Positions 1-64,000 of a stretch of 64,000 nucleotides of DNA are shown here, one piece after another. How positions within the stretch are numbered: the first letter of the stretch is position 1; each line of letters opens with the position of its first letter. The notes below the pieces were generated by a model. The model saw only the letters and a list, made by a program, of their open reading frames with translations, searched no databases and was not told the DNA's origin. Origin of the DNA: Labilithrix sp. (GTDB lineage Bacteria > Myxococcota_A > Polyangia > Polyangiales > Polyangiaceae); the NCBI GenBank assembly GCA_046351255.1, contig JAXLYU010000005.1:1146583-1210582 (forward strand). The letters run 5' to 3'. Both the position numbers and the translations under genes were made by a program.

Positions 1-307
1 TCGTGGTGACCTCGACGCGGTCGGCGAAGCGCTTGAAGGAGCGTGCGAGTGCCTTGAGCTGGTCCGTCTCGTCGTCGACGATCAGGAGGCGCTTCTTGGC
101 CGCATCCTGGAGGTCGACGGGGATCGGCATCTCATGACGCACGAGAAACGACACGAGGTCAGCCGCGCGGATGCGACGGTGACCGCCGGGCGTGCGGAAC
201 GCCAGGAGCAGGCCGTCGTCCACCCACTTCTTGACCGAGCTGGGGTTGACCTGGAGGAGCTCCCCGACCTCGGATGAAGTTAGAAGTTGGTCGCTGACGA
301 TTTTCAC
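1..307 (-). CDS. Response regulator (5' part only; gene continues beyond the window start): excisionase/MerR-like HTH followed by a receiver domain
   Basis: Minus-strand translation from GTG at 307 gives VKIVSDQLLTSSEVGELLQVNPSSVKKWVDDGLL... (HTH), then ...KKRLLIVDDETDQ (receiver start). AAGGAG Shine-Dalgarno 6 nt upstream of the GTG. No stop before position 1. Confidence 0.6.
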   Translation of the reverse strand, partial: MKIVSDQLLTSSEVGELLQVNPSSVKKWVDDGLLLAFRTPGGHRRIRAADLVSFLVRHEMPIPVDLQDAAKKRLLIVDDETDQLKALARSFKRFADRVEVTT

Positions 308-569
308 GGATTACTCTCCTTACTCGGAATGCGAGACTTCGTCAAAACGAAATCGACAAAATCGGCTGATGCGCTTTTTGCGCCTTGAAAACGGGAAAAG
401 ATGTCGCGGTTAGGCCCGTGGCGCTCTGGGCAACCCGTGAGCATATGGCTGAATCCGGGAAATTTCGCCGGAGAAATCGACGGCGGGGGAGGTCCCCGGT
501 GAGCGACCGCTCAATCGTTAAATTGCTGGAAAACCAAAGAGTTTTCCGCGGACGACCTTCGGCTCGCCC

Positions 570-1757
570 TCACCAGCTCTGTGTCGATGGAGATATCGCA
601 GGCGCCGGGCGCCCGAGGAAATAGCCCTGGAGGTAGTCGCAGCCGAGATCGAGCAGGCAGGCAAGCTCGGCCGCGGTCTCGATCCCCTCGGCCACGACGC
701 GCATGTCGAGGTCCCGGCAGAGACGGCTCATCGAGCCCACGATCTGCCGCTTAACCGTGCTTTTCTCGATATCTCGGATGAGCGTCATGTCGAGCTTCAC
801 GACCTCGGGCTCGAACGTGGCGAAGCTGGTGAGGCCCGCGTAGCCGGCCCCCAGGTCGTCGATTGCAATTTTGAACCCCCTCCGGCGGAGCTCGGCGGCC
901 CGGTGCTTGGTCTCCGTGAGATCATCGAGGGCTGCACGCTCCGTGATCTCGAGAACGACGCGGTGGGCGATCTTCGTAAGGGGCGCGGCCCGATCGTAGA
1001 GGTCGGCGTCGAGCAGGTCGGCGGGATGCAAGTTCACGAAAAGAAGGGAGTCTTCGTCGGCGGCATGGAACCCCTCCACGGCGTGAGCGCGGACCCGACG
1101 GCCGAGGTCGTGGAGACGCCCCAGACGCTCGGCGGCCTCGAGGACCGCGCCGGGGTGGGGAAGGGAGGGCTCCTTCGTCCGCATCAGGCACTCGTAGCCC
1201 GCCGTCTTCCTCGTCCGACTATCCACGATGGGCTGGTAGACCATCGTGAGCGAGTCGAGCGCCCGATTGAGGCTCGTGTGGAGCCCGGCACGGTCGCCCG
1301 GCAGGATCGAGCCGCCGAGACCGGCGAGCGCGGCCTCCCGCTTGGTGCGCGCCAGGCGCGCGAGCTTGCCGGCCCGGAGGAGCGTCTGCTCGAGCTGGTC
1401 GTGGGAGAACGGCTTCTGGAGGTAGGTGAGCGCGCCAAGCTCGAGCGCAGCCACTGCCGTCTCGATGCTCGGCTGCCCCGTCATCAGCACGACCGGGACG
1501 TCCAGGTCGTACGAGCGCACGACGCGCAGGAGCTCCACACCCGACATCCCTGGGAGGTTGATGTCGCTGAGGACGCCGTCGAAGGTCTGGTTGACGAGCA
1601 GCTCGGCTGCGGCGGTGCCGTCACCGACCGAGACGACGTCGAAGTTTCCGTTGAGGCGACGCGCGAGCACCGTCCGGAGGCCGTCGTCGTCTTCGACGAT
1701 GAGGAGACGTGGGCGCTCACGATCGGGGGTGGTGGTCATGGCAATCCAATTTCTCAC
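570..1757 (-). CDS. Response regulator receiver + EAL domain (c-di-GMP phosphodiesterase)
   Basis: LLIVEDDDGLRTVLARRL...DINLPGMSG (receiver), then QPIVDSRTRKTAGYECLMR...EITERAAL...IAIDDLGAGYAGL...KLD (EAL signature motifs). Alternative ATG start at 1739. Confidence 0.85.
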   Translation of the reverse strand: MRNWIAMTTTPDRERPRLLIVEDDDGLRTVLARRLNGNFDVVSVGDGTAAAELLVNQTFDGVLSDINLPGMSGVELLRVVRSYDLDVPVVLMTGQPSIETAVAALELGALTYLQKPFSHDQLEQTLLRAGKLARLARTKREAALAGLGGSILPGDRAGLHTSLNRALDSLTMVYQPIVDSRTRKTAGYECLMRTKEPSLPHPGAVLEAAERLGRLHDLGRRVRAHAVEGFHAADEDSLLFVNLHPADLLDADLYDRAAPLTKIAHRVVLEITERAALDDLTETKHRAAELRRRGFKIAIDDLGAGYAGLTSFATFEPEVVKLDMTLIRDIEKSTVKRQIVGSMSRLCRDLDMRVVAEGIETAAELACLLDLGCDYLQGYFLGRPAPAISPSTQSW

Positions 1758-1913
1758 CTTCCCACCTGCAAGAGTCGTTCGTCAATCTGGGAAAGTCGTG
1801 GAAAGTATCCGCCACCGGAGAGGTGGGACTTTTGACCTCGTCGTTCATGGCAGGCGGGTGTCAGACACGACCCGCTTAAGCCGATCGAGCGATGGACGTT
1901 CTCTCTCAACACC

Positions 1914-2258
1914 ATGGACTCGTCCGAACGCCGTCGAGATATCCGCGCTCACGCTTCCCCGCCCGTCGAGATCATCCGCATCGGTTCCCTCGAAAAAGTC
2001 GAGGCACTGAACGTCAGCTTTCGCGGCCTCTTCCTGCGCATGGATGTGCCGCCCCAGCTCAACGAGCTCCTGAAGCTTCGGGTCCAGATCCCCGGTCGAA
2101 TGATCACGCTCAACGTGGTGTCGGTCCGGGTCGTCACCGACGCCCACGGCCGGGCTGGCGTCGGCGTGAAGTTCTTCGCGCTCGCCGGCGATGAGAAGCG
2201 CCAGTGGGAGTCGTACATCACCTCCCTCGTCGCTCATCACCGAAGGCAGGCCGCGTGA
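1914..2258 (+). CDS. PilZ domain protein (c-di-GMP receptor-like)
   Basis: RRRDIRAH (RxxxR motif) and NVSFRGLFL (D/NxSxxG motif), the two PilZ signatures. 114 aa. Confidence 0.65.
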   Translation: MDSSERRRDIRAHASPPVEIIRIGSLEKVEALNVSFRGLFLRMDVPPQLNELLKLRVQIPGRMITLNVVSVRVVTDAHGRAGVGVKFFALAGDEKRQWESYITSLVAHHRRQAA

Positions 2259-2387
2259 CGGTCGACCCGCCAGGGCCATGACGATCGCCAGACGGATGAC
2301 AGGGTCACAAGGAACGACACTCACGAGATCTCGACGACTTGCACGAAAAGATGGACGGCACGGCGGCTGCTTCAGGAGGTCATCACG

Positions 2388-3050
2388 ATGGAACAGACCT
2401 CTCTCTCCGGGAACAACGAAGGCTTCGCCAGCCACATGCACCTCGTGCTTGGAATCGTTGCCGACTTCATGCGCCGCGTCCCTCGCAGCGTTCAGCGCGA
2501 GGACCTCGTGGCCGCTGGCTCCGTGGGTCTTCTCCATGCTCTCCGTTCGAAGAAGCACACCTGCCCGGAGATGCTCGCCGCTTACGCGCGCATCCGCATC
2601 CGTGGCGCCATCATCGACGAGCTTCGCCGTCATGACTGGTCGCCCCGCCGCCGCCGCACCCCGCAGACCGCGAACGTGCCGGCGCCCGTGATCAAGAACA
2701 TGCCCGCGTCCGCCTCCGCCCCTGCGTGCGCCGAGAAGCCCGAAGGCGTCGTCGTCATCGGCTTCGACGACCTCCCCCCGACGCACTCGCTCCGCGAGGA
2801 AGGTCCGTCGCCGTACGAGCAGGTGCAGACCAATCGCGAGAACGGCGACCTCCGCCGCGCCGTCGGCAAGCTCCCCGCTCGCGAGCGCAGCATCATCCAG
2901 ATGCGCTACTTCGAGGACCAGTCCTCGAAGGCGATCGCGACCTCGATGGGCCTCAGCGAGGCCCGCGTCTCCCAGCTCCTCGCCCGCGCCACGTCGCAGC
3001 TCAAGACGCTGCTCGTGGAGGCGCAGAACGACGTCCACCTCGCGGCCTGA
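2388..3050 (+). CDS. Sigma-70 family RNA polymerase sigma factor, FliA/WhiG (sigma-28)-like
   Basis: Region 2 DLVAAGSVGLLHALRS...AYARIRIRGAIIDELRRH. Region 4 LPARERSIIQMRYFEDQSSKAIATSMGLSEARVSQLLARATSQLK. AGGAGG Shine-Dalgarno 8 nt upstream of the ATG. Confidence 0.8.
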   Translation: MEQTSLSGNNEGFASHMHLVLGIVADFMRRVPRSVQREDLVAAGSVGLLHALRSKKHTCPEMLAAYARIRIRGAIIDELRRHDWSPRRRRTPQTANVPAPVIKNMPASASAPACAEKPEGVVVIGFDDLPPTHSLREEGPSPYEQVQTNRENGDLRRAVGKLPARERSIIQMRYFEDQSSKAIATSMGLSEARVSQLLARATSQLKTLLVEAQNDVHLAA

Positions 3051-3676
3051 TGCAGTCGGTGGAGCAACAGATCCGAGCGCTGGTCGTCGACGACGAGAGC
3101 GGCATTCGACAGGCGGTGGCTCGCGTTCTTCGCAACGCCGGCCTCGAGACGCTGACGGCGGAGAGCGGCGAAGACGCGCTCCTGATCCTCCAGAGAGAGA
3201 GGATCGACGTGGCGGTGCTCGACATCCGCATGCCGGGGCTCACCGGGATCGACGTGCTCGCTCGCATGAAGGAAGACCGGCACCCGGCAGAGGTGGTCAT
3301 GATGACCGCGCACGCGGACGCCGAGCTCCATTTGAGCCTCACGAAGCAGGGCGCCTACGCCCTCGTGACGAAGCCGTTCCAGGCGAACGAGGCCATCGTC
3401 ATCGAAGTGGTGAACGCTGCGGCGTACAAGCGTCTCCGCGAGCAGAGCGAGCGCTTGCAGGTGCAGCTCGCCGATCGCTCGATCGCCGGAACCGTGACGA
3501 GCCTCGCGCTCCACGAGCTCGCGTTCGCAGAGGCCAAGAAGCGCGTCGTGAACGAGTTCACCAACGCCTACGTGAAGGCGCTGCTCGAAGCGACGAACAA
3601 CAATGTCTCCGAGGCGGCGCGTCGCTCGGGGCTGGATCGCTCGAACTTCCGCCGCCTCTTCCGCAAGCCGGCGTAA
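3050..3676 (+). CDS. Response regulator: receiver + Fis-type HTH (NtrC-like without AAA+ domain)
   Basis: ATG overlaps the upstream stop (ATGA at 3048-3052). LVVDDESGIRQAV...DIRMPGLTGIDVL (receiver). C-terminal NVSEAARRSGLDRSNFRRLFRK (Fis HTH). Confidence 0.8.
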   Translation: MQSVEQQIRALVVDDESGIRQAVARVLRNAGLETLTAESGEDALLILQRERIDVAVLDIRMPGLTGIDVLARMKEDRHPAEVVMMTAHADAELHLSLTKQGAYALVTKPFQANEAIVIEVVNAAAYKRLREQSERLQVQLADRSIAGTVTSLALHELAFAEAKKRVVNEFTNAYVKALLEATNNNVSEAARRSGLDRSNFRRLFRKPA

Positions 3677-3697
3677 CGCGAGCTCCGAAAGCGAAAA

Positions 3698-3724
3698 GGA
3701 GCGACGCTCACGAAGCGTTGCTCC
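3698..3724. terminator. Bidirectional hairpin terminator between convergent genes
   Basis: GGAGCGACGCT-cacga-AGCGTTGCTCC: 11-bp stem (one G-U pair) with a 5-nt loop, in the 76-bp gap between the + gene ending at 3676 and the - gene ending at 3753. Confidence 0.45.
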
Positions 3725-3752
3725 TGATGGCATTCGAGCGAGGCCGCTTCTT

Positions 3753-4784
<1,032 letters not shown>

Positions 4785-4803
4785 GATTGGCTCGTCTGGT
4801 CGA

Positions 4804-5580
4804 TCAGCTACCGAAGCCGGCCTCGAGACCGGGATAAGGAAGAGTGAAGCGGCGGCCCGACGCCGGCGCCGGCGCGTGAGCCGGGCAATACCCGCGCTTC
4901 TTCGCGCTGGGATCGAAGCTCACGTACGAGCACGTCGTACAGATCGCGAGGTAGCTCTCGTAGTCGCCCGGGCGCAGGAGGTAGTCGACCGCGAAGAGGG
5001 AGAGGACGCGATCGGCGAGGCGCGTCGTGCCCGCGGCGGGCGCCCAGGTCGGCTCGCGATATCCGTCTTCCACCCGAGCCACCGAGCCCGCGATGAGCGC
5101 GCGGAGCACGAAGCTCGAAGACTGATCGCCGCTGAGCTGAGCCAGGTTCTCGAGCACCTCCGTACGGGCGGCCCGCAAGATGCGATCGACGAGGCGGACG
5201 TCGATCTGCTTGATGAGCGGCACATCGCCGGCGATCGACGGATGGCTCTCACGCTTGGCATAGCGCGTGGCGAGGGCATAGGGGCCCGAGAGCCACATGG
5301 CGAGCTCGGGCTTCCCCCAGGTCGGCGACTCGTTCATGAACTGGACCGCGGTCTCGCGGCAGGAGCGGGCCATGTCGGCGCCGCTGAAGCCTGGCGGAAG
5401 AACAACGACGGTATCGCGGGGACCTTCCTGCGAGGGAGGTAGGGAGTGCACTTCGCTCATGATCGGAAAGGAGCAGGCATTCGCCGTACCAACGCCCGGT
5501 GTTCGTCCGATGACGAGGAACCGTCGCTCCGCCGACGCTGAGCCGTACCCCCATGACGCCTCGACGAGCAAAAGCGGCAT
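4804..5580 (-). CDS. Hypothetical protein with C-terminal Cys/His motif (CTTCSYVSFDPSAKKRGYCPAHA). Co-transcribed immediately upstream of the sigma-54 activator.
   Basis: High GC3 and protein-like composition on the minus strand; the overlapping plus-strand ORF is an Arg-rich artefact. 19-bp gap to the downstream activator gene. Start uncertain (alternative ATG at 5460). Confidence 0.5.
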   Translation of the reverse strand: MPLLLVEASWGYGSASAERRFLVIGRTPGVGTANACSFPIMSEVHSLPPSQEGPRDTVVVLPPGFSGADMARSCRETAVQFMNESPTWGKPELAMWLSGPYALATRYAKRESHPSIAGDVPLIKQIDVRLVDRILRAARTEVLENLAQLSGDQSSSFVLRALIAGSVARVEDGYREPTWAPAAGTTRLADRVLSLFAVDYLLRPGDYESYLAICTTCSYVSFDPSAKKRGYCPAHAPAPASGRRFTLPYPGLEAGFGS

Positions 5581-5587
5581 CGGTGGT

Positions 5588-5623
5588 TTGACGCTCGCGC
5601 CACGCGAATGACGAAAGCGTCAA
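5588..5623. promoter_or_regulatory. Inverted repeat TTGACGCT-N20-AGCGTCAA in a divergent intergenic region (candidate operator)
   Basis: Perfect 8-bp arms seen directly in the sequence between the minus gene ending at 5580 and the PilZ gene starting at 5740. Confidence 0.3.
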
Positions 5624-5739
5624 CCTCATGGCAACACGCGGTTTTTCTAGATTGTTTCTCAAGCTCGAGACCCTCTGACCGTTCCCCCTACGTAGAAACG
5701 CTGGCCGTCGTGAGCGGCCGTTCCGGAGGAGACAGGACG

Positions 5740-6129
5740 ATGGGTGCAGCGCTGAAGATCACGCCGGAAGAGGACTTTCGCGTTCGCGAAGACGAACGCA
5801 AGTCGCCCCGCGCGATCGCGTACCTCTGCATCGATCTGTGCTCCGAGCACAACTTCTGGACCGGGCTCACGATGAACATCTCCGAGGGCGGCGTCTTCGT
5901 CGCCACCCACGTCATGCTCCCTGCCGGCTCGCTCGTGGGCCTGCACCTCGAGCTGCCGAGTCACAAGCGCATCATGACGCTCGGCGAGGTCCGCTGGAGC
6001 CGCACGTACTCGGGTGACGACGATGTCCCGCCGGGCCTAGGCATCAAGTTCGTCGGCCTCGACCTCGCGAGCCTCGCCGCCATCCGCAAGTTCATCACGA
6101 CGATCCGCGAGCCGCTGCTCTTCGAATAG
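5740..6129 (+). CDS. PilZ domain protein
   Basis: ATG at 5740 with GGAGGA Shine-Dalgarno 10 nt upstream. EDERKSPR (RxxxR-like) and NISEGGVFV (DxSxGG). Confidence 0.65.
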   Translation: MGAALKITPEEDFRVREDERKSPRAIAYLCIDLCSEHNFWTGLTMNISEGGVFVATHVMLPAGSLVGLHLELPSHKRIMTLGEVRWSRTYSGDDDVPPGLGIKFVGLDLASLAAIRKFITTIREPLLFE

Positions 6130-6150
6130 CGCCAAACGCGCGCGAACCAG

Positions 6151-8610
6151 GTGGATTCCGCACCACTTCACGGCTACGAAGACGCCGTGAAGATTCGTCT
6201 CCTGCCCATCTTTGCCCTCCTCGCGACCATCGCGTTCGTCGCCGCCTGCGGTGACTCGAAGCCCGCGCAGTCGCCTGACCTCATCGTCGGCAAGGGTGGT
6301 GATGCAGGCGCCGAGCCGCCGCCGCCGCCGCCGCCCGCACAGGCGGAGGACGAGGCGGCCGTGCCCATCGTCGCGAACGACGCGACGCGAGGGAGCCGGC
6401 TCGCGACGGTGACGATCGTCGTCTTCTCGGACTTCCAGTGTCCGTTCTGTTCGCGTGTGGTGCCGACGCTCGACCGGCTCTACGAGCAGTACGGCGCCGA
6501 CCAGCTGCGCATCGTCTTCAAGAACAATCCGCTCCCGTTCCACCCCCAGGCGCGCATCGCGGCCGAGATCGGGCAGGGCGTCCTCGAGACGGCAGGCAAC
6601 GAGGCTTTCTGGCGTTTCCACAACGCGACGTTCGAGCACCAGAAGGAAATGGAGCCGGCGACGCTCCTGTCGTGGGCCGCTCAGGCCGGCGCGGACGAGC
6701 GCGCGATCAAGGAAGGCATCGAGCAGCACCGGTGGACGGCCAAGATCGAGGTCGACATCTCGGTCGCGCACGGTCGCGGCGCGAACGGCACGCCCACGTT
6801 CTTCATCGACGGCATCGAGCTCGTCGGCGCGCGCAGCATCGACGACTTCAAGGAGATCATCGACGAGGAGCTCGTGAAGAGCCGCGCGCTCGCGAAGGAG
6901 GGGATCCCTCGCGATCAGATCTACACGCGCCTCGCGGGTCAGAACTTCAAGTCGACGAAGGAGCGTCAGGAAGCGGACCGGCAGAAGCGCGACGTGGAGG
7001 AGCGCGAGCGAGCCGCGAGGGACGCGGCGGCCGCGAAGATCGTGCACAAGATCCCGGTCGGAAAGGCGCCGTCGCGCGGCAACCCGAACGCGCAGATCAC
7101 CATCATCGAGTTTGCCGACTACCAGTGTCCGTACTGCAAGGCATCCGAGAAGGTGATGGAGCAGATCAAGACGACGTACGGCGACAAGGTTCGCTTCGTC
7201 TGGCGCGACTTCCCGCTCTCGTTCCACCCACGCGCGGAGCCCGCGGCGGAGCTCGCGCGATTCGCGCTCGCGACGAAGGGCGAGGCGGGGTTCTGGGCGG
7301 TGCACGACGCGATCATGACCTCCACGCCGCAGCTCGAGGACTCGGATCTCGAGGCGGTCGCGACCGCGGCGAAGCTCGACGCGAAGAAGGCCATGGAGGC
7401 GGTGAAGGCGAAGTCCTACGCCTCGCAGATCGAGCTCGATCAGATCGTGGCGGACGACTTCGGCGTCGAGGGCACGCCCAACTTCTTCGTGAACGGTCGT
7501 CACGTGAAGGGAGCGAGGCAGTTCGATGCCTTCAAGGCCATCATCGACGAGGAGCTCGTGCGTGCGGACGAGCTCTTGAAAAAGGGCACCGCGAAGACGG
7601 CGCTCTACGAGGCGCTCATCAAGGACGGCGTCGCGCCCCCGGAGCCGCCGAAGAAGGCGGTCGCGGCCGTGCCTGCGAACGCGCCGTTCCGCGGCTCGCC
7701 GAACGCGAAGGTGGTCATCCAGGAGTTCGCGGACTTCCAGTGCCCGTTCTGCGCAAAGGTGAAGCCGACCATCGACGAGCTCCTGAAGTCGTACCCCGGC
7801 AAGATCAAGGTCGTGTGGCGCGACGATCCGCTCTCGTTCCACCCGGACGCGCCGCTCGCGGCGGAGGCGGCGCGCGAGGCCTACGCGCAGAAGGGGAACG
7901 AGGGCTTCAACAAGTTCACGGATCTCGTCTGGCAGCACCAGCAGGACCTGAAGCGGTCGGATCTCGAGAGCTATGCGCAGCAGGTCGGGCTCGACGCGAC
8001 GAAGTTCGCGGCCGCGCTCGACAAGCACACGCACAAGGCCACGATCGACGCGGAGCAGAAGGCGGCGAACGACGCGGAGCTCGGCGGCACGCCCGCGTTC
8101 TTCATCGGTCCTTATTTCATCTCCGGCGCGAAGGACCTGCCCAAGTTCAAGAAGCTGGTGAACCTCGCGCTCAACCTCCCGGCGGACAAGCTGACGCCGG
8201 AGGCCCCGAAGCCGAAGCCGGCGATCACGCCGCCGACCAACACGCCGCCGACCAACACGCCGCCGACCAACGTCGCCGCGCCGAAGAGCCTCGTGATCGC
8301 AGATACGCAGGTCGGCACGGGCCGCGAGGTGAAGTCGGGCGACAAGGTGAAGGTGCACTACGTCGGCCGTTTGCTCGACGGCACCGAGTTCGATGCGTCA
8401 CGGAAGCACGGGAATGATGGCTTCTCCTTCAAGGTTGGCGCAGGACAGGTGATCAAGGGATGGGATCAGGGCCTCGTCGGGATGAAGGTCGGAGGCAAAC
8501 GGAAGCTGACGATCCCGCCGGACCTTGGCTATGGTGACCGTGGTGCAGGCTCCGTCATTCCGCCGAAGGCGACGCTGGTCTTCGATATCGAGCTTCTGTC
8601 TATCGAGTAG
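6151..8610 (+). CDS. Lipoprotein: three tandem DsbA-like thioredoxin domains (CPFC, CPYC, CPFC) fused to a C-terminal FKBP-type peptidyl-prolyl isomerase
   Basis: Three repeats of ~200 aa, each with a CxxC in FADFQCPFC / FADYQCPYC / FADFQCPFC context and a ...FFI(N)G... motif. C-terminus [18 protein letters not shown]...[33 protein letters not shown] (FKBP). Lipobox FVAACG. A more likely start is the GTG at 6187 ([21 protein letters not shown]). Confidence 0.85.
8227..8271 (+). repeat. Perfect 3 x 15-bp tandem repeat (acgccgccgaccaac) encoding (TPPTN)x3 in the linker before the FKBP domain
   Basis: Seen directly: three identical 15-mers at 8227, 8242 and 8257. Confidence 0.9.
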
Positions 8611-9139
8611 CGTCGCGGTGCTGCTCGCGACGTCCGACGCGTCGGCGATCGAGCAGCAGCATCACCTCGGCCTCGCGCCGGCGTTCGGGATGCTGAACAT
8701 CAAGGACAAGTCGACGGTGAGCGCCGGCTTCGGCGGTGCGCTTCACTACGCGTACGGCCTGACCGACCAGTGGAACCTCACGCTCGACGCGAGCTCGGTC
8801 GTCGTGGCGGCGGATCAGAAGCTCGACCCTCCGGCAAACTTGCAGACGAGACCCGCCGCGGTCCATCAGGCGGGCGCCGGCGTGAGCTACGTGATCGACA
8901 TCCTGCGCGTCATCCCGTGGTTCGGGATCGAGGGTGGCGCGTGCCTCCTCACGGGCGGCACGCTCGATCGCGCCATCGTCGTGCCCGACCTCTCCGTGGG
9001 CGTCGGCCTCGACTACCAGCTCTCACGCACGTTCGCGGTCGGTGTTACAGGAAGGGAACATCTGATGATCAGCAAGCTCGACACGTATCCGAGCTATCTG
9101 ACCGCGATGCTGCGCTTCGAGGTCATGTGGGGCTACTGA
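8525..9139 (+). CDS. Putative outer-membrane beta-barrel-like protein (start ambiguous: ATG 8525 overlapping the upstream gene, or GTG 8618)
   Basis: Alternating hydrophobic beta-strand-like segments; ends in an aromatic residue (MWGY). The 8525 start gives an RRRRR + hydrophobic + ASA signal-peptide-like N-terminus. Confidence 0.4.
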
Positions 9140-9235
9140 GATCCACCGATCGCCACCACGTCATTGCGCAGCGGCCCGACTCCAGCGTCGTTTCGCGCCC
9201 CCGTCCCCCGGCACGCATGGTGCAGCCGACATCAC

Positions 9236-10462
9236 ATGGAGGCGCTGACCTATTCGACCGTGGCCGTGACGATGGGCCTCGTCGTGACGCGCCCGCGCAT
9301 CTCGCCGAAGCTTCGCCTCACGCCGGCGACGGCCGCGCTCGCGGGCGTGGCGGTGCTGACCGCGCTCGGCAGCGTGCACGTCGCCGACATCGGCTGGGCG
9401 GCGCAGACGATGTGGCGCCCGCTCCTCGGGATCGTCTCCATCATGATCATGACGGGTGTCGCGCGCCGGATGGGCGTGCTCGACGGAATCGCCGAGATCA
9501 TCTTTCGCCGCGTCGCGCGGAGCGGCGCCTCGCTCTTCGCGGCCGTGTTCGCGTTCGGCACGTTGACGGCGGCGGTCCTCAACAACGACTCCGCGATCCT
9601 CCTGCTGACGCCGCTCATCGTCGACATCGCGCGGCGGAAGCGTCCCGACCTCGTCGTCCCGCTCGCGTTCGCGGTCTTCCTCTCCGCGGGCGTCGCGCCG
9701 CTCGTCGTGTCGAACCCGATGAACATGGTCGTCGCGTCGTATGCGCACATCGGCTTCAACGACTACGCGCGCGCGATGGCGCTGCCGGCGCTCGCGGGCT
9801 GCCTCGCGACGTTCGCGACCGCGTTCTTCCTCTTCCGTCGCGAGCTCGCGGCGTCGAAGGCGGCGCCGCCGGGCGAAGCGCCGCTCGCGCCGCTCCGCGG
9901 TCTCCGCCTCGTCACGCTGCTCGCGCTCGGCGCGGTCGTCGCCGCGTACCCCGTGGTCTCGTACTTCGGCGGCCCGGTCTGGATCGTCGCGTTCGTCGGC
10001 GCGCTCCTCCTCCTCGCGATCGGCCGCGTGGCCGGCGCGAGCACGAAGGACGTGGTCAAGGACGGCATCCACCTCGACACCCTCGTCTTCCTCGTCGCGG
10101 CGCTGATCCTCAGCATCGGGCTTCGCAACGAGGGGATCGTCGAGCGGCTCTCCTCGCTCTACCAGGGCGCGGGCGCGATGCGCGTCGGTCTGATCTCGGC
10201 CGGCGGCAGCGCGCTCCTCAACAACCACCCGATGAGCCACCTCAACATGTTCGCGCTCGGCCACCACGGTGGCACGAGCGTGCTCGCCGCGCTCATCGGA
10301 GGCGACCTCGGCCCGCGCCTCTTCCCGATGGGCTCGCTCGCGGGCCTCCTCTGGCTCGAGATGCTCCGCCGCTCCGGCGTCGTGCTTCCGATGCGGAGGT
10401 TCTTGATCGTCGGCGCCGTCGCCACGCTCCCCGCGCTCGTGGTGTCCCTCGCCGCGCTTTGA
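9236..10462 (+). CDS. ArsB/NhaD-superfamily permease (arsenite or citrate-type anion transporter)
   Basis: ~10-12 predicted TM helices. Family-like motifs LLLTPLIVDIARR and VVSNPMNMVVAS. Start chosen at the ATG at 9236 (MEALTYSTV...). Confidence 0.7.
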   Translation: MEALTYSTVAVTMGLVVTRPRISPKLRLTPATAALAGVAVLTALGSVHVADIGWAAQTMWRPLLGIVSIMIMTGVARRMGVLDGIAEIIFRRVARSGASLFAAVFAFGTLTAAVLNNDSAILLLTPLIVDIARRKRPDLVVPLAFAVFLSAGVAPLVVSNPMNMVVASYAHIGFNDYARAMALPALAGCLATFATAFFLFRRELAASKAAPPGEAPLAPLRGLRLVTLLALGAVVAAYPVVSYFGGPVWIVAFVGALLLLAIGRVAGASTKDVVKDGIHLDTLVFLVAALILSIGLRNEGIVERLSSLYQGAGAMRVGLISAGGSALLNNHPMSHLNMFALGHHGGTSVLAALIGGDLGPRLFPMGSLAGLLWLEMLRRSGVVLPMRRFLIVGAVATLPALVVSLAAL

Positions 10463-10515
10463 TCGGCGAGCACGCTGGTCGGCTTGCTACCGGAGCAAGC
10501 AAGCCCACAAGCATC

Positions 10516-11322
10516 GTGTACGATGGCGATGTGGGTCGATTCACGGCGGGGCTCGTCATCCTTGCGACGGCGGCGGCAGGTCTCGTCGCGCTGGCGTGCA
10601 GCTCGTTCAGCGCGGACGGTAAGAACGACTCAGCGACCGTCGGCGATGCCGGTCGTGTGACCACCCCGGACGGTGCGAGTGCCCCCAGCTTCTGCGCGAC
10701 GGTGGACGCCGCCGCTCTGGTGCTCTGCGACGATTTCGATGATCGGTTCGACGCTGCTCCCTGGAGGCCCGAGCGGGGGGATCCCCAAGCGGCGTACCAG
10801 ATCACCGCCGACGCCTCGACGTCACCGCCGTCGAGCCTGGAGGCGGTGATAGCGCCTGGTCCCGATCCGAGCCCGGATGCCCGCTACCGCTTCGAGCTAC
10901 CGGGCTCACCGAAGCACATCGTCGTCTCGGGGATGCTGCGCGTACCCACCCGCGAGCTCAACGCTGGTGGCGTGCATGTCGCCATGATCCAGGTCGGCGA
11001 CATAGGCGGGGTCTTTCTGAACCTGAACGGCGACGTCGCCGAGGTCGTGATTCAAGACGGCGGACGGGAGTTTCAGTCGAGCCCAGGGGTCGGAGTGGTC
11101 CCCGCTGACTGGACGTCGTTCACGCTCGCGGTCGATCTCACGATCCCTGCCGCGTCGCTGCGGCTGGGCGACAAGGCGCTTGGACGCGTGCCCCTCGACA
11201 CGTCGAAGGCGGCGATCGAAGCCTTCACCCCATCGATCTACCTCGGTATCTGGGAAGGAAAGGCGTCTTCTCAGGTTGGGTTCGTCGCGCAGTTCGATGA
11301 CGTCGCGATTCGCGCTTACTGA
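10516..11322 (+). CDS. Lipoprotein of unknown function
   Basis: GTG start giving VGRFTAGLVILATAAAGLVALACSS (lipobox LAC). The rest of the listed 850-aa ORF upstream is an Arg-rich artefact. Confidence 0.5.
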   Translation: MYDGDVGRFTAGLVILATAAAGLVALACSSFSADGKNDSATVGDAGRVTTPDGASAPSFCATVDAAALVLCDDFDDRFDAAPWRPERGDPQAAYQITADASTSPPSSLEAVIAPGPDPSPDARYRFELPGSPKHIVVSGMLRVPTRELNAGGVHVAMIQVGDIGGVFLNLNGDVAEVVIQDGGREFQSSPGVGVVPADWTSFTLAVDLTIPAASLRLGDKALGRVPLDTSKAAIEAFTPSIYLGIWEGKASSQVGFVAQFDDVAIRAY

Positions 11323-11368
11323 GCGCGACGCAAGACAGACGCGGACCAAGCGATCAGGAAGGCGTCGA

Positions 11369-12622
11369 CTACTTCTTCGCTTGTGGCTCGAGCGACGGGC
11401 GCTCGTTGCCGAGGCCGAAGCCGTCGTGCAGCGCGCGCACCGCGAGCTCCGTGTACTTCTGGTGCACGAGGCAGCTCACCTTGATCTCCGACGTCGAGAT
11501 GGCCTGGATGTTGATCCCCTCGGCCGCGAGGAGCTTGAACATCTTCGCCGCGATGCCCGCGTGAGAGCGCATGCCGAGACCGACGATCGAGACCTTCACG
11601 ACGTCCTCGTCGTAGCGGACCTCGGTGGAGCCGAGCTTCTTGCCGATCTCCTCGATCCACGGACGGGCGCGCTGGAGGTCGGTCTGCGCGAGCGTGAACG
11701 TGACGTCGGCGCGGTCGCTCGCGCCGGTGGTCGCGTTCTGGATGATCATGTCGACGGAGACGTTCTTCTCCGCGAGATGCGAGAAGAGCTCCGCGACGAC
11801 GCCCGGCTTGTCGTGCAGGCCGATGACGTTCACGCGCGCCTCGTTCTTGTCGTAGGCGACGCCCGCGACGACGACGTCTTCCAGTGACTTGTCCTCCCCC
11901 GTCACCCACGTGCCCTGGGCATCGCTGAACGAGCTACGAACATGAACCGGAACGCCGTACTTCATCGCAATCTCCACGCTGCGGATCTGCAGCACCTTCG
12001 CGCCAAGTGACGCGAGCTCGAGCATCTCCTCGTAGGAGATCTTCGGAATCTTCTTCGCCGACGCGCAGATGTTGGGGTCGGTGGTGTACACGCCGTCGAC
12101 GTCGGTGAAGATCTCGCAGGCGTCGGCCTTGATGGCGGCAGCCACCGCGACGGCGGAGGTGTCCGAGCCGCCACGACCGAGCGTCGTGATGTTGCCCGCG
12201 TCGTCCGCGCCCTGGAAGCCCGCGATGACCACGATCTCGCCGCGCTTGCAGGCGTCGCGGATCTTCTCGCTGTCGATCGACTTGATGCGCGCCTTGGTGA
12301 ACGCGTCGTCGGTGAGGACCTTCACCTGGTGGCCGAGGAGCGAGCGCGCCTTGCCGCCCTCCGCCTGGATCGCCATCGAGGTGAGGGCGCAGGTGACCTG
12401 CTCGCCCGTTGCTGCGATGACGTCCATCTCGCGCTGATCCGGCACCTGGGTGACGTCGTGCGCGAGCTTGAGGAGGCGATTCGTCTCGCCGCTCATCGCG
12501 GAGACGACGACGACCACGTCGTTGCCTTCCTTCTGCGTCGCGAGCGCGCGCTTCGCCACGTTCTTGATGCGGTCGACGGTGCCGACCGACGTGCCACCGA
12601 ATTTCTGAACGATGAGAGCCAA
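11369..12622 (-). CDS. lysC: Aspartate kinase
   Basis: LIVQKFGGTSV (amino-acid kinase N-terminus), VVVVSAMSGETN, C-terminal ACT-domain repeats (VNVIGLHDKPGV..., VKVSIVGLGMRSHAG). TTG start at 12622 gives ~417 aa. Confidence 0.9.
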   Translation of the reverse strand: MALIVQKFGGTSVGTVDRIKNVAKRALATQKEGNDVVVVVSAMSGETNRLLKLAHDVTQVPDQREMDVIAATGEQVTCALTSMAIQAEGGKARSLLGHQVKVLTDDAFTKARIKSIDSEKIRDACKRGEIVVIAGFQGADDAGNITTLGRGGSDTSAVAVAAAIKADACEIFTDVDGVYTTDPNICASAKKIPKISYEEMLELASLGAKVLQIRSVEIAMKYGVPVHVRSSFSDAQGTWVTGEDKSLEDVVVAGVAYDKNEARVNVIGLHDKPGVVAELFSHLAEKNVSVDMIIQNATTGASDRADVTFTLAQTDLQRARPWIEEIGKKLGSTEVRYDEDVVKVSIVGLGMRSHAGIAAKMFKLLAAEGINIQAISTSEIKVSCLVHQKYTELAVRALHDGFGLGNERPSLEPQAKK

Positions 12623-12719
12623 GGGGCCGAGACGTCTATTCGGCCGAGCGCGATGCGTCAACACACGGGGAAGCCGCGGGGGTTGACCCCGCTCCGAAAT
12701 TCGTGGATATCGCCGCGCG

Positions 12720-13046
12720 GTGGGGCCGTACGCCGGATACATCGTGCAGACGCTGGTGACGCTGCTCGCCGTGTGCGCGCTCGCCTTCGTCGTGCTTTAC
12801 GGCGCGCGCCGCCTCGGCCTGGGCCGGCCGCGAGGCCCGATCTCCCTCGTGGGCCTGCTCCCGCTCGACGCCCGGCGCTCGATCTACCTCGTCAAGGTCG
12901 CGGGTCAGGTCATCGTCGTCGGCGCGTCCGAGGCCGGCTTCACGAAGCTCGGCGAGCTCTCCGCGGACGACGTCCCGGAGGACGTCCCCGCCGCCGCGGG
13001 CCCGTTCTCCGACGTGCTCGCGCGCGTACTGAAGACGAAGAAATGA
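12720..13046 (+). CDS. FliO-like small membrane protein
   Basis: Single TM (LVTLLAVCALAFVVLYGARRL), then SLVGLLPLDARRSIYLVKVAGQVIVVGASEAGFTKLGEL, matching the FliO pattern. Immediately upstream of fliP. Confidence 0.5.
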   Translation: MGPYAGYIVQTLVTLLAVCALAFVVLYGARRLGLGRPRGPISLVGLLPLDARRSIYLVKVAGQVIVVGASEAGFTKLGELSADDVPEDVPAAAGPFSDVLARVLKTKK

Positions 13047-13059
13047 GCGCGCGGTCCCC

Positions 13060-13728
13060 ATGACCGACTTCCTGGGAAAGCCGATCGCGCTCGTCGTCGC
13101 GCTCGCGCTGGTCTCGCTCCTTCCGTTCGTCTTCATGGGCGTCACCGCCTTCGTGAAGATCTCGACCGTCCTCCAGATCGTCCGGAGCGCGATCGGCGCG
13201 CAGTCGGTGCCCTCGAACACGGTCATCATGGCGCTCGCGACGTCGCTGACGCTCATCGCGATGGCGCCCGTCGGCCAGCGCATCTTCGATCGCGCCGCGC
13301 CGCTGGCGGCTCAGGCGGAGAAGAAGAACCAGGACACGAGCGCGCTCATCGAGCAGGGCGTCCTCGCCGTCAGCGAGCCGATGCGCGATTTTCTCGCGAA
13401 GAACTCCGCGGAGAAGGAGCAAACGCGCTTCCTCCTCGTCGCGAAGAACGCCCGGCCGGAGGCGGAGCGCGACAAGGTCGGCGCAAAGGACCTCTCCGTG
13501 CTCGTGCCCGCCTTCGTGGTGACGGAGCTGACGGAGGCCTTCGCCATCGGCTTCCTCATCTACCTGCCGTTCCTCGTCATCGATCTCGTGATCGCCAACG
13601 TGCTCCTCGCGCTCGGCATGCAAATGCTGAGTCCCACGCAGGTGAGTCTGCCCTTCAAGCTCCTCCTCTTCGTCGCCATCGACGGCTGGGGGCTCTTGGC
13701 GCAGGCCCTCGTTCAAGGCTACAGATAG
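13060..13728 (+). CDS. fliP: FliP/SctR family export-apparatus protein (flagellar or T3SS type)
   Basis: TAFVKISTVLQIVRSAIGAQSVPSNTVIMALATSLTLIAMAPV and C-terminal LPFKLLLFVAIDGW are characteristic FliP/YscR motifs. 222 aa. Confidence 0.85.
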   Translation: MTDFLGKPIALVVALALVSLLPFVFMGVTAFVKISTVLQIVRSAIGAQSVPSNTVIMALATSLTLIAMAPVGQRIFDRAAPLAAQAEKKNQDTSALIEQGVLAVSEPMRDFLAKNSAEKEQTRFLLVAKNARPEAERDKVGAKDLSVLVPAFVVTELTEAFAIGFLIYLPFLVIDLVIANVLLALGMQMLSPTQVSLPFKLLLFVAIDGWGLLAQALVQGYR

Positions 13729-13734
13729 CCCGCG

Positions 13735-13950
13735 ATGCGGGTCGTCCTCCTTCTTCTCTCCTGCGTGACGCTCGGGACCCTCGCGTGCGATCAGCTCAAC
13801 AAGCCGATGCCCGTGCCCCCGAGCGGCAGCTCCGCGTCCTCGACCGGCTCCTCGTCGACCCCCGTCGACGCCGGGCGCGACGCGGATCTCCCGGCGCTTC
13901 CGGGGGAAGGACCGCACGTCACCCCCCAGCCGGGCGACGTTCAGCTCTGA
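13735..13950 (+). CDS. Small putative lipoprotein
   Basis: MRVVLLLLSCVTLGTLACD (lipobox) followed by a low-complexity S/P-rich sequence. 71 aa. Confidence 0.3.
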   Translation: MRVVLLLLSCVTLGTLACDQLNKPMPVPPSGSSASSTGSSSTPVDAGRDADLPALPGEGPHVTPQPGDVQL

Positions 13951-14016
13951 TTCGTCGCGGCGGTGCTTGACATCGTCCGCGGCGCGAATAGAGTCCGCCG
14001 TCCCAATCAAGGAATT

Positions 14017-14089
<73 letters not shown>

Positions 14090-14434
14090 CTACTCAGAGC
14101 CGATGCCGAAAGGTGCGCCGGCGCGCGAACCGCGCCCTCTGGCTCGATGCGTGCTCGATGCGCCTTGGCTCCCCGCGACGGAGAACCCGACCAAGACGGC
14201 GCTGTCCGGTCGTGGCATCGAGCTCGTGCGTGATTGTGTAGAATACATGCAATCGGTCCGGCTCGCGCCCGCTGGCGCCAGAGAGAGGACGACCGCCGCT
14301 CGTCGGGCCACCTCACGACGCCCGGGCTGTCGCAGCCGCGCGATGGTCCGGAGCGCGTGAGAACACGCAGCGCACCGCGTCATGACAGTTTCCCGAACGC
14401 CGGTGGTCGACAAGAGGTTAATCTGAGCGTCCCA

Positions 14435-15082
14435 ATGTTCAGCCCGCGCGCCATGATTCAGGCGGCAGTAGGTTACGTGCGTAAGAACCCCGACGAGGTC
14501 GTACGCGCTGCCGTGAACGCGACGGGCCTACGCTTTGGCGTGCCGATCGCGACGCTGCGGTGGTTCGCCGGCCAGATCCAGGGCGCCAAGGCGCCGAAGG
14601 ACGTCGAGATATCGAGCGCGCCGCCGGCGCTCCGCTTCTCGGCCGTGGTCGACGCGATGGGCACGGCGGTCCGCGCCTCGGCGGCGATCAAGATCGACGA
14701 GGTGACGATCACGGAGGACTCGCTGCGGGTGGGCGTGCGCCTCCGCGAGGTGAAGCTCGCGCTCGTCGGCGACAGCGAGTCGCCGGTGGCCACGCTCATC
14801 AAGTCGGGCGCGCTCGACCTCTCGAAGCCGGGCAACCTCGTGAAGTTCATTCCAAAGCGGCCGGCCGCGGTCGTCGAGGCGGAGGGCGACCGCGTCGTCG
14901 TCGACCTCATGAAGGTCCCGAAGCTCGCCAATGACCCGCGCATCCGTCGCGCGCTCGGCATCCTGTCGCCGGTGCTCGGCATCCGGGCCATCGAGACGGA
15001 TCGCGACCATCTCTATGTGAAGCTTCGTGCCACACCGGCTGGCCTGCCCGAAGCGCTCGGCAAGCTGCGCGCGCCCGCGTAA
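14435..15082 (+). CDS. Hypothetical protein
   Basis: Protein-like composition from MFSPRAMIQAAVGYV... The upstream part of the listed ORF is Arg-rich. Confidence 0.4.
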   Translation: MFSPRAMIQAAVGYVRKNPDEVVRAAVNATGLRFGVPIATLRWFAGQIQGAKAPKDVEISSAPPALRFSAVVDAMGTAVRASAAIKIDEVTITEDSLRVGVRLREVKLALVGDSESPVATLIKSGALDLSKPGNLVKFIPKRPAAVVEAEGDRVVVDLMKVPKLANDPRIRRALGILSPVLGIRAIETDRDHLYVKLRATPAGLPEALGKLRAPA

Positions 15083-15096
15083 ACTGCGGGGCCGTC

Positions 15097-15567
15097 ATGC
15101 TCCGCGCTTCCTTGTTCGTTCTCGCGACCGCGGTGTTCGTGCCGCTGTCGGTCGTCGTGGCCTGCAACGATGTGGAGACGACGTACGCGCCAGATGCGGG
15201 CAATCGCGTCTGCGATCCCGGCCCGTTCACCTTCGGCGGTGACAACGAGAATCATGCGTCGGTCGTCGGCCTCGGCTCGAAGCCGAGCGCGCCCGCGTGC
15301 TCGTCGGACGGGACCACCTTCGACGTGATCAACAAGCTGCCGCGCGGCGGCTGGTATCTCGTTGGCTGGTCGGCGCAGATCAACGGCACGCAGGACAAGA
15401 GCGGCCAGGGCGAATGCCTGGTCATCTCGAGCTGCCGGTGCGTCGCCGGACCGGCCGACACGACGCCCGTGCCGACGCCGACCGATGCCGGCGCCGACGC
15501 CGACGCGGCGGCGGAGCCCGCGCCCGAGCCGTCGCCGTCGAGCGACGCCCACTGGGACTGCCGCTAA
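15097..15567 (+). CDS. Cys-rich secreted lipoprotein
   Basis: Signal peptide + lipobox (VVACND); 8 further Cys after the lipobox; Ala/Pro-rich C-terminus. Confidence 0.5.
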   Translation: MLRASLFVLATAVFVPLSVVVACNDVETTYAPDAGNRVCDPGPFTFGGDNENHASVVGLGSKPSAPACSSDGTTFDVINKLPRGGWYLVGWSAQINGTQDKSGQGECLVISSCRCVAGPADTTPVPTPTDAGADADAAAEPAPEPSPSSDAHWDCR

Positions 15568-15582
15568 ATTGAGCTCACGCGA

Positions 15583-16125
15583 TCACGCGAGCTCGTCGCG
15601 CGCTTCCTGATCTTCCCCGAGGGCGCAGAGCGCGCGCTCGAGGTCGATCTCGCGAACGCCCGCGTCGAGGCGCGCGCGCTCCCCCCACCATGCGGACTTG
15701 TCCGGCGGTGTTCCGAGGAGCGCTTCGTTGTAGTCCTCCGGCTCGAGCAGCAGCACGGCCTCGCGGGCCGCTTCGAGCTGGTTGTCGAGGAACTCGAGCT
15801 CTACGCCGATCTCCGTCGCGCCGGACTTCACCGCGCGGTCGAGCGTGGCGCGAGCGGAGACCGCGAAGTACACCCATTCTTCCGCGTCAGGGCGCTCATC
15901 CATGCCTTCCGCGAAGGCAGCGGCGGCGTGCTCCAGCTCGACGCGAACGCGGATGGAGCCGAGAGCGGTGAGGAGCCCGCGCGCGGTGTGAGCAATCGCG
16001 GACGGCTTTCCTTTGGCGATGGCGCGACGACAGGCCTCGAGGTCGAGCCGGTACCGTCCGAGGACGATCATCGGATCGTGGCTGATGTCGGTGAGCGTGA
16101 TCCGAGCGAGCGCGTGGAGAGTCAT
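15583..16125 (-). CDS. Hypothetical protein, translationally coupled downstream of the ECF-like sigma factor
   Basis: Start at MTLHALARI... (ATG 16125) overlaps the sigma stop by 4 nt. Confidence 0.4.
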   Translation of the reverse strand: MTLHALARITLTDISHDPMIVLGRYRLDLEACRRAIAKGKPSAIAHTARGLLTALGSIRVRVELEHAAAAFAEGMDERPDAEEWVYFAVSARATLDRAVKSGATEIGVELEFLDNQLEAAREAVLLLEPEDYNEALLGTPPDKSAWWGERARLDAGVREIDLERALCALGEDQEARDELA

Positions 16126-16931
16126 CGCGAGGCCTCGTCTCGCATCCCGCCTTCGGCGGATCCGCGGCAACCGGAGTTCAGAGTCTCGTGGTTCTCGTTG
16201 AGCGGAGGGGGAGGAGTCGTGCGAGGTGCCATCACGCGTGCCCGGACCCAGTCTCGCGCCCGTTGCAGCAGCTTGTCGACGCGGGCGCGCGCGCGCCGGC
16301 GTCGGGCGATGGCATCTTCCATCGCGGTGGTCTCTCGCGCGCGAACGCTGGTGTCGTCGACATAGGGTCTCCCGCTGGGGACAGCGAGCGACTCGCGCTC
16401 GACCTCACGGTCGACGAGCAGGTCAATCGGAGTCCCTTCGAGATATACGGCCACGAGCACCTCGCGATAACGGGGGGGCGCGGTGTGAAGCACGTGCACC
16501 ACCTGATCGATGAGCGCCTTCTCCCCGCGCTCCTCCTCCGCGCGTTCGAGGGCCGAGTGCGGATCGAGCCCGGAAGAGGCGAAGAAGTCCTCCTCGTAGC
16601 ACTCGGTCTTCTCGTAAACGCCGGAGGCCTCGCGGTGGTAATCACGCGCGCGGTTCTTCGCCGCGACGGCCAGATAACCGTCCTCGAATCCCGGCTCGAC
16701 GGATCCGGCGACGATGCGGTCGAGGACCGACAACGTCACGGACTGAGCAAGGTCCTCACGCGACTGCGGAGGAATCCCATTTTGCGAGAGGACGCGCACT
16801 GCCTCGGAGCGGAGAATCCCGGCGAGCTCGTCGCGCGCGCACCGATAGTGGTGTTCGCTCTCGAGCCCGGCCGCCCGCATCGCACGCGCCCCCATCGCCG
16901 CGCGTCCAACGACACGCGCCGCGCTATTCAT
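16122..16931 (-). CDS. ECF-like sigma-70 family sigma factor (divergent)
   Basis: GGGAGG Shine-Dalgarno 4 nt upstream of the ATG at 16931. Region 2-like EDLAQSVTLSVLDRI...GYLAVAAKNRARDYHR. Region 4-like LHTAPPRYREVLVAVYLEGTPIDLL. Confidence 0.55.
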   Translation of the reverse strand: MNSAARVVGRAAMGARAMRAAGLESEHHYRCARDELAGILRSEAVRVLSQNGIPPQSREDLAQSVTLSVLDRIVAGSVEPGFEDGYLAVAAKNRARDYHREASGVYEKTECYEEDFFASSGLDPHSALERAEEERGEKALIDQVVHVLHTAPPRYREVLVAVYLEGTPIDLLVDREVERESLAVPSGRPYVDDTSVRARETTAMEDAIARRRRARARVDKLLQRARDWVRARVMAPRTTPPPPLNENHETLNSGCRGSAEGGMRDEASR

Positions 16932-17218
16932 GGAACCTCCCGCTGCAATGAAGGATAGCCACGCAGGGGAATGGACGGAGGATCCTCCAGGTCCTGACAG
17001 ACCCATCGCCATTTAGGGAGGACGCCGCCCCACGCTGTCTCCATCTCCCGAGCTTACGATCCCCACCGGCCTCCTCGATTCTCCGAGATTCGAGGGCCTG
17101 GCACTCCCCACGGCCCACCTACCGCCGTTCTGGTGTGGGGCCCCGCCACCGTTCGCCCCACCTGCGAGCCCCTCCGATTTCCGAAGCCGAGCTGAGCGCA
17201 GTCGTCAGGCGTGACTCG

Positions 17219-18898
17219 TCACGGCGTGCAGGGCTGGCAGCCCGGAGCGCCTTCGACCATGCACGGGAGGCCGTTCACCTTGATCGCCTGAGCGGCCGAC
17301 GGCTTGTCCTTGCAGTACGTCGAGGCCACGCAGTGCGCGGGGCAGCTCATCGCTTCGCCGCCGCTGCCCGGCTCCGTCGTGACCGGCGGCGCCGTCGTCG
17401 ACTCGAGATGGCCTTCGAGCTTGCCGCAGAGCGCCGCGTGCTGCGTCTGGAAGCGCGTCGGGTAGCCCTCGCGGTGATGCACGTCGTTCAGCTTCGCCTC
17501 CGGATACGGGATCGGGATCCAGCGGCCCTTCGCGTCCATCTCCGTGAAGAAGTTCTTGTCGAACTTGAAGCGCTCCGCGCGGCGCTCGTACTTGACGACG
17601 AGCCCGTCGGGGTTCGCGATCGTGCCCTTGATGTCCGAGAACTCCGGATCTGCGGAGAGGTGCTCGTAGAGCTTCATCGCGAGGAGCTCGTCGATGGTGG
17701 CGCTGCCGTCGAAATACGAGTTCCAGTACGAGCCGTCGATGTAGCCGACTTCCATTACCTTGCGGGTGGCGTCCTCGTTCGCATAACCCTCGTGGTTGTA
17801 CGAATACCGAATATCGACGTCGCGGACCTCGAGGCCGAAGAGCGAGAGCATGTCGCGGTAGTGGAACGTCTTGCCGCCGGCCACCGTCTTCGGCGTCCGG
17901 CCGATCGCGTCCTTGACCGCGGGTGTCCACCTCGCGGGCGTGCTCCCGGAGCGACACTCGAGCAGCTCGTGGAGGAAGAGCGCGCCGAATTTATCGAAGT
18001 TCGGGTGGCTCTCGATCTTCTCCGCTGCCGACTGCGCCATGAGGCGATTCATGAGCACGCCGAAGCGGAGCGACGGACGGAACGCGAACGAGCGCGAGAC
18101 GTTCTCGATCTGCTCGCTCGTGTCCTGGCGATATGGATAGCTCGGATAGACGTCGATCCCGCGGAGGCGCGCCTTCACGTTCGCCGCGTCGTAGAGCGGG
18201 GCATAACGCGGGAGGTGCTTCGTCGACACCTCGGTGCGGAACTGCTTGTAGTCGGAGCTCTCGCGGGCCTCGACCGGCTTCGACGTATCCGTCAGCTCGT
18301 CGTTGTCGCTGCCGTAGAACGACGGCCAGTCCGGGTACATCGCGAAGATGGGTCGGTCGTTCTTGCCGTGGCACTTCGAGCATTTGCGGCCCGGCTCCGG
18401 CATGTCCGCCTCGGTCTGCCACCTTGGCGCGTGCGCGTCGTCGAACTGGAGGGCCGACAGGTGGAAGCTCTTCGTCGCGGCGTCGAACTCGAGCACGTCG
18501 AGGCGGTTCGGCTCCGTCTGACCGGACGCGCCGCCGTTGTAGCTGATCGAGAAGCCGCTCCGCTCGTCCCACAGCACCGCGCGCGGCGCGGTCGGCGAGG
18601 ATGACTGCGAGACGACCTGCTCGATGAGGTGACCGTTCTCACCCTTGTAGAGACGACCGTGCTTCAGCGTGAAGTTGATCCGGAAGTCGCCGGGCAACGC
18701 CGCCGGGAGCTGATCGAGGGAGACGAGCGGCGCGGCCATCTGCGCGAGCCGGTCCCTCGACATCGGTGGTGAGCTCGGATCGATCAGCGCTCCGTCGTCC
18801 TGGGCCACGTCCTCGCCGTCCGTGGTGACAGCGCAGGCTGCGCCGAGGAGGCCGATACCGAAGGCCGCGAGGACAGAACGAAGACGCATGGCCTGCAT
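17219..18898 (-). CDS. Secreted lipoprotein with a single CxxCH haem-binding motif (putative c-type haem protein)
   Basis: Signal peptide with LGAAC lipobox; RKCSKCHGKND (CxxCH). 559 aa. Confidence 0.6.
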   Translation of the reverse strand: MQAMRLRSVLAAFGIGLLGAACAVTTDGEDVAQDDGALIDPSSPPMSRDRLAQMAAPLVSLDQLPAALPGDFRINFTLKHGRLYKGENGHLIEQVVSQSSSPTAPRAVLWDERSGFSISYNGGASGQTEPNRLDVLEFDAATKSFHLSALQFDDAHAPRWQTEADMPEPGRKCSKCHGKNDRPIFAMYPDWPSFYGSDNDELTDTSKPVEARESSDYKQFRTEVSTKHLPRYAPLYDAANVKARLRGIDVYPSYPYRQDTSEQIENVSRSFAFRPSLRFGVLMNRLMAQSAAEKIESHPNFDKFGALFLHELLECRSGSTPARWTPAVKDAIGRTPKTVAGGKTFHYRDMLSLFGLEVRDVDIRYSYNHEGYANEDATRKVMEVGYIDGSYWNSYFDGSATIDELLAMKLYEHLSADPEFSDIKGTIANPDGLVVKYERRAERFKFDKNFFTEMDAKGRWIPIPYPEAKLNDVHHREGYPTRFQTQHAALCGKLEGHLESTTAPPVTTEPGSGGEAMSCPAHCVASTYCKDKPSAAQAIKVNGLPCMVEGAPGCQPCTP

Positions 18899-19044
18899 TC
18901 AGCATCATGTATGCCACTGTAGGTGGGTCGGGGTGATGGGATCGATCGTGCGAAATCGCGGCTGAAAACCGCTGATTCCGTCCTTGCCGGAACCGCCCCT
19001 GGTGTCCCGATCGTGCGACGCTGATCCACGATCGACGCCCAGCT

Positions 19045-20019
19045 TCATCGGCTCGCCCGTCCGTCGTGGCCGACGGCGGCGACGAGGCCGTAGACGCCAT
19101 ACTCGATCAGGTACGGCAGCGCGTGGTCGGGGTAGGCCTCCTTCGCGAGCGCGGTGATGGCCTTGCCATTGGCACCGGCGGCGCCGTGCTCCGCGACGTA
19201 CCGTGTGACGATCTCGTTCATACGCGCGAGATACGCCTTCTGCTCGGTCACCGCCGCGTCGACCGTGGTCTGCGTGCCGCGGCCGCCGTACACCGTCGCG
19301 CCCTCGTACGCGCGGAGCTCGTCGAGCGCGAGCGCCCACGAGGCGAGATCCGGGGCCGGCTTGCCGTCGACGATGCCGCCCTCGAGCCAAGCGTGCGCGC
19401 CGTGATGCACGAGATCCCCCACGACGAGGGCGTCGAGCTGCGGAACGAACGCGACCGTCTGCGTGGATGATACGCCGGCGTGCTGGAGCTCGTGCAGGCG
19501 CACCTTCGTCGCGCCCTCGAGCGGCAGGTCGAGGTCACCCCGGAAGGTGACGTCGATCCGTGCCTGCGCGGGGTAGGTCGCCTCGGTGAAGGCGTGCGCG
19601 ACGTTCACGAAGTAGCCCTTCTTGTACGCATGCACGCCTGGGATCGCGCGCGCGGTGCTCTCGCTCGCGACGACCCTCGCGCCGATCTTCTGGAACGCGC
19701 TCGCGCCGTTGAACTTGTCGGGGTTCGGATGGGTGACGACCACCCAGCGGATGGGGCTCGCCGTCTTCGCGCGAATCTCGGCGATGAGCTGGCTCGCGTA
19801 GCCCTCCGTGAACTGGGCGTCGAACACGACGACCTCGCGGCCCGTGTCGAGCCAGAACGAATGCGTGTCGAAGCCCGTTGCGTCCGACGTGAAGGTCTCG
19901 AGCCCGCGCGCGCGGTCGGGGGTGACCATCGAGGACGACGCGGAGCCCGGGCCCGGATCACGCGCATCGGCGCAGGCCACGAGGAGGAGGGCGGAGAGAG
20001 CGGCAGTGAGGATTCGCAT
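19045..20019 (-). CDS. Metallo-beta-lactamase-fold lipoprotein
   Basis: LLLVACAD lipobox. WVVVTHPNPDKFNG (MBL HxHxD-type motif variant) and downstream His residues (HELQHAG, HHGAHAW). Confidence 0.65.
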   Translation of the reverse strand: MRILTAALSALLLVACADARDPGPGSASSSMVTPDRARGLETFTSDATGFDTHSFWLDTGREVVVFDAQFTEGYASQLIAEIRAKTASPIRWVVVTHPNPDKFNGASAFQKIGARVVASESTARAIPGVHAYKKGYFVNVAHAFTEATYPAQARIDVTFRGDLDLPLEGATKVRLHELQHAGVSSTQTVAFVPQLDALVVGDLVHHGAHAWLEGGIVDGKPAPDLASWALALDELRAYEGATVYGGRGTQTTVDAAVTEQKAYLARMNEIVTRYVAEHGAAGANGKAITALAKEAYPDHALPYLIEYGVYGLVAAVGHDGRASR

Positions 20020-20088
20020 GCCGTGAACCTAGCCTCGACGCCCTTGTCCGCCTCGCCGGCTTTGGACAAACTATAAGGCGAAACGGAC

Positions 20089-20859
20089 ATGGCCCATCTC
20101 GACCCCGATCGGGCTCCGCGCGCCGCCTTCGTGCTCGCGGAGTCGTACGAGCCGACCGCTGGCAGCTGGCACACGCATCGGCGCGCGCAGCTCGTCCATG
20201 CGGCGGCGGGCGTCCTGACGGTCGCGACGGAGGCCGGCCGCTGGATCGCCCCACCGCAGCGCGCGATCTGGGTGCCGGGAGGGATGAAGCATCGCGTGGC
20301 GTCGGCGCGGCCCTTCCGCCTCCTCACGCTCTATGTCGATCCGCACGTGCTGCGCCGAACGACCTGCGCCGTCGTGGCCGTCGACCGACTCGTCGCGGAG
20401 CTGCTCGAGACGGCGGGCACGTTCGGTCCCGGCTACCCGAAGACCGGGCCCGAGGCGCGGCTCGTCCAGGTCCTCCTCGATCGCCTGCCGGCGCTCGCGA
20501 TCGCTCCTCTCCTTCATCTCCCGCGACCCACGAGCCCCGAGCTCGTTCGCATCGCGAAGGCGATCGCTCAGGAGCCTGCAGACCGGCGCACCCTGGAAGA
20601 GTGGGCCGCGCTGGTTGGGCTCGGCCCCAAGACGGCGGCTCGCCGGTTCCAGGCCGAGACCGGCCTCACCTTCGGGCGCTGGCGCCAGCAGTGCCGGCTC
20701 CTGGCGGCGATCGAGCACCTCGCGGCCGGTAGCAGCGTCACCCGGACCGCGTTCGAGGTCGGCTACGACGATGTCTCCTCGTTCATCGCGACGTTCAAGG
20801 CATCCATGGGGACGACGCCCGCCCGTTACTTCGGCCCTGACCGCCGATCCATGGGGTGA
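20089..20859 (+). CDS. AraC-family transcriptional regulator (cupin N-domain + AraC HTH)
   Basis: N-terminus WHTHRRAQLVHAAAGVL...WIAPPQRAIWVPGGMKH (cupin). C-terminus WAALVGLGPKTAARRFQAETGLTFGRWRQQCRL...AFEVGYDDVSSFIATFK (AraC HTH). Confidence 0.85.
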   Translation: MAHLDPDRAPRAAFVLAESYEPTAGSWHTHRRAQLVHAAAGVLTVATEAGRWIAPPQRAIWVPGGMKHRVASARPFRLLTLYVDPHVLRRTTCAVVAVDRLVAELLETAGTFGPGYPKTGPEARLVQVLLDRLPALAIAPLLHLPRPTSPELVRIAKAIAQEPADRRTLEEWAALVGLGPKTAARRFQAETGLTFGRWRQQCRLLAAIEHLAAGSSVTRTAFEVGYDDVSSFIATFKASMGTTPARYFGPDRRSMG

Positions 20860-21007
20860 AACGCGCACCAGGTAGGATGCCGCCGTACCCCACCCTCTTG
20901 GGCACAACTCTGCGCAAGTGGTCGAAATCACTCGTTCACCCCCACTGGAAACTTGTGGTCCGGGGTGTGCTGAAGGGAGAGACACAACGTCAACGGAGGA
21001 TTCGCCA

Positions 21008-22087
21008 ATGTTCAGCCGCATCTCGAAGGTTCTCGTTCTCGCTCTCTCCCTCACCGCCTCCACCGTCGCGGTGGGCTGCGCGGGCAACGCGGAAGAGAAC
21101 GTCGGCTCGGACGAGGGCGCGGCGACCTCCAGTACGCTCTCGCACGACTACGAAGGCACGATCGGCAACAACAAGGTCTTCGTCCGCATCGACCGCGTCG
21201 GCGCCGCCATCACCGGCAGCTACTTCTACGACAAGCCCGGCACGAGCGACGACGTCCTCGTCCTCAAGGGTTCGCTCGCGGGCACGAAGCTCACGATGAC
21301 GGAGTCGGTCAACGCGGCGGGCGCGGACACGGGCGCGTTCAACGGCAACGTCTCGGGCGACAGCATCACGGGCACGTGGAAGGCTGGCAACACGACGCTC
21401 CCGCTCAAGCTCACCGCCATCAAGTCGCTCAAGACGGTTCAGCACAAGTACGTCGCGAACATCAAGGCGGTGAAGGTGCCGGGCCAGGAGTGGCAGCCGC
21501 GTGACTGCTCGCTCGAGGCGGACGGTGTCGAGATCTTCGGTCTCGATCCGGCGGCCGAGAAGGCGATGATGGACGCTCTCAAGATCGAGCGCCTCGACCG
21601 TGACCAGGAAGGTCACTGCGAGAGCGATATCCGTTACGTCAGCCAGTCGGTCGAGCTGAACGACAAGGGCTTCCTCACGATTCACGTCGCGACCGAGTAC
21701 GACGGCGGCGCGCACCCGGAGAACGCGTCCGAGTATTACAACTTCCAGGTCGCCACCGGTCAGAACATCGGCCCGAACGAGATCTTCCAGGCCGGCTCCG
21801 AGGCGAAGGTGAAGGAGCTCATGATCCAGGCGATGCAGAAGCAGCAGACGCCGGACTTCACCGCGGAAGACATCAAGGCGCAGATCGAGGAGTTCGAGCA
21901 GCACTTCGGCGCCGATACGAAGCTCGAGAACATCCAGATGGGCGTCCTGGCGGATGGCCTCCACATCGACATGGGCAACAACTACCCGCACGTCATCCTC
22001 GCTCTCGCGCCGGCGGTCACCATCCCGTGGTCCGACGTGAAGCCGCTCATGACCTCCTGGAGCGCGGCTCAGGTCATGGCGAAGTGA
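21008..22087 (+). CDS. Lipoprotein, DUF3298/DUF4163 (RsiV-like) domain
   Basis: GGAGGA Shine-Dalgarno 8 nt upstream. Lipobox VAVGCAG. EYDGGAHPENASEYYNFQVATGQ resembles the Y-GGAHG core of DUF3298. Confidence 0.5.
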   Translation: MFSRISKVLVLALSLTASTVAVGCAGNAEENVGSDEGAATSSTLSHDYEGTIGNNKVFVRIDRVGAAITGSYFYDKPGTSDDVLVLKGSLAGTKLTMTESVNAAGADTGAFNGNVSGDSITGTWKAGNTTLPLKLTAIKSLKTVQHKYVANIKAVKVPGQEWQPRDCSLEADGVEIFGLDPAAEKAMMDALKIERLDRDQEGHCESDIRYVSQSVELNDKGFLTIHVATEYDGGAHPENASEYYNFQVATGQNIGPNEIFQAGSEAKVKELMIQAMQKQQTPDFTAEDIKAQIEEFEQHFGADTKLENIQMGVLADGLHIDMGNNYPHVILALAPAVTIPWSDVKPLMTSWSAAQVMAK

Positions 22088-22125
22088 GCTGATCGCCCTG
22101 GCGTCATCGCCAATCGACGAACACG

Positions 22126-23463
22126 CTAGGCCGCGGTCTCCGGTGACGGAGACGCGGCCTTCGTGGCTTTCGAGGCGAAGAGGCCGATGACGATCGCCAC
22201 CACCGAGAAGAGAGCGAGCAGGGCGAGGAGCCCGAACGCCACGTCGTACGAGAAGCCGAACGCGCGCTGCGGAAATACCTGGGAGAGCGCCCACTCGATC
22301 ACGCCGTTCCAGACGAGCGCGGCGGCCCCGGTGCCGAAGACGCACCCGAGAATGCGACCGGCGCGCGACGGTCGCTTCGCCCAGACACGCCCGAGCGTCA
22401 CCGAGGCCGTGATCGTCGCCAGCGCCATCACGGCGATGAGAATGAGCCAGTAACCCTTCGTCTGCTCCATTCCGAAGAGGAGGCCGCGCCGCGACATGAC
22501 CTCCATGGAGAGCTCGCCCGGGGGCAGACCCGGGAGATTCGCGCGATAGGAGGTGCCGTTCGACTCCGGAGTGAAGGGGACCGACGACGAACGCAGCTTC
22601 GTATCGGGAGGGAGCTGAAGATCGACGTGCAGCTCGCCGAATCGAGCCCACCGCCGGGCCGGCGAAAGCAGATATTCGTAATGGAAGACGGTATTCACCG
22701 CCCGCCCCGAGTCGCTGCCGGCGATATGCGTATAGCGAACGACGACGGCTCGTGAGGCGCCGGCCGGGATCGCCAGCGGAAACGTCAGCCAGGAGAGCGG
22801 CGCGTGGTAGGAGCGCGTGGTCCACCCTCGCTGCAGCTTCGGGATCTCCTCGGGGATCGCCTCCGCGGCGGCGCGCAGCACGTCGTTCCGCGTCGGCGCC
22901 GGGCGGGACGCATACCAGCGAAGGAGATCGGAGCAGTCGCCGTCGCAGCCTTTCGCGAAGCGGCGCAGCCTCTCCGTATCTCGATATCCAGGATGACGGT
23001 CGAGCGCGTCGAGGGCCTCGAGCTCGTGCGCCGCCTCCGGGTTCGCTCCGAGCCAGCGCTCGAGGAGCGGCCCCAGCACGTCGGCCTCCGTCACGAGCCG
23101 GCCGGTGACAGGCGCGCCGTCGATCGTGACCTTGGCCTCGACCTCGGGCCGGCCGTGCTCGGCCGAGACCATCACGAAGGCGACGTCGGCCTGAGTATCG
23201 GCGTGTCCGCCGTTCGTCATGCGGTAGGTGGCGGTGACCTCGGCGGACGCGAGCGTCGGTGCGACCACGAACGAGAGGTCCTCGGAGTCGACACGGACCT
23301 CGGTATCGTTCTGCGGAACGAGCGAGCCGTGGGACGCGCCTTCGCTCCACCACTTCGCCATGTTCGCGCGCGCGTCGTGCGTGGCCAGCAGACCGGCGCC
23401 GAGCAGCGGCGCGACGCGGAGCCAGTGACGCGAGCGCGGCCGATTCATCACGGGGAGCATCAC
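22126..23463 (-). CDS. Membrane protein, unknown function (N-terminal signal peptide, large extracytoplasmic domain, four C-terminal TM helices)
   Basis: Hydrophobic helices YWLILIAVMALATITASV..., ILGCVFGTGAAALVW..., FGLLALLALFSVVAIVIGLF. Confidence 0.5.
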   Translation of the reverse strand: MMLPVMNRPRSRHWLRVAPLLGAGLLATHDARANMAKWWSEGASHGSLVPQNDTEVRVDSEDLSFVVAPTLASAEVTATYRMTNGGHADTQADVAFVMVSAEHGRPEVEAKVTIDGAPVTGRLVTEADVLGPLLERWLGANPEAAHELEALDALDRHPGYRDTERLRRFAKGCDGDCSDLLRWYASRPAPTRNDVLRAAAEAIPEEIPKLQRGWTTRSYHAPLSWLTFPLAIPAGASRAVVVRYTHIAGSDSGRAVNTVFHYEYLLSPARRWARFGELHVDLQLPPDTKLRSSSVPFTPESNGTSYRANLPGLPPGELSMEVMSRRGLLFGMEQTKGYWLILIAVMALATITASVTLGRVWAKRPSRAGRILGCVFGTGAAALVWNGVIEWALSQVFPQRAFGFSYDVAFGLLALLALFSVVAIVIGLFASKATKAASPSPETAA

Positions 23464-25463
23464 GTCGAAGAAGGATCGTCGGGCCGCGAGCGACGGCGCG
23501 CGGCGGCGAGCATTCCAAGCAATAGCAGGCCGAACGGATTGTCGGTCGAGGCCTCACCGACCGCGCGGCACCCACACTTCGAGCTCGGCTTGGGCTCAGC
23601 CTCGACTCGTCCGGCGTCCTGGTTCGCCGCGTTCGTCGCGGTGGACGGGCCGGCGTCGGTGTCCTTCGCGCCGAGAGGCGTCCCGCCGAGGTCGGCATTC
23701 GCGGCCGTGGTGAAGGCGCTCAGCGTGGTCGTGCCGTGCGGCTGGAGGCCGAGCTTCGTCGCGCTCGTGGTCTCTTGTTTCGCACCGGCGTCGGGCCAGG
23801 GCCCGCCCCACGTCCCGCGGTGTGGCTCCTTGCATTCGATGGGGCCGGTCCAGGGATGGCGAATGGCATAACGCGCCTGGAAGCTGCTCGTGGTCGACGC
23901 CTTGGCCGCGCCGTGATCGAGCTTGTTGTCCTCGCTCCACAGCTCGCGTCCGCCCACGATGGGGTGAGCGACACGGAAGACGAGATCCTGTCCGAGCGAG
24001 CCCTGGCCGTAGCGCGCGTGGAGGCGCGTCACGACGAGCGGCGCGGCGAGCGAGAGGCCGCCCGACCCTCCGACCCCGCCGCCGCCCGGCGCGAAGGTGA
24101 TCGGGTACGTGACAGTCACCTTCTTCTTGCCGTCGGGCTGCGGGAACGTGAGCCCCTGGAAGGCTCTCACCACGCAATCGACGACCGTCTTGTCGGGGAG
24201 ATCCGAGCCGCCGTCCTTCGCCGAGGCCACCGACCCATCGGGCGCGATATCGAACTTCACCACGACCCTGCCGTTCAGGGTGGGATTCAGGCGGAGTCCG
24301 TTCTCGTAGCAGAGGCGATACCGGCCGAAGCTCTGGCGCACGATCCGGTGCACGACCTCGGGCGCCAGGCCGGGTGAGACCTCGGTCGCGCCCATACGCA
24401 CGGTCGGCGGGCTGCTGCGAACGCCTCCGGAACCTGTCAGGGTCGGCACCACGTCGGCGCCGAGCGAGGCGATGTCGGCTCCCGTCATGCCCGTGGTGTC
24501 TCCGGGGCAAGGATCGCACGACGTGGCCTGCCATGCGTACTCGGTGACGACGGCGCCGGGGTTCTGCTCGACGGTGTGGTCGTAGAGGCTCGAGTAGAAT
24601 GCCCCGAACTCACCGCGCGCCTTCTCCGAGACATCGAGGTTCGTCGGGATGGTGACGTTGGTGAAATTGGCCACTTCGTAGCGCTCGCGGCCGAGCACGT
24701 AAACGATGAGGTCCTGCGTGCCCGACGAGTTCAGGAGCCCGAGCTTGACGGGTAGTTCGAGCTTCTCGCTGTCGTAGTGGAAGCGCAGAGGGGAGAGCGC
24801 GGCGCGGCCCCCGCTGTCGAATTTCACCTTGCTGATATCCACTTTGGCGACGAAGAACTTCGAGCCGCTCTCCACATAAGGCTTCAGCACGTCGGCCGCG
24901 CCCGCGGGGATCTTGTAGTGGTTGTCGCGTAGCCACGCGTCGAGCCCGGTCGAGTCCTTGGCGCCCAGGATGAGGATGTCGTATTCGCCGACGCTGAACT
25001 CGGCGGCGATGGTGACGCCGTAGTCTCCGCCGCCGGCGCGGCCGTGACCGCTGCCGAAGCCCTGGCCAGTGCCAGTGCCGGCGCCGTGACCGATCGTGCC
25101 GAGGCCACCGAGACCGACGGCGCAGGGATCTTGCTCCCAGTACTCGACGAGGCGCGGCGCGGTGAGCTTGTCGATCCGATCGAAGACGTCCTTCGAGAGC
25201 GTCTTCACGTTCTCCTTCTGGAGGACGACGGGGACGGGCACGACGAGCGCGAAGTCGGCGGGCGGTCCCTTGTAGTCGTTCTGCATCGAGAGCACGGTCC
25301 GCGTGCCGTCGCGCATGAGCACGACCTGCGTCGCGTCGTTGAACATCTTCGCGTCCGCCCCGCTCACGTAGAAGCCGCAGAACGCGTCCGCGCTTCGCGA
25401 GGCGAAGAGCGAGAGACCAAGTCCGACCGCCAGGCCCGAGACGACACGCCGCCCACCCATCAT
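23460..25463 (-). CDS. Secreted DUF2330-like protein with a MYXO-CTERM-type C-terminal sorting tag
   Basis: Signal peptide, then FCGFYVS...LMRDGTRTVLSMQNDYKGPPADFALVVPVP. Ends ...SKCGCRAVGEASTDNPFGLLLLGMLAAARRRSRP (Cys motif, then hydrophobic, then RRR). Paralog of the gene at 51776..53185. Confidence 0.7.
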   Translation of the reverse strand: MMGGRRVVSGLAVGLGLSLFASRSADAFCGFYVSGADAKMFNDATQVVLMRDGTRTVLSMQNDYKGPPADFALVVPVPVVLQKENVKTLSKDVFDRIDKLTAPRLVEYWEQDPCAVGLGGLGTIGHGAGTGTGQGFGSGHGRAGGGDYGVTIAAEFSVGEYDILILGAKDSTGLDAWLRDNHYKIPAGAADVLKPYVESGSKFFVAKVDISKVKFDSGGRAALSPLRFHYDSEKLELPVKLGLLNSSGTQDLIVYVLGRERYEVANFTNVTIPTNLDVSEKARGEFGAFYSSLYDHTVEQNPGAVVTEYAWQATSCDPCPGDTTGMTGADIASLGADVVPTLTGSGGVRSSPPTVRMGATEVSPGLAPEVVHRIVRQSFGRYRLCYENGLRLNPTLNGRVVVKFDIAPDGSVASAKDGGSDLPDKTVVDCVVRAFQGLTFPQPDGKKKVTVTYPITFAPGGGGVGGSGGLSLAAPLVVTRLHARYGQGSLGQDLVFRVAHPIVGGRELWSEDNKLDHGAAKASTTSSFQARYAIRHPWTGPIECKEPHRGTWGGPWPDAGAKQETTSATKLGLQPHGTTTLSAFTTAANADLGGTPLGAKDTDAGPSTATNAANQDAGRVEAEPKPSSKCGCRAVGEASTDNPFGLLLLGMLAAARRRSRPDDPSST

Positions 25464-25610
25464 GGTGCACGAAGGTACTACGCCCTTGCCGCAGTCGTCC
25501 CCGTACCCCGCGAAAACCTCGCCATTTTCGCCAAATCGAACGATCGTCCTGTGCCAAAGTCACCAACCCGTGTCGCCCCCGCGCGAACGCGTGCTAACTA
25601 AGGAGCGAAA

Positions 25611-25687
25611 CGGGGCGTCGCACAGCCTGGTAGTGCACGAGCTTTGGGTGCTCGTTGTCGTGGGTTCAAATCCCTCCGCCCCGACCC
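25611..25687 (+). tRNA. tRNA-Pro (anticodon TGG)
   Basis: Acceptor cggggcg/cgccccg (7/7 pairs), D-arm gcac-agcctggta-gtgc, anticodon stem cgagc/gctcg with loop ttTGGgt, T-arm gtggg-ttcaaat-ccctc (one U:U mismatch), discriminator A. Confidence 0.8.
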
Positions 25688-25695
25688 GAGATCGT

Positions 25696-25740
25696 GGCGA
25701 GACGAAAGTCTCGCCCGGTCCACCACGCGTCACGGACCGG
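25696..25740 (+). terminator. Two consecutive hairpins after tRNA-Pro
   Basis: GGCGAGAC-gaaa-GTCTCGCC and CCGGTCC-N12-GGACCGG, seen directly. No T-tract, so function (terminator or processing site) is uncertain. Confidence 0.3.
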
Positions 25741-25832
25741 GCACGGCCACCCGGTCGAAAACATAAGGCTCAGCCGAAAAAAAGATCGCGCGAGCACTAA
25801 CGACGCCGTGCCGTGGGCCGTTTTGAGTTCTC

Positions 25833-27758
25833 ATGGGTAGCCGGCTCGACGAGCTCGCGGCAAGGCTCGTCCTCCTCGACGATCACGACGACGAGGGGAT
25901 CGCGGAGCTCGTCGGTGAGCTTCGTGCGGCCGCGGCGGCGAGCGACGACACGCGCGTCGTGTCGAGCATTCTGCCGGCCGCGGACGCCGTCACGACGACG
26001 ACTGGTCCCGCGCGCATCGCCGCGCTCGCCCGCCTGCGCCAGGTCGTGGCGGACGCGCACCAGGCGGCGAAGCCACCCATCATCCTCTTCAGCGAGGCCG
26101 ACAAGGAGCTCTTCGGTGAGTTCGTGGAGGAGTCGCGCCGGAACCTCTCGGACGCAGAGGCCGCGCTCCTCGCGCTCGAGAGCAGCCCGCACGATCGCGA
26201 GGCGATCGCCACCGTCTTTCGTGCGTTCCACACGATCAAGGGAACGGCGGCTTTTCTCGCGCTCGACGAGGTCTCCCGCTTCGCTCACGCCGCCGAGAAC
26301 CTCCTCTCCCAGATGCGCGCGGGGGAGGTGCACTGCGTCGGGCGCAACGCAAATCTAGCGCTGCGATCCATCGATATCCTCCGCGCGTTCATCGAGGAGG
26401 TGGCGCAGAGCTCGCGCAGCGGACTGCCGCCGTCGCCTCCGCCGGAGGCGATCGCGCTCACCATCGAGCTCGCACGTCCGGACAAGCCCGATGCGGCCGG
26501 GGAGGCGTTCTCTTCCATGATGCCGGTCGACGAGACGACGCGCGAGGCGACGCGTGGACGGTCCGGCGAAGAGAGCACCTGGATGCGCGTTCGGACCGAG
26601 CGCCTCGATCGGTTGATCGACGTGGTCGGTGAGCTCGTCATCGCGCAGTCCATGGTGTCGCAGGACCCGAGCGTGGCCCAGGGGGAGCGCGAGGACCTGC
26701 GACGCAAGGTGGGTCACGCGGCGAAGATCGTGCGCGAGCTGCAGGGGCTCAGCATGAGCCTGCGCATGGTGCCGCTGAAGCCGACGTTCCAGAAGCTGAC
26801 GCGGCTCGTGCGCGACCTCGCGCGGCGTACGGGGAAGGATGTCCGGTTCGCCACGGAGGGAGACGACACGGAGATCGACCGCAACATGGTCGACACCATC
26901 GCCGATCCCCTCGTGCACATGATCCGAAACGCGATCGACCACGGGCTCGAGGACCCCAAGGTGCGGCTCGAGGCGGGCAAGCCGATCCATGGAACGGTCA
27001 CGTTGGCCGCGTCTCACTCGGGCGGAGACCTCGTGCTGCAGCTCTCGGACGACGGCAAGGGAATGGATCCCGCGATCATCGTGCGCAAGGCGATCGAGCG
27101 AGGGCTCATCCGCTCCGAGAGCGCAATGAGCGAGGCGGAGATCCTCGGGCTCGTCTTCGAGCCAGGCTTCTCGACGCGCGACAGCGTGAGCGATCTCTCG
27201 GGACGCGGCGTCGGCATGGACGTCGTGAAGCGCGCGGTCGAGGCCTTGAAGGGGCGGATCGAGACCGCGTCCATCGTGGGATCCGGCACGAAGTTCACGA
27301 TCCGCGTCCCGCTCACGCTGGCCGTGACGGACGGCATGCTCGTTCGCGTCGGGGAGGAGCGCTTCATCTTTCCGACGGCGGCGATCCGGACGACCTTCCG
27401 GCCGACCCGCGAGATGGTCTCGACCATCGCCGAGCGCGGCGAATACGTTCGCGTGCGTGACGAGAACGTCCCTCTCTTCCGCCTGCACCACGTGTTCGAC
27501 GTGCCGGGAGCGGAGAAGGATCCGACGCGAGCCCTCATCGTGGTCCTGGACGCGCCCGACGGCCGCGTCGGCTTCCTGGTCGACGAGCTCCTCGGCCAGC
27601 AACAGGTCGTGAGCAAGGCGCTCTCGCACTCGATCCTCGTCGTGCGCGGGATCGGGGGCGGCGCCATCCTCGGCGACGGACACGTCGGGCTCATCGTCGA
27701 TCCGCCGGGGCTGATCGCGCTGGCTCAAGACCTGACGGCGTTTCGACGCGCGGCGTAG
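25833..27758 (+). CDS. cheA: Chemotaxis histidine kinase CheA
   Basis: Hpt (FRAFHTIKGTAAF), HATPase (DDGKGMD...GRGVGMDVV) and a C-terminal CheW-like domain. Confidence 0.9.
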   Translation: MGSRLDELAARLVLLDDHDDEGIAELVGELRAAAAASDDTRVVSSILPAADAVTTTTGPARIAALARLRQVVADAHQAAKPPIILFSEADKELFGEFVEESRRNLSDAEAALLALESSPHDREAIATVFRAFHTIKGTAAFLALDEVSRFAHAAENLLSQMRAGEVHCVGRNANLALRSIDILRAFIEEVAQSSRSGLPPSPPPEAIALTIELARPDKPDAAGEAFSSMMPVDETTREATRGRSGEESTWMRVRTERLDRLIDVVGELVIAQSMVSQDPSVAQGEREDLRRKVGHAAKIVRELQGLSMSLRMVPLKPTFQKLTRLVRDLARRTGKDVRFATEGDDTEIDRNMVDTIADPLVHMIRNAIDHGLEDPKVRLEAGKPIHGTVTLAASHSGGDLVLQLSDDGKGMDPAIIVRKAIERGLIRSESAMSEAEILGLVFEPGFSTRDSVSDLSGRGVGMDVVKRAVEALKGRIETASIVGSGTKFTIRVPLTLAVTDGMLVRVGEERFIFPTAAIRTTFRPTREMVSTIAERGEYVRVRDENVPLFRLHHVFDVPGAEKDPTRALIVVLDAPDGRVGFLVDELLGQQQVVSKALSHSILVVRGIGGGAILGDGHVGLIVDPPGLIALAQDLTAFRRAA

Positions 27759-27775
27759 GCGGCAGGGAGAAAGCA

Positions 27776-28276
27776 ATGACGACGGAGATCAGCAACGTGA
27801 GCGAGCGACTCGGCGGTAAGTACCTCACCTTCGGGCTCGGCGAGGAGGAGTACGGAGTCCGGATCGGTCACGTGCAGGAGATCATCGCGATGCTCCCCGT
27901 CACCCGCGTCCCCAAGACGCCCGAGGTGGTGCTCGGTGTGATCAACCTTCGCGGCAAGATCGTTCCGATCTTCGATCTTCATCGGAAGCTCGGGATGACC
28001 TCGGCCACGACGACCCGGCATACCTGCATCATCGTCGTGAAGGTCGACCAGACCGCGGTCGGGATCGTGGTCGACCGCGTGCGCGAGGTCATGGCGATCG
28101 GAGACGACCAGATCCAGCCAGCGCCGACCTTCGGCGCGGACGTCTCGACCGCGCACTTGCTCGGCATCGCGACCACGAGCGGCGGTGCGCGCCTGCTCCT
28201 CGCGATCGAGCGAGTCCTGTCGACCAGCGAAGTGCTCGCGATCGGGGACGAAGTAGGCGAAGCGGTGGCGGCCTGA
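27776..28276 (+). CDS. cheW: Chemotaxis coupling protein CheW
   Basis: YLTFGLGEEEYGVRIGHVQEI...VINLRGKIVPIFDL is the canonical CheW fold signature. 166 aa. Confidence 0.9.
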   Translation: MTTEISNVSERLGGKYLTFGLGEEEYGVRIGHVQEIIAMLPVTRVPKTPEVVLGVINLRGKIVPIFDLHRKLGMTSATTTRHTCIIVVKVDQTAVGIVVDRVREVMAIGDDQIQPAPTFGADVSTAHLLGIATTSGGARLLLAIERVLSTSEVLAIGDEVGEAVAA

Positions 28277-28313
28277 GAGGCCCGTAGAACAGAAAAAAGA
28301 AGGAACAGGGGTC

Positions 28314-30767
28314 ATGAAGAAGACGAGTACGCGACGTGGGGCCCGGACGAAGAAGGTGAGCCGTCGGACGGCGCGGTTCACCCCGCCGGCTCCGAGTCGG
28401 ATCACCGCCACCGCGAGCGAGGCGCGCCGGATCATCGCCGCGAGCGGACTCGGCGATGAACACCTCGCGCTCCTCGCTTCACAGCGCGAGCCGATCCTCG
28501 CGCACCTAGGTCAGGTGCTCGACGCCTTCTACGCCAAGGTCACCGACCACTCCGAGACGCGCTCGGTGCTCCTCACGCACTCGACCGTCGATCGCCAGCG
28601 CCCCATCCTCGACCGCTTCCTTCGGACGCTGTTCGCCGGTCAGATCGACGACGCGTGGGTCGCGCTCCGTAACGTCGTCGGCGTGCGGCACGACAAGATC
28701 GATCTCCCGGCCGCCTACTTCATCGCCATGTATTCCGTCCTCGAGGACGAGTTCATCGCCGTTGCGGAGCAACGAGTGAGGCTGCGAGGAACCAAGCTCT
28801 CGGCGTTCCGCGACGCGCTCTCGCGCATCCTCGACGTCGACAAGAACCTCGTCCTCAACGCCTTCGACGAGTCCCGCCGCGCGCGCATCTCCGACGTGGT
28901 CCAGGCGCGTCTGAAGCCGATCGATCGCGTGATGGCGGTCATCGAGCTCGACCTCGCGGGCAACGTCATCGAGGCGAACGACAACTTCCTCAAGCTCACC
29001 GAGTATTCGCACGACGAGATCAAGGGGAAGCACCACCGTCTCTTCGTCGACCCGACCGAGGCTGCCTCGCCCGCCTACGCGGACCTGTGGAACGCGATGA
29101 ACCGAGGGCAGGTCGTCGCGGGCGAGGAGCGTCGCTTCGGCAAGGGCGGCAAGGAGCTATGGCTCCAGGCATCGTACAACCCGGTATTCAATCGCGCGGG
29201 GGTCGTCGAGCGCGTCGCGATCTTCGCGACCGACATCACCGCGGAGAAGACTCGCGCCGTCCTCTACGAGGCGCAGATCAAGGCTATCCATCGTGGCATG
29301 GCCGTCGTCGCCTTCGACCCGACGGGCAAGATCCTCGAGGCGAACGAGAACTTCAGCCGCGTGATGGGGTACGACGCCGAGGAGGTCCGCGGCCGGCACC
29401 ATCGGATGTTCGTCGACGCGGCATACGCTGCCTCGCCCGAGTACACCGAGTTCTGGCGCAAGCTCGCAGATGGTCAGTTCCAGAGCGGCGAGTTCAAGCG
29501 GGTCTCCAAGCACGGGGAGCGGTGGCTCCAGGCGTCCTACAACCCGATTGTCGACGCGAGCGGGAAGCTCAGTCGCGTGATGAAGTTCGCGACCGACATC
29601 ACGGACGCGAAGACCGCGCAGCAGAAGCAGGAGGAGCTCGCGGCGATGGTCGCCCGCGACGCCGCCGTCGCGGACGCCTTCCTCAAGGAGGCCGGCGGCG
29701 TCCTCGAGCGCATGGCGTCGCGTGACCTCACAGCGAGGATCGACGGCGAGTACACCGGTCCTTACCTGCGCTTGAAGGAGCTCCTGAACGGGGCCATCTC
29801 GAACCTCGAGCGCACGCTCGGCCAGGTGAACGCCGCTTCGCAGCAGGTCGCGGTGGCGTGCAACGAGATCACGAGCGCGAGCCAGACGCTCGCCCAGGCC
29901 ACGTCACGCGGCGCGAGCACGATCGAGGAGGTGTCCCACAGCCTTCAAGAGATGGCCTCGATGGCGACGCAGAACGCGCGCAACTCGCAGGAGGCACGGA
30001 CGCTCGCGGAGGCCGCTCGCGGCGCGGCGGACAAGGGAGCGCAGAGCATCGGCCGCCTCGCGCAGTCGATCGAGAAGATCAAGTCGTCGTCCGACGAGAC
30101 GGCGAAGATCGTCAAGACGATCGACGACATCGCCTTCCAGACCAACCTCCTCGCGCTGAACGCGGCGGTCGAAGCGGCGCGTGCCGGCGACGCCGGCCGA
30201 GGCTTCGCGGTCGTGGCGGAGGAGGTCCGCAACCTCGCGATGCGGAGCGCCGAGGCGGCTCGCGTCACCGCGCAGCTCATCGACGGCTCGGTCAAGAACG
30301 CGGAGGCCGGAGTCGAGTTCAACGCCGAGGTGCTCCAGAACCTGAGCGAGATCACGACCCGAGTGGCGCGCGTCGGCGATGTCATGAACGAGATCGCGAC
30401 CGCGTCCGAGGCGCAGAGCCATGCCGTCGGACAGGTGACGTCGTCGATGGACGAGCTCTCGAAGCTCACGCAGCAGAATGCGGCCACGAGCGAGGAGACC
30501 GCCGCCGCGTCGGAGGAGCTGAGCGGACAGGCCGGCAGTCTCCTCGATCTCGTGTCGGAGTTCGTCCTGGGCGACGATGAGAGCCCCGCCGAGCGCGTAC
30601 CTCAGCGCACGGTCGAGGCTCGATCCTCGCGCCAGCGCGCGCGCTCGCTGCGCCCGGCGGCGCGACGTACGAACGTGCGCCCGAGCCCGCCGGCTCGGGC
30701 GACGACCAACGGGCGCGCCGCCGACCCGTTCCCCATGGAAGACGACGACATCCTCTCGCAGTTCTGA
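28314..30767 (+). CDS. Soluble methyl-accepting chemotaxis protein: sensor-globin (globin-coupled sensor) + 2 PAS + MCP signalling domain
   Basis: N-terminus VGVRHDKIDLPAAYFIAMYSVL matches the G-VH-RIGLP--WY proximal-His region of HemAT-type sensor globins. Two PAS domains (GNVIEANDNFLKLTEY...HHRLFV; GKILEANENFSRVMGY...HHRMFV). MCP core TNLLALNAAVEAARAGDAGRGFAVVAEEVRNLA. No TM helices. Confidence 0.8.
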   Translation: MKKTSTRRGARTKKVSRRTARFTPPAPSRITATASEARRIIAASGLGDEHLALLASQREPILAHLGQVLDAFYAKVTDHSETRSVLLTHSTVDRQRPILDRFLRTLFAGQIDDAWVALRNVVGVRHDKIDLPAAYFIAMYSVLEDEFIAVAEQRVRLRGTKLSAFRDALSRILDVDKNLVLNAFDESRRARISDVVQARLKPIDRVMAVIELDLAGNVIEANDNFLKLTEYSHDEIKGKHHRLFVDPTEAASPAYADLWNAMNRGQVVAGEERRFGKGGKELWLQASYNPVFNRAGVVERVAIFATDITAEKTRAVLYEAQIKAIHRGMAVVAFDPTGKILEANENFSRVMGYDAEEVRGRHHRMFVDAAYAASPEYTEFWRKLADGQFQSGEFKRVSKHGERWLQASYNPIVDASGKLSRVMKFATDITDAKTAQQKQEELAAMVARDAAVADAFLKEAGGVLERMASRDLTARIDGEYTGPYLRLKELLNGAISNLERTLGQVNAASQQVAVACNEITSASQTLAQATSRGASTIEEVSHSLQEMASMATQNARNSQEARTLAEAARGAADKGAQSIGRLAQSIEKIKSSSDETAKIVKTIDDIAFQTNLLALNAAVEAARAGDAGRGFAVVAEEVRNLAMRSAEAARVTAQLIDGSVKNAEAGVEFNAEVLQNLSEITTRVARVGDVMNEIATASEAQSHAVGQVTSSMDELSKLTQQNAATSEETAAASEELSGQAGSLLDLVSEFVLGDDESPAERVPQRTVEARSSRQRARSLRPAARRTNVRPSPPARATTNGRAADPFPMEDDDILSQF

Positions 30768-30769
30768 CC

Positions 30770-31561
30770 ATGGTCTTCCCCGACGAAGCCTCCGATCGGG
30801 AGGGGCTCCAGGCGGTCTGCCGACTGGTGGAGGACCGGACGGGGATCCTCCTCCCGGTCGAGAAGCACGCGATGGTCACGGCGCGCATCGCCCGCCGCGT
30901 CCAGCGGCTCGGTCTGGCTCGGTACGCGAGCTATGCCGAGCACGTGGTCCAGCCGGAGAACGCGAGCGAGCTCACCGCGCTCGTAGACGCCCTGACCACG
31001 AACAAGACGTCGTTCTACCGCGAGCGGGCTCACTTCGACGTGCTCGCGCGACACCTCGCGGGGCCCGCGGCTCGCACGGCGAGCCCGCGCCTGTGGAGCG
31101 CGGGCTGCTCCTCCGGTCAGGAGCCGTACACGATGGCCATCACCGCCCTCGCGAGCGGAGCGTCGCGGGTGCGCATCCTCGCGACGGACCTCTCGACGCG
31201 CGTGCTCGACATCGCCAGGGCGGGTCGTTATCCGTTCGCGGAGGCAGCGGACATCCCGAAGCAGAAGCTGGCGACGCACTTCGCGCGCGAAGGGGCCGAG
31301 GTCGTCGTCAGCCCGGAGCTCCGCGCTCGCGTCGCCTTCGCTCAGCTGAATTTCCGCGACTCGTGGCCGATGCGAGGGCCATTCGAGGCCATCTTCTGCC
31401 GCAACGTCATGATCTACTTCGATCGGGCGATGCGGACCGACCTCGTCGCGCGGTTCCGCGAGCTGCTCTCGCCGGGGGGCCTGCTCTTCATCGGGCTCAG
31501 CGAGGGGCTCGTCGGTGAGCACGGGCTTCGGCTCGTCGCGCCCGGTGTGTATCGACGATGA
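30770..31561 (+). CDS. cheR: Chemotaxis methyltransferase CheR
   Basis: RLWSAGCSSGQEPYTMAI (SAM-binding) and NVMIYFD, typical CheR motifs. Confidence 0.9.
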   Translation: MVFPDEASDREGLQAVCRLVEDRTGILLPVEKHAMVTARIARRVQRLGLARYASYAEHVVQPENASELTALVDALTTNKTSFYRERAHFDVLARHLAGPAARTASPRLWSAGCSSGQEPYTMAITALASGASRVRILATDLSTRVLDIARAGRYPFAEAADIPKQKLATHFAREGAEVVVSPELRARVAFAQLNFRDSWPMRGPFEAIFCRNVMIYFDRAMRTDLVARFRELLSPGGLLFIGLSEGLVGEHGLRLVAPGVYRR

Positions 31562-32595
31562 GCGCACGTCGAATCCGCATCCTCATCGTCGACGACTCTG
31601 CCCTCGTCCGGCGCCTCCTGACCCAGCAGCTCGCGAGCGTGCCGGACTTCGAGGTCGTTGGGTGCGCCACCGATCCCTATGCCGCGCGCGACCGCATCCT
31701 CGAGCTCCAGCCCGACGTCATCACGCTCGATATCGAGATGCCGCGCATGGACGGGCTCGAGTTCCTCGAGCGAGTGATGCGCTACCACCCGCTCCCCGTC
31801 GTCATCGTCAGCTCGCTCGCGCCCGAGGGGAGCGACGCGGCGTTCCGTGCGCTCGAGCTCGGCGCGATCGAGATCGTCGCCAAGCCGCGGAATCAGTACT
31901 CCGCGCCCGACGTGCGTGACGGTCTGATCCGAGCCATCCGCGCCGCGGGGCAGGCGAAGGTCGCACCGCGGGCGAGGCCGGCCGCGGGCGCGAGGCCCGT
32001 GGTGCGCGGTGTGTCGGCGTTGAAGACCACCGACCGCGTCGTCGCGATCGGCGCGTCCACCGGCGGAACGGTCGCACTCGAGCGCGTGATCCTCGGCTTG
32101 CCGGCGGCCATTCCGGGGATCGTCATCGTCCAGCACATGCCTCTGGGCATGACCGCGCCATTCTCGCGTCGACTCCAGTCACTGACGAAGCTCACCGTTC
32201 GCGAGGCGCGCGACGGCGACGTCATCGCCCCCGGTCTCGTCCTCGTCGCGCCCGCCGGCCATCATGCCGTCGTCCATCGCTCCGGCGCGCAGCTCGTGGT
32301 GCGACTGAAGGACGGGCCGCGCGTGCATCATCAACGACCCGCGGTCGACATCCTCTTCAAGTCCGTGGCGGCGGCAGCGGGACAGAACGCGATCGGCGTG
32401 CTGCTGACCGGGATGGGCGCGGACGGCGCGGAAGGCCTCCTCGCCATGAAGGACGCCGGCGCGGAGACGATCGGCGAGTCGGAGGAGTCGTGTGTCGTCT
32501 ACGGGATGCCGCGCGCGGCCGCAGAGCTCGGGGCGGTGAAGCGCGTCGTGGCGCTCGACGAGGTGGCGAACACGATCGTCAGGGCGTGTGCCTGA
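31558..32595 (+). CDS. cheB: Chemotaxis methylesterase CheB (receiver + CheB methylesterase)
   Basis: ATGA overlap with cheR. ILIVDDSALVRR...DIEMPRMDG (receiver). IGASTGG...QHMPLGMT...GMGADGAEG (methylesterase catalytic motifs). Confidence 0.9.
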   Translation: MSARRIRILIVDDSALVRRLLTQQLASVPDFEVVGCATDPYAARDRILELQPDVITLDIEMPRMDGLEFLERVMRYHPLPVVIVSSLAPEGSDAAFRALELGAIEIVAKPRNQYSAPDVRDGLIRAIRAAGQAKVAPRARPAAGARPVVRGVSALKTTDRVVAIGASTGGTVALERVILGLPAAIPGIVIVQHMPLGMTAPFSRRLQSLTKLTVREARDGDVIAPGLVLVAPAGHHAVVHRSGAQLVVRLKDGPRVHHQRPAVDILFKSVAAAAGQNAIGVLLTGMGADGAEGLLAMKDAGAETIGESEESCVVYGMPRAAAELGAVKRVVALDEVANTIVRACA

Positions 32596-32837
32596 CGCGG
32601 CACCGGCAGAGGTGAAGGGTATGATGGCGGCCTCACGGCGAGAAGGTGCTTGCCATCGCGAATGGCCTCACGTCCACCGAGCTGAAGCTGGGACCCCTTC
32701 CTCGAGGCGATCGACGATTTGGAGACGAAGTCGCTCGCGTTCTTCGGCCGCATCGTCGAGCCGAAGGCCCTGTGAGCGCGGGCGTCGGACACGAGGGGGG
32801 ACAAGCGGCGGCGCGCAACTGCTAGAACCAGCAGGCG

Positions 32838-34910
32838 ATGAGGCTGGGTGCGCCGAAATTCTTCCTCTCGGCCACCGCCGCGCTGGGGGTCCTCGGCGCG
32901 GCGCTGATGACGTTGTTCGCCACCTCGTCACCGTCGCTCGGGCCTCGCTTCGTCGAGCCGGGGCACGTCGTCGTCGCGATCGGGGATGGCCGCGAACGCG
33001 TCGCCATCGACGCGGATGCGCTCGTCGAGGACCCGGACTTCCTCCCGTCCTACGCGAAGCGCGACGTCTTCTTCGAGAAGCACGCGCGCCTCTCGAAGGT
33101 GCTCGAGTCGCCGGAGGTCGTCCTCTATTCGGCCGACGGGACAGAGGAGCGCGTTCGCCCGCAGCCGCGCACCGTCGCGATGCTGCCGTTCGTCTTCTGG
33201 TACCAGCTCTTCTGCGGGCTCATCGCGCTCCTCACTGGAGCGACCGTGTTCGCGTTTCGTCGTGACCAGCCCGCCGCCCGCCTCTACGGGCTGACGGGGC
33301 TCTCGTTCGCGATCATCACGTACACCGCTGCCTCCTACAGCGTGCGCGAGCTCACGCTCGAGCCGCGGCTATTTCGAGTACTGGCGGCAGCGGATCACTT
33401 CGGGTCGATGGCGTTTGCGCTCTTCTACGTCGCGCTCGTTCATCAGTATCCGACGCGGCTATCCCGCTTTCCGCTGGAGCGCGTCCTCGGCGTCGTGCTG
33501 GGCGCGACGTTCGTCCTCGACACGGTCGGTCTCTTGCCGAGCCCCGACTGGGGAATTCGTATTCCGATCATCGTCGGGCAGCTGACCGGGATTGTCTTCG
33601 GCGCCATTCAGTGGCGACGTACGCAGCGCGACCCCGTCGGTCGCGCTCGCGTGCAGTGGCTGCTCCTCTCCATGCTGCTCGGCGGATCGGCGTTCGTGGT
33701 GTCCGTCTTCGTCACCGTCACGCTCGGACACGATCCGTTCGTATCGCAGGGATACGCGTTCGGGTTCGTGCTCACGATGTATCTCGGTATCGCGCTCGGG
33801 GTGACGCGATATGGGATCTTCCAGCTCGAACGCTGGTGGGTCTCGGTGTGGCTCTGGGTCGTTGCCGGCGCGGCGGTGGTCGTCGTCGACCTCACGCTGA
33901 TGTCCGCGCTCCAGCTCGGTCGCGCGACGGCGGCGAGCGGCTCGGTCCTCCTCGTGGGATGGGCCTACTTTCCAGTCCGGCAATGGATCCTTGCTCGCCT
34001 CGGTCGCCGTCGCGATGTCGATCTGCAGCGTCTGCTCCCCCGCATCGTGAAGCTCGGCCTGCGCGACGTAGCGGCCCACGACCTCGCGCTCGACTGGCGA
34101 GCCCTCCTGAAGGAGGCGTTCGATGCCCTGGAGGTGACAGACACGGCCGAGGAGGTTCGCGACGTGCGGGTGGCGGAGGACGGCCTCGCGCTCCTCGTCC
34201 CGGGCATCGCGGGACAGCCGGCGACGCGCATCGCGCTCGCGCATCGGGGCTCGCGTCTCTTCACTCCGAGCGAGTGTCAGACCGTGCAGGCTCTCGTGGA
34301 GCTCATCGAGCACACGCTCGAGCAACGCAAGGCCTACGATCGCGGGGCGAAGAACGAGCGCGAGCGCGTCGCCCGCGATCTGCACGATGACATCGGAAGC
34401 CGTCTCCTCACGCTCGTCCATCGCTCCGAGGGCGGGCCCGCCGCGGAGCTCGCGCGGGACGCGCTGCGCGAGCTCCGCACCGTCGTGTCCACGCTCGGCG
34501 CGGGGCCGGCGCCGCTGACCGCCCTCGTCGCGGACTGGCGCAACGAGGCGGCCGACCGGTGCGAGGCGGCGGGCATCACGCTCGCGTGGGAGCAGCACGA
34601 CGTGGCGGACGAGGTATGGATCGACGCCACCACCCACACGAACGTGCTGCGCGTGCTCCGCGAGGTCCTCTCGAACGCCCTGCGCCATGCCCGGCCGGGC
34701 CGCATCGAGATCGTGGTCTCCGTGACGGACGGAGCACTCGTTTTCGACGTGCTCGACGACGGGCAGTCTCCGGCGCCCTCGAGCTGGGCCCGGGGCCGCG
34801 GACTATCGAATATCCGGCAGCGTCTGGACGCGCTCGGCGGAAAGCATGATATTCGAGCACGTGAGCCCAGCGGGACGCACGTGACGTTCCGGGTGCCCTT
34901 CACCTCATGA
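32838..34910 (+). CDS. Sensor histidine kinase: N-terminal TM + extracytoplasmic domain + 7TM bundle (7TMR-DISM-like) + HisKA_3 + HATPase
   Basis: ERERVARDLHDDIGSRLLTL is the HisKA_3 (NarX/DegS-type) H-box. C-terminus LSNALRHARPG...LDDGQS...RGRGLSNIRQR (ATPase). Confidence 0.8.
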   Translation: MRLGAPKFFLSATAALGVLGAALMTLFATSSPSLGPRFVEPGHVVVAIGDGRERVAIDADALVEDPDFLPSYAKRDVFFEKHARLSKVLESPEVVLYSADGTEERVRPQPRTVAMLPFVFWYQLFCGLIALLTGATVFAFRRDQPAARLYGLTGLSFAIITYTAASYSVRELTLEPRLFRVLAAADHFGSMAFALFYVALVHQYPTRLSRFPLERVLGVVLGATFVLDTVGLLPSPDWGIRIPIIVGQLTGIVFGAIQWRRTQRDPVGRARVQWLLLSMLLGGSAFVVSVFVTVTLGHDPFVSQGYAFGFVLTMYLGIALGVTRYGIFQLERWWVSVWLWVVAGAAVVVVDLTLMSALQLGRATAASGSVLLVGWAYFPVRQWILARLGRRRDVDLQRLLPRIVKLGLRDVAAHDLALDWRALLKEAFDALEVTDTAEEVRDVRVAEDGLALLVPGIAGQPATRIALAHRGSRLFTPSECQTVQALVELIEHTLEQRKAYDRGAKNERERVARDLHDDIGSRLLTLVHRSEGGPAAELARDALRELRTVVSTLGAGPAPLTALVADWRNEAADRCEAAGITLAWEQHDVADEVWIDATTHTNVLRVLREVLSNALRHARPGRIEIVVSVTDGALVFDVLDDGQSPAPSSWARGRGLSNIRQRLDALGGKHDIRAREPSGTHVTFRVPFTS

Positions 34911-35533
34911 AGCAAGCATTGGTGGTCGAAGATCTTCCCACCGCGCGGGAATGGCTGAGCGACATCATCGTGCTCGCCTTTCCGGGGATCACGGTCAAGG
35001 CCGCGGAGGGCCTGGCGCAGGCGCGCGCAGCCTGCGCGGAGACGACCTTCGACCTCGTGCTCGTCGATCTCAACCTTGGCGACGGCTCCGGCGTGGACCT
35101 GATTCGGGAGCTGAGCGAGCGTTCTCCGTCGACGGACTGCGTGGTCGCCACCCTCTACGACGACGACCAGCATCTCTTTCCCGCGCTCCAGGCGGGCGCT
35201 CGCGGATATCTGCTGAAGGAATACGAGAAGCATCAGCTCGTGACGTCGCTGAAAGGCATCCTCGCCGGCGCGCCGCCGCTCTCGCCGAAGATCGCGCGCC
35301 GCGTGATCCAGCACTTCCACGCACCGAAGCACGCGGACGGCCCGAAGCTCACGCCGCGCGAGATCGAGGTCCTCACGCTCGCGGCGAAGGGCCTTCGGGT
35401 GAAGGAGATCGCAGAGGCGACCGGCATGAGCCCCCACACCGCAGGGGACCATCTGAAGGCGATCTACAAGAAGCTGAACGTCTCGTCCCGAGCGGAAGCC
35501 ACGCTCGAGGCCTCTCGTCGCGGTCTCGTCTAG
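34907..35533 (+). CDS. NarL/LuxR-family response regulator
   Basis: ATGA overlap with the kinase gene. ALVVEDLPTAREWL...DLNLGDGSG (receiver). LTPREIEVLTLAAKGLRVKEIAEATGMSPHTAGDHLKAIYKKLNV (LuxR HTH). Confidence 0.9.
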   Translation: MKQALVVEDLPTAREWLSDIIVLAFPGITVKAAEGLAQARAACAETTFDLVLVDLNLGDGSGVDLIRELSERSPSTDCVVATLYDDDQHLFPALQAGARGYLLKEYEKHQLVTSLKGILAGAPPLSPKIARRVIQHFHAPKHADGPKLTPREIEVLTLAAKGLRVKEIAEATGMSPHTAGDHLKAIYKKLNVSSRAEATLEASRRGLV

Positions 35534-35604
35534 CGCGCGAGAACCACGTTCGTTCATGCGAAGCATGAGTCGCCGTCCAGTCACGCGGTGGTCGCCGCGT
35601 ATCG

Positions 35605-37566
35605 CTATGCCCGGGCGCGCAGCGCTTCGTCGATCGCGGCGAGCACGTCCTGCGAGCGGAACGGCTTCTCGATGAAGCGATACGCGTCTGCCTCGATCCC
35701 TTCGACGATGAGCTGCTCGCGCACATAGCCCGAGCAGACGAGGACCGGCGCCCCAGGATGCGTGGCGACGAATCGCTGGATGAGATCGCCCACTCCGCCG
35801 CCCGGGACGACGGAGTCCGTGAGCAGACAGTCGAACTCCTCGGTCTCGAGCGCGCGTCGGGCGGTCGCGGCGACCTCGTGGCTCGACACCTCGTGCCCGG
35901 CCTTCGCGAGCGTCCGCTCGAGCACCCGGCGGACGCCGGCCTCGTCTTCGAGGAGGAGGACCCGCGCCGGGCGCTGGGCGGAGGCACGCGAGACGGCGGC
36001 CGGGTCGGCGACCGCGGCCGGCGGCGGCGCACGGCGAGGAAACGCGATGCGGAAGGACGCGCCTTTGTCGGGGGCGGAGTCGACATCGATGGTCCCGCCG
36101 GCCGCGATGACGGTCCCCCACACCGTGGCGAGCCCGAGCCCCACCGCCTTCTCGCCCTTCGTCGTGAAGAACGGCTCGAAGATGCGCGCACGAGTGGCCT
36201 CGTCCATTCCGATGCCGCTGTCGATCACCTCGATGACGACCTCTTCACCGACGGTCCGGGAGCGCAGGGTGAGCGCGCCGCCTCCGCCCATCGCGTCGCG
36301 GGCGTTCGAGACGAGGTTCAGGAGCGTTTGCTCGAGCAACCCTTCGGGGAGGGCGATGAGATCGTCGCCGGTGCACTCGGTGGAGAACGTGATGTTCTCG
36401 GGCAGCATGCGCCGTAGTCCGACCGCGAACCGCTCGAGCACCTGCCGCGGGTTCGAGGTGCCCTCCGCCGTCGGGTTGCCGCGCGAGAACGTGAGGAGCT
36501 GGCGCGCGGTGCTGGAGGCGTTGCGCGCGCTCTGCTCGATGTCGTCGAGGATCTGACGCTGCTCCTCCGCGTCGTCGCAGGTCCGCAGGGCCTCGGTCCC
36601 GCCGAGGACGACGCTGAGCGCATTGTTGAAGTCGTGGGCGACGCCCCCGGCGAGGCGACCGAGGCTCTCGAGGCGTTGCTGGGACGCGGTGGCGCGGATG
36701 AGCCGGTCGCGCTCTTCGGCGTAGCTCTCGATTTGCAGGGTCCGCTCGCGAACGCGCTCCTCGAGGTCGGCGTTCGCGCCGAGGAGGTTCTTTCGTGCGG
36801 TGTCGAGCTCCTCGATGAGCCCGAGGTTCTCGAAGCGCAGGCGCAGCGACTCGACGATGGAGCCGTTCACCCCCTGCGCCACGCGGGCGATGAGGACAGC
36901 ATAGAGCATGGCCATCGCGCTCATCGCGTAGTGCGCGCCATCGCCCGCCATCGCGAGCTTGACGATGAGCGGCAGCATCGCGGGGAACAGGAACGCGTAG
37001 AAGGCAGGGAGGTAGCAGGCGAGGGTGCCGGCGGCGCTCGCGACCATCCCGCCGAGCACGAAGGCCATGACGAGCTGCGAGGTCGGGGACGAGGGCGTGA
37101 CGAAGAGGACACCGCCGCCTCCCCAGAGCACGCCCGCGACGAAGGTGCCGGTGAGCGCCGCGCGAGTCCATCGCGGCAGCTCCTCGGAGGCACGCGTCGC
37201 GCGAAGGTACGCGCGACGAACCTGCCAGCGAAGCGCGACCATGAACGCGATCGCGCCCGTCCAGCCGAGGAGCAGGGAATGGGGCTCCGTGTTCCAGAGG
37301 GCAATGGACACGATGGTCGCGTTGACGACGTTCGCCAGGAGGACGACCACACCATGCCCATAGAGCGCGCGGACCTGCTCGTCTGCGACGCGTTCGTCGA
37401 TCGAGTCACGTCCCGGGCTCGCTTCGGTCGCCGCGGCCTCCGGTGATTCGCTGAAAAGGTGCAAGGCGTGACATTGACTATAGATCCCACAATACGCGCG
37501 TGGCGATGGCCAGTTCGCTGACTCGCTCCGTACCGTCGAATCTCGGGGAAATCGCGGGAGCGCCAA
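35605..37566 (-). CDS. Hybrid sensor histidine kinase (multi-TM sensor + HisKA + HATPase + C-terminal receiver)
   Basis: HDFNNALSVVLGG (H-box), ATPase motifs (NARDAMGGGG...DSGIGMD), C-terminal RVLLLEDEAGVRRV...DSVVPGG (receiver). Confidence 0.8.
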   Translation of the reverse strand: MALPRFPRDSTVRSESANWPSPRAYCGIYSQCHALHLFSESPEAAATEASPGRDSIDERVADEQVRALYGHGVVVLLANVVNATIVSIALWNTEPHSLLLGWTGAIAFMVALRWQVRRAYLRATRASEELPRWTRAALTGTFVAGVLWGGGGVLFVTPSSPTSQLVMAFVLGGMVASAAGTLACYLPAFYAFLFPAMLPLIVKLAMAGDGAHYAMSAMAMLYAVLIARVAQGVNGSIVESLRLRFENLGLIEELDTARKNLLGANADLEERVRERTLQIESYAEERDRLIRATASQQRLESLGRLAGGVAHDFNNALSVVLGGTEALRTCDDAEEQRQILDDIEQSARNASSTARQLLTFSRGNPTAEGTSNPRQVLERFAVGLRRMLPENITFSTECTGDDLIALPEGLLEQTLLNLVSNARDAMGGGGALTLRSRTVGEEVVIEVIDSGIGMDEATRARIFEPFFTTKGEKAVGLGLATVWGTVIAAGGTIDVDSAPDKGASFRIAFPRRAPPPAAVADPAAVSRASAQRPARVLLLEDEAGVRRVLERTLAKAGHEVSSHEVAATARRALETEEFDCLLTDSVVPGGGVGDLIQRFVATHPGAPVLVCSGYVREQLIVEGIEADAYRFIEKPFRSQDVLAAIDEALRARA

Positions 37567-37659
37567 CGTAGGGCCATCTCGTGAAAGGCGGCTTGTCGGT
37601 GTACGGCGTCGGTCGGATGGCCGCTCCTGGTCGTGGACTTCCGCTAACCTCGTGGAGGC

Positions 37660-38715
37660 ATGGGGAGGTCGCTGCTACGCGCCATCTTCCTCGGGAGCGT
37701 CACGTCCGCGTTCGTCGCGTGCAACGCGATCACGGGGCTCGGCGATCTCGTGACCGAGCCCGATGCGCCGGACGCGTCCGAGGCGAGCGTCGCCCCATTG
37801 CCCACGACGACCGGCACCGTGCCTGCTCCGGGGCTCGACGCCGGCAGGGACGGTGGCAGCCTCGGCACCGTCGATGCGGAGGTGGTCGACGGCTGCAGCA
37901 CGACGAGCTGCGAGGCGCTCCCGCTGGGCTTCCAGCTCGTCGCGATTGGCCCACGGAACGATGCGTGTCCCAACGGCTTCGGTCAGCCGCTCGATGCGGT
38001 CGAAGAGCCGGCGGTCGGTGCTGGCGCGTGTACGTGCGGCTGCGATCTGAAGCAAGCGCCGAGCTGCACCGTCGGAGGCGGTGCGACCATCACGCTCGGC
38101 TACGGAGCGGTCGGGAGCGGCACCTGCGCGATGGCCGGCCAGGACGTTCCGACCGGCTGTTCGACCGCGGGATTCATGGGCCCGTTCCTCCCTTACGAGC
38201 GAAGCTATACCGCGCCGCTGGCGACGCTGACCGGCGGCGCGTGCGACGTGAAGGTCGTCACCGACGACACCAAGCTCTCTACGAAGAGCCTCCGGGTGTG
38301 CCAGGCGACGGTGCTGCCACAGTGCGAAGGAAAGACGTGCCCGCCCGCGCTCACCGGATTCACCGCGTGCATCGCAGCGACGGGAGACGTGGCATGCCCC
38401 GCCGCTTGGCCGACGAAGCACCTCGTCGGTACGAGCGCGAGCTTCACGTGCAGCGCCGGATGCTCGTGCACGGTGGGCGGCCAGTGCTCGACCACGGGCA
38501 CGCTCAAGTACTACCCGACCGCGAACTGCACCGGCGGCGCGGACCTGACATACCCCGTCGGCGGCTGCGGGGCGACGCCCGGCTCCGGCGCGACCGTCTA
38601 TGGCTCGCACCGCTACGATCCGGCCGGGCCGTCGAGCACGCGGTGCAACACGGGCGGAACCTCGACGCCGAGCGCGCCGTCGCTCGCCCAGCCGTCGACG
38701 GTGTGCTGTCGCTGA
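37660..38715 (+). CDS. Cys-rich secreted lipoprotein (37 Cys)
   Basis: Lipobox FVACN. Repeated C-x-x-C, C-T-C-G-C and CSAGCSC motifs. Protein-like G/T/A-rich composition, versus an Arg-rich antisense artefact. Confidence 0.55.
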   Translation: MGRSLLRAIFLGSVTSAFVACNAITGLGDLVTEPDAPDASEASVAPLPTTTGTVPAPGLDAGRDGGSLGTVDAEVVDGCSTTSCEALPLGFQLVAIGPRNDACPNGFGQPLDAVEEPAVGAGACTCGCDLKQAPSCTVGGGATITLGYGAVGSGTCAMAGQDVPTGCSTAGFMGPFLPYERSYTAPLATLTGGACDVKVVTDDTKLSTKSLRVCQATVLPQCEGKTCPPALTGFTACIAATGDVACPAAWPTKHLVGTSASFTCSAGCSCTVGGQCSTTGTLKYYPTANCTGGADLTYPVGGCGATPGSGATVYGSHRYDPAGPSSTRCNTGGTSTPSAPSLAQPSTVCCR

Positions 38716-38834
38716 CGTGTTGATCAGCTCGCCGCGCGCAGCGTCAGGAGGGCGCAGATCAGCACGTCGGTCTGCACCAGCAAATGAAGCTTGCGCGAAG
38801 CGCGGTCTCGCGCACGTTCGCAGGCGCCGGGCGC

Positions 38835-39761
38835 TCACTCCGTCGCGGCCTTGGGCTTTGGCTTCCTCTTCTTCTTCGGTGGCACCGCGGACGCCGACGC
38901 GGACGGTGCGGCGGAGGCGGACGCGGACACGCTGGCCGGCGCGGCGGACGCGGAGGCCGACGCGACGAGCTTCGCGCCCGCGTCGCCATCGGTCACGCCG
39001 CGGAGCGCGGCTTCGACCTTCTTGTCGTCGATCGAGCCGTCGATGTCGATGTCCCAGTCGGTCTCGGTCGTGCCCGTCGCGAGCACGCCGGTGAGGAGCA
39101 GGCCCTTCACGGTGATGACGACGCGGTCGCCTTCGTGGAGCTTGTCTCCGATCGCGGCCCGGAGATCCACGATGAGATCCTCCCGGCCCTTCGATGTCAC
39201 GTCCGAGAGATGCGAGTACTGGATGTCGATGAAGACGCGGCGGGGCGCCGGCTCCGTGATCTGCGTGATCACGCCGAGCTCCGCCTTCTTGAAGCCTCGA
39301 TCCACGACGAGGGCTGCACACACGGCGTCGGCGAGCTCCTGCGCGCCCGGACCTTCGCCCCAGGTCGTGCCCGTGAGCAGATGCTCCTCGAGGCGCATCA
39401 CCTCCTTGTGCTCGGGGGTCGGCGGCGGCGGCGGCGGCGCAGTCGCGACCGCGATACCGATGAAGACGAAGAACGCGAGCATGCCTCCGCCGAGCACGAT
39501 GAATGGCACGAGGATGCCGCTGCGATCGAGGAAAGGCATCTTCGGGATCGGGTAGGGCGGGCGCCCGTACACGGAGTAACCGCACACGGTGCAGGTGGCG
39601 CTGATCTGCTCGCCGAACGAGAAGAGCGGGAAGAAGAAGAAGTGGCCGGTCTTGTACTGACGGCGCCAGTGGATCTGCGCCACGTTCTGGCAGCGCGGAC
39701 AGCGGTCCGACGAGGGCGGTAGCATGACGTCCCGCTGGTATCGCCCAAAGATGAGAAGCAT
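38835..39761 (-). CDS. Zn-ribbon membrane protein with poly-Pro, Ala/Ser-rich and Lys-rich C-terminal segments
   Basis: CPRCQ...CTVCGY (zinc ribbon), one TM helix (ILVPFIVLGGGMLAFFVFIGIAVA), PPPPPPTP, ASASASAAPASVSASASAAP, KKKRKPKPK tail. Start at the ATG at 39761. Confidence 0.5.
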   Translation of the reverse strand: MLLIFGRYQRDVMLPPSSDRCPRCQNVAQIHWRRQYKTGHFFFFPLFSFGEQISATCTVCGYSVYGRPPYPIPKMPFLDRSGILVPFIVLGGGMLAFFVFIGIAVATAPPPPPPTPEHKEVMRLEEHLLTGTTWGEGPGAQELADAVCAALVVDRGFKKAELGVITQITEPAPRRVFIDIQYSHLSDVTSKGREDLIVDLRAAIGDKLHEGDRVVITVKGLLLTGVLATGTTETDWDIDIDGSIDDKKVEAALRGVTDGDAGAKLVASASASAAPASVSASASAAPSASASAVPPKKKRKPKPKAATE

Positions 39762-39866
39762 CGACGGGGCGTAGCATTTGCGGCGGGGTGCGCCACGTTC
39801 GGACGGGACGCGCTCGAACCGTGAGAAGCGGGAAACATTCGAGATTTCAGGGTAGGATCCGCGGCC

Positions 39867-41159
39867 ATGTCCTCGGCGATGGAGCGAGCGCGGGCGGTCC
39901 TGGCGACGGCCAAAGCAAAGGCCGACCAGCTGGCGTCGATCGAGCCGTACCTCATCGATCTGTCCCTGCGCGAGAACGTCTTCGGGTCCGACGTTGGCCA
40001 GACCCTCGCTGACAAGCTCGCCATCCTCCCGCAGCTCCGCGCGTTCGGCTTTCAGAACATCCTCCTCGGGACGCTCGACTACGCCCTCTCCGACGAGCCC
40101 GAGGTCGACGACGACTTCATGCAATACCTCCGCGATCACCAGATCGACATGACCGGAGGGTTTGCGTTCACCGACATCGGCCTCGCCGACGGCAGCGGCA
40201 ACTTCACGCCGTCGGTGTCGATGCAGAAGCTCCAGAGCTATCGCGTCCCGAACACGCTCCACGAGATCTACGTGAGCCCGCAAGGCATGAAGTCCGCCGG
40301 GTACGACTTCACCACGATGTATCGCAGCCTGGGCCCGACCATCGCCTGGCTCAACGAGAACGTCGTCGGGGATCACGGCGGCAAGCCCCGCATCCTCATC
40401 AACATCGTCGACGGGTGCGACGCGCTCATGGAGAACATGGACCAGACCGCGGAGGTCCTCTCGTTCCTGGCCACGCAGCCGATCGAAGGCGTGAGCATCG
40501 AGGACGATCGCGGGACGTACATGCCGTTCCAGGTCGGCGCCATCGTGGCTGCGGCGCGGAGCCTCTTGCCTCCGCCGCTCAAGATCCTCGTCCACATGCA
40601 CACGGGCGCGGGCTTCGAGAACGCCTCCGTCATCGAGGCGCTCCTGAACGGCGCGGACGGCGCCTGGGGCGGCCTTCCCAAGCGCGCCGCCATCATCGGC
40701 CATGCGTCGCTCGGCGAGCTCATCGCGAACCTGGTGCGCGTCGGCAATCCGAACATGGCCTCCGCGTACCAGGTGAAGGATCTGCTTCCGCTCGCGACCC
40801 GGCTGCAAGAGCTCGACAGCGAGTCCAGCGTCCCCGACGACGAGCCGATCCTCGGCGCAAATGCTTATCGCCTCACGCTCGACTTCTTTCGCCAGACGAG
40901 CACGCGCTTCATGGATCTCCCGCCGGACGTCATCGGGGGCGCGTACGGATATCGGGTTTGCCCGCTGGCGGCCGACGCGATCGTCCTCGCGGGCCGTCTC
41001 GCGGAGGTCACCGGCCGGGATCCGGCGAGCTTCCCCGCCGAGGTCCTCGAGATGATGATTCGCATCATGCGCCGCGACCTGCGGAGCGCTCGAAAGATCG
41101 TGTACGACGAGCCCACGGCGCTCCTCGACCTCCATGCGCGTGCAGGAGGCAAGTCATGA
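39867..41159 (+). CDS. DRE-TIM metallolyase (HMGL-like / pyruvate carboxyltransferase) family protein
   Basis: N-terminus IDLSLRENVF parallels the DTTLRDGEQ motif. LVHMHTGAGFENASVIEALLNGADGAWGGL...GHASLGELIANL parallels the HxH...G.AN..AA..AGA...GLGER.GN..LEE pattern of HMG-CoA lyase and isopropylmalate synthase. Confidence 0.5.
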   Translation: MSSAMERARAVLATAKAKADQLASIEPYLIDLSLRENVFGSDVGQTLADKLAILPQLRAFGFQNILLGTLDYALSDEPEVDDDFMQYLRDHQIDMTGGFAFTDIGLADGSGNFTPSVSMQKLQSYRVPNTLHEIYVSPQGMKSAGYDFTTMYRSLGPTIAWLNENVVGDHGGKPRILINIVDGCDALMENMDQTAEVLSFLATQPIEGVSIEDDRGTYMPFQVGAIVAAARSLLPPPLKILVHMHTGAGFENASVIEALLNGADGAWGGLPKRAAIIGHASLGELIANLVRVGNPNMASAYQVKDLLPLATRLQELDSESSVPDDEPILGANAYRLTLDFFRQTSTRFMDLPPDVIGGAYGYRVCPLAADAIVLAGRLAEVTGRDPASFPAEVLEMMIRIMRRDLRSARKIVYDEPTALLDLHARAGGKS

Positions 41160-42115
41160 GCGAGGGCGCGGGTGGACCGATGTCGAAGTCGTCGCGCTTC
41201 GTCGACGGCAGTATCTACAAGACATTGCTCGAGTCGACGAAGGCGATCCCGTGGAAGATCGACTGGGCGACGTCGACGTTCGCGTACATCGGACCGCAGA
41301 TCGAGGACCTCCTCGGCTGGACGCCGGAGAGCTGGGAGACGGTGCAAGATTGGGCGTCGCGCATGCACCCGGACGATCAGAAATGGGTCGTCGACTTCTG
41401 CGTCGCGCAGTCGAAGGCCGGCGTCGATCACGAGGCCGATTACCGCGCGATGACGAAGGACGGCAAATACATCTGGATCCGCGACGTCGTGCACGTCGTT
41501 CGAGACGACGCCGGAAACGTGCTGTCGCTCATCGGGTTCATGTTCGACATCAGCGAGCGAAAGCGCACCGAGGAGCAGCTCTTGAAGCTCCAGCGCGAGC
41601 TCGAAGACCTCTCGTACCGCGACGGCCTCACGAACGTCGCCAATCGCCGCCATTTCGACAGTCAGTTCGAGATCGAGTGGAAATCGGCGCGGCGGAACAA
41701 GGTGCCGCTCTCGCTCGCCCTCATCGATATCGACTTCTTCAAGCAGTACAACGACACGTACGGTCACGTTCGGGGCGACGAGTGCCTGAAGCGCGTGGCG
41801 GCCACGCTCGTTGGGCGGGTATCACGCCCGCGCGACATGGTCGCCCGCTTCGGCGGAGAGGAGTTCGCCCTCCTCCTGCCCGAGACCGACGCGCCGGGCG
41901 CGCTTCACATCGCGACCGCCTGCCTCGAGTCGATCTCCGGCGAGAAGATCACCCACGACCGCTCCGAGGCGGCGCCGGTGGTCACGATCAGCGTGGGCGT
42001 CGGAACGGTGGTGCCGTCCTCCGACGACGATCCCACCCGCTTCCTGGACGAGGTCGACCAGTGCCTCTATCGCGCGAAGCAGTCCGGCCGCAACCGGCTC
42101 ATCGCGCGGAAGTGA
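41156..42115 (+). CDS. PAS + GGDEF diguanylate cyclase
   Basis: ATGA overlap with the upstream gene and a GGAGG Shine-Dalgarno. PAS domain (YRAMTKDGKYIWIRDVVHVVRDDAGNVLSLIGFMFDISERKR). RFGGEEFALLL (GGEEF active site) with RxxD-like upstream context. Confidence 0.85.
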   Translation: MSEGAGGPMSKSSRFVDGSIYKTLLESTKAIPWKIDWATSTFAYIGPQIEDLLGWTPESWETVQDWASRMHPDDQKWVVDFCVAQSKAGVDHEADYRAMTKDGKYIWIRDVVHVVRDDAGNVLSLIGFMFDISERKRTEEQLLKLQRELEDLSYRDGLTNVANRRHFDSQFEIEWKSARRNKVPLSLALIDIDFFKQYNDTYGHVRGDECLKRVAATLVGRVSRPRDMVARFGGEEFALLLPETDAPGALHIATACLESISGEKITHDRSEAAPVVTISVGVGTVVPSSDDDPTRFLDEVDQCLYRAKQSGRNRLIARK

Positions 42116-43091
42116 CGCTCATCGCGATCACGAGGATGTTGGCGATCACGTAGAGGGCCGGCAATCCGAGGGCGAATCGCCGGTCGATGCGCTTCGACGC
42201 GTCTTCGCGGCCGTGCTCGAAGAGCCAGAGCGAATACGTCGACTGGGCGAGCGTGACGAAGATCGCCGCGTACGCGACCACGTGCAGCTTGTCGGCGAGG
42301 GTCGCGGCGCCGATCTCGGGGAGGCCGCTCGATACGGTGTATTCGCTCGCAATGGCAGCGAAGATGGCGCCGACGCCGAGGCCGAAGCGGGGGTCCACGT
42401 TCGTGGGCTTGATGAAGAAGCAGAGGAAGGCGATCGCGGCCGCGATCCAGAGCGCGAAGAAGAGCTTGGCGAAGTAGGTATTCCCCTCGCGGCCCATCGT
42501 GATGGACGTGGTGATTCGCGAGTAGTCGCTCTCGTGATCCTTCGGGAGCGTGGTGTCGCCGAAGTTGGAGCGATAATGGCCAGTCCCGGCCTTCGTGCCC
42601 AGGAAGGTGAGGACGTAGCCCGGCATCTGCACCGAGGGAGCGATGGCGGAGTTCTCCTCGTCCGCCTCGTAGCGGATCACGGTGACGTCCTCCTTGTCCT
42701 CCTCGAGCGAGATATCGAGCTGATAGCGATCGAGCGGATACTTCCGGACGTCCCAGTACTTCGTGATCTTCACGACCACGCGATACGAGAAATAGTTGCT
42801 GCCGTCCGGTAGCGTGCGATTGCCGGTCTCGGTCTTCGAGTCGATGCGCCCGTCGATGAAGGAGAAGCTCTCGTTCGGCTTCGCGTCGCCCTTCCAGCGA
42901 AACCAGACGTAGAGATCGACCACGAAGAAGTTCTCCTTCAGGTTCATCTCGTGGATCTGGTTCAGGTACATCCCCGTCTTCACGACGGTGACGCCGGTGG
43001 GCGCGGCGGGCGCGGGCGTCGCGACCGCCCCGGCGTTCGAGGTGGTGAGCAGGGCGACGACGAAGGTCAGGGCGACGAGGAGCGCGCGCAC
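42099..43091 (-). CDS. Prokaryotic pentameric ligand-gated ion channel (Cys-loop receptor family, GLIC/ELIC-like) homolog
   Basis: Signal peptide, ~190-aa beta-rich ectodomain, then 4 TM helices. C-terminal SKRIDRRFALGLPALYVIANILVIAM closely parallels GLIC M4 TRASRIAFPVVFLLANIILAFLF. Confidence 0.6.
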   Translation of the reverse strand: MRALLVALTFVVALLTTSNAGAVATPAPAAPTGVTVVKTGMYLNQIHEMNLKENFFVVDLYVWFRWKGDAKPNESFSFIDGRIDSKTETGNRTLPDGSNYFSYRVVVKITKYWDVRKYPLDRYQLDISLEEDKEDVTVIRYEADEENSAIAPSVQMPGYVLTFLGTKAGTGHYRSNFGDTTLPKDHESDYSRITTSITMGREGNTYFAKLFFALWIAAAIAFLCFFIKPTNVDPRFGLGVGAIFAAIASEYTVSSGLPEIGAATLADKLHVVAYAAIFVTLAQSTYSLWLFEHGREDASKRIDRRFALGLPALYVIANILVIAMSVTSAR

Positions 43092-43095
43092 GCGC

Positions 43096-43413
43096 CTACG
43101 ATATACCGGTCTCCGCCAGCGCGTGAGCCAGTGCGCGCCGGCGCCGTGCGCGCGGCGCGTCGCCGAGCAGCTCGGAGACCTCCGCGTCGGTCTCGAGCAG
43201 CTTCACGAGCGCCCCGACTTTGTCTCCGGACATCATGCGGATGGACGCGGGGTCGAGGCGGTCGAGAACGAGGGTCGGCACGCCGACCTGCGAATACGCT
43301 GCGTCGATCTCGCGGCGCGTCTCCGTCGGGTGCTCGGCGGCGCGCCCGATCACGCGATTCGCGAGCTGCGCCATCTCCTCGAGGAGACGTTCGAGATAGT
43401 CGCGCTTGATCAC
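43096..43413 (-). CDS. Small hypothetical protein, GTGA-coupled to the upstream small gene
   Basis: GTG at 43413 overlaps the TGA of the upstream ORF (gtga). Translates to VIKRDYLERLLEEMAQLANRVIGRAAEHP... Confidence 0.35.
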   Translation of the reverse strand: MIKRDYLERLLEEMAQLANRVIGRAAEHPTETRREIDAAYSQVGVPTLVLDRLDPASIRMMSGDKVGALVKLLETDAEVSELLGDAPRARRRRALAHALAETGIS

Positions 43414-43712
43414 GAGGGGCTCCCCGGCGCGTCCGCGCGTTCCTGGACCAGGACGAAGGGCTGCACGACGAGCGCGGTCCAGGGCGAGCCCGTGCGCTTC
43501 GACCATTGCTCAATCGTCTCGAGGGTCGGCTTGCCGATGAGGCCGCGCTCGATCCACTCCGCCACGCGTGCCTTGTCGTCGCGGGCGACCGCCTCACCGA
43601 CCTCGAGAAGGTCGAGCTCGAGGGCGACCGTGATGACCGCGCCGCGGGTGAGGTGGGCGCGCAGGTCGGAGAATTCGATCGGGCCCATCCCCTCTTCCAG
43701 CTGCTTGCGCAT
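43410..43712 (-). CDS. Small conserved hypothetical protein (possibly DUF2288-like)
   Basis: MRKQLEEGMGPIEFSDLRAHLTRGAVITVALELDLLEVGEAVARDDKARVAEWIERG...PFVLVQE. 100 aa. Confidence 0.4.
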   Translation of the reverse strand: MRKQLEEGMGPIEFSDLRAHLTRGAVITVALELDLLEVGEAVARDDKARVAEWIERGLIGKPTLETIEQWSKRTGSPWTALVVQPFVLVQERADAPGSPS

Positions 43713-43808
43713 GTGCGACGCCTACCACGCGTGGTACGCAAACGACGTGGGCTTTGTTCCGTCTTTCTCACGCAACCGGCTCGAGCCGGCGGCCGAGGAT
43801 AGGCAAGG

Positions 43809-46800
43809 ATGAGCGTCCTCGTCGTCGCGGAGAAGCCGAGCGTGGCGCGTGACATCGCGCAGGTGCTGGGCGCTCGCTCGCGCGGCGAAGGCTATTTCCA
43901 CGGCGGCGCGTGGGTCGTCACCTGGGCCATTGGCCATCTCGTGGCGCTCGCCGAGCCTCACCAGATGAACGCGGCGTGGAAGAAGTGGCGCCTCGACGAC
44001 CTGCCCATCCTTCCCGAGCGCTGGCCGCTGGTACCGGGCGAGAAGACGCGCGACCAGTACGACGTCGTTCGTCGTTTCCTGCTCGACCCGGCGGTACGCG
44101 GCGTGGTCTGCGCGACGGACGCGGGGCGCGAGGGCGAGCTCATCTTTCGCTACGTCTACGAGGCGGCGCGCTCGAACAAGCCGGTGAAGCGGCTGTGGAT
44201 CTCGTCGCTCACCGCGGAGGCGATCGCGCAGGGCTTCAAGTCCCTCGCGCCGGGGGCCGACTTCGACCGTCTCGCGGACGCGGCGCGCGCGCGTAGCCGT
44301 GCGGACTGGCTCGTCGGCATGAACCTCTCGCGCGTGTACAGCCTCCTGCACGACGACAACCTCAGCGTCGGGCGCGTCCAGACGCCGACGCTCGCGATGC
44401 TCGTCGCGCGCGAGCTCGAGATCCGCGACTTCGTGCCCGAGGACTACCTCGAGGTCGTCGTGGACTTCGGACCGGAGAAATATTCCGGCACGTTCGTCGG
44501 CGAAAAGAAGGAAGCGGCGCGGCTCGAGCCCGACGGGGAGGCGGCGAACGCGATCGTCGCGCGGGCGAAGACGGGGCAGGCGGCGGTCGAGTCGGTCGAG
44601 CGAAAGACGCGGAGGCTCCCGCCGCCGCAGCTCTACGATCTGACGGAGCTCCAGCGCCACGCGAATCGGCTTTACGGCTTCACCGCGCAGCGCACGCTCC
44701 AGATCGCGCAGAAGCTCTACGAGGAGCGAAAGCTGATCACGTATCCGCGTACGGGCAGCCGGCATCTCTCCCGCACCGTCGCCGAGCAGCTCCCGAACGT
44801 GGTGCGCGCGATCGAGGAGCCGTACCGGGCCATGCTCGCGGCGGGCACCGGCGCCCGCCCGCTCGGGCCGCGCTTCGTGGACGACACGGAGGTGACCGAC
44901 CACCACGCCATCATCCCGACGGAGAAAGAGGCCCCGGGCGATCTGCCTCCCGACGAGAAGCGCATCTACGACCTCGTGTGCCGGCGCCTGCTCTCGGCGT
45001 GGCACGGCGATCACGTCTTCGCGGTCACGAGCGTCATCACCGCGATCGTGAATCCCGATCATCATGATCGCTATCTGAGCTCCGGCACGAGCGTGGAGGA
45101 GCAAGGCTGGAAGGTGCTCGATATCGGCTTTGGCCGCCCGCCGAAGGACGCTCCACCGACGCTCCCGGGCGGGCTCGCGCGAGGGCAGAAGAAGGTCGTC
45201 CTGGACGCGAAGGCGGTGAAGAAGCAGACGCGTCCGCCGCCGCGCTTCACCGACGCAACACTCCTCACCATGATGGAGACGGCGGGGCGCCTCGTCGACG
45301 AGCGCGAGCTCTCCCAGGCGATGCGCGAATGCGGCCTCGGCACGCCCGCGACGCGCGCGGCGATCATCGAGACGCTGCTCGCGCGCGAGTACATCGTTCG
45401 AGACGGCAAGGCCTTCTCCGCGACGGACAAGGGCATCGCTCTCATCGGGCTCGTCCACCCGCACGTGAAGAGCCCGGCGATGACGGGCGACTGGGAGTCG
45501 AAGCTCGCGCGCATCGAGCGGGGAACGGAGAGCCTCGACGGCTTCATGAAGGCGATCGAGGCCTGGGTGAAGGAGGTCGTCGGCAACGTCGCCGCGTCCA
45601 CGCCGGCGCCCCCGCGCCCCCGCACGCCCGCGCCCGGAGCGGCGGCGCCGCCGCCCTCCGGAGCGGCGCGCCCCCCGAAGACGGAGCGCACGCGCGAGCT
45701 CGGGCCGCTCCTGCGCGACGCCTTCGGCTTCACCGAGTTTCGGCCGTATCAGGAGGAGGTGTGCAAGGCCGCGGCGGGCGGGCGCGACGTGCTCCTCGTG
45801 ATGCCCACCGGCGCGGGCAAGTCGCTCTGCTATCAGCTCCCGGGGCTCGCGCGCGGCGGCACGACGCTCGTGATCAGCCCACTCATCGCGCTGATGGAAG
45901 ACCAGGTCGCGCAGCTCACGAAGCGCGGCTTCGCGGCGGAGCGCATTCACTCCGGCCGGCCGCGGCTGGCGTCGCGCGAGGCGTGCCAGGCGTATCTCGC
46001 GGGCGATCTCGATTACCTCTTCATCGCGCCCGAGCGGCTGCGCGTGCCGGGATTCCCGGAGATGCTCGCGCGCCGCAAGCCGGCGCTCATCGCCATCGAC
46101 GAGGCGCATTGTATTTCGCAATGGGGACACGATTTCCGTCCCGACTACCGGCTCCTCGGCGACCGGCTGCCACTCTTGTGTCCGTCGCCGGTGATCGCGC
46201 TCACCGCGACCGCCACGCCAGGCGTGCAGGACGATATCGCGGCCCAGCTTCGGCTCGACAACGCCGCGCGCTTCATTCACGGATTCCGGCGCACGAATAT
46301 CGGTGTCGAGGTGGTGGAGCGCAATCCCGGCGAGCGCGCCGCCATCGTCGTCGACCTGCTCTCGAAGGCCGAGCGGCGGCCCGCGATCGTCTATGCCCCG
46401 ACACGCAGCGATGCGGAGAAGCTCGCCAGCGAGCTGAAGAAGCTCCGCGCCGCCGCGTACCACGCCGGGCTCGGCGCTGACGTGCGCGATCGCGTACAGG
46501 CCGCCTTCCTCGGCGGCAAGCTCGACGTCATCGTCGCGACGATCGCGTTCGGGATGGGCATCGACAAACCCGACGTGCGCACCGTCGTCCATACCGCGCT
46601 GCCGTCGTCCGTCGAGGGTTACTACCAGGAGATCGGTCGCGCCGGGCGCGACGGCAAGCCTTCGCGTGCCGTCCTCTTGCACTCCTTCGTCGACACGAAG
46701 ACGCACGAGTTCTTCCTCGAGCGCGACTATCCCGACGTCGACGTCGTCGCGAAGGTGGCGAAGGCGCTCGCCGCCTCCGGCGAGGACGCGACGGCCGCGA

Positions 46801-47456
46801 AGATCGCCAAGAAGGCGAAGGTGAAGACGGAGATCGTGCAGAAGGCGCTCGAGAAGCTGCAGATCCACGGCGCGGACCCCGACTGGCGCCGCGCCTACGA
46901 GGCGCAGCGCGCGCACAAGCGGGACGCGCTCGACCGCATGCGGCGCTTCGCAGAGAGCGCCACGTGCCGGATGCTCCAGCTCGTCACGCACTTCGGCGAC
47001 GAGCGCGACGGCGGCGCGCCGTGCGGGATCTGCGACGTATGCGACGCGAGCGCGTGCATCGCCCTCTCGTTCCGCGCGCCGAGCGCGCTCGAGAGCGACG
47101 CCGCCGAGCGCATCGTCGCCGCGCTCCGCGGGAAGGACGGTCGCTCCGTCGGCCAGATCCTGCGCGAGGTGTTTCCGGAGAACGAGCTCGATCGCCGCGG
47201 GCTCGACCACGTGCTCGCCGCCCTCTCCCGCGCGGGGGTGGTCGAGCTCGTGAACGACGAGTTCGTGAAGGACGGCAAGACGATCCCGTTCCAGCGTGTC
47301 TGGCTCGAGAGCGCAGACGGTACGACCAGCGCTCCGCTCCGCGTCGTCATCACGCCGCCGAAGAAGGCGAAGCGCGGGAAGGGGGCGACGAAGAGCGACT
47401 CCGCGCGCCGAGCGTTCTTCGCGCGCCGAGCGAAGGGGAAGAAGAAGCGGAAATGA
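43809..47456 (+). CDS. Fusion protein: type IA DNA topoisomerase III (N-terminal ~600 aa) + RecQ-family DEAH helicase with RecQ-Ct zinc module (C-terminal ~580 aa)
   Basis: Toprim [18 protein letters not shown] and the Topo IA active-site Tyr region [13 protein letters not shown]. After a Pro-rich linker: FRPYQEEV...[18 protein letters not shown] (helicase motif I), [20 protein letters not shown] (DEAH), [32 protein letters not shown] (motif VI), [13 protein letters not shown]...CGICDVCD (Zn-binding RecQ C-terminal region). One uninterrupted 1215-aa reading frame. Confidence 0.9.
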
Positions 47457-48058
47457 GGTTCGAGCTCGGCCACGCCTGGAAGGACGAAGCTCGCCTCGCC
47501 GAGGCGTGGCGGGCGGCGACACCATTTCCCCATCTGATCTTCGACGATCTCCTCGCCGCCGGGCCGCTGTCCGAGCTCATGGCGGTTCTGGAAGAGGAGG
47601 CAATTGACCATTACGAGAACGATATTTACTCGTTCGACGCGTCCTCTCCGACGGCGATCTCCGAGCCGCTCCGGCGCGTGCGCGACGCATTCGGCCAGAC
47701 GTTCGCGCCCCCGCTCGCTCGCATCACCGGCAAGCCGGTGAGCCACGCCGATATGCGCGCTTACGCCTACCGGCCGGGGCATTTCTTGCTCCCGCACTCC
47801 GATCATCAGACGGGCGTGGGCCGGCAGCTGGCGTATGCCTACTACGCGCCTTCCCCCGAGCCGCCCGATGACGGGGCGCTCGAGCTCTATCGTTGCGAGC
47901 TCGAGGACGGGGAGGTCGTGCACGCGGAGAGCGCTCGCCTCATCGAGCCGCGCGCGAATCGCCTCGTCGTCTTCGACGTGAGCGACGTGTCGCTCCACCA
48001 GGTGCGCGAGGTCATGGCGGGCCTCCGCGTGTCGCTCGCGGGATGGTTCTACCCATGA
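47453..48058 (+). CDS. 2OG-Fe(II) oxygenase (prolyl-hydroxylase-like; PF13640-type)
   Basis: ATGA overlap with the topo-RecQ stop. [14 protein letters not shown] (HxD), VSLHQV (distal His), RVSLAGWF (2OG-binding Arg-x-Ser and the C-terminal W-F typical of this family). Confidence 0.65.
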
Positions 48059-48582
48059 CCACCGCGAGCGCTCGCCTCTGGCGATCGGCGACGATGCCTG
48101 CGGTCGTCGTGCCGGATGCGATCGGCTCCGAGCTCGCGGCAGACGCCCGCGCTCGCCTCGAACGGGCGGGCTATTCGCGATACGGCCGCATCGATCGAGC
48201 GAGCTACGACCACGTCGACGACCCGCCGCTGCCCGAGCTCGTCGAGGCCCTCTTGGGCATCGCAGAGGCGGTGACGGGCCGCGCCGGGAAGGTCTCGGCG
48301 GTGCGCGCGATCCGCCTCGAGCCCGGCGATTATCTCCTCACCCGACACGACCGCGTTCTCGACGACCGGCCGCTCGAGCTGGTGCTCGATCTGTCCGCCT
48401 CGCCCGTCGATCGTGCGGAGGTTCACTTCCGCCACCGCGGGCAAGTGTTCTTCACGATGACGTCGCAGCCCGGCGCGCTGGCCATCGTCGAGCGCGGCCC
48501 GACCGTGATGAGCAATCACACGTACGTCAGCAAGCGGCTCCGCGGCTCGGTGGTGCGCCTGGTCGTCCATCTGGCCGCATAG
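48055..48582 (+). CDS. 2OG-Fe(II) oxygenase-like paralog with degenerate metal-binding motif
   Basis: ATGA overlap with the upstream oxygenase. Similar spacing but HxD replaced by YLLTRHDRV. 175 aa. Confidence 0.45.
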   Translation: MTTASARLWRSATMPAVVVPDAIGSELAADARARLERAGYSRYGRIDRASYDHVDDPPLPELVEALLGIAEAVTGRAGKVSAVRAIRLEPGDYLLTRHDRVLDDRPLELVLDLSASPVDRAEVHFRHRGQVFFTMTSQPGALAIVERGPTVMSNHTYVSKRLRGSVVRLVVHLAA

Positions 48583-48587
48583 GGCGA

Positions 48588-49472
48588 TCAGGGACTCGCG
48601 GCGAGCCGTCGCAGCATGTCTCGCGCGCTCGACGTGACGATGCCGACGACGTTGCCGCCGTCGCAGCTCCCGGGATGCGTGATCGTGCCCGGCAGCGGGC
48701 CGCCGGAGACGACCGCGACGACCTCGAATCCGGTCGCGGTCGGCCGGAGCATCGGTCCGCCCGAGTCGCCATGGCAGGTCTGAACGGCTGGCGCGGAGAG
48801 ATAGGCCTCGTAGCCGGCGAGCAGCGTGCGGCGGTAGGTGAGCGTGAAGTCTTCGACCTCGAACTCGCCCAGATCGTGGCCCGAGTGCTCCGCCGCGGCG
48901 TCGAGCCAGCGATCGAGCGTGGTGTATCGAAGCGGGAGCGGCGCGCCGCTCACGGCGAGCACCGAGAGCGGGCCGGCCTTGCGCGTATCCGCCGAGCCGC
49001 CCGTGCCCTGGGCGCCGTAGCCGACGGCGACGACCGTCTTGCCGACGTCGGTCGCGTCGAGCGCGCGCGTGGCGACGGCGACGGGCGCGATGTCCGTGAT
49101 CGCCTCCGCGAGGATCACGCCCGCGACGTCGCTCCCGAGACGCATGAAGCCTCCGCGCTCGGGCAGGGCGCGCTCGAACCGATCGATGGCGACGACCCGG
49201 TCCGGGTGGCGCGCGTCGGCGCCGAACGCGAAGGCGGCGTCCGCGGGGAGATCGAGCGTGCAGTGCTTCGCCGTCACCACCACGCGCGGCGCGACGAGCG
49301 TGCCGGTGCAGAACGACTTGCGATGCGCGTCGTCTCCGGTGACGAACGCGCCGACCGCGACGTGGCGGGCGTCGGCCTCGCCGCCGATGAGGGCGTCGTC
49401 GCCGCCGGTCACGTCATCGGCGGGCGACGAGCACCCGAAGACGACCAGCGCGAGCAGTCCCGACCAACGCAC
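48588..49472 (-). CDS. Secreted trypsin-like (S1 family) serine protease lipoprotein
   Basis: Lipobox FGCSS. LIGGEAD...FCTGTLVAPRVVVTAKHC (His active-site motif) and CHGDSGGP (Ser active site). Confidence 0.8.
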   Translation of the reverse strand: MRWSGLLALVVFGCSSPADDVTGGDDALIGGEADARHVAVGAFVTGDDAHRKSFCTGTLVAPRVVVTAKHCTLDLPADAAFAFGADARHPDRVVAIDRFERALPERGGFMRLGSDVAGVILAEAITDIAPVAVATRALDATDVGKTVVAVGYGAQGTGGSADTRKAGPLSVLAVSGAPLPLRYTTLDRWLDAAAEHSGHDLGEFEVEDFTLTYRRTLLAGYEAYLSAPAVQTCHGDSGGPMLRPTATGFEVVAVVSGGPLPGTITHPGSCDGGNVVGIVTSSARDMLRRLAASP

Positions 49473-49508
49473 GCCGGCACAAAAGCACGTATTTGCGCCC
49501 GCGCAAGC

Positions 49509-50609
49509 CTAAGCGCGTCGCTGCGCCTCCAGCCGGTCGTAGTGGCGGTAGCCGAGCTTTTCGATCGTGCTCTTCGGGGCGAGGCCGATGTCGACGAGCG
49601 TCTTCAGCGCATAGGTGCCCGCAAGCACCGGTGGCCCGTAATTCTTGCGCTCTTCCAGGCCGAGGAACGGCTTCAGCGGGTAGAGGATGCGGTTCGGGTT
49701 TGCGTGCACGAAATGCGCAGCCGAGTCCCGGGCCCAGCCCGCGACGCCCGGCGCGGTGATGACGTGCGGCGTGGCGACGAAGCGCCCGCCGGTGAGGATC
49801 TCGAGCTGCTGCCCGATCTGCGCCACGATGCAGCCCTCCGGCGGACGACCGCGGACCTGCACGCCCGCCGGATTCTCGGGCGTGCCGCGCGTGCGGAGGA
49901 AGAGCCCGCTCTTGTCGTCGGGCTTCGGGGCCGTCTTGCCTTCGGGGCTCACGAAGCGTCCGCCGGGGAGGAGCGTCAGCAGGTTGAAGTCGGTGTGCTC
50001 CTCGCCCCAGAGGATGCCCTTGTCGATCTGATCGGGCTTCAGCGCGAGGTAGTGGAGGATGCGCGTGACGTGAGCGCCGCCCTCGCAGACGTCGACGAAG
50101 ACGCCGGGCTCGAGGCCCAGCGCTCGGGCCGCGCCGCGCAGGAGCTCGTTGCCGGCCTCGTGGAGCGCGCGCCCCATCTCGATGTACTCGCGCCGCCACG
50201 TCTCCGCGTTCGGGATCGTCTCCGGCCAGACGTTCGCGCAGAAGATCTCCGGATACTGCGCCGCGATCTCGGGATCGCTGTCGTACGGCGCCGCGAAGTA
50301 GCACTCCTTGAAGTCGGGCTGACCGCCGCCCGCGACCGCGGTCTCGGTGTTCGGCGGCGTCCAGCCGCGCTGGTACCACTCGGCGCGGCGCGCGAGGCGC
50401 TCCTTCTCGTCGGGCGGGAGCTTCGTGATGGCGCGGAAGCCGTCGAACACGCGACCTACGGCCTCCTGATCGACGCCGTGGCCTTTCACGTAGACGAGAC
50501 CGTAGACGCCGAACGCCTCGCGGAGCGAAGCGCAGGCGGTCTCGAGGCGGGCCGGGTCGTTGGAGCGGAGATCGTCGAGGTCGACGGTGGGAATCGCAGG
50601 AGCGGACAT
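49509..50609 (-). CDS. 2OG-Fe(II) oxygenase, isopenicillin-N-synthase-like family
   Basis: N-terminal non-haem dioxygenase region (VDLDDL...), WGEEHTDFNLLTLL (HxD), ATPHVI (distal His). Confidence 0.7.
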   Translation of the reverse strand: MSAPAIPTVDLDDLRSNDPARLETACASLREAFGVYGLVYVKGHGVDQEAVGRVFDGFRAITKLPPDEKERLARRAEWYQRGWTPPNTETAVAGGGQPDFKECYFAAPYDSDPEIAAQYPEIFCANVWPETIPNAETWRREYIEMGRALHEAGNELLRGAARALGLEPGVFVDVCEGGAHVTRILHYLALKPDQIDKGILWGEEHTDFNLLTLLPGGRFVSPEGKTAPKPDDKSGLFLRTRGTPENPAGVQVRGRPPEGCIVAQIGQQLEILTGGRFVATPHVITAPGVAGWARDSAAHFVHANPNRILYPLKPFLGLEERKNYGPPVLAGTYALKTLVDIGLAPKSTIEKLGYRHYDRLEAQRRA

Positions 50610-50779
50610 GCTGAGGCGCCCCAGCGTACTGCGATCACGATCGGGGTGATGACCGCGGTCATGGTTCAGGCGCTCGAGATCGCACGCCTTCGGCGAGGGT
50701 GGGGAGAGCGCTATCCGCCCCGGCTTTTCCGAGGCTTCCGCGAATTCTTTCAGGATCTCGCGGCGGCACGAGGTGTGCG

Positions 50780-51676
50780 ATGGGGTGGAATGTGGGCAAG
50801 CTCCTCTCCTTTGGTCACTTCAGAATTCTCGCGCTAGCGGCCTTTGCGTCGTTCGCGGCGACGGCGCTCGGCTGCGCGGCGCCGACCGCGGACAGCGAAG
50901 ACGAAGAAGAGCAAGGCTCGACCGAGAGCAGCATCGTGCAGAACGGTGGTGGCGCGTGCCCGGTCGATGCGCGCATGTCGCAAGGCTTCAGCCGCGCGCA
51001 CGATGGCGTCGATCTCGCCAACAAGATCGGCACGCCGATCTTCGCGGTCATGGCCGGCAAGGTCGTCGCGTCCGGTCCGGCGCAGGGCTACGGCCAGTGG
51101 ATCCGCATCCAGCACAACGACGGCAGCATGACCGAGTACGGACACATGTCGAAGCGCCTCGTGCAGGTCGGCGCGACGGTCAAGGCCGGCCAGAAGATCG
51201 CGCTCGTCGGGTCGGAAGGTCGTTCGACGGGCCCGCATCTCCATCTCCGCACGTACCGCAGCGCCGCGAAGAACGGCTCCGGCAACGGCATGAACCCCGT
51301 CGAGTACCTGAAGGCGCGCGGCGTCTCGCTGCCGTGCAAGCCGAGCGGCGTGGTCGACGACGCGCCGCCGGTCGATGTCGCGGGCGAAGGCAACGACGGC
51401 GAGTCGGACGGCTCCGTCACGTTCTGGGCGGCGACCGAGGTCCACACGACGCCGTCGGAAGGGTCGGCCGTGGTCGCGACGGTGCAGGCGAAGGCGACCG
51501 CAGAGGCCGACTGCTGGACCGAAGGCGACACCGTGACCGAGGGCAAGTACTCCCATGACAAATGGGTGAAGGTCGAAGTGAATGGCAAGGAAGGCTTCGT
51601 CAGCGGCGTCTACCTGAAGGGCGACGAGACCGGCGGCATCACGAAACAGTGCGCAGGCGGGACGAACTCCGACTGA
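50780..51676 (+). CDS. M23-family (LytM-type) metallopeptidase lipoprotein with C-terminal SH3-like domain
   Basis: GAGGTG Shine-Dalgarno. Lipobox ALGCAAP. HDGVDLA...GYGQWIRIQHNDGSMTEYGHM...GPHLHL (HxxxD...HxH M23 motifs). Confidence 0.8.
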   Translation: MGWNVGKLLSFGHFRILALAAFASFAATALGCAAPTADSEDEEEQGSTESSIVQNGGGACPVDARMSQGFSRAHDGVDLANKIGTPIFAVMAGKVVASGPAQGYGQWIRIQHNDGSMTEYGHMSKRLVQVGATVKAGQKIALVGSEGRSTGPHLHLRTYRSAAKNGSGNGMNPVEYLKARGVSLPCKPSGVVDDAPPVDVAGEGNDGESDGSVTFWAATEVHTTPSEGSAVVATVQAKATAEADCWTEGDTVTEGKYSHDKWVKVEVNGKEGFVSGVYLKGDETGGITKQCAGGTNSD

Positions 51677-51775
51677 CCACTACGGCTCAATCCGGCACAC
51701 CTCCGCGACCAGGAAATCACGGTTGCCCGCGGATTCTCGCTCGGCACGCGACGTGCTCCGCCAGCGAGAAGAGGT

Positions 51776-53185
51776 ATGCGGATGGCAAAGCTCGGCACAG
51801 TCGCTCTTGGCATGATCGCGGGCGCCGCGGCGCTCGGGGTAGCCCCGGCGGAGGCCCGCGCATGTGGCGGATGCTTCGTCCCGACCGACAATCCCACCGT
51901 CGTCACCGACCATCGCATGATCATGACGATCGCGAAGGACGAGTCGACGCTCTACGACCAGATCAAGTACAGCGGCGACCCTTCGAGCTTCGCCTGGGTG
52001 TTGCCGTACTCGGGTGAGATCAAGGTCGGGCTCTCCGCCGACGTCGTGTTCACCGCGCTCGACTCGCTCACGCAGACCACGATCCTGCCCCCGCCCGGCT
52101 GCGGGAGCTTCAACAATCCGAGCGCGGGCGCGAGCTCCGGCGGCACGAGCGGCACGAGCGGGCAGTCGTCCGGCGGCTCCGGCGGGGTCACCGTCATCAA
52201 GCACGAGGTCGTCGGTCCTTACGACACGGTGCAGCTCGCCGCGACGAACCCGAAGGCGCTCGAGGACTGGTTGAAGGCGAACCTGTTCGTCATTCCCGGT
52301 GACGTCCAGCCGGTCGTCGATCAGTACGTCAACGAGCACTTCAACTTCCTCGCCCTGAGGCTCGTTCCCAACAAGGGTATTCAGGACATGCGCCCAGTGC
52401 GCGTGACGACGAAGGGCGCGAATATCGCGCTTCCGCTGCGCATGGTCGCGGCCGGCACTGGCAGCACGGTCGGTATTTCGCTTTGGGTCATCGGGGAAGG
52501 CCGCTACGAGCCGCAGAACTACGGCTCCTTCATCATCGACGACAACGACCTCGGCTGGGACGTGCCCAATCAGACGAGCAATTACAAGGCGGTGCGAGCG
52601 GCGCTCACCGCCAAAGGCAATAACTCGGTCTGGGAGATCGAGAGCTCGACGTTCCTGAATACGAATCAGCTCTACTCCACGGTCGTCTATTCCTCGGGCA
52701 ACACCTCGTCGAGCGGAGCCAGCGGTCAGAACGGCGCGGACGACGACTATCTGCCGGAGAAGGACGGCGCCGGCAACGTCACGAAGACGGCGACCCAGGT
52801 GCGCGAGGAGGACCTCGACCTCCTCATGCCGGCCGACGCTGCCACGCGGGTCACGCGCATGCGCGCCGACCTCGCCCACACGGCGCTCTCGCGCGACCTC
52901 CTCCTGACCGCCTCGCAGGATCAGTCGCTCCTTTCCAATACGCACCAGCTCTTTCGCTGCGGCCTGCCTGGCGATCCCAGCTCCACGATCATTCGCCCCG
53001 GAGACAACGCCGTCCCCGCCACGAGCAGCGGCTCGGTCACGCCATCGGCCCAGCCGGCGGGCGGCACCGGTGACGGAACATTCACCTGCAATACCGGCCG
53101 CGGAAACGACCGCGCCTTCGGGACGATCGGCTTCTCGATCCTCGGGCTCGCGCTCGCGCGAGCGATCCGTCGTCGCCGCAAGTAG
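51776..53185 (+). CDS. Secreted DUF2330-like protein with MYXO-CTERM-type tag (paralog of 23460..25463)
   Basis: Signal peptide, then ACGGCFVP...HRMIMTIAKDESTLYDQIKYSGDPSSFAWVLPYS. C-terminus ...CNTGRGNDRAFGTIGFSILGLALARAIRRRRK. Confidence 0.7.
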   Translation: MRMAKLGTVALGMIAGAAALGVAPAEARACGGCFVPTDNPTVVTDHRMIMTIAKDESTLYDQIKYSGDPSSFAWVLPYSGEIKVGLSADVVFTALDSLTQTTILPPPGCGSFNNPSAGASSGGTSGTSGQSSGGSGGVTVIKHEVVGPYDTVQLAATNPKALEDWLKANLFVIPGDVQPVVDQYVNEHFNFLALRLVPNKGIQDMRPVRVTTKGANIALPLRMVAAGTGSTVGISLWVIGEGRYEPQNYGSFIIDDNDLGWDVPNQTSNYKAVRAALTAKGNNSVWEIESSTFLNTNQLYSTVVYSSGNTSSSGASGQNGADDDYLPEKDGAGNVTKTATQVREEDLDLLMPADAATRVTRMRADLAHTALSRDLLLTASQDQSLLSNTHQLFRCGLPGDPSSTIIRPGDNAVPATSSGSVTPSAQPAGGTGDGTFTCNTGRGNDRAFGTIGFSILGLALARAIRRRRK

Positions 53186-53337
53186 CCCTCGCCAAGGTGA
53201 TACGTTCGGGCGATGGTGCGTCGTGACGCGAAGGAAGGCCCTTCGGGGCCGGAGTTCGCTCGCTGCGCTTCTTCAGAAGGAAAGCCCGATCTCTGCGCGG
53301 CGAAGATGGCGTGCGAGCAGCCCGAACAGAGGCCCTG

Positions 53338-54687
53338 ATGCTCGAGATCGTCGCGGAGCCGCTGACCCCGGGGACGCTGCTCGCCGATATCTATCGGCTC
53401 GAGCGCGTGCTCGGCCAGGGCGGCATGGGCGTGGTGTGGGCGGCGCGCGACGAGAAGACCGGCCGAGACGTGGCTTTGAAGGTGCTCGCCGACGATCGCG
53501 CGACGGATCCGACGCAGCAGGCACGCATCCTCCGCGAGGCCTCGGCCGCGATGACGATCGATCACCCGAACGTGGTGAAGGTCTCCGCCGTCCTCGAGAC
53601 GGAGGCGGGGGTCCCGTTCATCGTGATGGAGCGTCTCGACGGCGAGCCGCTGCGCGCGCTGCTCCTGCGTCGCGGGACACTCGACGCGGCGACGTGCCTC
53701 CCCATTCTGCTCGGCGTGATCGAGGCGATCGCGGCGGCGCATGCGGCTGGCATCGTTCATCGCGATCTGAAGCCCGAGAACGTCTTCTTGCTCCCGGGCG
53801 GCGGGGTGAAGGTGCTCGACTTCGGCATCGCGAAGCGCATCGCGCGCGGGGACCTCGAGTCGGCCACCGCCGAAGCTTCCCTCACGTCGACCGGCGCCGT
53901 CATCGGCACGCCCTACTACATGGCGCCGGAGCAGGTCTTCGGCGACGAGGATGTCGATGCGCGCGCCGACGTGTGGTCGCTAGGCGTCATCCTCTACGAG
54001 TGTCTCGCCGGCGTGCGTCCGACGGAGGCGGAGGGCTTCGGTCCCATCCTCAAGAAGATCACGTCGGCTCGATTCGACGCGCTGCCGGAGAGCGTGCCTC
54101 CGCGACTGGCGTCGATCGTGATGCGCATGCTCTCGCGCGATCGGGCGGCGCGCCCTTCGCTCGACGAGGTCCGCACGACGCTCTCGAATCTGGACGAGCC
54201 CTCGCCTGCGTCGCTCGCCCGCACCGCCGAGACCACGGCGACGCGCCGGCGGAGCACGCTCGCGATCGCCGTCATCGTCGTCGCCGCGGGGGCTGGTGCG
54301 GTGGCGATGAAGTCGCGCGTCCACGCCGCGGTCGTCGAGCCGTCACTCGAGGCGGGCTCGGACTCGCTCGGCTCGCCCGGAAGCAACGAGGGTCAGCTGT
54401 TCCTCGCGGCCTCGAGCTTCCAGGCCAAGCGCGATGGCAAGTCGTGCCTCGATCGGCTCGACCAGCACGACCGCTTGCCGACGCGCAGTCTTCCGAAGAC
54501 CACCGACATCACGGGTGGCTACTCGGGGGTTCGCGCCACCTGCATGATGCTGGTCGGGGACTGCGAGGAGGGGCGAAAGCTCTATCGCGCATGGCTGCCG
54601 CTCCACACGCCCCTCGCGCAGGACGACGCCTTCTACGACTCCGCCACGGACATGGTCATGAAGCAGTTTTGCCAGCCGAAGCCTTGA
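53338..54687 (+). CDS. Ser/Thr protein kinase (Hanks-type) with C-terminal TM and extracytoplasmic segment
   Basis: LGQGGMGVVWAARD...ALK (ATP site), HRDLKPENVFL (catalytic loop), DFGIA, GTPYYMAPE. TM helice IAVIVVAAGAGAVA. Confidence 0.85.
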   Translation: MLEIVAEPLTPGTLLADIYRLERVLGQGGMGVVWAARDEKTGRDVALKVLADDRATDPTQQARILREASAAMTIDHPNVVKVSAVLETEAGVPFIVMERLDGEPLRALLLRRGTLDAATCLPILLGVIEAIAAAHAAGIVHRDLKPENVFLLPGGGVKVLDFGIAKRIARGDLESATAEASLTSTGAVIGTPYYMAPEQVFGDEDVDARADVWSLGVILYECLAGVRPTEAEGFGPILKKITSARFDALPESVPPRLASIVMRMLSRDRAARPSLDEVRTTLSNLDEPSPASLARTAETTATRRRSTLAIAVIVVAAGAGAVAMKSRVHAAVVEPSLEAGSDSLGSPGSNEGQLFLAASSFQAKRDGKSCLDRLDQHDRLPTRSLPKTTDITGGYSGVRATCMMLVGDCEEGRKLYRAWLPLHTPLAQDDAFYDSATDMVMKQFCQPKP

Positions 54688-57163
54688 GCTCCTCGTGGAG
54701 GACGCGGCCGAGCTCGTCGACGGTGTTGGGCTTCACGACGAGGGCATGAAGGCCGAGCGACTCCGCCGTCCGCACGTCCTCGGCGCGGAAGGCGCCCGAC
54801 GTCACCACGATCGGCACGTCCACGCGCTCTCTTCGCAGCGCTTGCACGAGCTGGAACCCGTTCAAGCCGGGCATGTCGATGTCGGTCACGACCGCGTCGA
54901 AGTCGCCCGGCGCCTTCGCGAAGGCCTCGAGCGCCTCCTGGGAGTCGGTGAAGCTCGTGACGCGATAGCCGATGCGCTGGAGGATACGGGCCGTCAGGAC
55001 CACGAGGGTCTCCTCGTCGTCGACGTGGAGGATGTGCTCGCGACGGACGGTTGCGGGGGAGAGGACCTCGCGCGCCTTCGCCAGGAGCGCGTCCGGCGTG
55101 ATCGGCTTCGGCAGGAACGCGACGCCGGGGTCCAGGAGCCCATGCTTCACCGCGGCGTCCCCGGTGTAGCCGGACATGTAGAGAACATGGATCTCCGGCC
55201 GGAGCTTCTTCACGCTCGCGGCCAGCTCGCGACCCATCGTGTGCGGCAGCACGACGTCGGTGAGGAGCAGGTCGATGCGTCCCTCGTGCCTCTTGCAGAG
55301 CTGGAGCGCGTCGGTCGCGCTGGACGCCGACAGCACGACGTAGCCCGCCCGCCGCAGGATCGCGCACGTGATGGCCCGCACCGCCTCCGCGTCTTCCACG
55401 ACGAGGATGGTCTCCGTGCCCTGCTGCATCGCGGGGCGCGAAGGCTGCTCCGTCGGTGTGCGCGCGGCCTCGGCGGGCTCGTTCGTCTGCGGGAAGTAGA
55501 CCTTGAACGTCGTGCCGACGCCGACCTCGCTGTAGACCCAGATGTGGCCGCCGCTCTGCGTGACGATGCCGTACACGGTCGCGAGCCCCAGTCCGGTGCC
55601 CTTGCCTTTTTCCTTCGTCGTGAAGAACGGCTCGAAGATGCGCTCGCGTGTGGACTCATCCATGCCGTGGCCGTTGTCGGTCACGGCGAGCATCACGTGC
55701 GGCCCAGCCGTCACGCCGTGATGCTCTGCGGCGTAGGTCTCGTCGAGCAGGACGTCGGCCATCTCGACCGTGATCTTGCCGTTCCTCCCCACCGCGTCGC
55801 TGGCGTTGAGGACGAGGTTCATGATCACCTGCTCGATCTGTCCCTGGTCCGCGAAGATGGCGGCGAGCGACTCGGGGCGGATGACGGCGAACGTGACCCC
55901 GTTGTCGAGGACGCGACGGAGCATCCTCTCGAAGCCGCTCACGACCTCGCGGACGTCGAGCCTTCGCGGCGTGGTCGCCTGCTGACTGCTGAACGTCAGC
56001 AGCTGGCGCGTCAGCTCGGACGCGCGCTTTCCCGCGCCGTGAATCTGCTCGAGGTCGCCGCGGAGGGGATCGTCGATCGGCAGACCGCCGATCATGAACG
56101 CAGAGTAGCTGAGGATGACGGAGAGGAGGTTGTTGAAGTCGTGCGCGACGCCGCCCGCGAGACGCCCGATGGCGTCCATCTTCTCCGCTTGGCGGAGCTG
56201 ATCCTCGAGACGGCGTCGCTCGTCGATGTCCTGCAGCGCGCCGTGAATGCGGATGATCTTGCCGGCCGCGTTGCGCTCGGGCGCGCCGATGGCCCGGATC
56301 CACACGCGGCGTCCAGTGGCGGTGATGATCTGGAGCTCCGTGTCGAACGGCGTGCCGTCACGGATGCAGGCATTCATCGTCTTGTTCGCGATGGCCTGAA
56401 ACTCGGGCGCGCAGGACGCGAGCGCGTCTTTCATGCTCGGCGGTGACCCGAGCGGCACCTCGTGCAGCGCGTAGAGCTGCTCCGACCATAGGACGCGCCG
56501 CGACGCGAGATCGACACTCCAGCCGCCGACCTTGGCCGCCATACCGGCGATCCGGAGCTGGGCGATGTTCTCGCGTAGGCGGCTCTCCGCAGCACGCTGC
56601 TCGATCGCGGACCAGCATCGCTCCACCGTCTCCTGGACCAGGGAGACCTCGTGCTTGCTCCAGAGTCGCGGCGCGTTGTGGTTGACGGACATGAGCGCGC
56701 GCAGCTTTCCGTGGCGTATGAGCGCGCAGGCCACGACGGAGCGGAGCTCGATGGCGGCGAAGACCTTCGCTTCGACCTCGGGAAACTCCTCGTGCACGTC
56801 GGTGACGACGAACGGCTCCTTTCCGCTACGCAGCGCGCTCGCGAACCGCGGACCGAAGCTCGAGAGACGGTGCTCGCCCACGATGCTCGCGCAGCCGTCG
56901 CAGTAGTCCTGGGCGACGAAGATGCGGTCCTCGTCGGGATCGAGCTCGCCGTAGACGCACCGCGACACGCCCAGCTTCTGGCCGAGGAGGGTGAGCGACG
57001 CGCGGAGCAGCGCGTTCGCGTCGGGGGCCATGCGCGCGATGGTCGCGAGCTCGTGGAGGAAGCCGAGACGCTCCTCGGCCTCGAGCAGCGCCCTGCGCGT
57101 CTGGGCGTGCTCCAGCCTCAGCGCCGCGAGCTGCGCCGCGAGGTCGTCGACGGCGCGCCCCAT
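54656..57163 (-). CDS. Hybrid sensor kinase: GAF/PAS sensor + HisKA + HATPase + two receiver domains
   Basis: HDFNNLLSVIL (H-box), DNGHGMD...GTGLGLATV (ATPase), two receivers (ILVVEDAEAVR...; HVDDEETLVVL...DIDMPGLNG). Confidence 0.85.
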   Translation of the reverse strand: MGRAVDDLAAQLAALRLEHAQTRRALLEAEERLGFLHELATIARMAPDANALLRASLTLLGQKLGVSRCVYGELDPDEDRIFVAQDYCDGCASIVGEHRLSSFGPRFASALRSGKEPFVVTDVHEEFPEVEAKVFAAIELRSVVACALIRHGKLRALMSVNHNAPRLWSKHEVSLVQETVERCWSAIEQRAAESRLRENIAQLRIAGMAAKVGGWSVDLASRRVLWSEQLYALHEVPLGSPPSMKDALASCAPEFQAIANKTMNACIRDGTPFDTELQIITATGRRVWIRAIGAPERNAAGKIIRIHGALQDIDERRRLEDQLRQAEKMDAIGRLAGGVAHDFNNLLSVILSYSAFMIGGLPIDDPLRGDLEQIHGAGKRASELTRQLLTFSSQQATTPRRLDVREVVSGFERMLRRVLDNGVTFAVIRPESLAAIFADQGQIEQVIMNLVLNASDAVGRNGKITVEMADVLLDETYAAEHHGVTAGPHVMLAVTDNGHGMDESTRERIFEPFFTTKEKGKGTGLGLATVYGIVTQSGGHIWVYSEVGVGTTFKVYFPQTNEPAEAARTPTEQPSRPAMQQGTETILVVEDAEAVRAITCAILRRAGYVVLSASSATDALQLCKRHEGRIDLLLTDVVLPHTMGRELAASVKKLRPEIHVLYMSGYTGDAAVKHGLLDPGVAFLPKPITPDALLAKAREVLSPATVRREHILHVDDEETLVVLTARILQRIGYRVTSFTDSQEALEAFAKAPGDFDAVVTDIDMPGLNGFQLVQALRRERVDVPIVVTSGAFRAEDVRTAESLGLHALVVKPNTVDELGRVLHEELKASAGKTAS

Positions 57164-57187
57164 GCGCAGACCTTATCGCAATTCGTG

Positions 57188-58597
57188 TTAGTCGCGGAGA
57201 CCGTGTTTCTTGACGAGACGCTTCAACACATGTCGGTTCGCGAGCCCGAGATCCCGCCAGGCCTGCTCCTGACTGCCGGCCCTCTCGATCGCGGCCCGGA
57301 CGACTTCCGCCGAGAGATCGCGCACGTCCACGCGGGAGCCCTGGCTCGGAGCGCCCTCGGTCAGCGCCGTTTCCACCTCCGGCACGAGCTCCGCCGTATC
57401 TCCGTGGCTCTCCGACAGTGCAGCCCAGAGGAGCATGTCCAGCTCGCGAATATGTGTGGAATACGCATGCAATACGAGCGCGCGCATGAGGCCGAGACCG
57501 ATGCGCGGCTCACCGGTCTTTCCGTCCCAGCCGGCGAAGAAGCGCTCGCCGATGGCCGGGTCTTCGACCGCGGCGCGCTGCAGGAGATGACGGGCGAGGA
57601 GCGGAATGTCCTCTCGGCGCTCCTCGAGGCCCGGCGTCGAGATGCGCAGCTTGAACCGCGCCGCGACGTCGGACTTGAGCGAGGCCGCGGCGCGGTTCGT
57701 GGCCGCGATGAGGCGGAACTTCGACGTGCGCGCCCGCGTGTCGCCGAGGCGCTGGTACTCGCCGCGATCGTCGAGGACGCGGAGGAGCTTCGTGGCGAGC
57801 TCGGCGGGCAGCTCGCCGATCTCGTCGAGGAAGAGCGTGCCGCCATCGGCTTCGCCCACGAGGCCCGGGCGCTCCGGCATTCCCGCGTTCGGATAGTTGG
57901 CGACGTGCCCGAAGAGCTCTGCGTCGATGAGCCCGGACGGTAGCGTGGCGGCGTTTCGGCTCACGAGGCGCTTGGAGCCTCGTGACAGCTCGTGAACGGA
58001 GCGCGCGACGATCTCCTTGCCAGTGCCGCTCGCGCCGAGAAGGAGCACGTGCGCGGAGCGCGCCGCCACGAACGCGGCGCTGTCGCGGAGCCGCCACGCG
58101 GCGGGGCTCTCGCCGACGAAGCCGTGCGCATCGGCGTGGCCGAACGCCGGGCGTTCCGTCGGGAGGTTCTTGAGCGCCGGCATCACGCGCGGGCGCCGCG
58201 CCGCGAGGAGGAGGAGACGGCCCTTGATCTCGATGACCTCGCCCTCCTTCACGGTGTCCTCGGAGACGGAGTGGCCGTCGACGAGCAGCTCCCGCTTGCC
58301 GAGGTTCTCGACGTGAATGCCGTCTCCGCGGGCAGTGAGCCGGAGCTGATCGCGCGAGAGGAACGGATCCTCGAGCGCCGGCGCGTCCTCCGTGAGGCCT
58401 GGGCGCTGCCTTACGGGGACGACCCCGCGCCCGAGCACGAACGGCCGATCGCCATGGAGGAGCGGTAGCCACGCGCCGAGCAGCGCGGACCCGGCGTCGG
58501 GCGCCGTGCCGACGATGACGAAGCCCGGATCCGCCGGCTCCCGATGGCGCTCGGCGACCCGGGAGTCGGTATCGAGGGTGTCGTCACGCGCAGCCAC
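57188..58597 (-). CDS. FHA domain + sigma-54 interaction domain + HTH transcriptional activator
   Basis: N-terminal FHA-like (PFVLGRG...DPFLSRDQLRL...LVDGHSV). VLLLGASGTGKE, GHVANYPNAGMPERPG (GAFTGA variant), LFLDEIGEL. C-terminal HTH. Confidence 0.85.
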   Translation of the reverse strand: MAARDDTLDTDSRVAERHREPADPGFVIVGTAPDAGSALLGAWLPLLHGDRPFVLGRGVVPVRQRPGLTEDAPALEDPFLSRDQLRLTARGDGIHVENLGKRELLVDGHSVSEDTVKEGEVIEIKGRLLLLAARRPRVMPALKNLPTERPAFGHADAHGFVGESPAAWRLRDSAAFVAARSAHVLLLGASGTGKEIVARSVHELSRGSKRLVSRNAATLPSGLIDAELFGHVANYPNAGMPERPGLVGEADGGTLFLDEIGELPAELATKLLRVLDDRGEYQRLGDTRARTSKFRLIAATNRAAASLKSDVAARFKLRISTPGLEERREDIPLLARHLLQRAAVEDPAIGERFFAGWDGKTGEPRIGLGLMRALVLHAYSTHIRELDMLLWAALSESHGDTAELVPEVETALTEGAPSQGSRVDVRDLSAEVVRAAIERAGSQEQAWRDLGLANRHVLKRLVKKHGLRD

Positions 58598-58722
58598 CGC
58601 CGCTCGTTACCCCGGGGGCGCGCCCGGGCGCGCCCGCGAAGTGACCGGCGGCGCCGGCGTGCGAAGGAGCGTTTTTCCGAGAAAAATGCCTCGCCCTGCG
58701 GCGAAAAGGGCGCGCCCGCCCC

Positions 58723-58738
58723 TGGACCATCGGTTGCT
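58723..58738 (+). promoter_or_regulatory. Candidate sigma-54 (-24/-12) promoter
   Basis: TGGACC-ATCGG-TTGCT (consensus TGGCAC-N5-TTGCW; GG and GC spaced correctly), ~55 bp upstream of the lipoprotein gene at 58792 and next to the divergent FHA-sigma-54 activator gene. Confidence 0.45.
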
Positions 58739-58791
58739 CGAGGGGCGCACGCGGGTCGCCATGACCCTCGTTCATTCGAAGGAGAGCAATC

Positions 58792-60114
58792 TTGAAGAGC
58801 ACTTCTCTGGGCTTCGTCGGTCTTTCGACTCTGATCACGACCGCAGCGGCCGTCATCGCGCTCACCGCCGCGTGCGCGCAGCAGAACAAGGACGACGATG
58901 ACGCGGATGGTGGGTCGACGTCCTCCGGTGGCGCCTCGTCGTCGGGTGGGATCGGCGACGGTGGTCCGGGCTCGAGCAGCGGCAACAGCTCCGGCGGCAG
59001 CACGTCGAGCGGCGCGCCGATCGGGAGCTGCTCGACCGCGACGCTCTGGGCGGGCAACCCGACGTTCGATGCGCCGGACCCGAGCACGCGTCCCACGGAT
59101 GGCACGGGCATCCTCGCGGACCCGCCGTTCCAGTGGGGCAGCCTGACCTTCGTCGGCAACACGCTCTTCACGCGTGACACGGGCGAGATCTGGTACGTCG
59201 ACACGTCCGCCGCGTCGCCGGTGGAGAAGCACCTCATCGGCAAGAACGCGGGGGACGAGACGAAGATCAAGTTCGGCGCCTGCAACGCGGCGCTGCTCGG
59301 CGCCATCCAGGGCATGGCCGTCTTGAAGGATGGCTCGCTCGTCGCCCCGGACGCGTGGGCGAACGACGTCATTCACATCAAGGATCCGCAGGGCGCCGGC
59401 TGTACGGTGGAGTCGTGGGCGGGCACGAAGGACGATGTCACCTTCACGGGGACGAACTATCCGAACCTCGGCGACATCGATGGCCCGCTCGGGACCTCGA
59501 AGATCGGTTATCCGACCGCGGTCGCCACCGACGGCACGGATACCGTCTATTTCTATGACGGCCAGGCGCGCAAGTTCAAGAAGATCGCCAATGACGCCAC
59601 TCACACCGTCTCGACGATCGGCAAGATGCCGGACGACCTCGATATCTGTTACGGCATGATCAACATCGGGAGCACGATTTACGCTCTCGGATATGGCACG
59701 AGCGCCGACGGCAGTGTGACCAATATCTACAAGATCGACGGCACGAACATCACCAAGGTGGGCGGCGGCACGGCCGATTACTGGGGTCTCGGTACCACCC
59801 CGCAGCTCGGCGGTATCACCACCGACGGTACGAACATCATCGTCGCGGGCATGGGCTACATGTGGCTCGTCACGCTCTCCGACGCCAAGGCCAAGGTCAT
59901 CGCGGGGAGCGGCGAGCGTGTCGATCTCGTGAAGGCGGGATATGACCCGAAGGCCTCGCATCCCGCGCTCGAGGTCACGCTCAAGCCCAAAGGCAGCGCG
60001 AGCTTCGCCTCGGTCGGATCACCCGACTACCTCGCGTTCAAGGACGGCGCCGTCTACTACCGCGGCCACGGCGTGAGCACCGCGTCGTACGTCGAGAAGA
60101 TTCAGTGCCAATAG
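58792..60114 (+). CDS. Secreted lipoprotein, probable beta-propeller (NHL-like repeats)
   Basis: Lipobox LTAACAQ. Gly/Ser-rich linker. Repeated ...DG..YV.D... blades (IWYVDTS, TVYFYDGQ, NIYKIDGTN, GAVYYRGHG). Confidence 0.55.
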   Translation: MKSTSLGFVGLSTLITTAAAVIALTAACAQQNKDDDDADGGSTSSGGASSSGGIGDGGPGSSSGNSSGGSTSSGAPIGSCSTATLWAGNPTFDAPDPSTRPTDGTGILADPPFQWGSLTFVGNTLFTRDTGEIWYVDTSAASPVEKHLIGKNAGDETKIKFGACNAALLGAIQGMAVLKDGSLVAPDAWANDVIHIKDPQGAGCTVESWAGTKDDVTFTGTNYPNLGDIDGPLGTSKIGYPTAVATDGTDTVYFYDGQARKFKKIANDATHTVSTIGKMPDDLDICYGMINIGSTIYALGYGTSADGSVTNIYKIDGTNITKVGGGTADYWGLGTTPQLGGITTDGTNIIVAGMGYMWLVTLSDAKAKVIAGSGERVDLVKAGYDPKASHPALEVTLKPKGSASFASVGSPDYLAFKDGAVYYRGHGVSTASYVEKIQCQ

Positions 60115-60212
60115 TGGCCTGAACGTCGAACGCCGCGCAGACCTCCGTCCACTGCTCTTCGGCGCGGAGGCTGCGCGGCGTGCGGCGAGCCATCGGGGCC
60201 GGGAGGCACTCT

Positions 60213-61418
60213 TCAGTCGCGATCGATGGTCGAGCCACGGGACTTCGCGTACCGCGCGAGTCCCAGGGCCTGGTCCTTCGTGAGCACCGTCTTGAACGAC
60301 GGCATCGCGCTACCGGGCTTCGACGCTTGCGGATCGAGGATCCACTCCGCGATCTGCTCATCGCTCCTGGCCGCCGCGTTGGCGAGCTTGTCGCGATGGG
60401 GGCCGTTCGGACCGTGGCACGTGATGCAGCCCAGATTCGTGAAGAGGAGCTCGGGCGGATCGTTCACGCTCGGCTTCTGCAGCGGCGCCCCGCCGGCCGT
60501 GTTCGAGCGCACCACCTTCGGTACCGTGCGGAGGTACGCGTAGATCGCTTCGATGTCCGTCCGGTCGAGACGCGAGAAGAGCGGCATCGGTCTTCGCACG
60601 AGATAACCGTCCGGCGTGATGCCTCGTCCGACGGCGCGCTCGAAGTCGTCGACGCTCCACTTGCCGATCCCCGTCGCCTCGTCGGGCGTGATGTTCTTCG
60701 ACCAGATCTTCGCGCCCGCCGGGTCGACCAGATCGAAGCCGCCCGCGAACGCGTTCGGATCGTGCATCTTGTCGTCGCCAAAGCCCTCCGTGTGGCACGT
60801 GGCGCAGTCGAGCACCTCGACCATGTAGCGGCCGTACTCGACGCTGGGCGCCTTCGGCGGGACCGGCACGCCCGAGGCCTGGCCTCGCACCTGGAGGCTG
60901 GCGGCGTAGGTGATCACGAGCGCGCCCGTGATCGTGAGCTTCGTGTGCGGCTGAGCCTCGCCCGCGGGATCGAAGACGGGCGTGCTCGAGCGCATGTAGC
61001 CGAGGATGGCGGCCACGTCGGCATCGCCGATCGCGCTGAAGCTGCTCATGGCGGGCGAGAGTCGCCCGTCCGGCAGGACGCCGTGGCGGATGGCGCGCGC
61101 GATCTGACCGTCGCTCAGCTTCCGGACGCCCTCGGTCGGGTGGACGAGGTTCGCGGAGTAGAAGTCACCGAGGAACTTCGGGACCTCGTCGAGGTGCTTG
61201 CCGGTCGGGCGCCCGTCCGGACCGCCGTGGCACTCGAGGCAGATCGAGTGAAAGAGGAGCTCGCCGCGTGCGACACCGGTGGGGGAGCGATCCGCGACGA
61301 TGGGCGGCTCGGCGACCTCCGCGTAACTGCGCGACACCACGTACTCCGCCCGCGCGACCAGCCCGGCCACGACGACGACCACCCCCACCAGAAGCCATTT
61401 CCACCACTTGCGAGCCAT
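60213..61418 (-). CDS. Membrane-anchored tri-haem c-type cytochrome
   Basis: N-terminal TM anchor. Three CxxCH motifs (CLECHG, CATCHT, CITCHG), each followed by Met-containing segments. Confidence 0.8.
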   Translation of the reverse strand: MARKWWKWLLVGVVVVVAGLVARAEYVVSRSYAEVAEPPIVADRSPTGVARGELLFHSICLECHGGPDGRPTGKHLDEVPKFLGDFYSANLVHPTEGVRKLSDGQIARAIRHGVLPDGRLSPAMSSFSAIGDADVAAILGYMRSSTPVFDPAGEAQPHTKLTITGALVITYAASLQVRGQASGVPVPPKAPSVEYGRYMVEVLDCATCHTEGFGDDKMHDPNAFAGGFDLVDPAGAKIWSKNITPDEATGIGKWSVDDFERAVGRGITPDGYLVRRPMPLFSRLDRTDIEAIYAYLRTVPKVVRSNTAGGAPLQKPSVNDPPELLFTNLGCITCHGPNGPHRDKLANAAARSDEQIAEWILDPQASKPGSAMPSFKTVLTKDQALGLARYAKSRGSTIDRD

Positions 61419-61450
61419 CGAACCCGCTAGTGGCGCTCGGCGTCTCTACG

Positions 61451-61999
61451 TTACACGCCGTTCGGCGCCGACCAGTCCAGCTCGAGCAAGAGCTGCTTCT
61501 CACCGGCGCGATGGCCCCAGAAACGCGTGATCACGGCGCCCATGGCGTCTGCCCGTCGGGCGAGCGAGGCCTCGCAACAGAGATAGATGGCGTCGCCACC
61601 CTTCTCGAAGAGGACGTCGGGCATCGTCTTCACGGAGCCGATGCCCTCGACGAGGTTCTCCACGTCCACGCGGTCCACGCTCGCGAGGTCGAGCGGGACC
61701 TTGATGATGAGGAGCTCCGCGTCCGGCGGGATCTCCCAGGCGCCGGCCATGGTATCGACGTAGAAGACGCGGCCGCCCTCCTGGCGCAGTCGTTCGGCCT
61801 GGGCGGCGGTGGCGAAGTTCGGCAGCGTTCCGCGCCTCGCGAGATCGAACAGCGAGGCGGTGAGCGAGTCGAACGCGACGAGCTCCCTTGCGGTCCCCGC
61901 GAGCGCTCGCGCGAAGAGCTCCTCCTCGTACGCCTCGTCGTCGTCGCGCTCTTCGCCGCGGACGTAGTCGTCGAGTCGCTCGAGGAGCTTGTCTCTCAT
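61451..61999 (-). CDS. Putative anti-sigma factor / sigma-coupled protein
   Basis: ATG at 61999 overlaps the ECF sigma stop (ATGA). Soluble acidic protein with no recognisable domain. Assignment is by position only. Confidence 0.35.
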   Translation of the reverse strand: MRDKLLERLDDYVRGEERDDDEAYEEELFARALAGTARELVAFDSLTASLFDLARRGTLPNFATAAQAERLRQEGGRVFYVDTMAGAWEIPPDAELLIIKVPLDLASVDRVDVENLVEGIGSVKTMPDVLFEKGGDAIYLCCEASLARRADAMGAVITRFWGHRAGEKQLLLELDWSAPNGV

Positions 62000-62577
62000 C
62001 GTGCCTGCTCCCAGGTTAGCTTCGGAGACGACTCCACGCACTGACGCAGCGCAGCGATGCTGCGATGGCGGATCACCCGCACGTTCGCCGGTGAGAGCTC
62101 CATCCTCGCCGCGATCTCGGCGTCGGTCGCGTCCTCGAAGTAGCTCCCGTGCAGCACGTTCTGCGCTTTGCCCGTGAGGAGCGAGAGACAGTCCTCGAGG
62201 CGCGCGCGCTCGAGCAGCACGGGCTCCTGCGCCTCCGTCACACCCGTGAAGTCGGCGAACTTCTCCCAGGCGCTCTGCCGGCGATCGCGCACCTTGGCGC
62301 GCTCGCGGGCGAGGTTGTGGCAGATGCCGAGCGCGAACGACGCGGCCCGGCTGGGATCGTCGATGCGGTCGTCCTGGACCGCCTCGACGAACGCGAGGAG
62401 AGCGTCCTGCGTGAAGTCGTCGACCGCCTCGCGCTGGCCAAGCCGGCGACGCGCGTACGCGCGGACGGCCGGGGCGAGGCGACCGAGGAGCTCCTGGTAC
62501 GCGGCTCCGTCCCCCGAACGCGCCTTCGTCAGCAGCTCGGCGGTCGGCGAAGGCTGGATCGGTGCGCCTTCTTGCAT
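61996..62577 (-). CDS. ECF (sigma-E-like) sigma factor
   Basis: Region 2 FTQDALLAFVEAVQD...ICHNLARERAKVRDRR. Region 4 VLHGSYFEDATDAEIAARMELSPANVRVIRHRSIAALRQC. Confidence 0.85.
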   Translation of the reverse strand: MQEGAPIQPSPTAELLTKARSGDGAAYQELLGRLAPAVRAYARRRLGQREAVDDFTQDALLAFVEAVQDDRIDDPSRAASFALGICHNLARERAKVRDRRQSAWEKFADFTGVTEAQEPVLLERARLEDCLSLLTGKAQNVLHGSYFEDATDAEIAARMELSPANVRVIRHRSIAALRQCVESSPKLTWEQAR

Positions 62578-62596
62578 CGATCCTCTTCTAGCGGGC

Positions 62597-63916
62597 TCAC
62601 TTAAGGAAGTCGATGGCGACGTCGATCTCCTTCAGGCGGCCAGTATCGCTCCCATCGCTCGCGCGGTCGCCGCGGACGCGCTTCACGGCGTCCGCATACT
62701 CGGGCTTGTTCGACGCCTTTGCGAGGAACGTGTTGAAGCTCTTCTTCGCGTCCTCGAGCGTCGCGATCGTCTTCGCCTTGTCACCGCCCGCCTTCGCCTT
62801 GAACTCCTGTGTGAGAATGCCCTCGTTGTAATAGGCATCGGCGCGATTCGGGTCGATCCTCTTCGCCGCGTCGAGCTCGGCCTGCGCCGCGCGCACGAGG
62901 TCTTCGTAGTTGGTCTCGGCGCCGGTGATGGGACCGCGGAGCGCGAGCGAGAGCCCGAGGTGGGCGTCGTAGTCGTTCGGGCGGATCTCGAGCGCGTGCC
63001 GATACGCCTGTTCTGCTTGCTTGAAGCCGCGGAAGCCGAGGTTCACGGCCGCGTAGTTCATGTGCGCTTCGAAGAACCGGGGGTCGAGCTCCGCGGCCTG
63101 GCGGAACTCGCTCACCGCGCCGTTCACGTGGCTCAACGCATTTTCGATGAGCCCCGCGGTATTGTGAATGGGCGCGTAACTGGGATTCCGCTTGATGGCT
63201 TGTGAGCACACGAGCGCCGCGAGCTCGAGCTGCTGCACGTCGGCCTTCTTCCCTCCGCCGGCGCGCTTCCGGGCGAGCTGGAGGTAATAGAGCGCGAGCT
63301 GGTTCGACGCGGGCATGAAGGTCTCGTCGATGGCGAGCGCGCGCTGGAGATTCAGCTTCGCGCAGTCCATGTCGTCCTTGCAGCCGGTCCCGCCCTGCGC
63401 GCTGTCACGGGCCATCTGGACCGCCGCGAGATCGACCAGCGCGGGGACATTGCGGAACTCGGCGTCCGCGACCGCCTGCTGGAGCGCGCCGATGGCGGCG
63501 TCCTTGTTGCCGTCGGACTTGTACCGATAGAGCGCGAGCTGAGCGCGCGCGTGATGGAGCTTTGGGTTCACGACGAGCGCAGCCTCGAGCTTCGCCTGCG
63601 CGTTCCGGTCGTCGCTGCAGCGTTGATAGGCGAGGCCGGCGTCGTAGAGCGCCTGGGCGTTCCTCGGTACGGCGTCGAACGCGGCGACGACCTCGGCGCA
63701 CACGGCGGGCGTCCAGTCGTTCTTCTTGTCGTGGGCGACGAAGAGGTCGACCGCGGCGTCGAACTTCGCTGCTTCCTCGACCGTCGGCTTTGGCGGCGGC
63801 TCGGCCGGCGGCGTGAGCTTCGGCGGTGCGGTCGAGGTGACGCCACATGCGGCGGTGAGGAGGAGAGCTCCGGTGCCCAGGATCCCGAGGAGACGTCGCA
63901 TCTCCGCGTCCGACAC
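62597..63916 (-). CDS. TPR-repeat lipoprotein
   Basis: Lipobox LLTAACG. Multiple 34-aa TPR-like repeats (AQALYDAGLAYQRCSDDRNAQAKLEAAL..., HMNYAAVNLGFRGFKQAEQAYRHALEI..., AYYNEGILTQEFKAKAG...). Confidence 0.75.
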   Translation of the reverse strand: MSDAEMRRLLGILGTGALLLTAACGVTSTAPPKLTPPAEPPPKPTVEEAAKFDAAVDLFVAHDKKNDWTPAVCAEVVAAFDAVPRNAQALYDAGLAYQRCSDDRNAQAKLEAALVVNPKLHHARAQLALYRYKSDGNKDAAIGALQQAVADAEFRNVPALVDLAAVQMARDSAQGGTGCKDDMDCAKLNLQRALAIDETFMPASNQLALYYLQLARKRAGGGKKADVQQLELAALVCSQAIKRNPSYAPIHNTAGLIENALSHVNGAVSEFRQAAELDPRFFEAHMNYAAVNLGFRGFKQAEQAYRHALEIRPNDYDAHLGLSLALRGPITGAETNYEDLVRAAQAELDAAKRIDPNRADAYYNEGILTQEFKAKAGGDKAKTIATLEDAKKSFNTFLAKASNKPEYADAVKRVRGDRASDGSDTGRLKEIDVAIDFLK

Positions 63917-64000
63917 GAGCGGTCGGGCTTGCTTGGGTCAGCGATCCGGAAAAAGCTTCATTTCTTCGTGCGGAGCGTGCGAAGCCAGGCCTTCATCTCG

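Follow-up and report, generated by a model that had tools for sequence, protein, structure and literature searches.

The che operon and its surroundings

The DNA analysed here is a stretch of 64,000 nucleotides from Labilithrix sp. (contig JAXLYU010000005.1 of assembly GCA_046351255.1), referred to below as the window. It carries on its forward strand a chemosensory operon in the order cheA-cheW-mcp-cheR-cheB, the features of which are collected in Table 1. An earlier reading of the letters without database searches (the sequence-only reading) had proposed this operon, and the Pfam identities of the genes, their positions and the ATGA overlap between cheR and cheB (31558-31561) all matched the proposal. 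The intergenic gaps of cheA/cheW, cheW/mcp and mcp/cheR are 17, 37 and 2 nt, and a scan of the region from 25.4 to 33 kb for promoters and terminators gave nothing useful, so that the limits of the operon are drawn from gene spacing only. In translation, CheA carries an acidic N-terminal extension of about 90 aa, and the NCBIfam CheA match spans P3-P5.

Table 1. Features of the receptor gene and its surroundings (positions in the window; residue numbers refer to the receptor)
Feature	Position	Strand	Evidence or remark
tRNA-Pro (TGG)	25611..25686	+	ARAGORN; 146 nt upstream of cheA
cheA	25833..27758	+	Hpt, H-kinase_dim, HATPase_c, CheW-like (P5); no receiver domain
cheW, coupling protein	27776..28276	+	Pfam CheW, E=1.3e-36
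mcp, receptor gene	28314..30767	+	817 aa; order globin-PAS-PAS-HAMP-MCP; soluble
Basic N-terminal tail, residues 1-29	28314..28400	+	11 K/R, 0 D/E; predicted disordered
Sensor globin (Protoglobin/GCS type), residues ~36-190	28419..28883	+	PF11563
Distal Tyr73 codon	28530-28532		
Proximal His126 codon	28689-28691		
PAS1, residues ~201-312, dyad His240-His241	28914..29249	+	Pfam; custom PAS-subfamily HMM; model
PAS2, residues ~323-434, dyad His362-His363	29280..29615	+	Pfam; custom PAS-subfamily HMM; model
HAMP-like linker, residues ~447-500	29652..29813	+	Weak HAMP_2 match; Tsr alignment; model
MCP methylation and kinase-control hairpin, residues ~501-750, tip ~624	29814..30563	+	PF00015; Tsr alignment; model
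C-terminal Arg/Pro-rich disordered linker, residues 755-810, and acidic end	30576..30764	+	pLDDT <50 for 755-810
cheR, methyltransferase	30770..31561	+	Pfam CheR, E=1.9e-50, and CheR_N
cheB, methylesterase (REC and CheB_methylest)	31558..32595	+	Pfam; ATGA overlap with cheR
HisKA_3 histidine kinase	32838-34910	+	Pfam; 243-nt gap after cheB
NarL/LuxR-type response regulator	34907-35533	+	Pfam; after the HisKA_3 kinase

Orthologs of the receptor were found only in about eight Polyangiales MAG or metagenome loci, in each of which the operon is the same and lacks CheY, and their hosts are uncultured MAGs throughout. The order cheA-cheW-mcp-cheR-(cheD)-cheB is kept in the window, in the six loci L001, L002, L003, L005, L008 and L009, and in the P0039 contig. 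In these six loci the CheA orthologs occupy the same position and are 51-63% identical; CheW is 73-78% identical across the orthologous loci, cheR and cheB are syntenic, and CheD is present in most of the clusters. This synteny, conserved in about eight loci, lends support to the earlier notion of a dedicated Che pathway. The receiver domains of the cluster are confined to CheB, plus a REC-CheX protein in two loci, and the comparison of the orthologous loci revealed no conserved CheY or effector gene.

Several neighbouring features were considered as part of the system and set aside. The tRNA-Pro gene, whose adjacency had been pointed out from the sequence, is real; none of the same six loci (0/6) has a tRNA near the operon, which makes the adjacency incidental, and this absence, together with a flat GC content over the window, ruled out a tRNA-linked genomic island. 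The HisKA_3 kinase and the NarL-type regulator that follow cheB were discarded as a conserved output, as they are missing beside the operon in L001, L002, L005 and L009. The FliP-like gene at 13060-13728 was likewise rejected as a sign of a flagellar connection, since NCBIfam assigns its product to the injectisome SctR family and it falls under the flagellar FliP cut-off. Finally, a REC match at 3080-3409, a candidate CheY, belongs instead to a REC-Fis-type regulator.

Architecture of the receptor and its signalling domain

The receptor reading frame lies exactly where it had been placed, and an identical protein is on deposit under the title 'MAG: methyl-accepting chemotaxis protein [Labilithrix sp.]'. 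A hydropathy scan of all 817 residues found no transmembrane helix: the best 19-residue Kyte-Doolittle mean is 1.25, whereas a transmembrane helix would be expected at about 1.6 in such a window, which bears out the claim that the protein lacks one. The domain anatomy was established by Pfam, with E-values far past chance level. The two PAS units (209-310 and 329-433) do precede the signalling domain (MCPsignal, 564-719), and the HHR(L/M)FVD motifs reported for them are found as HHRLFVD at residues 240-246 and HHRMFVD at 362-368. In a full-length model, which is a monomer with a pTM of 0.38 and whose interdomain geometry is for that reason unreliable, the globin H-helix (residues 159-206) runs unbroken into PAS1, the link from PAS2 to HAMP is helical, and the hairpin is of 36H length.

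The signalling module starts with the HAMP-like linker, which matches HAMP_2 weakly and under the cut-off (E=0.0047), aligns without gaps on the HAMP connector/AS2 of Tsr starting at Tsr residue 231, and is modelled as a helix (430-468), a loop and a second helix from residue 483. It is followed by the MCPsignal domain (PF00015, E=3.6e-42, 144.6 bits against a Pfam cut-off of 34.6 bits), modelled as a hairpin of two helices (483-623 and 625-748) whose tip residues are invariant in alignment A5. The alignment to residues 231-528 of E. coli Tsr extends over 298 residues with zero gaps (E=3e-50), methylation sites included; the EE/QE pairs of the receptor coincide with Tsr sites 2-3, and a motif scan located the strict methylation consensus AATSEETAAA at residues 723-732. 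The alignment to TM1143 (2CH7) pairs query residues 106-310 (205 residues) with chain residues 66-284 (219 residues), and these unequal lengths imply indels. Judged by alignment only, the signalling domain is 36H-like, with the helix length of E. coli Tsr/Tar (36H heptad class of Alexander & Zhulin).

The N-terminal tail has 11 K/R and no D/E in 29 residues, its residues 1-24 have a pLDDT <50 in the full-length model, and a K/R-rich tail is present in 4/4 orthologs. By this composition, disorder and conservation it resembles the basic N-terminal tail, of about 30 aa, of FrzCD, a soluble MCP of M. xanthus in which that tail binds the nucleoid and scaffolds the arrays (PMC5716589). The N-terminal regions of the two proteins, however, are not homologous in sequence, and FrzCD has neither globin nor PAS. 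At the other end, the receptor terminates in a conserved acidic motif, ...FPMEDDDILSQF, whose ending, FP[LM][DE]DD[DE][ILV]L[GST][KQ]F, is common to all orthologs and forms a short helix (residues 811-816) in the full-length model. Certain chemoreceptors end, after a flexible linker, in an xZxxZ pentapeptide, the second and fifth residues of which are aromatic (Z = F/W/Y; Ortega & Krell 2020, PMC7390727). The receptor does possess a disordered linker, of about 55 aa, and lacks this pentapeptide, as its last five residues are ILSQF, with Leu at position 2.

The sensor globin

Residues 36-185 match the Protoglobin profile PF11563 strongly (E=1.6e-25; 90.4 bits against a Pfam cut-off of 25 bits; profile positions 4-153 of 158), and the string from which a sensor globin had been suggested, VGVRHDKIDLPAAYFIAMY, is present at residues 122-140. 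The best matches of the domain among PDB sequences (phmmer) are HemAT (1.6e-13) and AfGcHK (2.6e-7). On alignment, His126 stands in register with the proximal His of HemAT (H123) and AfGcHK (H99), and Tyr73 with their distal B10 Tyr (Y70 and Y45, respectively). The AF2 model of the globin (pLDDT 97.4, pTM 0.90) superimposed on HemAT in Foldseek with TM scores of 0.79/0.92 and an rmsd of 1.2 Å; its best matches were HemAT, AfGcHK and GsGCS, and the top 25 were all GCS or protoglobin structures. Both the globin fold and the key residues were thereby established, the former from a model of high confidence and the latter from the alignment, in agreement with the sensor-globin N-terminus originally proposed. 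The two findings that would have spoken against that proposal, a missing globin fold or an unconserved proximal His, did not turn up. An exhaustive HMMER search of 1.84 billion representative sequences with the globin domain retrieved 864 relatives. Among the closest 150 of these, with domains mapped by phmmer, His126 is kept in 149 and Tyr73 in 147, the former being also invariant in alignment A2.

We infer from these features that the domain probably holds a b-type haem through His126, that Tyr73 and probably also Gln95 face it from the distal side, and that a diatomic gas, most likely O2, would be bound there. In HemAT and other GCS proteins, O2 is bound at a haem with a His ligand (Hou et al. 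2000/2001, as cited in PMC13401364). In the receptor, Gln95 and Ile98 occupy the positions of HemAT Leu92 and Thr95, and, the distal pocket being different, the ligand preference of HemAT is not transferable. A pocket with Tyr-B10 and Gln and with an aliphatic residue at the Thr95 position, unlike the O2-stabilising pocket of HemAT, could serve a haem-based sensor of NO, CO or haem redox state, signalling nitrosative or redox stress instead of providing aerotaxis, and ligand selectivity does vary among GCS proteins. However, Thr is likewise replaced by an aliphatic residue in AfGcHK and DosC, which are both O2 sensors, and no sign of NO metabolism was found in the neighbourhood of the operon. 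We regard this alternative as unlikely and favour O2 as the ligand.

The PAS pair and its probable origin

The PAS units match PAS_9, PAS_3 and PAS_4 in Pfam (E 1e-24 to 1e-27), and the strands and helices of PAS1 extend across residues 208-307 with pLDDT >90 in the full-length model. With a custom HMM, both units fall in a highly conserved 'His-His' subfamily, whose pocket residues are at least 97% conserved over 624 PAS units. The sequence-only reading had raised a redox role for the PAS domains, which found no support: in the alignment to Aer (8DIK), residues R57, H58, D60 and N85 are replaced by V, D, T and R, respectively, and the only positions kept are those of W70 (W259 in the receptor) and H53 (H241). 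R57, H58, D60, N85 and W70 are the flavin contacts of Aer, and the residue comparison thus gave no backing to a cofactor of the FAD or LOV type. Over hundreds of homologous units the pocket is nearly invariant, His-His dyad included, and this favours a real ligand or cofactor.

Units of this subfamily also occur in multi-PAS cytoplasmic MCPs of Alteromonas, Pseudoalteromonas, Vibrio, Methylophilus and actinomycetes, which carry 4-8 'His-His' repeats and likewise have an MCP output. The PAS units of these proteins are about 50% identical to those of the receptor, with every invariant residue in place. Unlike the receptor, they are devoid of a sensor globin, the number of PAS copies is higher and the MCP module is further removed (median identity 38%); an aromatic xZxxZ pentapeptide ends 39 of 116 of them. 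A second group of relatives, PAS-less globin-HAMP-MCPs of about 480-570 aa from metagenomes (e.g., P0124, P0136 and P0158), contains the globins closest to that of the receptor (39-43% identity) and shares with it a 'TVERQRP' Gln-type distal motif; a short basic N-terminus occurs in many of them and an acidic-LxxF end in some, and the PAS pair is what they lack. The HAMP+MCP module of the receptor is nearest to theirs, with 55-59% identity versus 38-51% to the multi-PAS MCPs; for the PAS pair, the identity to units of the latter is about 53%. To judge from these values, a receptor of the globin-HAMP-MCP kind seems to have received the PAS pair by insertion after the globin H-helix.

These data also bear on the possibility that the PAS pair is the main sensor, reading a metabolite or cofactor state through its His-His pockets, with the globin as an accessory dimerisation or modulatory cap. 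None of the near-invariant residues of the subfamily, which 116 of the 120 best full-length matches contain in 4-8 tandem copies, is missing from the units, and conservation this high implies a conserved ligand or cofactor. Nevertheless, the backbone of the receptor is closest to proteins with a globin and without PAS, the globin has kept all of its haem-ligating and distal residues, and PAS1 deviates at positions that are invariant in the subfamily (E230 for Gly, I303 for Lys and L212 for Phe), suggesting that the constraint has relaxed for at least one of the two units. We consider this explanation quite unlikely and retain the globin as the probable gas sensor.

Comparison with known receptors

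The closest characterized protein is HemAT, the aerotaxis transducer of B. subtilis and H. salinarum (1OR4/1OR6), which is the top PDB match of the globin by both sequence and fold. Both proteins are soluble, with an N-terminal sensor globin that has the proximal His and B10 Tyr, and a C-terminal MCP domain feeding CheA/CheW. In contrast to HemAT, the receptor has two PAS domains and a HAMP-like unit between globin and MCP, a signalling domain that aligns gap-free on the 36H Tsr (HemAT is 44H), a basic N-terminal tail, a long linker leading to an acidic-LxxF end at the C-terminus, and a host with no flagellar genes in view. The interposed PAS-PAS-HAMP segment, the Tsr-like 36H hairpin and Ile98 at the T95 position led to the rejection of a narrow HemAT-type transducer.

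Within the myxobacteria, Cc_4972 of Corallococcus coralloides, from cluster Cc-5, combines PAS, Bac_globin and MCPsignal; from in silico work, Sharma, Parales & Singer (2018, PMC6194562) proposed for it a role in aerotaxis or energy taxis. Like the receptor described here, it is a cytoplasmic MCP that joins PAS with a globin, and its cluster (CheA-CheW-MCP-...-CheB/CheR) is likewise devoid of CheY. However, its globin is a truncated haemoglobin (PF01152), a family for which the receptor gave no Pfam match at E<=0.01; it has one PAS and not two; its cluster includes ABC1 and ABM genes and has the order CheB-CheR; and its host belongs to the Cystobacterineae. The same survey reported no PAS-containing MCP in the rest of 34 myxobacterial genomes, Labilithrix luteola included, and 2-5 MCPs per genome, none with PAS, in Polyangiales (PMC6194562). 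An MCP joining PAS with a truncated globin having been described already in 2018, the receptor is a modest addition.

The same phylum also harbours AfGcHK and M. xanthus NmpU, whose sensor globins share the fold, the Tyr-B10 and the proximal His of the receptor; the output of both is a histidine kinase, without PAS, instead of an MCP and Che pathway. These myxobacterial GCS kinases have been tied to O2 and pilus motility, NmpU being proposed to couple O2 to type IV pilus motility (PMC6211767).

A model for signalling

These observations can be integrated in a model, which we consider probable, of a dimeric, cytoplasmic, globin-coupled chemoreceptor in which a haem gas signal passes through the PAS pair to the receptor's own Che pathway. 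Binding of the gas, most likely O2, would change the globin dimer, and the change would be transmitted along the long H-helix to PAS1, then to PAS2 and the HAMP-like unit, and from there to the Tsr-like (36H-type) four-helix hairpin. The hairpin would control the CheA of the operon through CheW, while CheR and CheB (plus CheD in most orthologs) would reset the receptor by methylation. The PAS pair may act as a mechanical relay or as a second input for a small ligand. The sign of the response and the output of the pathway are what we infer rather than observe. As no flagellar genes are in view in the Polyangiales hosts, any behaviour under control would be gliding or pilus-based, or the target would be unrelated to motility, which the sequence-only reading had held to be the likelier case in myxobacteria.

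HemAT binds and senses ethanol independently of its haem (PMC7542364), so that a globin fold is no guarantee of gas sensing, and non-haem sensor globins exist (PMC8717448). That the globin is a non-haem one of the RsbR type, or works through a haem-independent pocket, is nevertheless very improbable: the globin alignments show little or no variation at the proximal His, at the B10 Tyr and at the B9 Phe, the best structural matches are all haem-bound GCS proteins, and Pfam returns PF11563 and not the RsbR N-terminal family.

A more elaborate scheme, to which we give only a slim chance, would make the haem-based receptor a two-input integrator of O2 at the haem and a metabolite or cofactor at the PAS pair, assembled on the nucleoid by its histone-like tail as FrzCD is, with CheR and CheB recruited by the non-aromatic acidic-LxxF tether, in a CheY-less pathway for a non-flagellar behaviour specific to Polyangiales.

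Significance

Both globin-coupled sensors and chemoreceptors with PAS domains are well-known classes, and the receptor adds a combination of domains and not a new principle. It is, however, a natural construct in which, between a haem globin and a Tsr-like hairpin, the signal would have to travel through a PAS pair and a HAMP unit, and as such may be useful for the study of relay through stacked modules. It may also offer a route to the ligand of the widespread 'His-His' PAS subfamily, of which hundreds of uncharacterised cytoplasmic MCPs contain 4-8 repeats. For the Polyangiales themselves, the locus represents a candidate oxygen-responsive Che pathway, and would bear on how non-flagellated myxobacteria respond to oxygen.

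Receptor gene and operon

The receptor gene lies in the che operon exactly where the sequence-only reading had placed it, and a database entry on a 1.56-Mb contig, 'MAG: methyl-accepting chemotaxis protein [Labilithrix sp.]', has the same protein sequence (Labilithrix being a member of the Polyangiales, Myxococcota). Pfam identified CheA, CheW, CheR and CheB as its neighbours, with intergenic spacings of 17, 37 and 2 nt, and the ATGA common to cheR and cheB, as well as the tRNA-Pro(TGG) ending 146 nt upstream of cheA, were found as described. The window CheA consists of Hpt, dimerisation, ATPase and CheW-like domains and lacks a receiver. Since the 19-residue Kyte-Doolittle mean peaks at only 1.25, no transmembrane helix is predicted, in line with the soluble receptor proposed, and both HHR(L/M)FVD motifs and the quoted proximal-His string were recovered in the protein.

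Features of the receptor (residue numbers of the 817-aa protein) and of other genes in the window
Feature	Window position	Receptor residues	Basis
Receptor ORF, 817 aa	28314-30767 (+)		
cheR/cheB, directly overlapping	30770-32595		
N-terminal tail: 11 K/R, zero acidic	28314-28400	1-29	disordered in model
Disordered N-terminus		1-24	full-length model
Protoglobin PF11563		36-185	Pfam E=1.6e-25, 90 bits vs cut-off 25
Proximal-His string VGVRHDKIDLPAAYFIAMY		122-140	
H-helix, last globin helix, 48 residues, continuous into first PAS1 strand		159-206	full-length model
Two PAS units		209-310, 329-433	Pfam
PAS1		208-307	full-length model
HHRLFVD		240-246	
PAS1-PAS2 linker, low confidence		317-326	full-length model
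PAS2		330-428	full-length model
HHRMFVD		362-368	
Near-invariant PAS positions		N222, F225, Y231, H240, H241, F244, Y255	624 units
Near-invariant PAS positions, rest		W259, R274, W283, A286, Y288, N289, P290	624 units
HAMP_2, weak signal		457-498	Pfam
Helix, loop, helix, hairpin, helix		430-468, 483-623, 625-748	full-length model
MCPsignal		564-719	Pfam E=3.6e-42
Strict methylation consensus AATSEETAAA		723-732	
Disordered Arg/Pro-rich linker and conserved end ...FPMEDDDILSQF	30576-30764	755-817	
Disordered stretch, then short terminal helix		755-810	full-length model
REC-EAL protein, PilZ-domain protein, GAF-PAS hybrid kinase with two receiver domains	570-1757 (-), 5608-6129 (+), 54656-57163 (-)		
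FliO-like ORF and FliP-family gene	12720-13728		
tRNA-Ala	14017-14090		
DUF2330 paralogs	23460-25463 (-), 51776-53185 (+)		
ORF with Neur_chan_LBD match, 330 aa	42099-43091 (-)		E=6e-5, 23 bits vs cut-off 26
Topoisomerase-RecQ-like ORF, 1215 aa	43809-47456 (+)		

Globin domain

The claim of a sensor globin hung on a globin fold and a conserved proximal His, and both are present. The profile search for Protoglobin was positive, and the HemAT sensor domain was the top PDB sequence match (E=1.6e-13), followed by AfGcHK, a Vibrio haem-globin RsbR-type protein and a Geobacter GCS globin. Residues 31-133 aligned gap-free with HemAT, placing Tyr73 on HemAT Tyr70 (B10) and His126 on HemAT His123 (F8), and in the AfGcHK alignment the same residues fell on Tyr45 and His99. 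When 1.84 billion representative proteins were searched exhaustively by HMMER with residues 30-204 as query, 864 relatives came up, 111 of them with E<=1e-10; among the best 150 of the 864, His126 is found in 149 and Tyr73 in 147, with Phe72, Gly109, Asp112, Arg119 and Leu131 nearly invariant too. The AlphaFold2 model of the globin (alignment of 41 globin domains) reached a mean pLDDT of 97.4 and a HemAT-like fold, for which Foldseek against the PDB returned HemAT as the best match (TM 0.79/0.92, rmsd 1.2 Å), along with AfGcHK, GsGCS and other GCS globins. Considering the PF11563 match, the conservation of both residues and the modelled fold, the two checks that had been proposed, a profile search and a structure model, came out positive. 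The earlier observation is thus confirmed, and its interpretation is supported within the reach of sequence and modelling.

The distal E-helix of the globin relatives is of two types. In the HemAT-like type, Leu and Thr occupy the HemAT L92 and T95 positions; the second type, of which the window protein is a member, has the motif TV(E/D)RQRP. Gln95 of the window protein (Gln in 79 and Leu in 62 of the 150 closest relatives) aligned with AfGcHK Leu68, a distal-pocket residue, and its residue 98, at the HemAT T95 position, is aliphatic. Because the distal pocket type differs from that of HemAT, the ligand preference of HemAT is not simply transferable to the receptor. An alternative in which the haem would respond to NO, CO or redox state instead of O2 could draw on this difference; it is considered unlikely.

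PAS pair

The closest solved relatives of the receptor PAS are the tandem PAS of MmoS (2e-15), whose PAS-A domain binds FAD, and next come E. coli Aer (FAD), DosP and LOV domains. In the Aer alignment only the W70 and H53 equivalents are retained, the flavin contacts R57, H58, D60 and N85 being replaced by V, D, T and R; an Aer-type flavin site is therefore unsupported. A subfamily HMM, built from the two PAS units of the receptor and run on the 120 best full-length homologs, detected 624 units, at 4-8 per protein, two units being found only in the four globin-bearing proteins. Fourteen positions, a His-His dyad among them, are >=97% identical over the 624 units, and all of these residues are kept by PAS1 and by PAS2, PAS1 being off-consensus at L212, E230 and I303, which are nearly invariant elsewhere. 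These units form a distinct, very conserved subfamily. The Aer alignment puts His241 on the helix at Aer H53, a place also taken by the LOV cysteine and by NifL Glu70, and by analogy it should face the cofactor pocket. Such conservation might speak for the PAS domains as the dominant sensors of the receptor, a role that we hold to be quite improbable. His-His PAS units (window 28914-29615; homologs P0002-P0120) normally occur as 4-8 tandem repeats per cytoplasmic MCP.

Signalling module and tails

The C-terminal 387 residues aligned with E. coli Tsr 231-528 with zero gaps (E=3e-50), and a Thermotoga 44H-type receptor gave a far weaker match, the unequal lengths of the aligned ranges implying indels. 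This makes the signalling module Tsr-like, 36H by alignment, with a HAMP-like unit before it, and sets the receptor apart from B. subtilis HemAT. EE and QE pairs are found at the Tsr sites. In the testable respects the protein is a globin-coupled sensor with MCP output, and it is not a HemAT in the narrow sense, lacking the direct linkage, the 44H class and the Thr at E11. The full-length model (hybrid alignment) has a mean pLDDT of 82; as it is a monomer with pTM 0.38, only secondary structure and per-domain confidence were taken from it.

The two tails are leads, not findings. The N-terminus is K/R-rich, with few or no acidic residues, in 5/5 orthologs, a composition that resembles the basic tail of FrzCD, in which ~30 residues bind the nucleoid and form arrays (PMC5716589). 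Also in 5/5 orthologs, the end FP[LM][DE]DD[DE][ILV]L[GST][KQ]F follows the disordered linker; it resembles the tethered pentapeptide of Tar/Tsr but lacks the aromatic at position 2 that the xZxxZ definition requires (PMC7390727). Acidic-LxxF-like ends recur among the 20/108 related globin-MCPs ending in Phe, and the aromatic xZxxZ motif is present in 4/108 of these MCPs versus 39/116 multi-PAS MCPs. The receptor end may be a variant CheR/CheB tether.

Distribution and origin

Domain mapping of the 150 closest globin relatives (best 150 of 864; phmmer) revealed ~100 PAS-less globin-MCPs of 430-570 aa, four relatives with one PAS (P0129, P0135, P0144, P0150) and a single double-globin MCP (P0121). 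The globin-PAS-PAS-MCP order was confined to one 50%-identity cluster (P0122), and the full-length search added three orthologs with 57-59% identity (P0031, P0033, P0039). When one genome for each GTDB species was scanned by pattern, at least five loci came up, every one of them in a MAG of the Polyangiaceae or Polyangiales, two of the five duplicating loci already collected; since the scan rests on two peptide patterns only, the number is a minimum.

The order cheA-cheW-receptor-cheR-(cheD)-(REC-CheX)-cheB is common to eight distinct loci, with REC-CheX in two of the eight and a stand-alone CheY in none of these operons; the kinase and NarL-type pair downstream in the window are not conserved at the others. 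cheD is present in every other locus where the region is visible, and it lies between cheR and cheB in the orthologous operons L001, L002, L005 and L009 (two also with REC-CheX). Given the direct cheR/cheB overlap, the window operon appears to have lost it.

In pairwise comparisons, the HAMP+MCP module shares 55-59% identity with PAS-less globin-MCPs and only 38-51% with multi-PAS MCPs, and the PAS pair shares ~53% with units of the latter. The simplest history would be that a globin-HAMP-MCP receptor acquired a PAS-PAS cassette, inserted after its globin H-helix and before its HAMP unit. A metagenomic protein of 1252 aa (P0043), a globin+PAS receptor of a different type, carries a classical globin (PF00042), then seven His-His PAS units and an MCP domain, and ends in the aromatic pentapeptide EWQEF. 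P0144 consists of globin, one PAS and MCP, and the L009 ortholog lies on the Polyangiaceae chromosome OZ245328.1; if P0144 is encoded there, that genome would hold at least two globin-PAS receptors.

Other genes in the window

The FliP-like gene 12 kb upstream was rejected as flagellar: by NCBIfam cut-offs it is an injectisome SctR, falling below the flagellar FliP cut-off. It adjoins a FliO-like ORF (below cut-off), the pair is flanked by an aspartokinase gene and tRNA-Ala, and neither a FliQ nor a FliR partner was recognised downstream. In the 1215-aa ORF, a type IA topoisomerase (Toprim and Topoisom_bac) at the N-terminus is joined to a RecQ-like helicase (DEAD, Helicase_C, RecQ_Zn_bind) at the C-terminus, an unusual fusion with a domain order opposite to that of reverse gyrase. 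Of the DUF2330 paralogs, the one at 23460-25463, directly upstream of tRNA-Pro and the che operon and on the other strand, matches TonB_C weakly as well, and the 330-aa ORF shows a sub-threshold match to Neur_chan_LBD, the domain that binds ligand in pentameric ligand-gated ion channels. Signalling genes are abundant in the window, which also holds two sigma-54 activators and several ECF-type sigma factors.

Proposed function and relation to known systems

The analysis establishes the anatomy, the conserved residues, the fold and the synteny; for haem binding, ligand identity, the sign of the response and the output we infer beyond these. A haem held by His126 would bind a diatomic gas, with O2 the likeliest; the change would pass from the H-helix to the two PAS domains and then by way of the HAMP unit to the hairpin tip; and the tip would control the operon's CheA via CheW, with adaptation by CheR and CheB. 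This sequence of events is the best supported and is judged moderately probable. A globin that holds no haem or uses a haem-independent pocket is, beside so conserved a proximal His, highly improbable. A non-motility output, as suggested earlier, would be reasonable; since the M. xanthus protoglobin kinase NmpU was proposed to tune pilus motility by oxygen (PMC6211767), a motility-related output would be equally possible.

The closest idea in the literature is Cc_4972 of Corallococcus coralloides, which combines PAS, truncated-globin (PF01152) and MCP domains in a CheY-less CheA-CheW-MCP cluster; it was suggested in silico to be an aerotaxis receptor (PMC6194562) and was highlighted again in a 2026 review (PMC13401364). 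Its globin family differs from the PF11563 of the window receptor family. Apart from it, all MCPs of the 34 myxobacterial genomes surveyed, including Labilithrix luteola, were reported to be without PAS (PMC6194562). No description of the Protoglobin-PAS-PAS-HAMP-MCP order was found in the literature searched, the coverage being incomplete and absence unproven. As Cc_4972 was the sole PAS-bearing MCP in that survey, the window receptor family makes a second and independent type of globin+PAS receptor in this phylum, so far in uncultured Polyangiales only. The receptor would be of interest mainly as a model of signal relay across stacked sensor domains, as a route to the ligand of the His-His PAS subfamily, and as part of a candidate oxygen-responsive Che pathway in Polyangiales.

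Follow-up and report, generated by a model that had tools for sequence, protein, structure and literature searches.

The minus strand of a 64-kb stretch of DNA from the soil myxobacterium Labilithrix sp. (the window) carries an open reading frame that was taken, in a preliminary description, for a homologue of the GLIC/ELIC type of pentameric ligand-gated ion channel (pLGIC), and its 3' end runs into that of a convergent PAS-GGDEF gene. The locus raises the questions of whether this frame encodes such a channel, what might gate it and which ions it might conduct, and whether the two genes form a unit. Bacterial pLGICs (GLIC, ELIC, sTeLIC and DeCLIC) are structural workhorses for the understanding of neurotransmitter receptors; what they bind natively and what they do for the cell are, so far as we are aware, essentially unknown. 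Prokaryotic pLGICs were reportedly inventoried by Tasneem et al. in 2005. Our reading of the locus, to which we give a probability of about 0.85, is that the gene encodes one subunit of a prokaryotic Pro-loop/Cys-loop pLGIC that would form a homopentameric, periplasm-sensing channel, and that the GGDEF gene beside it is incidental. The features of the locus are listed in Table 1.

Table 1. Features of the channel locus (window coordinates; residue numbers are those of the channel protein)
Feature	Coordinates	Strand	Remarks
PAS_3 + GGDEF diguanylate cyclase	41180..42115	+	311 aa; GGEEF active site, RxxD I-site
Tail-to-tail overlap of pLGIC and PAS-GGDEF coding regions	42099..42115		17 bp; not conserved in closest orthologous loci
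pLGIC (Pro-loop receptor) subunit gene	42099..43091	-	330 aa; start codon GTG, stop codon TGA
M4 helix (296-329), after a short M3-M4 linker	42105..42206	-	I-D-R...L-P...A-N motif
M3 helix (265-292)	42216..42299	-	Clade-invariant D267, H270; preceding M2-M3 loop has P258
Pore: D233 (-2'), P234 (-1'), R235 (0'), then M2	42327..42395	-	Register from HMMER alignments
M2 pore residues	42327..42395	-	G237 (2'), G241 (6'), F244 (9'), A248 (13'), Y251 (16'), S255 (20')
M1 helix (205-226)	42414..42479	-	Ala213 at usual kink-proline position (GLIC P204)
Periplasmic beta-sandwich ligand-binding domain (23-204)	42480..43025	-	Sequence alignments, AF2 model
Loop C (175-186), SNFGDTTLPKDH	42534..42569	-	N176, G178, D179 near-invariant
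Pro-loop tip Y118-P119-L120-D121	42729..42740	-	[F/Y]PxD signature; P119 invariant in clade
Signal peptide (about 1-22), MRALLVALTFVVALLTTSNAGA	43026..43091	-	Hydrophobicity; model N-terminal helix 2-16; cleavage site inferred
ORF hyp105	43096..43413	-	105 aa, no known domain; upstream, ends 4 nt before pLGIC start
DUF2288 gene	43410..43712	-	First gene of putative operon

The gene and its neighbours

The minus-strand frame is the true coding frame. Its GC3 is 0.915, while the overlapping plus-strand ORF has the pattern of an antisense shadow. A dN/dS of 0.12 against the 87-89% identical orthologue in a Labilithrix-like contig (L001) showed that the gene is under purifying selection. More than 280 homologues could be aligned over 81-99% of the length of the protein, and full-length homologues, which have 28 invariant positions in common, are present in hundreds of genomes. 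High-GC DNA gives rise to many long spurious ORFs in this region, and no obvious Shine-Dalgarno sequence was seen at the GTG start of the channel gene, as might be expected if the frame had decayed or lost its function, or were a product of calling ORFs in a GC-rich genome. Against this stand the dN/dS value and the GC3 pattern of a true frame, the full-length homologues with their invariant positions, a confident predicted fold, and the location of the GTG 4 nt past the upstream stop codon, a spacing consistent with translational coupling; the artefact explanation is effectively refuted already, and its probability is negligible. No paralogue of the channel was found within the window. A genomic island at the channel gene was also considered and ruled out, since the GC content around the gene (0.655-0.665) shows no anomaly relative to the range across the window (0.64-0.715).

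Upstream, the GTG start of hyp105 overlaps the stop codon of the DUF2288 gene (GTGA), and DUF2288, hyp105 and the channel gene are probably co-transcribed in the Labilithrix lineage as a putative lineage-specific operon. By tblastn across 86 homologous loci, DUF2288, hyp105, TopoIII-RecQ and HMGL-like genes are neighbours of the channel only in three Labilithrix-like contigs (L001-L003) that are nearly identical to one another. All-against-all clustering of the ORFs within 3 kb on either side of the channel at the 86 loci gave no operon partner conserved beyond single lineages; synteny was found at the level of the lineage only, with T6SS-like and YqhA-like genes of Azospirillum in 12-14 loci. 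The neighbourhood offers no clue to the ligand. A scan of positions 40800-44200 was uninformative as well, giving no sigma-70-like promoter sites and one terminator-like site, which lies inside a coding sequence and is at chance level.

The convergent 17-bp overlap with the PAS-GGDEF gene, recorded in the preliminary description, is real, and it had been read there as a hint of linked regulation. Such a functional or regulatory unit could act through antisense or transcriptional interference, or by coupling ion flux into c-di-GMP signalling. The tail-to-tail order is indeed kept in L001-L003, in which the channel is 87-89% identical, and there is no intrinsic terminator-like site between the two genes. 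In these orthologous contigs, however, the channel and GGDEF genes adjoin each other (6951/6953) and do not overlap; a C-terminal extension of 4 codons accounts for the overlap in the window. The neighbours are unrelated in homologues that are 61% and 52% identical, and GGDEF was rejected as a conserved association, as tblastn found it as a neighbour in only those three of the 86 homologous loci. A GGDEF gene was not seen in the immediate neighbourhood of the channel in any of 80 other genomes examined, and within 6 kb it occurred at two of these 80 loci, both from WOR-3 and at distances of 1.6 and 4.6 kb, a frequency close to that expected of so abundant a domain. Regulatory coupling is unsupported, because the GGDEF neighbour is limited to close Labilithrix-like relatives and does not overlap the channel gene there; the clustering of neighbours described above points the same way. 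A channel-GGDEF unit is thus very improbable, and the PAS-GGDEF gene looks incidental, with the overlap as a local accident.

Membership of the pLGIC superfamily

A phmmer search against the PDB returned an ELIC-GABA-A chimera (1.7e-13), ELIC (6e-10), DeCLIC (8e-9), sTeLIC (9e-7) and GLIC (1e-5). ELIC, from Erwinia/Dickeya chrysanthemi (PDB 2VL0, 2YN6, 3RQW), is therefore the best single natural match by sequence. With a profile of the channel's clade, GLIC (Gloeobacter violaceus, PDB 3EAM) was aligned over its full length with E = 1.9e-16 (36-326/13-310), and a GLIC-GlyR chimera gave 3.6e-19. Results with the Neur_chan profiles of Pfam, which had been proposed as a check on the channel's identity, were divided: Neur_chan_LBD (PF02931) was significant at 6e-5, though below threshold at 23 bits against a gathering cutoff of 26, and was matched by 32 of 40 clade members, whereas PF02932 found no match in the channel protein. 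The NCBIfam models LGIC_1 (6e-9, 35.7 bits against a cutoff of 500) and LIC (27.7 against 280) likewise fell short. The label 'hypothetical protein' that the gene product has at NCBI is explained by these thresholds being missed despite significant E-values.

Of seven signature positions of the superfamily, the channel has six. The tip of the beta6-beta7 loop has the form [F/Y]-P-x-D, with a proline that is 100% conserved superfamily-wide (Jaiteh et al. 2016, Table 1, PMC4795631). Here it is Y118-P119-L120-D121, which aligns to ELIC F119-P120-F121-D122, so that the proline expected in the Cys-loop equivalent is P119 (ELIC P120); in the clade, the proline is kept in 256 and the aspartate in 246 of 259 sequences. 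R201 aligns with ELIC R199 and GLIC R192 (245/259), the buried beta9 aromatic (GLIC W160) is Y159 (W in 184, Y in 43 and F in 26 of 259), and the M2-M3 loop proline (GLIC P247) is P258 (250/259). The basic residue at M2 0' is R235 (258/259), and position 9', Leu or Phe in the superfamily, is F244 (255/259). Phe at 9' is a minority variant found in 13% of the superfamily, and the M1 kink proline (GLIC P204) is Pro in 77% and Gly in 5% (PMC4795631). This last position is the exception in the channel, where it is A213; the clade has Gly in 156, Ala in 52 and Pro in 11 of 259 sequences, and just 26 of the 259 have a proline anywhere within M1. As the M1 proline position is variable rather than obligatory, A213 does not exclude membership. 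The channel fits the superfamily definition of the Jaiteh et al. 2016 inventory (PMC4795631), which lists both Phe at 9' and a residue other than Pro at M1 14' as minority variants. No cysteine occurs in residues 110-125 (TKYWDVRKYPLDRYQL), where the Cys-loop pair would be sought, and the sole cysteine of the protein is C224 in M1. Judged from its sequence, the channel is of the prokaryotic Cys-less type, without the metazoan Cys-loop disulfide pair.

Hydrophobicity analysis and an AF2 monomer model (pLDDT 85.4, pTM 0.75) agree with the architecture first proposed for this ORF, namely a signal peptide, a beta-rich ectodomain and four transmembrane segments. The N-terminus varies among homologues yet is always hydrophobic; further hydrophobic segments correspond to M1, M3 and M4. 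The M2 helix is amphipathic and rich in Gly and Ala. In the model, a beta sandwich (35-200) is followed by helices at 205-226, 234-254, 265-292 and 296-329, that is, by four C-terminal helices after an N-out ectodomain. A Foldseek search of the PDB with this model gave pLGICs as all of the top 50 matches (E ~1e-21, TM 0.66-0.78). The top structural matches were the eukaryotic anionic receptors GlyR alpha1, GABA-A alpha1/beta3/rho1 and GluCl, and GLIC matched with a TM of 0.71-0.78 at 18-19% identity. Significant matches to both Cys-loop receptor profiles and structures, the signature residues and the fold bear out the identification as a GLIC/ELIC-type channel homologue.

The channel resembles ELIC in size and architecture, in the absence of an N-terminal helix and of any additional domain, and in its short M3-M4 linker, although the two sequences are highly divergent despite significant HMMER E-values. 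Unlike ELIC, it has no M1 proline, and two stretches are deleted from it, the W-x-P segment that precedes loop A and some of the beta2-beta3 region. GLIC likewise retains the M1 proline and a W-I-P-E motif; between beta2 (WFRW, 63-66) and the P95-D96-G97 turn, the channel ectodomain is about 19 residues shorter than that of GLIC, and no canonical W-x-P motif was found before loop A in the alignments. The deletions are confined to these two regions, and F78-I79-D80 may be equivalent to ELIC F78-I79-N80, in a part of the alignment that is uncertain. With the anionic Cys-loop receptors the channel has in common R0'-x-G-L-G at the start of M2 and I-D-R...F/L-P before M4, but it lacks their Cys-loop cysteines, N-terminal helix and long M3-M4 cytoplasmic loop, and its 9' residue is Phe and not Leu. 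The M4 segment had been described as strikingly GLIC-like. The GLIC M4 motif (R..R..FP...LANI) does align with the channel M4, but identity in the HMMER alignment is limited to 6 of 23 positions (I, R, P, A, N, I), and by this comparison the likeness is that of the general pLGIC pre-M4/M4 motif (I/L-D-R...P...N), which is ordinary for the superfamily.

Pore, ion selectivity and candidate agonist pocket

The register of M2 was fixed by HMMER alignments to M2 of GABA-A alpha1, GlyR and GLIC, all of which agree. The channel has G2', G6', F9' and Y16' where ELIC has Q2', T6', L9' and F16', and it also differs from GLIC, which has I9' and I16' with polar residues at 2' and 6'. In the clade, M2 is almost invariant (D-2', P-1', R0', G2', G6', F9', A13', Y16'), with G2' in 225 of 259 sequences. 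The acidic residue of the selectivity filter, D233, lies at -2' and is followed by Pro, unlike in ELIC, and aligns with GLIC E222. Since a ring of Asp233 would occupy this position, cation selectivity is more likely, and the channel is probably cation-selective. This assignment is uncertain, as transmembrane-domain scores favour the anion-selective GABA-A and GlyR domains over those of GLIC and ELIC, and Pro adjoins R0'. Among solved chains, the highest scores belong to chimeras with eukaryotic anionic receptor transmembrane domains, from GABA-A alpha1 or GlyR alpha1, the start of M2 (R-F-G-L-G-V) is nearly that of GlyR (R-V-G-L-G-I), and the Pro directly before R0' is reminiscent of the anionic P-A-R motif. 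However, the channel reads D-P-R, so that the Pro is at -1' rather than -2' and there is no neutral Ala at -1', and the residue aligned with the GLIC selectivity glutamate is a near-invariant Asp (211/259). To our knowledge, the prokaryotic pLGICs characterised so far (GLIC, ELIC, sTeLIC and DeCLIC) are all cation-selective. An anion-selective channel is possible but less likely.

For the probable cation channel, the following mechanism can be proposed. After cleavage of the signal peptide, five identical subunits would assemble in the inner membrane with their beta-sandwich domains facing the periplasm, and a small molecule or ion would bind at the subunit interfaces. The putative pocket would be framed by E130 from loop B, by the loop-C residues F177, D179 and Y190, and, on the complementary face, by Y61 and Y42. 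Binding would be signalled through the YPLD Pro-loop, a predicted salt bridge of R201 and the M2-M3 loop with P258 to the pore, which would open at a hydrophobic gate formed by a ring of Phe244 (9'), with the ring of Asp233 at the cytoplasmic mouth of the pore. We infer that the most likely function is that of a homopentameric periplasm-sensing channel that is gated at Phe-9' and has an agonist pocket of the acidic/aromatic kind seen in ELIC.

The orthosteric site of ELIC is an aromatic cage with acids, comprising E77, E131, F133, Y175, F188, Y38 and F19 (PMC3316889). Five of these seven residues have kept equivalents in the channel by alignment (E131, Y175, F188, Y38 and F19 corresponding to E130, F177, Y190, Y61 and Y42), as has ELIC R190 (R192); the region around E77 could not be aligned reliably, and F133 corresponds to D132. 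Loop C is equal in length to that of ELIC and aligns without gaps, which places F177 and Y190 on the cage residues Y175 and F188. In contrast, loop C of GLIC is about 10 residues shorter, and GLIC has a single principal-side aromatic. These positions are well conserved in the clade: E130 is present in 255 of 259 sequences, position 177 is F/Y/W in 239 and position 190 Y/F/W in 246, positions 42 and 61 are aromatic, and loop C is almost invariant as N-F/Y-G-D. The loop-B glutamate is equivalent to GABA-A beta2 E155, but in place of the loop-B aromatic (ELIC F133, nAChR W149) there stands a residue that is acidic or polar (Asp, Glu or Asn). Because of this replacement and the deletion of the W-x-P segment, the predicted pocket copies no characterised one. 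By analogy with ELIC, it suggests a cationic, amine-type ligand.

It is also conceivable that no organic agonist gates the channel and that its chief stimulus, as for GLIC, sTeLIC and DeCLIC, is pH or the depletion of divalent cations. GLIC is proton-gated, and of the four bacterial channels that have been structurally characterised, three are gated by pH or Ca2+ (PMC9897478). In the clade, the ectodomain and interface hold many invariant ionisable residues (D59, D114, E130, D179, D267 and H270), and the N-x-G-D of loop C might bind a metal ion. However, the length of loop C is that of ELIC, and the ELIC cage positions are still aromatic and accompanied by the loop-B glutamate. Gating by pH or divalent cations is thus a minority reading that deserves some weight.

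A widespread and unannotated clade

The clade to which the channel belongs comprises about 1,029 clusters at 50% identity, and relatives occur in at least 489 species-level genomes of many phyla, among them Myxococcota, Planctomycetota, Acidobacteriota and WOR-3, as well as cultured Azospirillum. The view that bacterial pLGICs are sporadic, which had been applied to this gene, does not suit such a distribution. All clade members inspected were annotated as 'hypothetical protein' or not annotated, and the homologues on Azospirillum chromids in a plasmid collection were also unannotated or 'hypothetical'; routine annotation does not see the clade, which scores under the Pfam and NCBIfam cutoffs. 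When the literature was searched for accounts of this clade, only work on GLIC, ELIC, sTeLIC and DeCLIC was returned. The names Myxococcota, Azospirillum and Planctomycetes do not appear in four supplements of Jaiteh et al. 2016, which may list accessions only.

The channel gene itself adds no new principle; it is a member of a large, well-conserved and unannotated clade. What is unusual in this clade is that a putative Phe-9' gate is combined with Gly at 2' and 6', with the loss of the M1 kink proline, with a shortened ectodomain and with a loop C that is invariant. The near-invariant pocket and pore would imply that a single physiological ligand and a single conductance are conserved throughout a clade that spans phyla, an extrapolation from sequence that we hold to be rather doubtful. 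If it were true, the role of bacterial pLGICs would be directly testable in cultured Azospirillum brasilense, which is believed to be genetically tractable, and the clade would offer a naturally Phe-gated channel without an M1 proline for studies of gating. Since clade members are found in culturable Azospirillum, knockouts and physiology are feasible, and the invariance of the pocket suggests that a single agonist, once found, could transfer to the whole clade.

Identity of the channel gene

The 330-aa minus-strand ORF, previously described as a GLIC/ELIC-type pentameric ligand-gated ion channel (pLGIC), is present in the window and has a GC content of 0.565, 0.432 and 0.915 at codon positions 1, 2 and 3, resembling adjacent bona fide genes. 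The plus-strand ORF overlapping it has the mirror-image "shadow" pattern. Comparison of the channel gene with an orthologue of 87-89% identity gave a dN/dS of 0.12 (dS 0.62, dN 0.077), showing that purifying selection acts on the gene, which also has at least 287 matches among database proteins, those listed spanning 81-100% of its length. These three results indicate that the ORF is genuinely coding rather than an artefact of GC-rich sequence. An identical protein is recorded as 'MAG: hypothetical protein U0270_05685 [Labilithrix sp.]', Labilithrix being placed in the Myxococcota, Polyangia.

Features of the channel locus (window positions)
Feature	Coordinates	Strand	Description
Zinc-ribbon membrane protein	38835..~39700	-	Zn_ribbon_15 sub-threshold; long Ala/Ser/Pro/Lys-rich C-terminal tail
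430-aa ORF	39867..41159	+	HMGL-like (aldolase/TIM-barrel) match sub-threshold (E = 6e-5, 23 bits, cutoff 29)
PAS_3+GGDEF gene	41180..42115	+	311 aa; GGEEF active site, RxxD I-site
Channel gene	42099..43091	-	330 aa, GTG start (ORF listing)
hyp105	43096..43413	-	105 aa, domain-less; between DUF2288 and channel
DUF2288 gene	43410..43712	-	Upstream of channel
TopoIII-RecQ fusion	43809..47456	+	1215 aa

The Neur_chan profile search proposed in the preliminary description matched Neur_chan_LBD at E = 6e-5, but its 23 bits fall short of the Pfam gathering score of 26; the NCBIfam matches (LGIC_1, 6e-9; LIC, 1e-6) are likewise far under curated cutoffs. A phmmer search of all PDB chains returned pLGICs only (ELIC/GABA-A alpha1 chimera, 1.7e-13; ELIC, 6e-10; DeCLIC, 8e-9; sTeLIC, 9e-7; GLIC, 1e-5). 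Using a clade profile built from 40 homologues (alignment A1), positions 36-326 aligned over nearly the whole length with GLIC 13-310 at E = 1.9e-16, and the GLIC-GlyR chimera was matched at 3.6e-19. PF02931 was matched by 32 of these 40 members at E <= 0.01, and PF02932 by only 3.

An AlphaFold2 model obtained with A1 (mean pLDDT 85.4, pTM 0.75) bears out the proposed topology, with a signal helix (2-16) and a beta-sandwich ectodomain (35-200) followed by four C-terminal helices, M1 (205-226), M2 (234-254), M3 (265-292) and M4 (296-329). All of the top 50 Foldseek PDB matches were pLGIC chains (GABA-A, GLIC, GlyR, GluCl; E ~1e-21, TM 0.66-0.78). Hydrophobicity analysis, independent of the model, also picked out M1, M3, M4 and the signal segment, and the amphipathic, Gly/Ala-rich character of M2 is what a pore-lining helix should show. 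HMMER recovered the reported likeness of M4 to GLIC, but identity is limited to 6 of 23 residues and the pattern is a generic pLGIC pre-M4/M4 one, its I-D-R...P...A-N motif being present in the GABA-A and GlyR alignments also.

The most conserved superfamily positions listed by Jaiteh et al. 2016 (PMC4795631, Table 1 and text) were located using HMMER alignments to PDB chains and a 259-sequence clade alignment. The expected residues were found at all but the M1 kink, where A213 is no argument against membership since this position is just 77% Pro across the superfamily (PMC4795631). Phe at 9' is a minority state (13% of the superfamily), and both it and non-Pro M1 have already been recorded in prokaryotic inventories (PMC4795631). 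No Cys pair flanks the Pro-loop in the query, which is therefore of the prokaryotic Cys-less type. Profile and PDB matches, modelled fold and signature residues agree, and establish homology, fold and topology as those of a pLGIC; we put the probability that the protein is a family member forming a gated channel at about 0.9. Such proteins are well known, and the query is an unannotated addition to the superfamily.

Signature and pocket residues of the query and their conservation in the clade
Position	Query	Clade (259 sequences)
[F/Y]PxD, Pro-loop tip	Y118-P119-L120-D121	P 256
beta9 aromatic (GLIC W160)	Y159	mostly W
Pre-M1 Arg	R201	245
M2-M3 Pro	P258	250
0' basic residue	R235	258
9' Leu or Phe	F244	255
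M1 kink proline (GLIC P204)	A213	Gly 156, Ala 52, Pro 11
ELIC E131, loop B	E130	255
ELIC Y175, loop C	F177	F/Y/W 239
ELIC F188, loop C	Y190	Y/F/W 246
ELIC R190, beta10	R192	R 198
ELIC Y38, loop D	Y61	aromatic
ELIC F19, loop G	Y42	aromatic
ELIC F133, loop B	D132	aromatic lost

Pore and candidate agonist pocket

The M2 register, on which three independent alignments (GABA-A alpha1, GlyR alpha1 and GLIC M2) concur, places D233 at -2', P234 at -1', R235 at 0', G237 at 2', G241 at 6', F244 at 9', A248 at 13', Y251 at 16' and S255 at 20'. Among the closest 120 homologues these residues are near-invariant, and remoter representatives retain most of them. Two bulky aromatic rings (9' and 16') are set among very small pore residues, which points to F9' as a putative hydrophobic gate. 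The -2' selectivity glutamate of GLIC (E222) is matched in the alignment by D233; we lean slightly towards a cation-selective channel and consider an anion-selective one rather unlikely.

Between beta2, whose W63-F64-R65-W66 is invariant in the clade, and the P95-D96-G97 turn, the clade is approximately 19 residues (net) shorter than GLIC, the deleted stretch including the W-I-P-E of GLIC and the W-V-P segment of ELIC. Loop C (175-186) equals that of ELIC in length, and N176-F/Y177-G178-D179 is near-invariant in the clade. The crystallographically defined ELIC agonist pocket (PMC3316889) was transferred to the query via gap-free portions of the phmmer alignment, and pocket and pore residues alike are conserved clade-wide. 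Since an acidic-plus-aromatic pocket of similar kind binds primary amines in ELIC, an organic cationic (amine-type) agonist is, by analogy, the leading if tentative guess; gating by pH or divalent cations as the primary stimulus is considered only slightly less likely. If the protein works as established pLGICs do, the ectodomain would be exported by a Sec-dependent route, subunits would assemble as a homopentamer, and agonist would bind at subunit interfaces beneath loop C; coupling would run through the Pro-loop, pre-M1 Arg and M2-M3 loop, with F9' as the hydrophobic gate and the D-2' ring selecting charge.

Gene neighbourhood

The 17-bp overlap with the 3' end of the PAS-GGDEF gene (42099..42115) is real, and had been taken as a hint of linked regulation. 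Three Labilithrix-like soil-metagenome contigs carrying the closest channel orthologues (L001-L003, 87-89% identity) share the upstream arrangement and have TopoIII-RecQ as divergent and PAS-GGDEF as convergent neighbour, but in them the GGDEF gene directly adjoins the channel gene (6951/6953) without overlap; the overlap in the window arises from a channel C-terminus 4 codons longer, and is genuine but lineage-specific. Using tblastn against 86 loci, GGDEF was found only in these three contigs and two WOR-3 loci, in the latter 1.6 and 4.6 kb away. Channel homologues at 61% and 52% identity have unrelated neighbours (Pan_kinase/MarR at one locus, DUF1684/CNNM-CBS at the other), and unbiased clustering of flanking ORFs revealed no partner gene common to more than single lineages. 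A scan of the channel locus found no informative promoter- or terminator-like signals. Coupling of the channel to the GGDEF gene or c-di-GMP signalling thus lacks comparative support across the 86 loci and is very improbable, and the overlap is incidental.

On the channel strand, the start codon of hyp105 shares bases with the stop of DUF2288 (GTGA), and 4 nt separate the hyp105 TAG from the channel GTG, suggesting a putative three-gene operon, DUF2288-hyp105-channel, with translational coupling. When window neighbours were searched against the 86 loci by tblastn, DUF2288 and hyp105 were detected in L001-L003 only, and no other of these loci was found to have the three-gene order.

RecQ and TopoIII work as partners in E. 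coli, as do BLM/Sgs1 and Top3 in eukaryotes. The 1215-aa protein, with N-terminal Toprim/Topoisom_bac (topoisomerase III-like) domains joined to a DEAD/Helicase_C/RecQ_Zn_bind (RecQ) helicase, is by its domain content a natural fusion of this partner pair, and its counterpart in L001 is 89% identical. The 430-aa ORF stops 20 nt short of the PAS-GGDEF gene, on its upstream side, and tblastn found no homologue of it in the 86 related loci. The zinc-ribbon gene is nested in a far longer spurious ORF call (38835..41135).

In Azospirillum/Roseomonas-type loci (L031, L032, L040, L044-L046, L048, L050, L051 and related) the channel lies downstream of, and on the same strand as, T6SS-like genes (ImpA/TssA-like, Hcp-like, large TssM-like) and a YqhA/UPF0114-like membrane protein gene, identities judged by eye from sequence. 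These neighbours recur in 10-14 of the 86 loci and are probably lineage synteny only. A second ORF of the pLGIC cluster lies upstream on the channel strand in 10 of 86 homologous loci; tandem paralogy or a split gene call may explain these cases.

Distribution of the clade

A pattern scan in which each GTDB species was represented by one genome identified at least 489 relatives, the best 80 of which come from Myxococcota, Planctomycetota, candidate division WOR-3, Acidobacteriota, Verrucomicrobiota (Luteolibacter), Betaproteobacteria, Margulisiibacteriota and Chloroflexota, as well as from Roseomonas, Arenibaculum, Aquariibacter and many cultured Azospirillum. When 1.84 billion representatives at 50% identity were searched exhaustively with HMMER, 1,029 proteins matched at E <= 1e-30, 3,415 at <= 1e-10 and 6,911 at <= 1e-3. 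All named clade members among the matches listed are called 'hypothetical protein', and the copies on Azospirillum chromids are either without annotation or labelled 'hypothetical'. With these numbers the clade is common yet overlooked, and not sporadic, as the preliminary description had bacterial pLGICs to be. The contribution here lies in delimiting a large conserved clade that has culturable hosts and whose pore and pocket are distinctive.

What the first reader, a model, noticed from the sequence alone, without database searches (positions are those of the whole stretch)
43809..48582. Natural topoisomerase III-RecQ fusion, co-transcribed with two 2OG-Fe(II) oxygenase-like genes
A single 1215-aa reading frame encodes a complete type IA topoisomerase III followed by a complete RecQ helicase. 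The topo part has the Toprim motif and the active-site Tyr in LITYPRTGS. The RecQ part has motifs I through VI including [15 protein letters not shown], plus the Zn-binding RecQ C-terminal module. In eukaryotes and in E. coli, RecQ and Topo III cooperate as separate proteins (Sgs1/BLM-Top3, RecQ-TopB) to dissolve double Holliday junctions and decatenate DNA. A covalent fusion of the two would be a single-chain dissolvasome, with the reverse domain order to reverse gyrase. Downstream, two genes each start on the previous gene's stop codon (ATGA at 47453 and 48055). The first is a PF13640-type prolyl-hydroxylase-like 2OG oxygenase with an intact HxD...H...R-x-S motif. The second is a paralog with degenerate metal ligands. 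An oxygenase pair wired to a topo-helicase suggests a hydroxylation-coupled DNA transaction, either repair or a protein-modifying step. I do not recall this architecture being characterised.
Basis: partly seen in the sequence, partly recalled or inferred. Interest (0 to 1): 0.85.

Follow-up and report, generated by a model that had tools for sequence, protein, structure and literature searches.

The report
Natural topoisomerase III–RecQ fusion protein
One gene really does encode a DNA topoisomerase III joined to a RecQ helicase, a fusion shared by many relatives of this soil and sludge bacterium but apparently never studied, while the two oxygenase-like genes behind it are an unrelated module that sits there only in this lineage.

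Summary
Window 43809..47456 (+) is one uninterrupted 1215-aa ORF with a full type IA topoisomerase III core (Toprim, catalytic Tyr312) and a full RecQ catalytic core (SF2 motifs, Cys4 zinc site, winged helix; no HRDC). A Pro-rich linker of about 35 aa joins them.

It is not an assembly artefact. A 97.7%-identical strain from other samples keeps the same ORF. At least 120 relatives at 61-79% identity have the same architecture, mostly Labilithrix and Polyangiaceae. So do 39 of the top 150 representatives of 50%-identity clusters, including one Zetaproteobacteria MAG. All 120 relatives keep every catalytic motif.

Public databases already hold the family, named "DNA topoisomerase 3" or "RecQ", and a PADLOC model labelled DpdF spans both halves. 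Nine literature searches found no characterisation.

The oxygenase link is not supported. None of 27 related fusion loci with at least 2 kb of downstream sequence carries the pair. In six other lineages the pair stays together but never sits beside a topo-RecQ gene. The pair looks like a split OGFOD1/Tpa1/Ofd1-type protein hydroxylase.

Most likely function: a single-chain RecQ-Topo III strand-passage enzyme for decatenation or dissolution. This is inferred, not shown.

The parts
43809..47456 (+). Topo III-RecQ fusion gene, 1215 aa, stop codon included
   Evidence: Uninterrupted ORF with GC3 0.91. NCBIfam PRK07726 'DNA topoisomerase 3' scores 648 bits (cutoff 597) and TIGR00614 recQ_fam scores 382 bits (cutoff 220).
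43815..44207 (+). Toprim domain (aa 3-133), with AEKPS (Glu8) and the D104-A-G-R-E108-G-E acidic motif
   Evidence: Pfam PF01751. Aligned to E. coli Topo III. DAGREGE is invariant in 120 fusion homologs.
44265..45548 (+). Type IA topoisomerase core (aa 153-580), with catalytic Tyr312 in LITYPRTGS (nt 44733-44759)
   Evidence: PF01131, E 5e-109. The topoisomerase half as a whole (query aa 4-626) aligns to E. coli Topo III residues 3-637, E 4e-92. The Tyr motif [ST]YPRT is conserved in the fusion homologs.
45597..45698 (+). Pro-rich linker (aa 597-630, about 30% Pro) between the two enzymes
   Evidence: No domain hit. These columns vary in the family alignment. The gap between the halves ranges from about 13 to about 235 aa among relatives. 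Composition.
45741..46655 (+). RecQ SF2 helicase core (aa 645-949): Walker [23 protein letters not shown], motif [12 protein letters not shown]
   Evidence: PF00270 and PF00271. Aligns to E. coli RecQ residues 16-344, E about 1e-90. Walker A, DEAH and GHDFR are conserved in the 120 homologs; motif VI residues are invariant in the 30-sequence family alignment.
46701..46892 (+). Helical insert of about 55-60 aa (aa 965-1028) ahead of the zinc motif, absent from E. coli RecQ
   Evidence: Gap in the alignment to 1oyw. Predicted as helices with pLDDT above 80.
46893..47042 (+). RecQ zinc-binding subdomain, with four Cys at aa 1053-1078
   Evidence: PF16124, E 3e-9. The Cys4 site aligns to E. coli RecQ and is present in 120 of 120 homologs.
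47085..47306 (+). Winged-helix (RQC-like) domain with a beta-hairpin (aa about 1093-1166)
   Evidence: AF2 model of the RecQ half, pLDDT 87. Foldseek aligns 577 columns to the 511-residue RecQ catalytic core 4tmu_A, E 2.5e-35. No Pfam RQC hit.
47355..47453 (+). Lys/Arg-rich C-terminal tail (aa 1183-1215), predicted disordered
   Evidence: Sequence. pLDDT below 50.
47453..48058 (+). oxy1: a 2OG-Fe(II) oxygenase of 201 aa resembling the OGFOD1/Tpa1 N-terminal domain. Adjacent to the fusion but not a conserved partner of it.
   Evidence: PF13640 and PF13661. Its only PDB sequence hit is OGFOD1 residues 58-258, E 1.3e-10. H115, D117, H182 and R192 are present.
48055..48582 (+). oxy2: a double-stranded beta-helix protein of 175 aa resembling the Ofd1 C-terminal domain, with RHD in place of HxD. 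It is the conserved partner of oxy1.
   Evidence: 490 homologs, none with a Pfam domain. AF2 pLDDT 92.5. The top Foldseek hit is 6e0t, the Ofd1 C-terminal domain. PF10637 hits below threshold in 22 of 40 family members.
43713..43808 (.). 96-bp divergent intergenic region upstream of the fusion, with two perfect 14-bp palindromes (43723-43736 and 43776-43789)
   Evidence: Sequence. The palindromes recur only in the near-identical strain L036. No sigma-70-like promoter was found.

Best explanation
The gene encodes a functional single-chain enzyme. A topoisomerase III (type IA, decatenase type) is tethered by a flexible Pro-rich linker to a RecQ-family 3'-5' helicase.

Inferred mechanism, by analogy with the separate E. 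coli RecQ + Topo III and eukaryotic BLM/Sgs1-Top3 pairs:
- The RecQ part uses ATP to unwind duplex DNA or to push branch points such as converging forks, hemicatenanes or double Holliday junctions.
- This exposes single-stranded DNA next to the tethered Topo III.
- Topo III then cleaves one strand through Tyr312 and passes another strand through the gate, unlinking the two molecules.
- The fusion fixes a 1:1 ratio and keeps the two activities at the same place, a job done by SSB in E. coli and by RMI1 in eukaryotes.

The gene belongs to a large family in Polyangia-type Myxococcota and has no conserved operon partner.

The two downstream genes are an autonomous, conserved two-gene module. It is a split OGFOD1/Tpa1/Ofd1-like protein hydroxylase: a catalytic subunit plus a non-canonical beta-helix subunit. 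In this lineage alone it has landed at the 3' end of the fusion gene and is probably co-transcribed with it, without a conserved functional link.

Shown here: the architecture, the intact motifs, recurrence of the fusion, and lack of neighbourhood conservation.
Inferred: both enzyme activities, their coupling, the in vivo substrates, and the hydroxylase's target.
For: Both halves pass curated family cutoffs. They align end to end with E. coli Topo III (residues 3-637, including the region of the decatenation loop without a gap) and with the E. coli RecQ helicase and zinc site. The RecQ-half model matches complete RecQ catalytic cores over 577 columns.

Selection acts on both activities. All 120 homologs at 61-79% identity keep the Toprim acidic motif DAGREGE, Walker A, GHDFR and the Cys4 zinc site. 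The Toprim AEKP motif is found in all but a few N-terminally truncated sequences, DEAHC in 118, and the Tyr motif [ST]YPRT wherever it was tallied.

39 of the top 150 representatives of 50%-identity clusters have both halves in the same order. Identity per half falls as low as 33-42%.

Independent assemblies of a strain 97.7% identical in DNA keep the 1215-aa ORF. It has 31 substitutions, several of them in the linker and none in the catalytic motifs listed above.

The neighbourhood is not conserved. tblastn with oxy1 and oxy2 found nothing even at E up to 1 in 32 related loci. No neighbour cluster is shared beyond close relatives.

The oxy pair is conserved as an overlapping or closely adjacent pair in L033, L034, L043, L044, L045 and L046, each in a different context.

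The RecQ/Topo III partnership itself is described in PMC8185306 (which cites Harmon et al. 1999) and PMC4109787.
Against: No biochemical or genetic data exist for any member.

The Toprim acidic motif reads D-x-G-x-E, not the D-x-D-x-E of E. coli Topo III. This variant is invariant in the family, so it is probably native. Its effect was not tested.

The window protein lacks HRDC, which 87 of the 120 listed relatives have. HRDC contributes to junction specificity in other RecQ helicases.

It scores below the cutoff for the canonical recQ equivalog (442 against 640 bits).

Two distant fusion relatives have lost Walker A and DEAH, so helicase activity is dispensable in some lineages.

The 4-nt stop/start overlaps do suggest translational coupling with oxy1 in this lineage. 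A local functional link therefore cannot be strictly excluded.
Confidence: 0.72

Rival explanations
1. The oxygenase pair and the topo-helicase form one functional system, a hydroxylation-coupled DNA transaction or hydroxylation of the fusion protein itself, for example of its Pro-rich linker.
For: The three genes run in the same direction with ATGA stop/start overlaps and no terminator-like site between them. The arrangement is kept in L036-L038. oxy1 belongs to the prolyl-hydroxylase-like branch, and the linker is about 30% proline.
Against: The adjacency is confined to one lineage at about 97% nucleotide identity. None of the 27 other fusion loci with downstream sequence has the pair. The pair was found in 6 of 6 other contexts without a topo-RecQ gene, including L. 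luteola, which has both genes unlinked. In those contexts the pair follows unrelated genes, so it behaves as a movable tail-end module. It shows no similarity to DNA-acting AlkB or TET/JBP families beyond the shared fold.
Confidence: 0.05
2. The fusion is an artefact: a missed stop codon or frameshift between adjacent topB and recQ genes, or a chimeric assembly.
For: The source is a metagenome-type sequence. Two related loci (L019, L027) do show the gene split into two overlapping ORFs.
Against: The identical protein occurs on an ENA contig (P0001). The same 1215-aa ORF occurs in independent assemblies at 97.7% identity. More than 120 full-length homologs exist, including in the complete genomes of Labilithrix luteola and Pendulispora albinea. 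There are 39 divergent cluster representatives. Coding GC3 is continuous across the junction.
Confidence: 0.01
3. It is a component of an anti-phage defence system, a DpdF-like helicase of a 7-deazaguanine (Dpd) DNA-modification and restriction cluster.
For: PADLOC model PDLC02865, labelled DpdF (1499 positions), matches both halves at 1537 bits. Several other DpdF and PsyrT models match the RecQ half.
Against: The curated NCBIfam DpdF equivalog scores 205 bits against a cutoff of 550. The neighbours are a GGDEF protein, DUF2288, a trypsin-like protease, an M23 peptidase and a kinase, with no Dpd-type genes. No conserved neighbour appears across 31 loci, whereas defence systems are multi-gene and syntenic. 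The PADLOC label most likely reflects homology-based clustering.
Confidence: 0.04
4. It acts as a reverse-gyrase-like enzyme that changes supercoiling, through ATP-driven positive supercoiling or renaturation, and does not unlink recombination or replication intermediates.
For: Like reverse gyrase, it joins an SF2 ATPase to a type IA topoisomerase in one chain. The topoisomerase half hits the reverse gyrase model weakly.
Against: The domain order is reversed. The reverse gyrase model scores 108 bits against a cutoff of 472 and covers only the topoisomerase part. The helicase is a complete RecQ core with zinc and winged-helix domains, not the reduced latch-bearing module of reverse gyrase. The linker is long, variable and probably flexible, unlike the tight interface of reverse gyrase.
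Confidence: 0.05

Closest known systems
E. coli RecQ + topoisomerase III (TopB), acting as separate proteins
   Same: The two enzyme families are the same. The topoisomerase half aligns to E. coli Topo III residues 3-637. The helicase half aligns to E. coli RecQ residues 16-344 plus the zinc site. The expected chemistry is helicase-generated ssDNA used for strand passage.
   Different: Here the two are one polypeptide joined by a Pro-rich linker. The protein has no HRDC domain and carries an insert of about 55 aa before the zinc motif. The Toprim motif is D-x-G-x-E. No SSB-mediated recruitment should be needed (inference).
Eukaryotic dissolvasome (BLM/Sgs1 - Top3 - RMI1)
   Same: A RecQ-family helicase is physically coupled to a type IA Topo III. 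The RecQ half matches BLM at E 3e-70.
   Different: Coupling is covalent, not through the helicase N-terminus and RMI1. No RMI1-like OB-fold protein was seen nearby. The protein is bacterial and much smaller.
Reverse gyrase
   Same: It is a natural single-chain fusion of an SF2 ATPase with a type IA topoisomerase.
   Different: The domain order is opposite. The helicase is a full RecQ core. The score is below the family cutoff (108 against 472 bits). The host is mesophilic with a high-GC genome.
OGFOD1 / Tpa1 / Ofd1 two-domain 2OG oxygenases (compared with the downstream gene pair)
   Same: oxy1 matches the OGFOD1 N-terminal catalytic domain. The best structural match of oxy2 is the Ofd1 C-terminal domain, followed by Tpa1 and OGFOD1. 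Weak PF10637 hits recur across the oxy2 family.
   Different: The two domains are encoded by two overlapping genes, not one chain. oxy2 keeps invariant His, Asp and Arg residues (RHD...NH...R), so it may not be fully inert. The substrate is unknown.

Membership tests
Type IA DNA topoisomerase III (TopB) | Score above the curated family cutoff | tested here: met
   NF005829 scores 648.4 bits (cutoff 597). TIGR01056 scores 550.7 bits (cutoff 515.75).
Type IA DNA topoisomerase III (TopB) | Catalytic tyrosine in the conserved [ST]YPR[TS] context | tested here: met
   Tyr312 in LITYPRTGS aligns with LITYPRS of E. coli Topo III and is conserved in the fusion homologs.
Type IA DNA topoisomerase III (TopB) | Toprim Glu plus the acidic D-x-D-x-E metal-binding cluster | tested here: inconclusive
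   Glu8 (AEKPS) is present. The cluster reads D104-A-G106-R-E108, so the second Asp is Gly. This is invariant in 120 homologs. Its functional effect was not tested.
Type IA DNA topoisomerase III (TopB) | Decatenation-loop region (E. coli residues about 502-519; residue numbers from memory) | tested here: met
   Aligned to the E. coli sequence with only a single-residue gap in that region.
Type IA DNA topoisomerase III (TopB) | Relaxation and decatenation activity | not testable with these tools
   Needs purified protein.
RecQ-family helicase | SF2 motifs I-VI and a score above the recQ_fam cutoff | tested here: met
   TIGR00614 scores 382.5 bits (cutoff 219.8). PTGAGKS, DEAHC, GHDFRP and [10 protein letters not shown] are present.
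RecQ-family helicase | Canonical RecQ equivalog (TIGR01389) | tested here: not met
   442.3 bits against a cutoff of 640.2. It is a RecQ-family member but not the canonical full-length RecQ type.
RecQ-family helicase | Zinc-binding Cys4 subdomain | tested here: met
   PF16124, E 3e-9. The four Cys align to E. coli RecQ.
RecQ-family helicase | Winged-helix (RQC) domain with a beta-hairpin | tested here: met
   There is no Pfam RQC hit. The AF2 model has a three-helix plus hairpin module, and Foldseek aligns 577 columns to complete RecQ cores.
RecQ-family helicase | HRDC domain | tested here: not met
   There is no PF00570 hit in the window protein. It is present in 87 of the 120 listed fusion relatives.
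Reverse gyrase | N-terminal helicase-like module, C-terminal topoisomerase, and a score above the TIGR01054 cutoff | tested here: not met
   The order is reversed. The score is 108.5 bits against 471.7 and covers the topoisomerase part only.
Dpd system helicase DpdF | Score above the curated DpdF cutoff and a dpd gene neighbourhood | tested here: not met
   NF041063 scores 204.7 bits against 550. No dpd-type neighbours are present. PADLOC PDLC02865, labelled DpdF, does match at full length.
Conserved operon of fusion plus oxygenase pair | Gene adjacency conserved across orthologous loci | tested here: not met
   None of the 27 other fusion loci with at least 2 kb downstream has the pair. None of 6 other oxy-pair contexts has a fusion gene.
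OGFOD1/Tpa1/Ofd1-type 2OG oxygenase (oxy1 + oxy2) | Catalytic beta-helix domain with HxD...H and a 2OG-binding Arg | tested here: met
   oxy1 has H115, D117, H182 and R192. It matches PF13640 and PF13661, and OGFOD1 residues 58-258 at E 1.3e-10.
OGFOD1/Tpa1/Ofd1-type 2OG oxygenase (oxy1 + oxy2) | A second, non-catalytic beta-helix domain of Ofd1_CTDD type | tested here: inconclusive
   The top fold hit of oxy2 is 6e0t (E 2.6e-8, TM 0.75), but other beta-helix oxygenases score close to it. PF10637 hits stay below threshold (best E 0.004; 22 of 40 members).
OGFOD1/Tpa1/Ofd1-type 2OG oxygenase (oxy1 + oxy2) | Both domains in one polypeptide | tested here: not met
   They are two genes with a 4-nt overlap. 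The same split is seen in all contexts examined.

The most novel reading that the evidence does not exclude
In this one lineage the split OGFOD1-like hydroxylase has been recruited to act on the fusion enzyme, for example by hydroxylating prolines of its Pro-rich linker or tail. Recombination or decatenation activity would then respond to oxygen or 2-oxoglutarate. The evidence does not exclude this: the genes overlap and are probably co-translated, and both gene sets co-occur, unlinked, in related genomes. Nothing found here positively supports it.

The more probable but less exotic novel reading is that the fusion is a self-sufficient single-chain dissolvasome or decatenase. I put that at about 0.5 probability, with interest of about 0.65 if true.
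Probability: 0.04. Interest if true: 0.8.

Novelty: new variant of a known kind. Interest (0 to 1): 0.5.

Why it matters
How a RecQ helicase and a type IA topoisomerase are physically and kinetically coupled is still studied with multi-protein complexes: RecQ-SSB-Topo III in bacteria and BLM-TOP3A-RMI1/2 in eukaryotes. A natural single-chain version, conserved across many bacteria with both active sites intact, would be a compact system for cryo-EM and single-molecule work on helicase-driven strand passage. It would also be a counterpoint to reverse gyrase, which has the opposite domain order.

The fusion also serves as Rosetta-stone-type evidence that the RecQ-Topo III partnership is ancient and selected in bacteria.

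The oxygenase part matters less for DNA biology. It does reveal a conserved bacterial split form of the OGFOD1/Tpa1/Ofd1 hydroxylase family.

Tried and rejected
1. I looked for the oxygenase pair, and for every other window neighbour, in 32 related loci by tblastn at E up to 1. Nothing was found.

2. I clustered all neighbour ORFs of 31 loci to find any conserved partner of the fusion. Only local synteny among close Labilithrix relatives appeared.

3. A metagenome scan with oxy2 gave only 4 loci and was uninformative. I used direct contig look-ups instead.

4. Nine literature searches for a natural Topo III-RecQ fusion found nothing relevant. The 'DpdF' search returned only unrelated uses of the acronym. 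Two candidate papers, PMC8185306 and PMC5512222, do not mention such a fusion.

5. I searched for a shared operator such as a LexA box upstream of fusion genes. There is no conserved motif. The two 14-bp palindromes in the window occur only in the near-identical strain.

6. The promoter and terminator scan of 43300-49000 found no promoter-like site and only one chance-level terminator-like site inside the gene on the other strand.

7. The full 1215-aa protein exceeded the 1200-aa limit of the representative search. I used aa 1-1195 instead.

8. The look-up of the L. luteola fusion protein P0014 found no record, so its genomic distance from the oxy pair is unknown. It is not within 8 kb of the pair.

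9. Whether the genome also has separate topB and recQ genes could not be tested.

Full report
**Observation**

Window 43809..47456 (+) is one uninterrupted reading frame of 1215 codons. Its codon-position GC is 0.71/0.48/0.91, the coding signature of this roughly 68% GC sequence. The longer antisense ORF is the usual high-GC shadow.

Pfam places Toprim at aa 3-133, Topoisom_bac at 153-580 (E 5e-109), DEAD at 645-806, Helicase_C at 844-949 and RecQ_Zn_bind at 1029-1078. NCBIfam scores the protein above the curated cutoffs for DNA topoisomerase 3 (648 against 597 bits; 551 against 516) and for the RecQ family (382 against 220). It scores below the cutoff for the canonical recQ equivalog (442 against 640).

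The two ATGA stop/start overlaps at 47453 and 48055 are real. Both downstream frames look coding, with GC3 of 0.84 and 0.86.

**Anatomy of the fusion**

The N-terminal half aligns to E. coli Topo III residues 3-637 with only small gaps. The aligned region includes the Toprim glutamate, the catalytic tyrosine and the stretch that holds the E. coli decatenation loop.

One departure is the acidic Toprim cluster, which reads D-A-G-R-E where E. coli has D-P-D-R-E. This variant is invariant in all 120 close homologs, so it looks native and not degenerate.

A 34-residue linker with about 30% proline (aa 597-630) follows.

The C-terminal half aligns to E. coli RecQ residues 16-344 and then to the Cys4 zinc motif. 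About 55 extra residues lie in between. An AlphaFold model of this half (pLDDT 87) shows two RecA-like domains, the zinc subdomain with a helical insert, and a winged helix with a beta-hairpin. Foldseek aligns it over 577 columns to complete bacterial RecQ catalytic cores (4tmu_A, E 2.5e-35).

The window protein has no HRDC domain and ends in a disordered Lys/Arg-rich tail. So "complete Topo III plus complete RecQ catalytic core" is correct. "Complete RecQ" needs the qualifier that HRDC is missing.

**Is it real and recurrent?**

Yes, on several counts:
- The identical protein exists on an independent ENA contig (P0001).
- A strain 97.7% identical in DNA, assembled from other samples (L036-L038), has the same 1215-aa ORF. 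It carries 31 substitutions, several of them in the linker and none in the catalytic motifs listed above.
- The best 120 homologs (61-79% identity, near-full coverage) all have the same architecture. They come from Labilithrix, Pendulispora, Polyangiaceae and "Myxococcales" genomes and MAGs. 87 of them also carry HRDC.
- All 120 keep the Toprim acidic motif, Walker A, GHDFR and the Cys4 site. The AEKP motif is missing only from a few N-terminally truncated sequences, DEAHC is found in 118, and the Tyr motif [ST]YPRT is conserved wherever it was tallied.
- A search of 1.84 billion cluster representatives found both halves, in the same order, in 39 of the top 150 representatives. Identity per half falls to 33-42%. 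Pfam confirmed the full architecture on five of six divergent members tested.
- One divergent member is from a Zetaproteobacteria MAG.

The gap between the halves varies from about 13 to about 235 residues, as expected for a flexible tether.

**What is already known**

Sources name these proteins "DNA topoisomerase 3" or "RecQ family helicase". PADLOC-DB (2023) contains a 1499-position model labelled DpdF that matches both halves at 1537 bits. The architecture has therefore been captured computationally.

The DpdF label does not hold up as a functional assignment. The curated DpdF model scores 205 bits against a cutoff of 550, and no dpd-like genes lie nearby.

Nine full-text searches and two targeted paper checks found no description or characterisation of a natural Topo III-RecQ fusion. 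The library does not cover all journals, so this is absence of evidence within that library only.

**The oxygenase pair**

oxy1 (47453..48058) is a PF13640/PF13661 2OG oxygenase with H115-x-D117, H182 and R192-x-S194. Its only sequence match among solved structures is the N-terminal catalytic domain of human OGFOD1 (E 1.3e-10).

oxy2 (48055..48582) has 490 homologs, all unannotated. A confident model (pLDDT 92.5) is a double-stranded beta-helix. Its best structural match is the C-terminal domain of fission yeast Ofd1, followed by SnoK, Tpa1, PolD, OGFOD1 and PHD2. 22 of 40 family members give sub-threshold hits to Pfam Ofd1_CTDD, the only recurring family. A profile comparison with oxy1 is weakly positive (E 0.0018) and aligns PGDYLLTRHD with [10 protein letters not shown]. 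The first metal-binding His is therefore replaced by Arg, with a His shifted by one position.

The pair thus looks like a split version of the two-domain OGFOD1/Tpa1/Ofd1 protein hydroxylases. However, oxy2 is highly conserved, with invariant R-H-D, N-H and R residues, and may not be inert.

**Is the pair linked to the fusion?**

No. tblastn with oxy1, oxy2 and nine other window neighbours against 32 related loci found no oxygenase, even at E up to 1. Of those loci, 27 have at least 2 kb downstream of the fusion gene. In most loci the next gene is on the opposite strand. No neighbour family is shared beyond close relatives.

Conversely, the oxy1-oxy2 pair keeps its overlapping or closely adjacent arrangement in six other contexts. 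These are the L. luteola complete genome, two JGI MAGs, a Labilithrix MAG and two others. There it follows unrelated genes: DUF3817, a hypothetical protein, DUF4328 and a sigma-54 activator, or it stands after divergent genes. It is never beside a topo-RecQ gene.

Only the window's own lineage (L036-L038) has fusion-oxy1-oxy2. The simplest reading is that a self-contained hydroxylase module landed at the 3' end of the fusion gene in this lineage.

**Mechanism**

*Shown:* the architecture, the intact catalytic motifs, selection on both halves, a flexible linker, and the lack of any obligatory partner gene.

*Inferred from the established RecQ-Topo III partnership* (PMC8185306 citing Harmon et al. 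1999; PMC4109787): RecQ translocation or unwinding generates single-stranded DNA, or converges branch points, next to the tethered Topo III. Topo III then performs strand passage to unlink replication or recombination intermediates. Tethering would replace recruitment through SSB or RMI1.

I put about 0.7 on this overall picture. Within it, I cannot tell whether the main in vivo job is double-Holliday-junction dissolution, resolution of converging forks or precatenanes, or anti-recombination.

**Rivals**

| Rival | Probability | Main reason |
|---|---|---|
| Oxygenase-coupled system | about 0.05 | Adjacency not conserved |
| Assembly artefact | about 0.01 | Independent assemblies and many homologs |
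| Defence helicase (DpdF-like) | about 0.04 | Below the curated cutoff; no dpd neighbours |
| Reverse-gyrase-like supercoiling enzyme | about 0.05 | Reversed order, below cutoff, full RecQ core |

**Verdict**

The fusion is real and interesting, and it is a good experimental target. It is a member of a sizeable family that databases already hold but nobody appears to have characterised. It is a covalent variant of a well-known two-enzyme partnership, not a new kind of system.

Interest 0.5. Novelty: new variant of a known kind.

Noticed in passing
window 47453..48582; loci L033, L034, L043-L046: oxy1 and oxy2 form a conserved, usually overlapping two-gene module (490 oxy2 homologs, mostly Labilithrix-like). 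It looks like a split bacterial form of the eukaryotic two-domain OGFOD1/Tpa1/Ofd1 prolyl hydroxylases. oxy2 has invariant R-H-D, N-H and R residues in place of a canonical HxD...H.
   Followed up: partly
L036 10511..12208, inserted between window 48582 and 48583: A strain 97.7% identical in DNA carries a 1.7-kb insertion encoding a 565-aa protein with no Pfam hit, placed exactly between oxy2 and the trypsin-like gene. The window lacks it.
   Followed up: partly
proteins P0273 and P0297: Two distant fusion relatives keep the topoisomerase tyrosine but have lost Walker A and DEAH in the RecQ half. For P0297, Pfam no longer detects DEAD or Helicase_C (P0273 was not scanned). In these the helicase half appears to be a dead scaffold.
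   Followed up: partly
protein P0307: A 1400-aa protein joins a Ser/Thr kinase domain and Sel1-like repeats to a RecQ of the same subtype (56% identity to the fusion's RecQ half). This RecQ subtype therefore fuses with more than one partner.
   Followed up: no
L029 9950..12052 (Bdellovibrionales MAG): A stand-alone RecQ gene of the same subtype (58% identity) with no topoisomerase gene within 10 kb upstream. It may represent the unfused state.
   Followed up: partly
window 43723..43736 and 43776..43789: Two perfect 14-bp palindromes (TACCACGCGTGGTA and CCGGCTCGAGCCGG) lie in the 96-bp divergent region between a DUF2288 gene (43413..43712, minus strand) and the fusion gene. They recur only in the near-identical strain, and no shared operator was found upstream of other fusion genes.
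   Followed up: partly
window 49509..50609 (-): A third 2OG-oxygenase-type gene (DIOX_N plus a weak 2OG-FeII_Oxy hit) lies about 1 kb downstream on the opposite strand, next to a trypsin-like protease gene (48588..49472, minus strand).
   Followed up: no
L019 10001..13974 and L027 9650..14235: In two related loci the fusion gene is split into two overlapping ORFs inside the RecQ half. This is either a frameshift pseudogene or an assembly error.
   Followed up: no
window 46701..46892 (aa 965-1028): A helical insert of about 55-60 aa sits between the helicase core and the zinc motif. It is absent from E. coli RecQ, is retained in the 30-sequence family alignment and is predicted with good confidence. 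Its function is unknown.
   Followed up: partly
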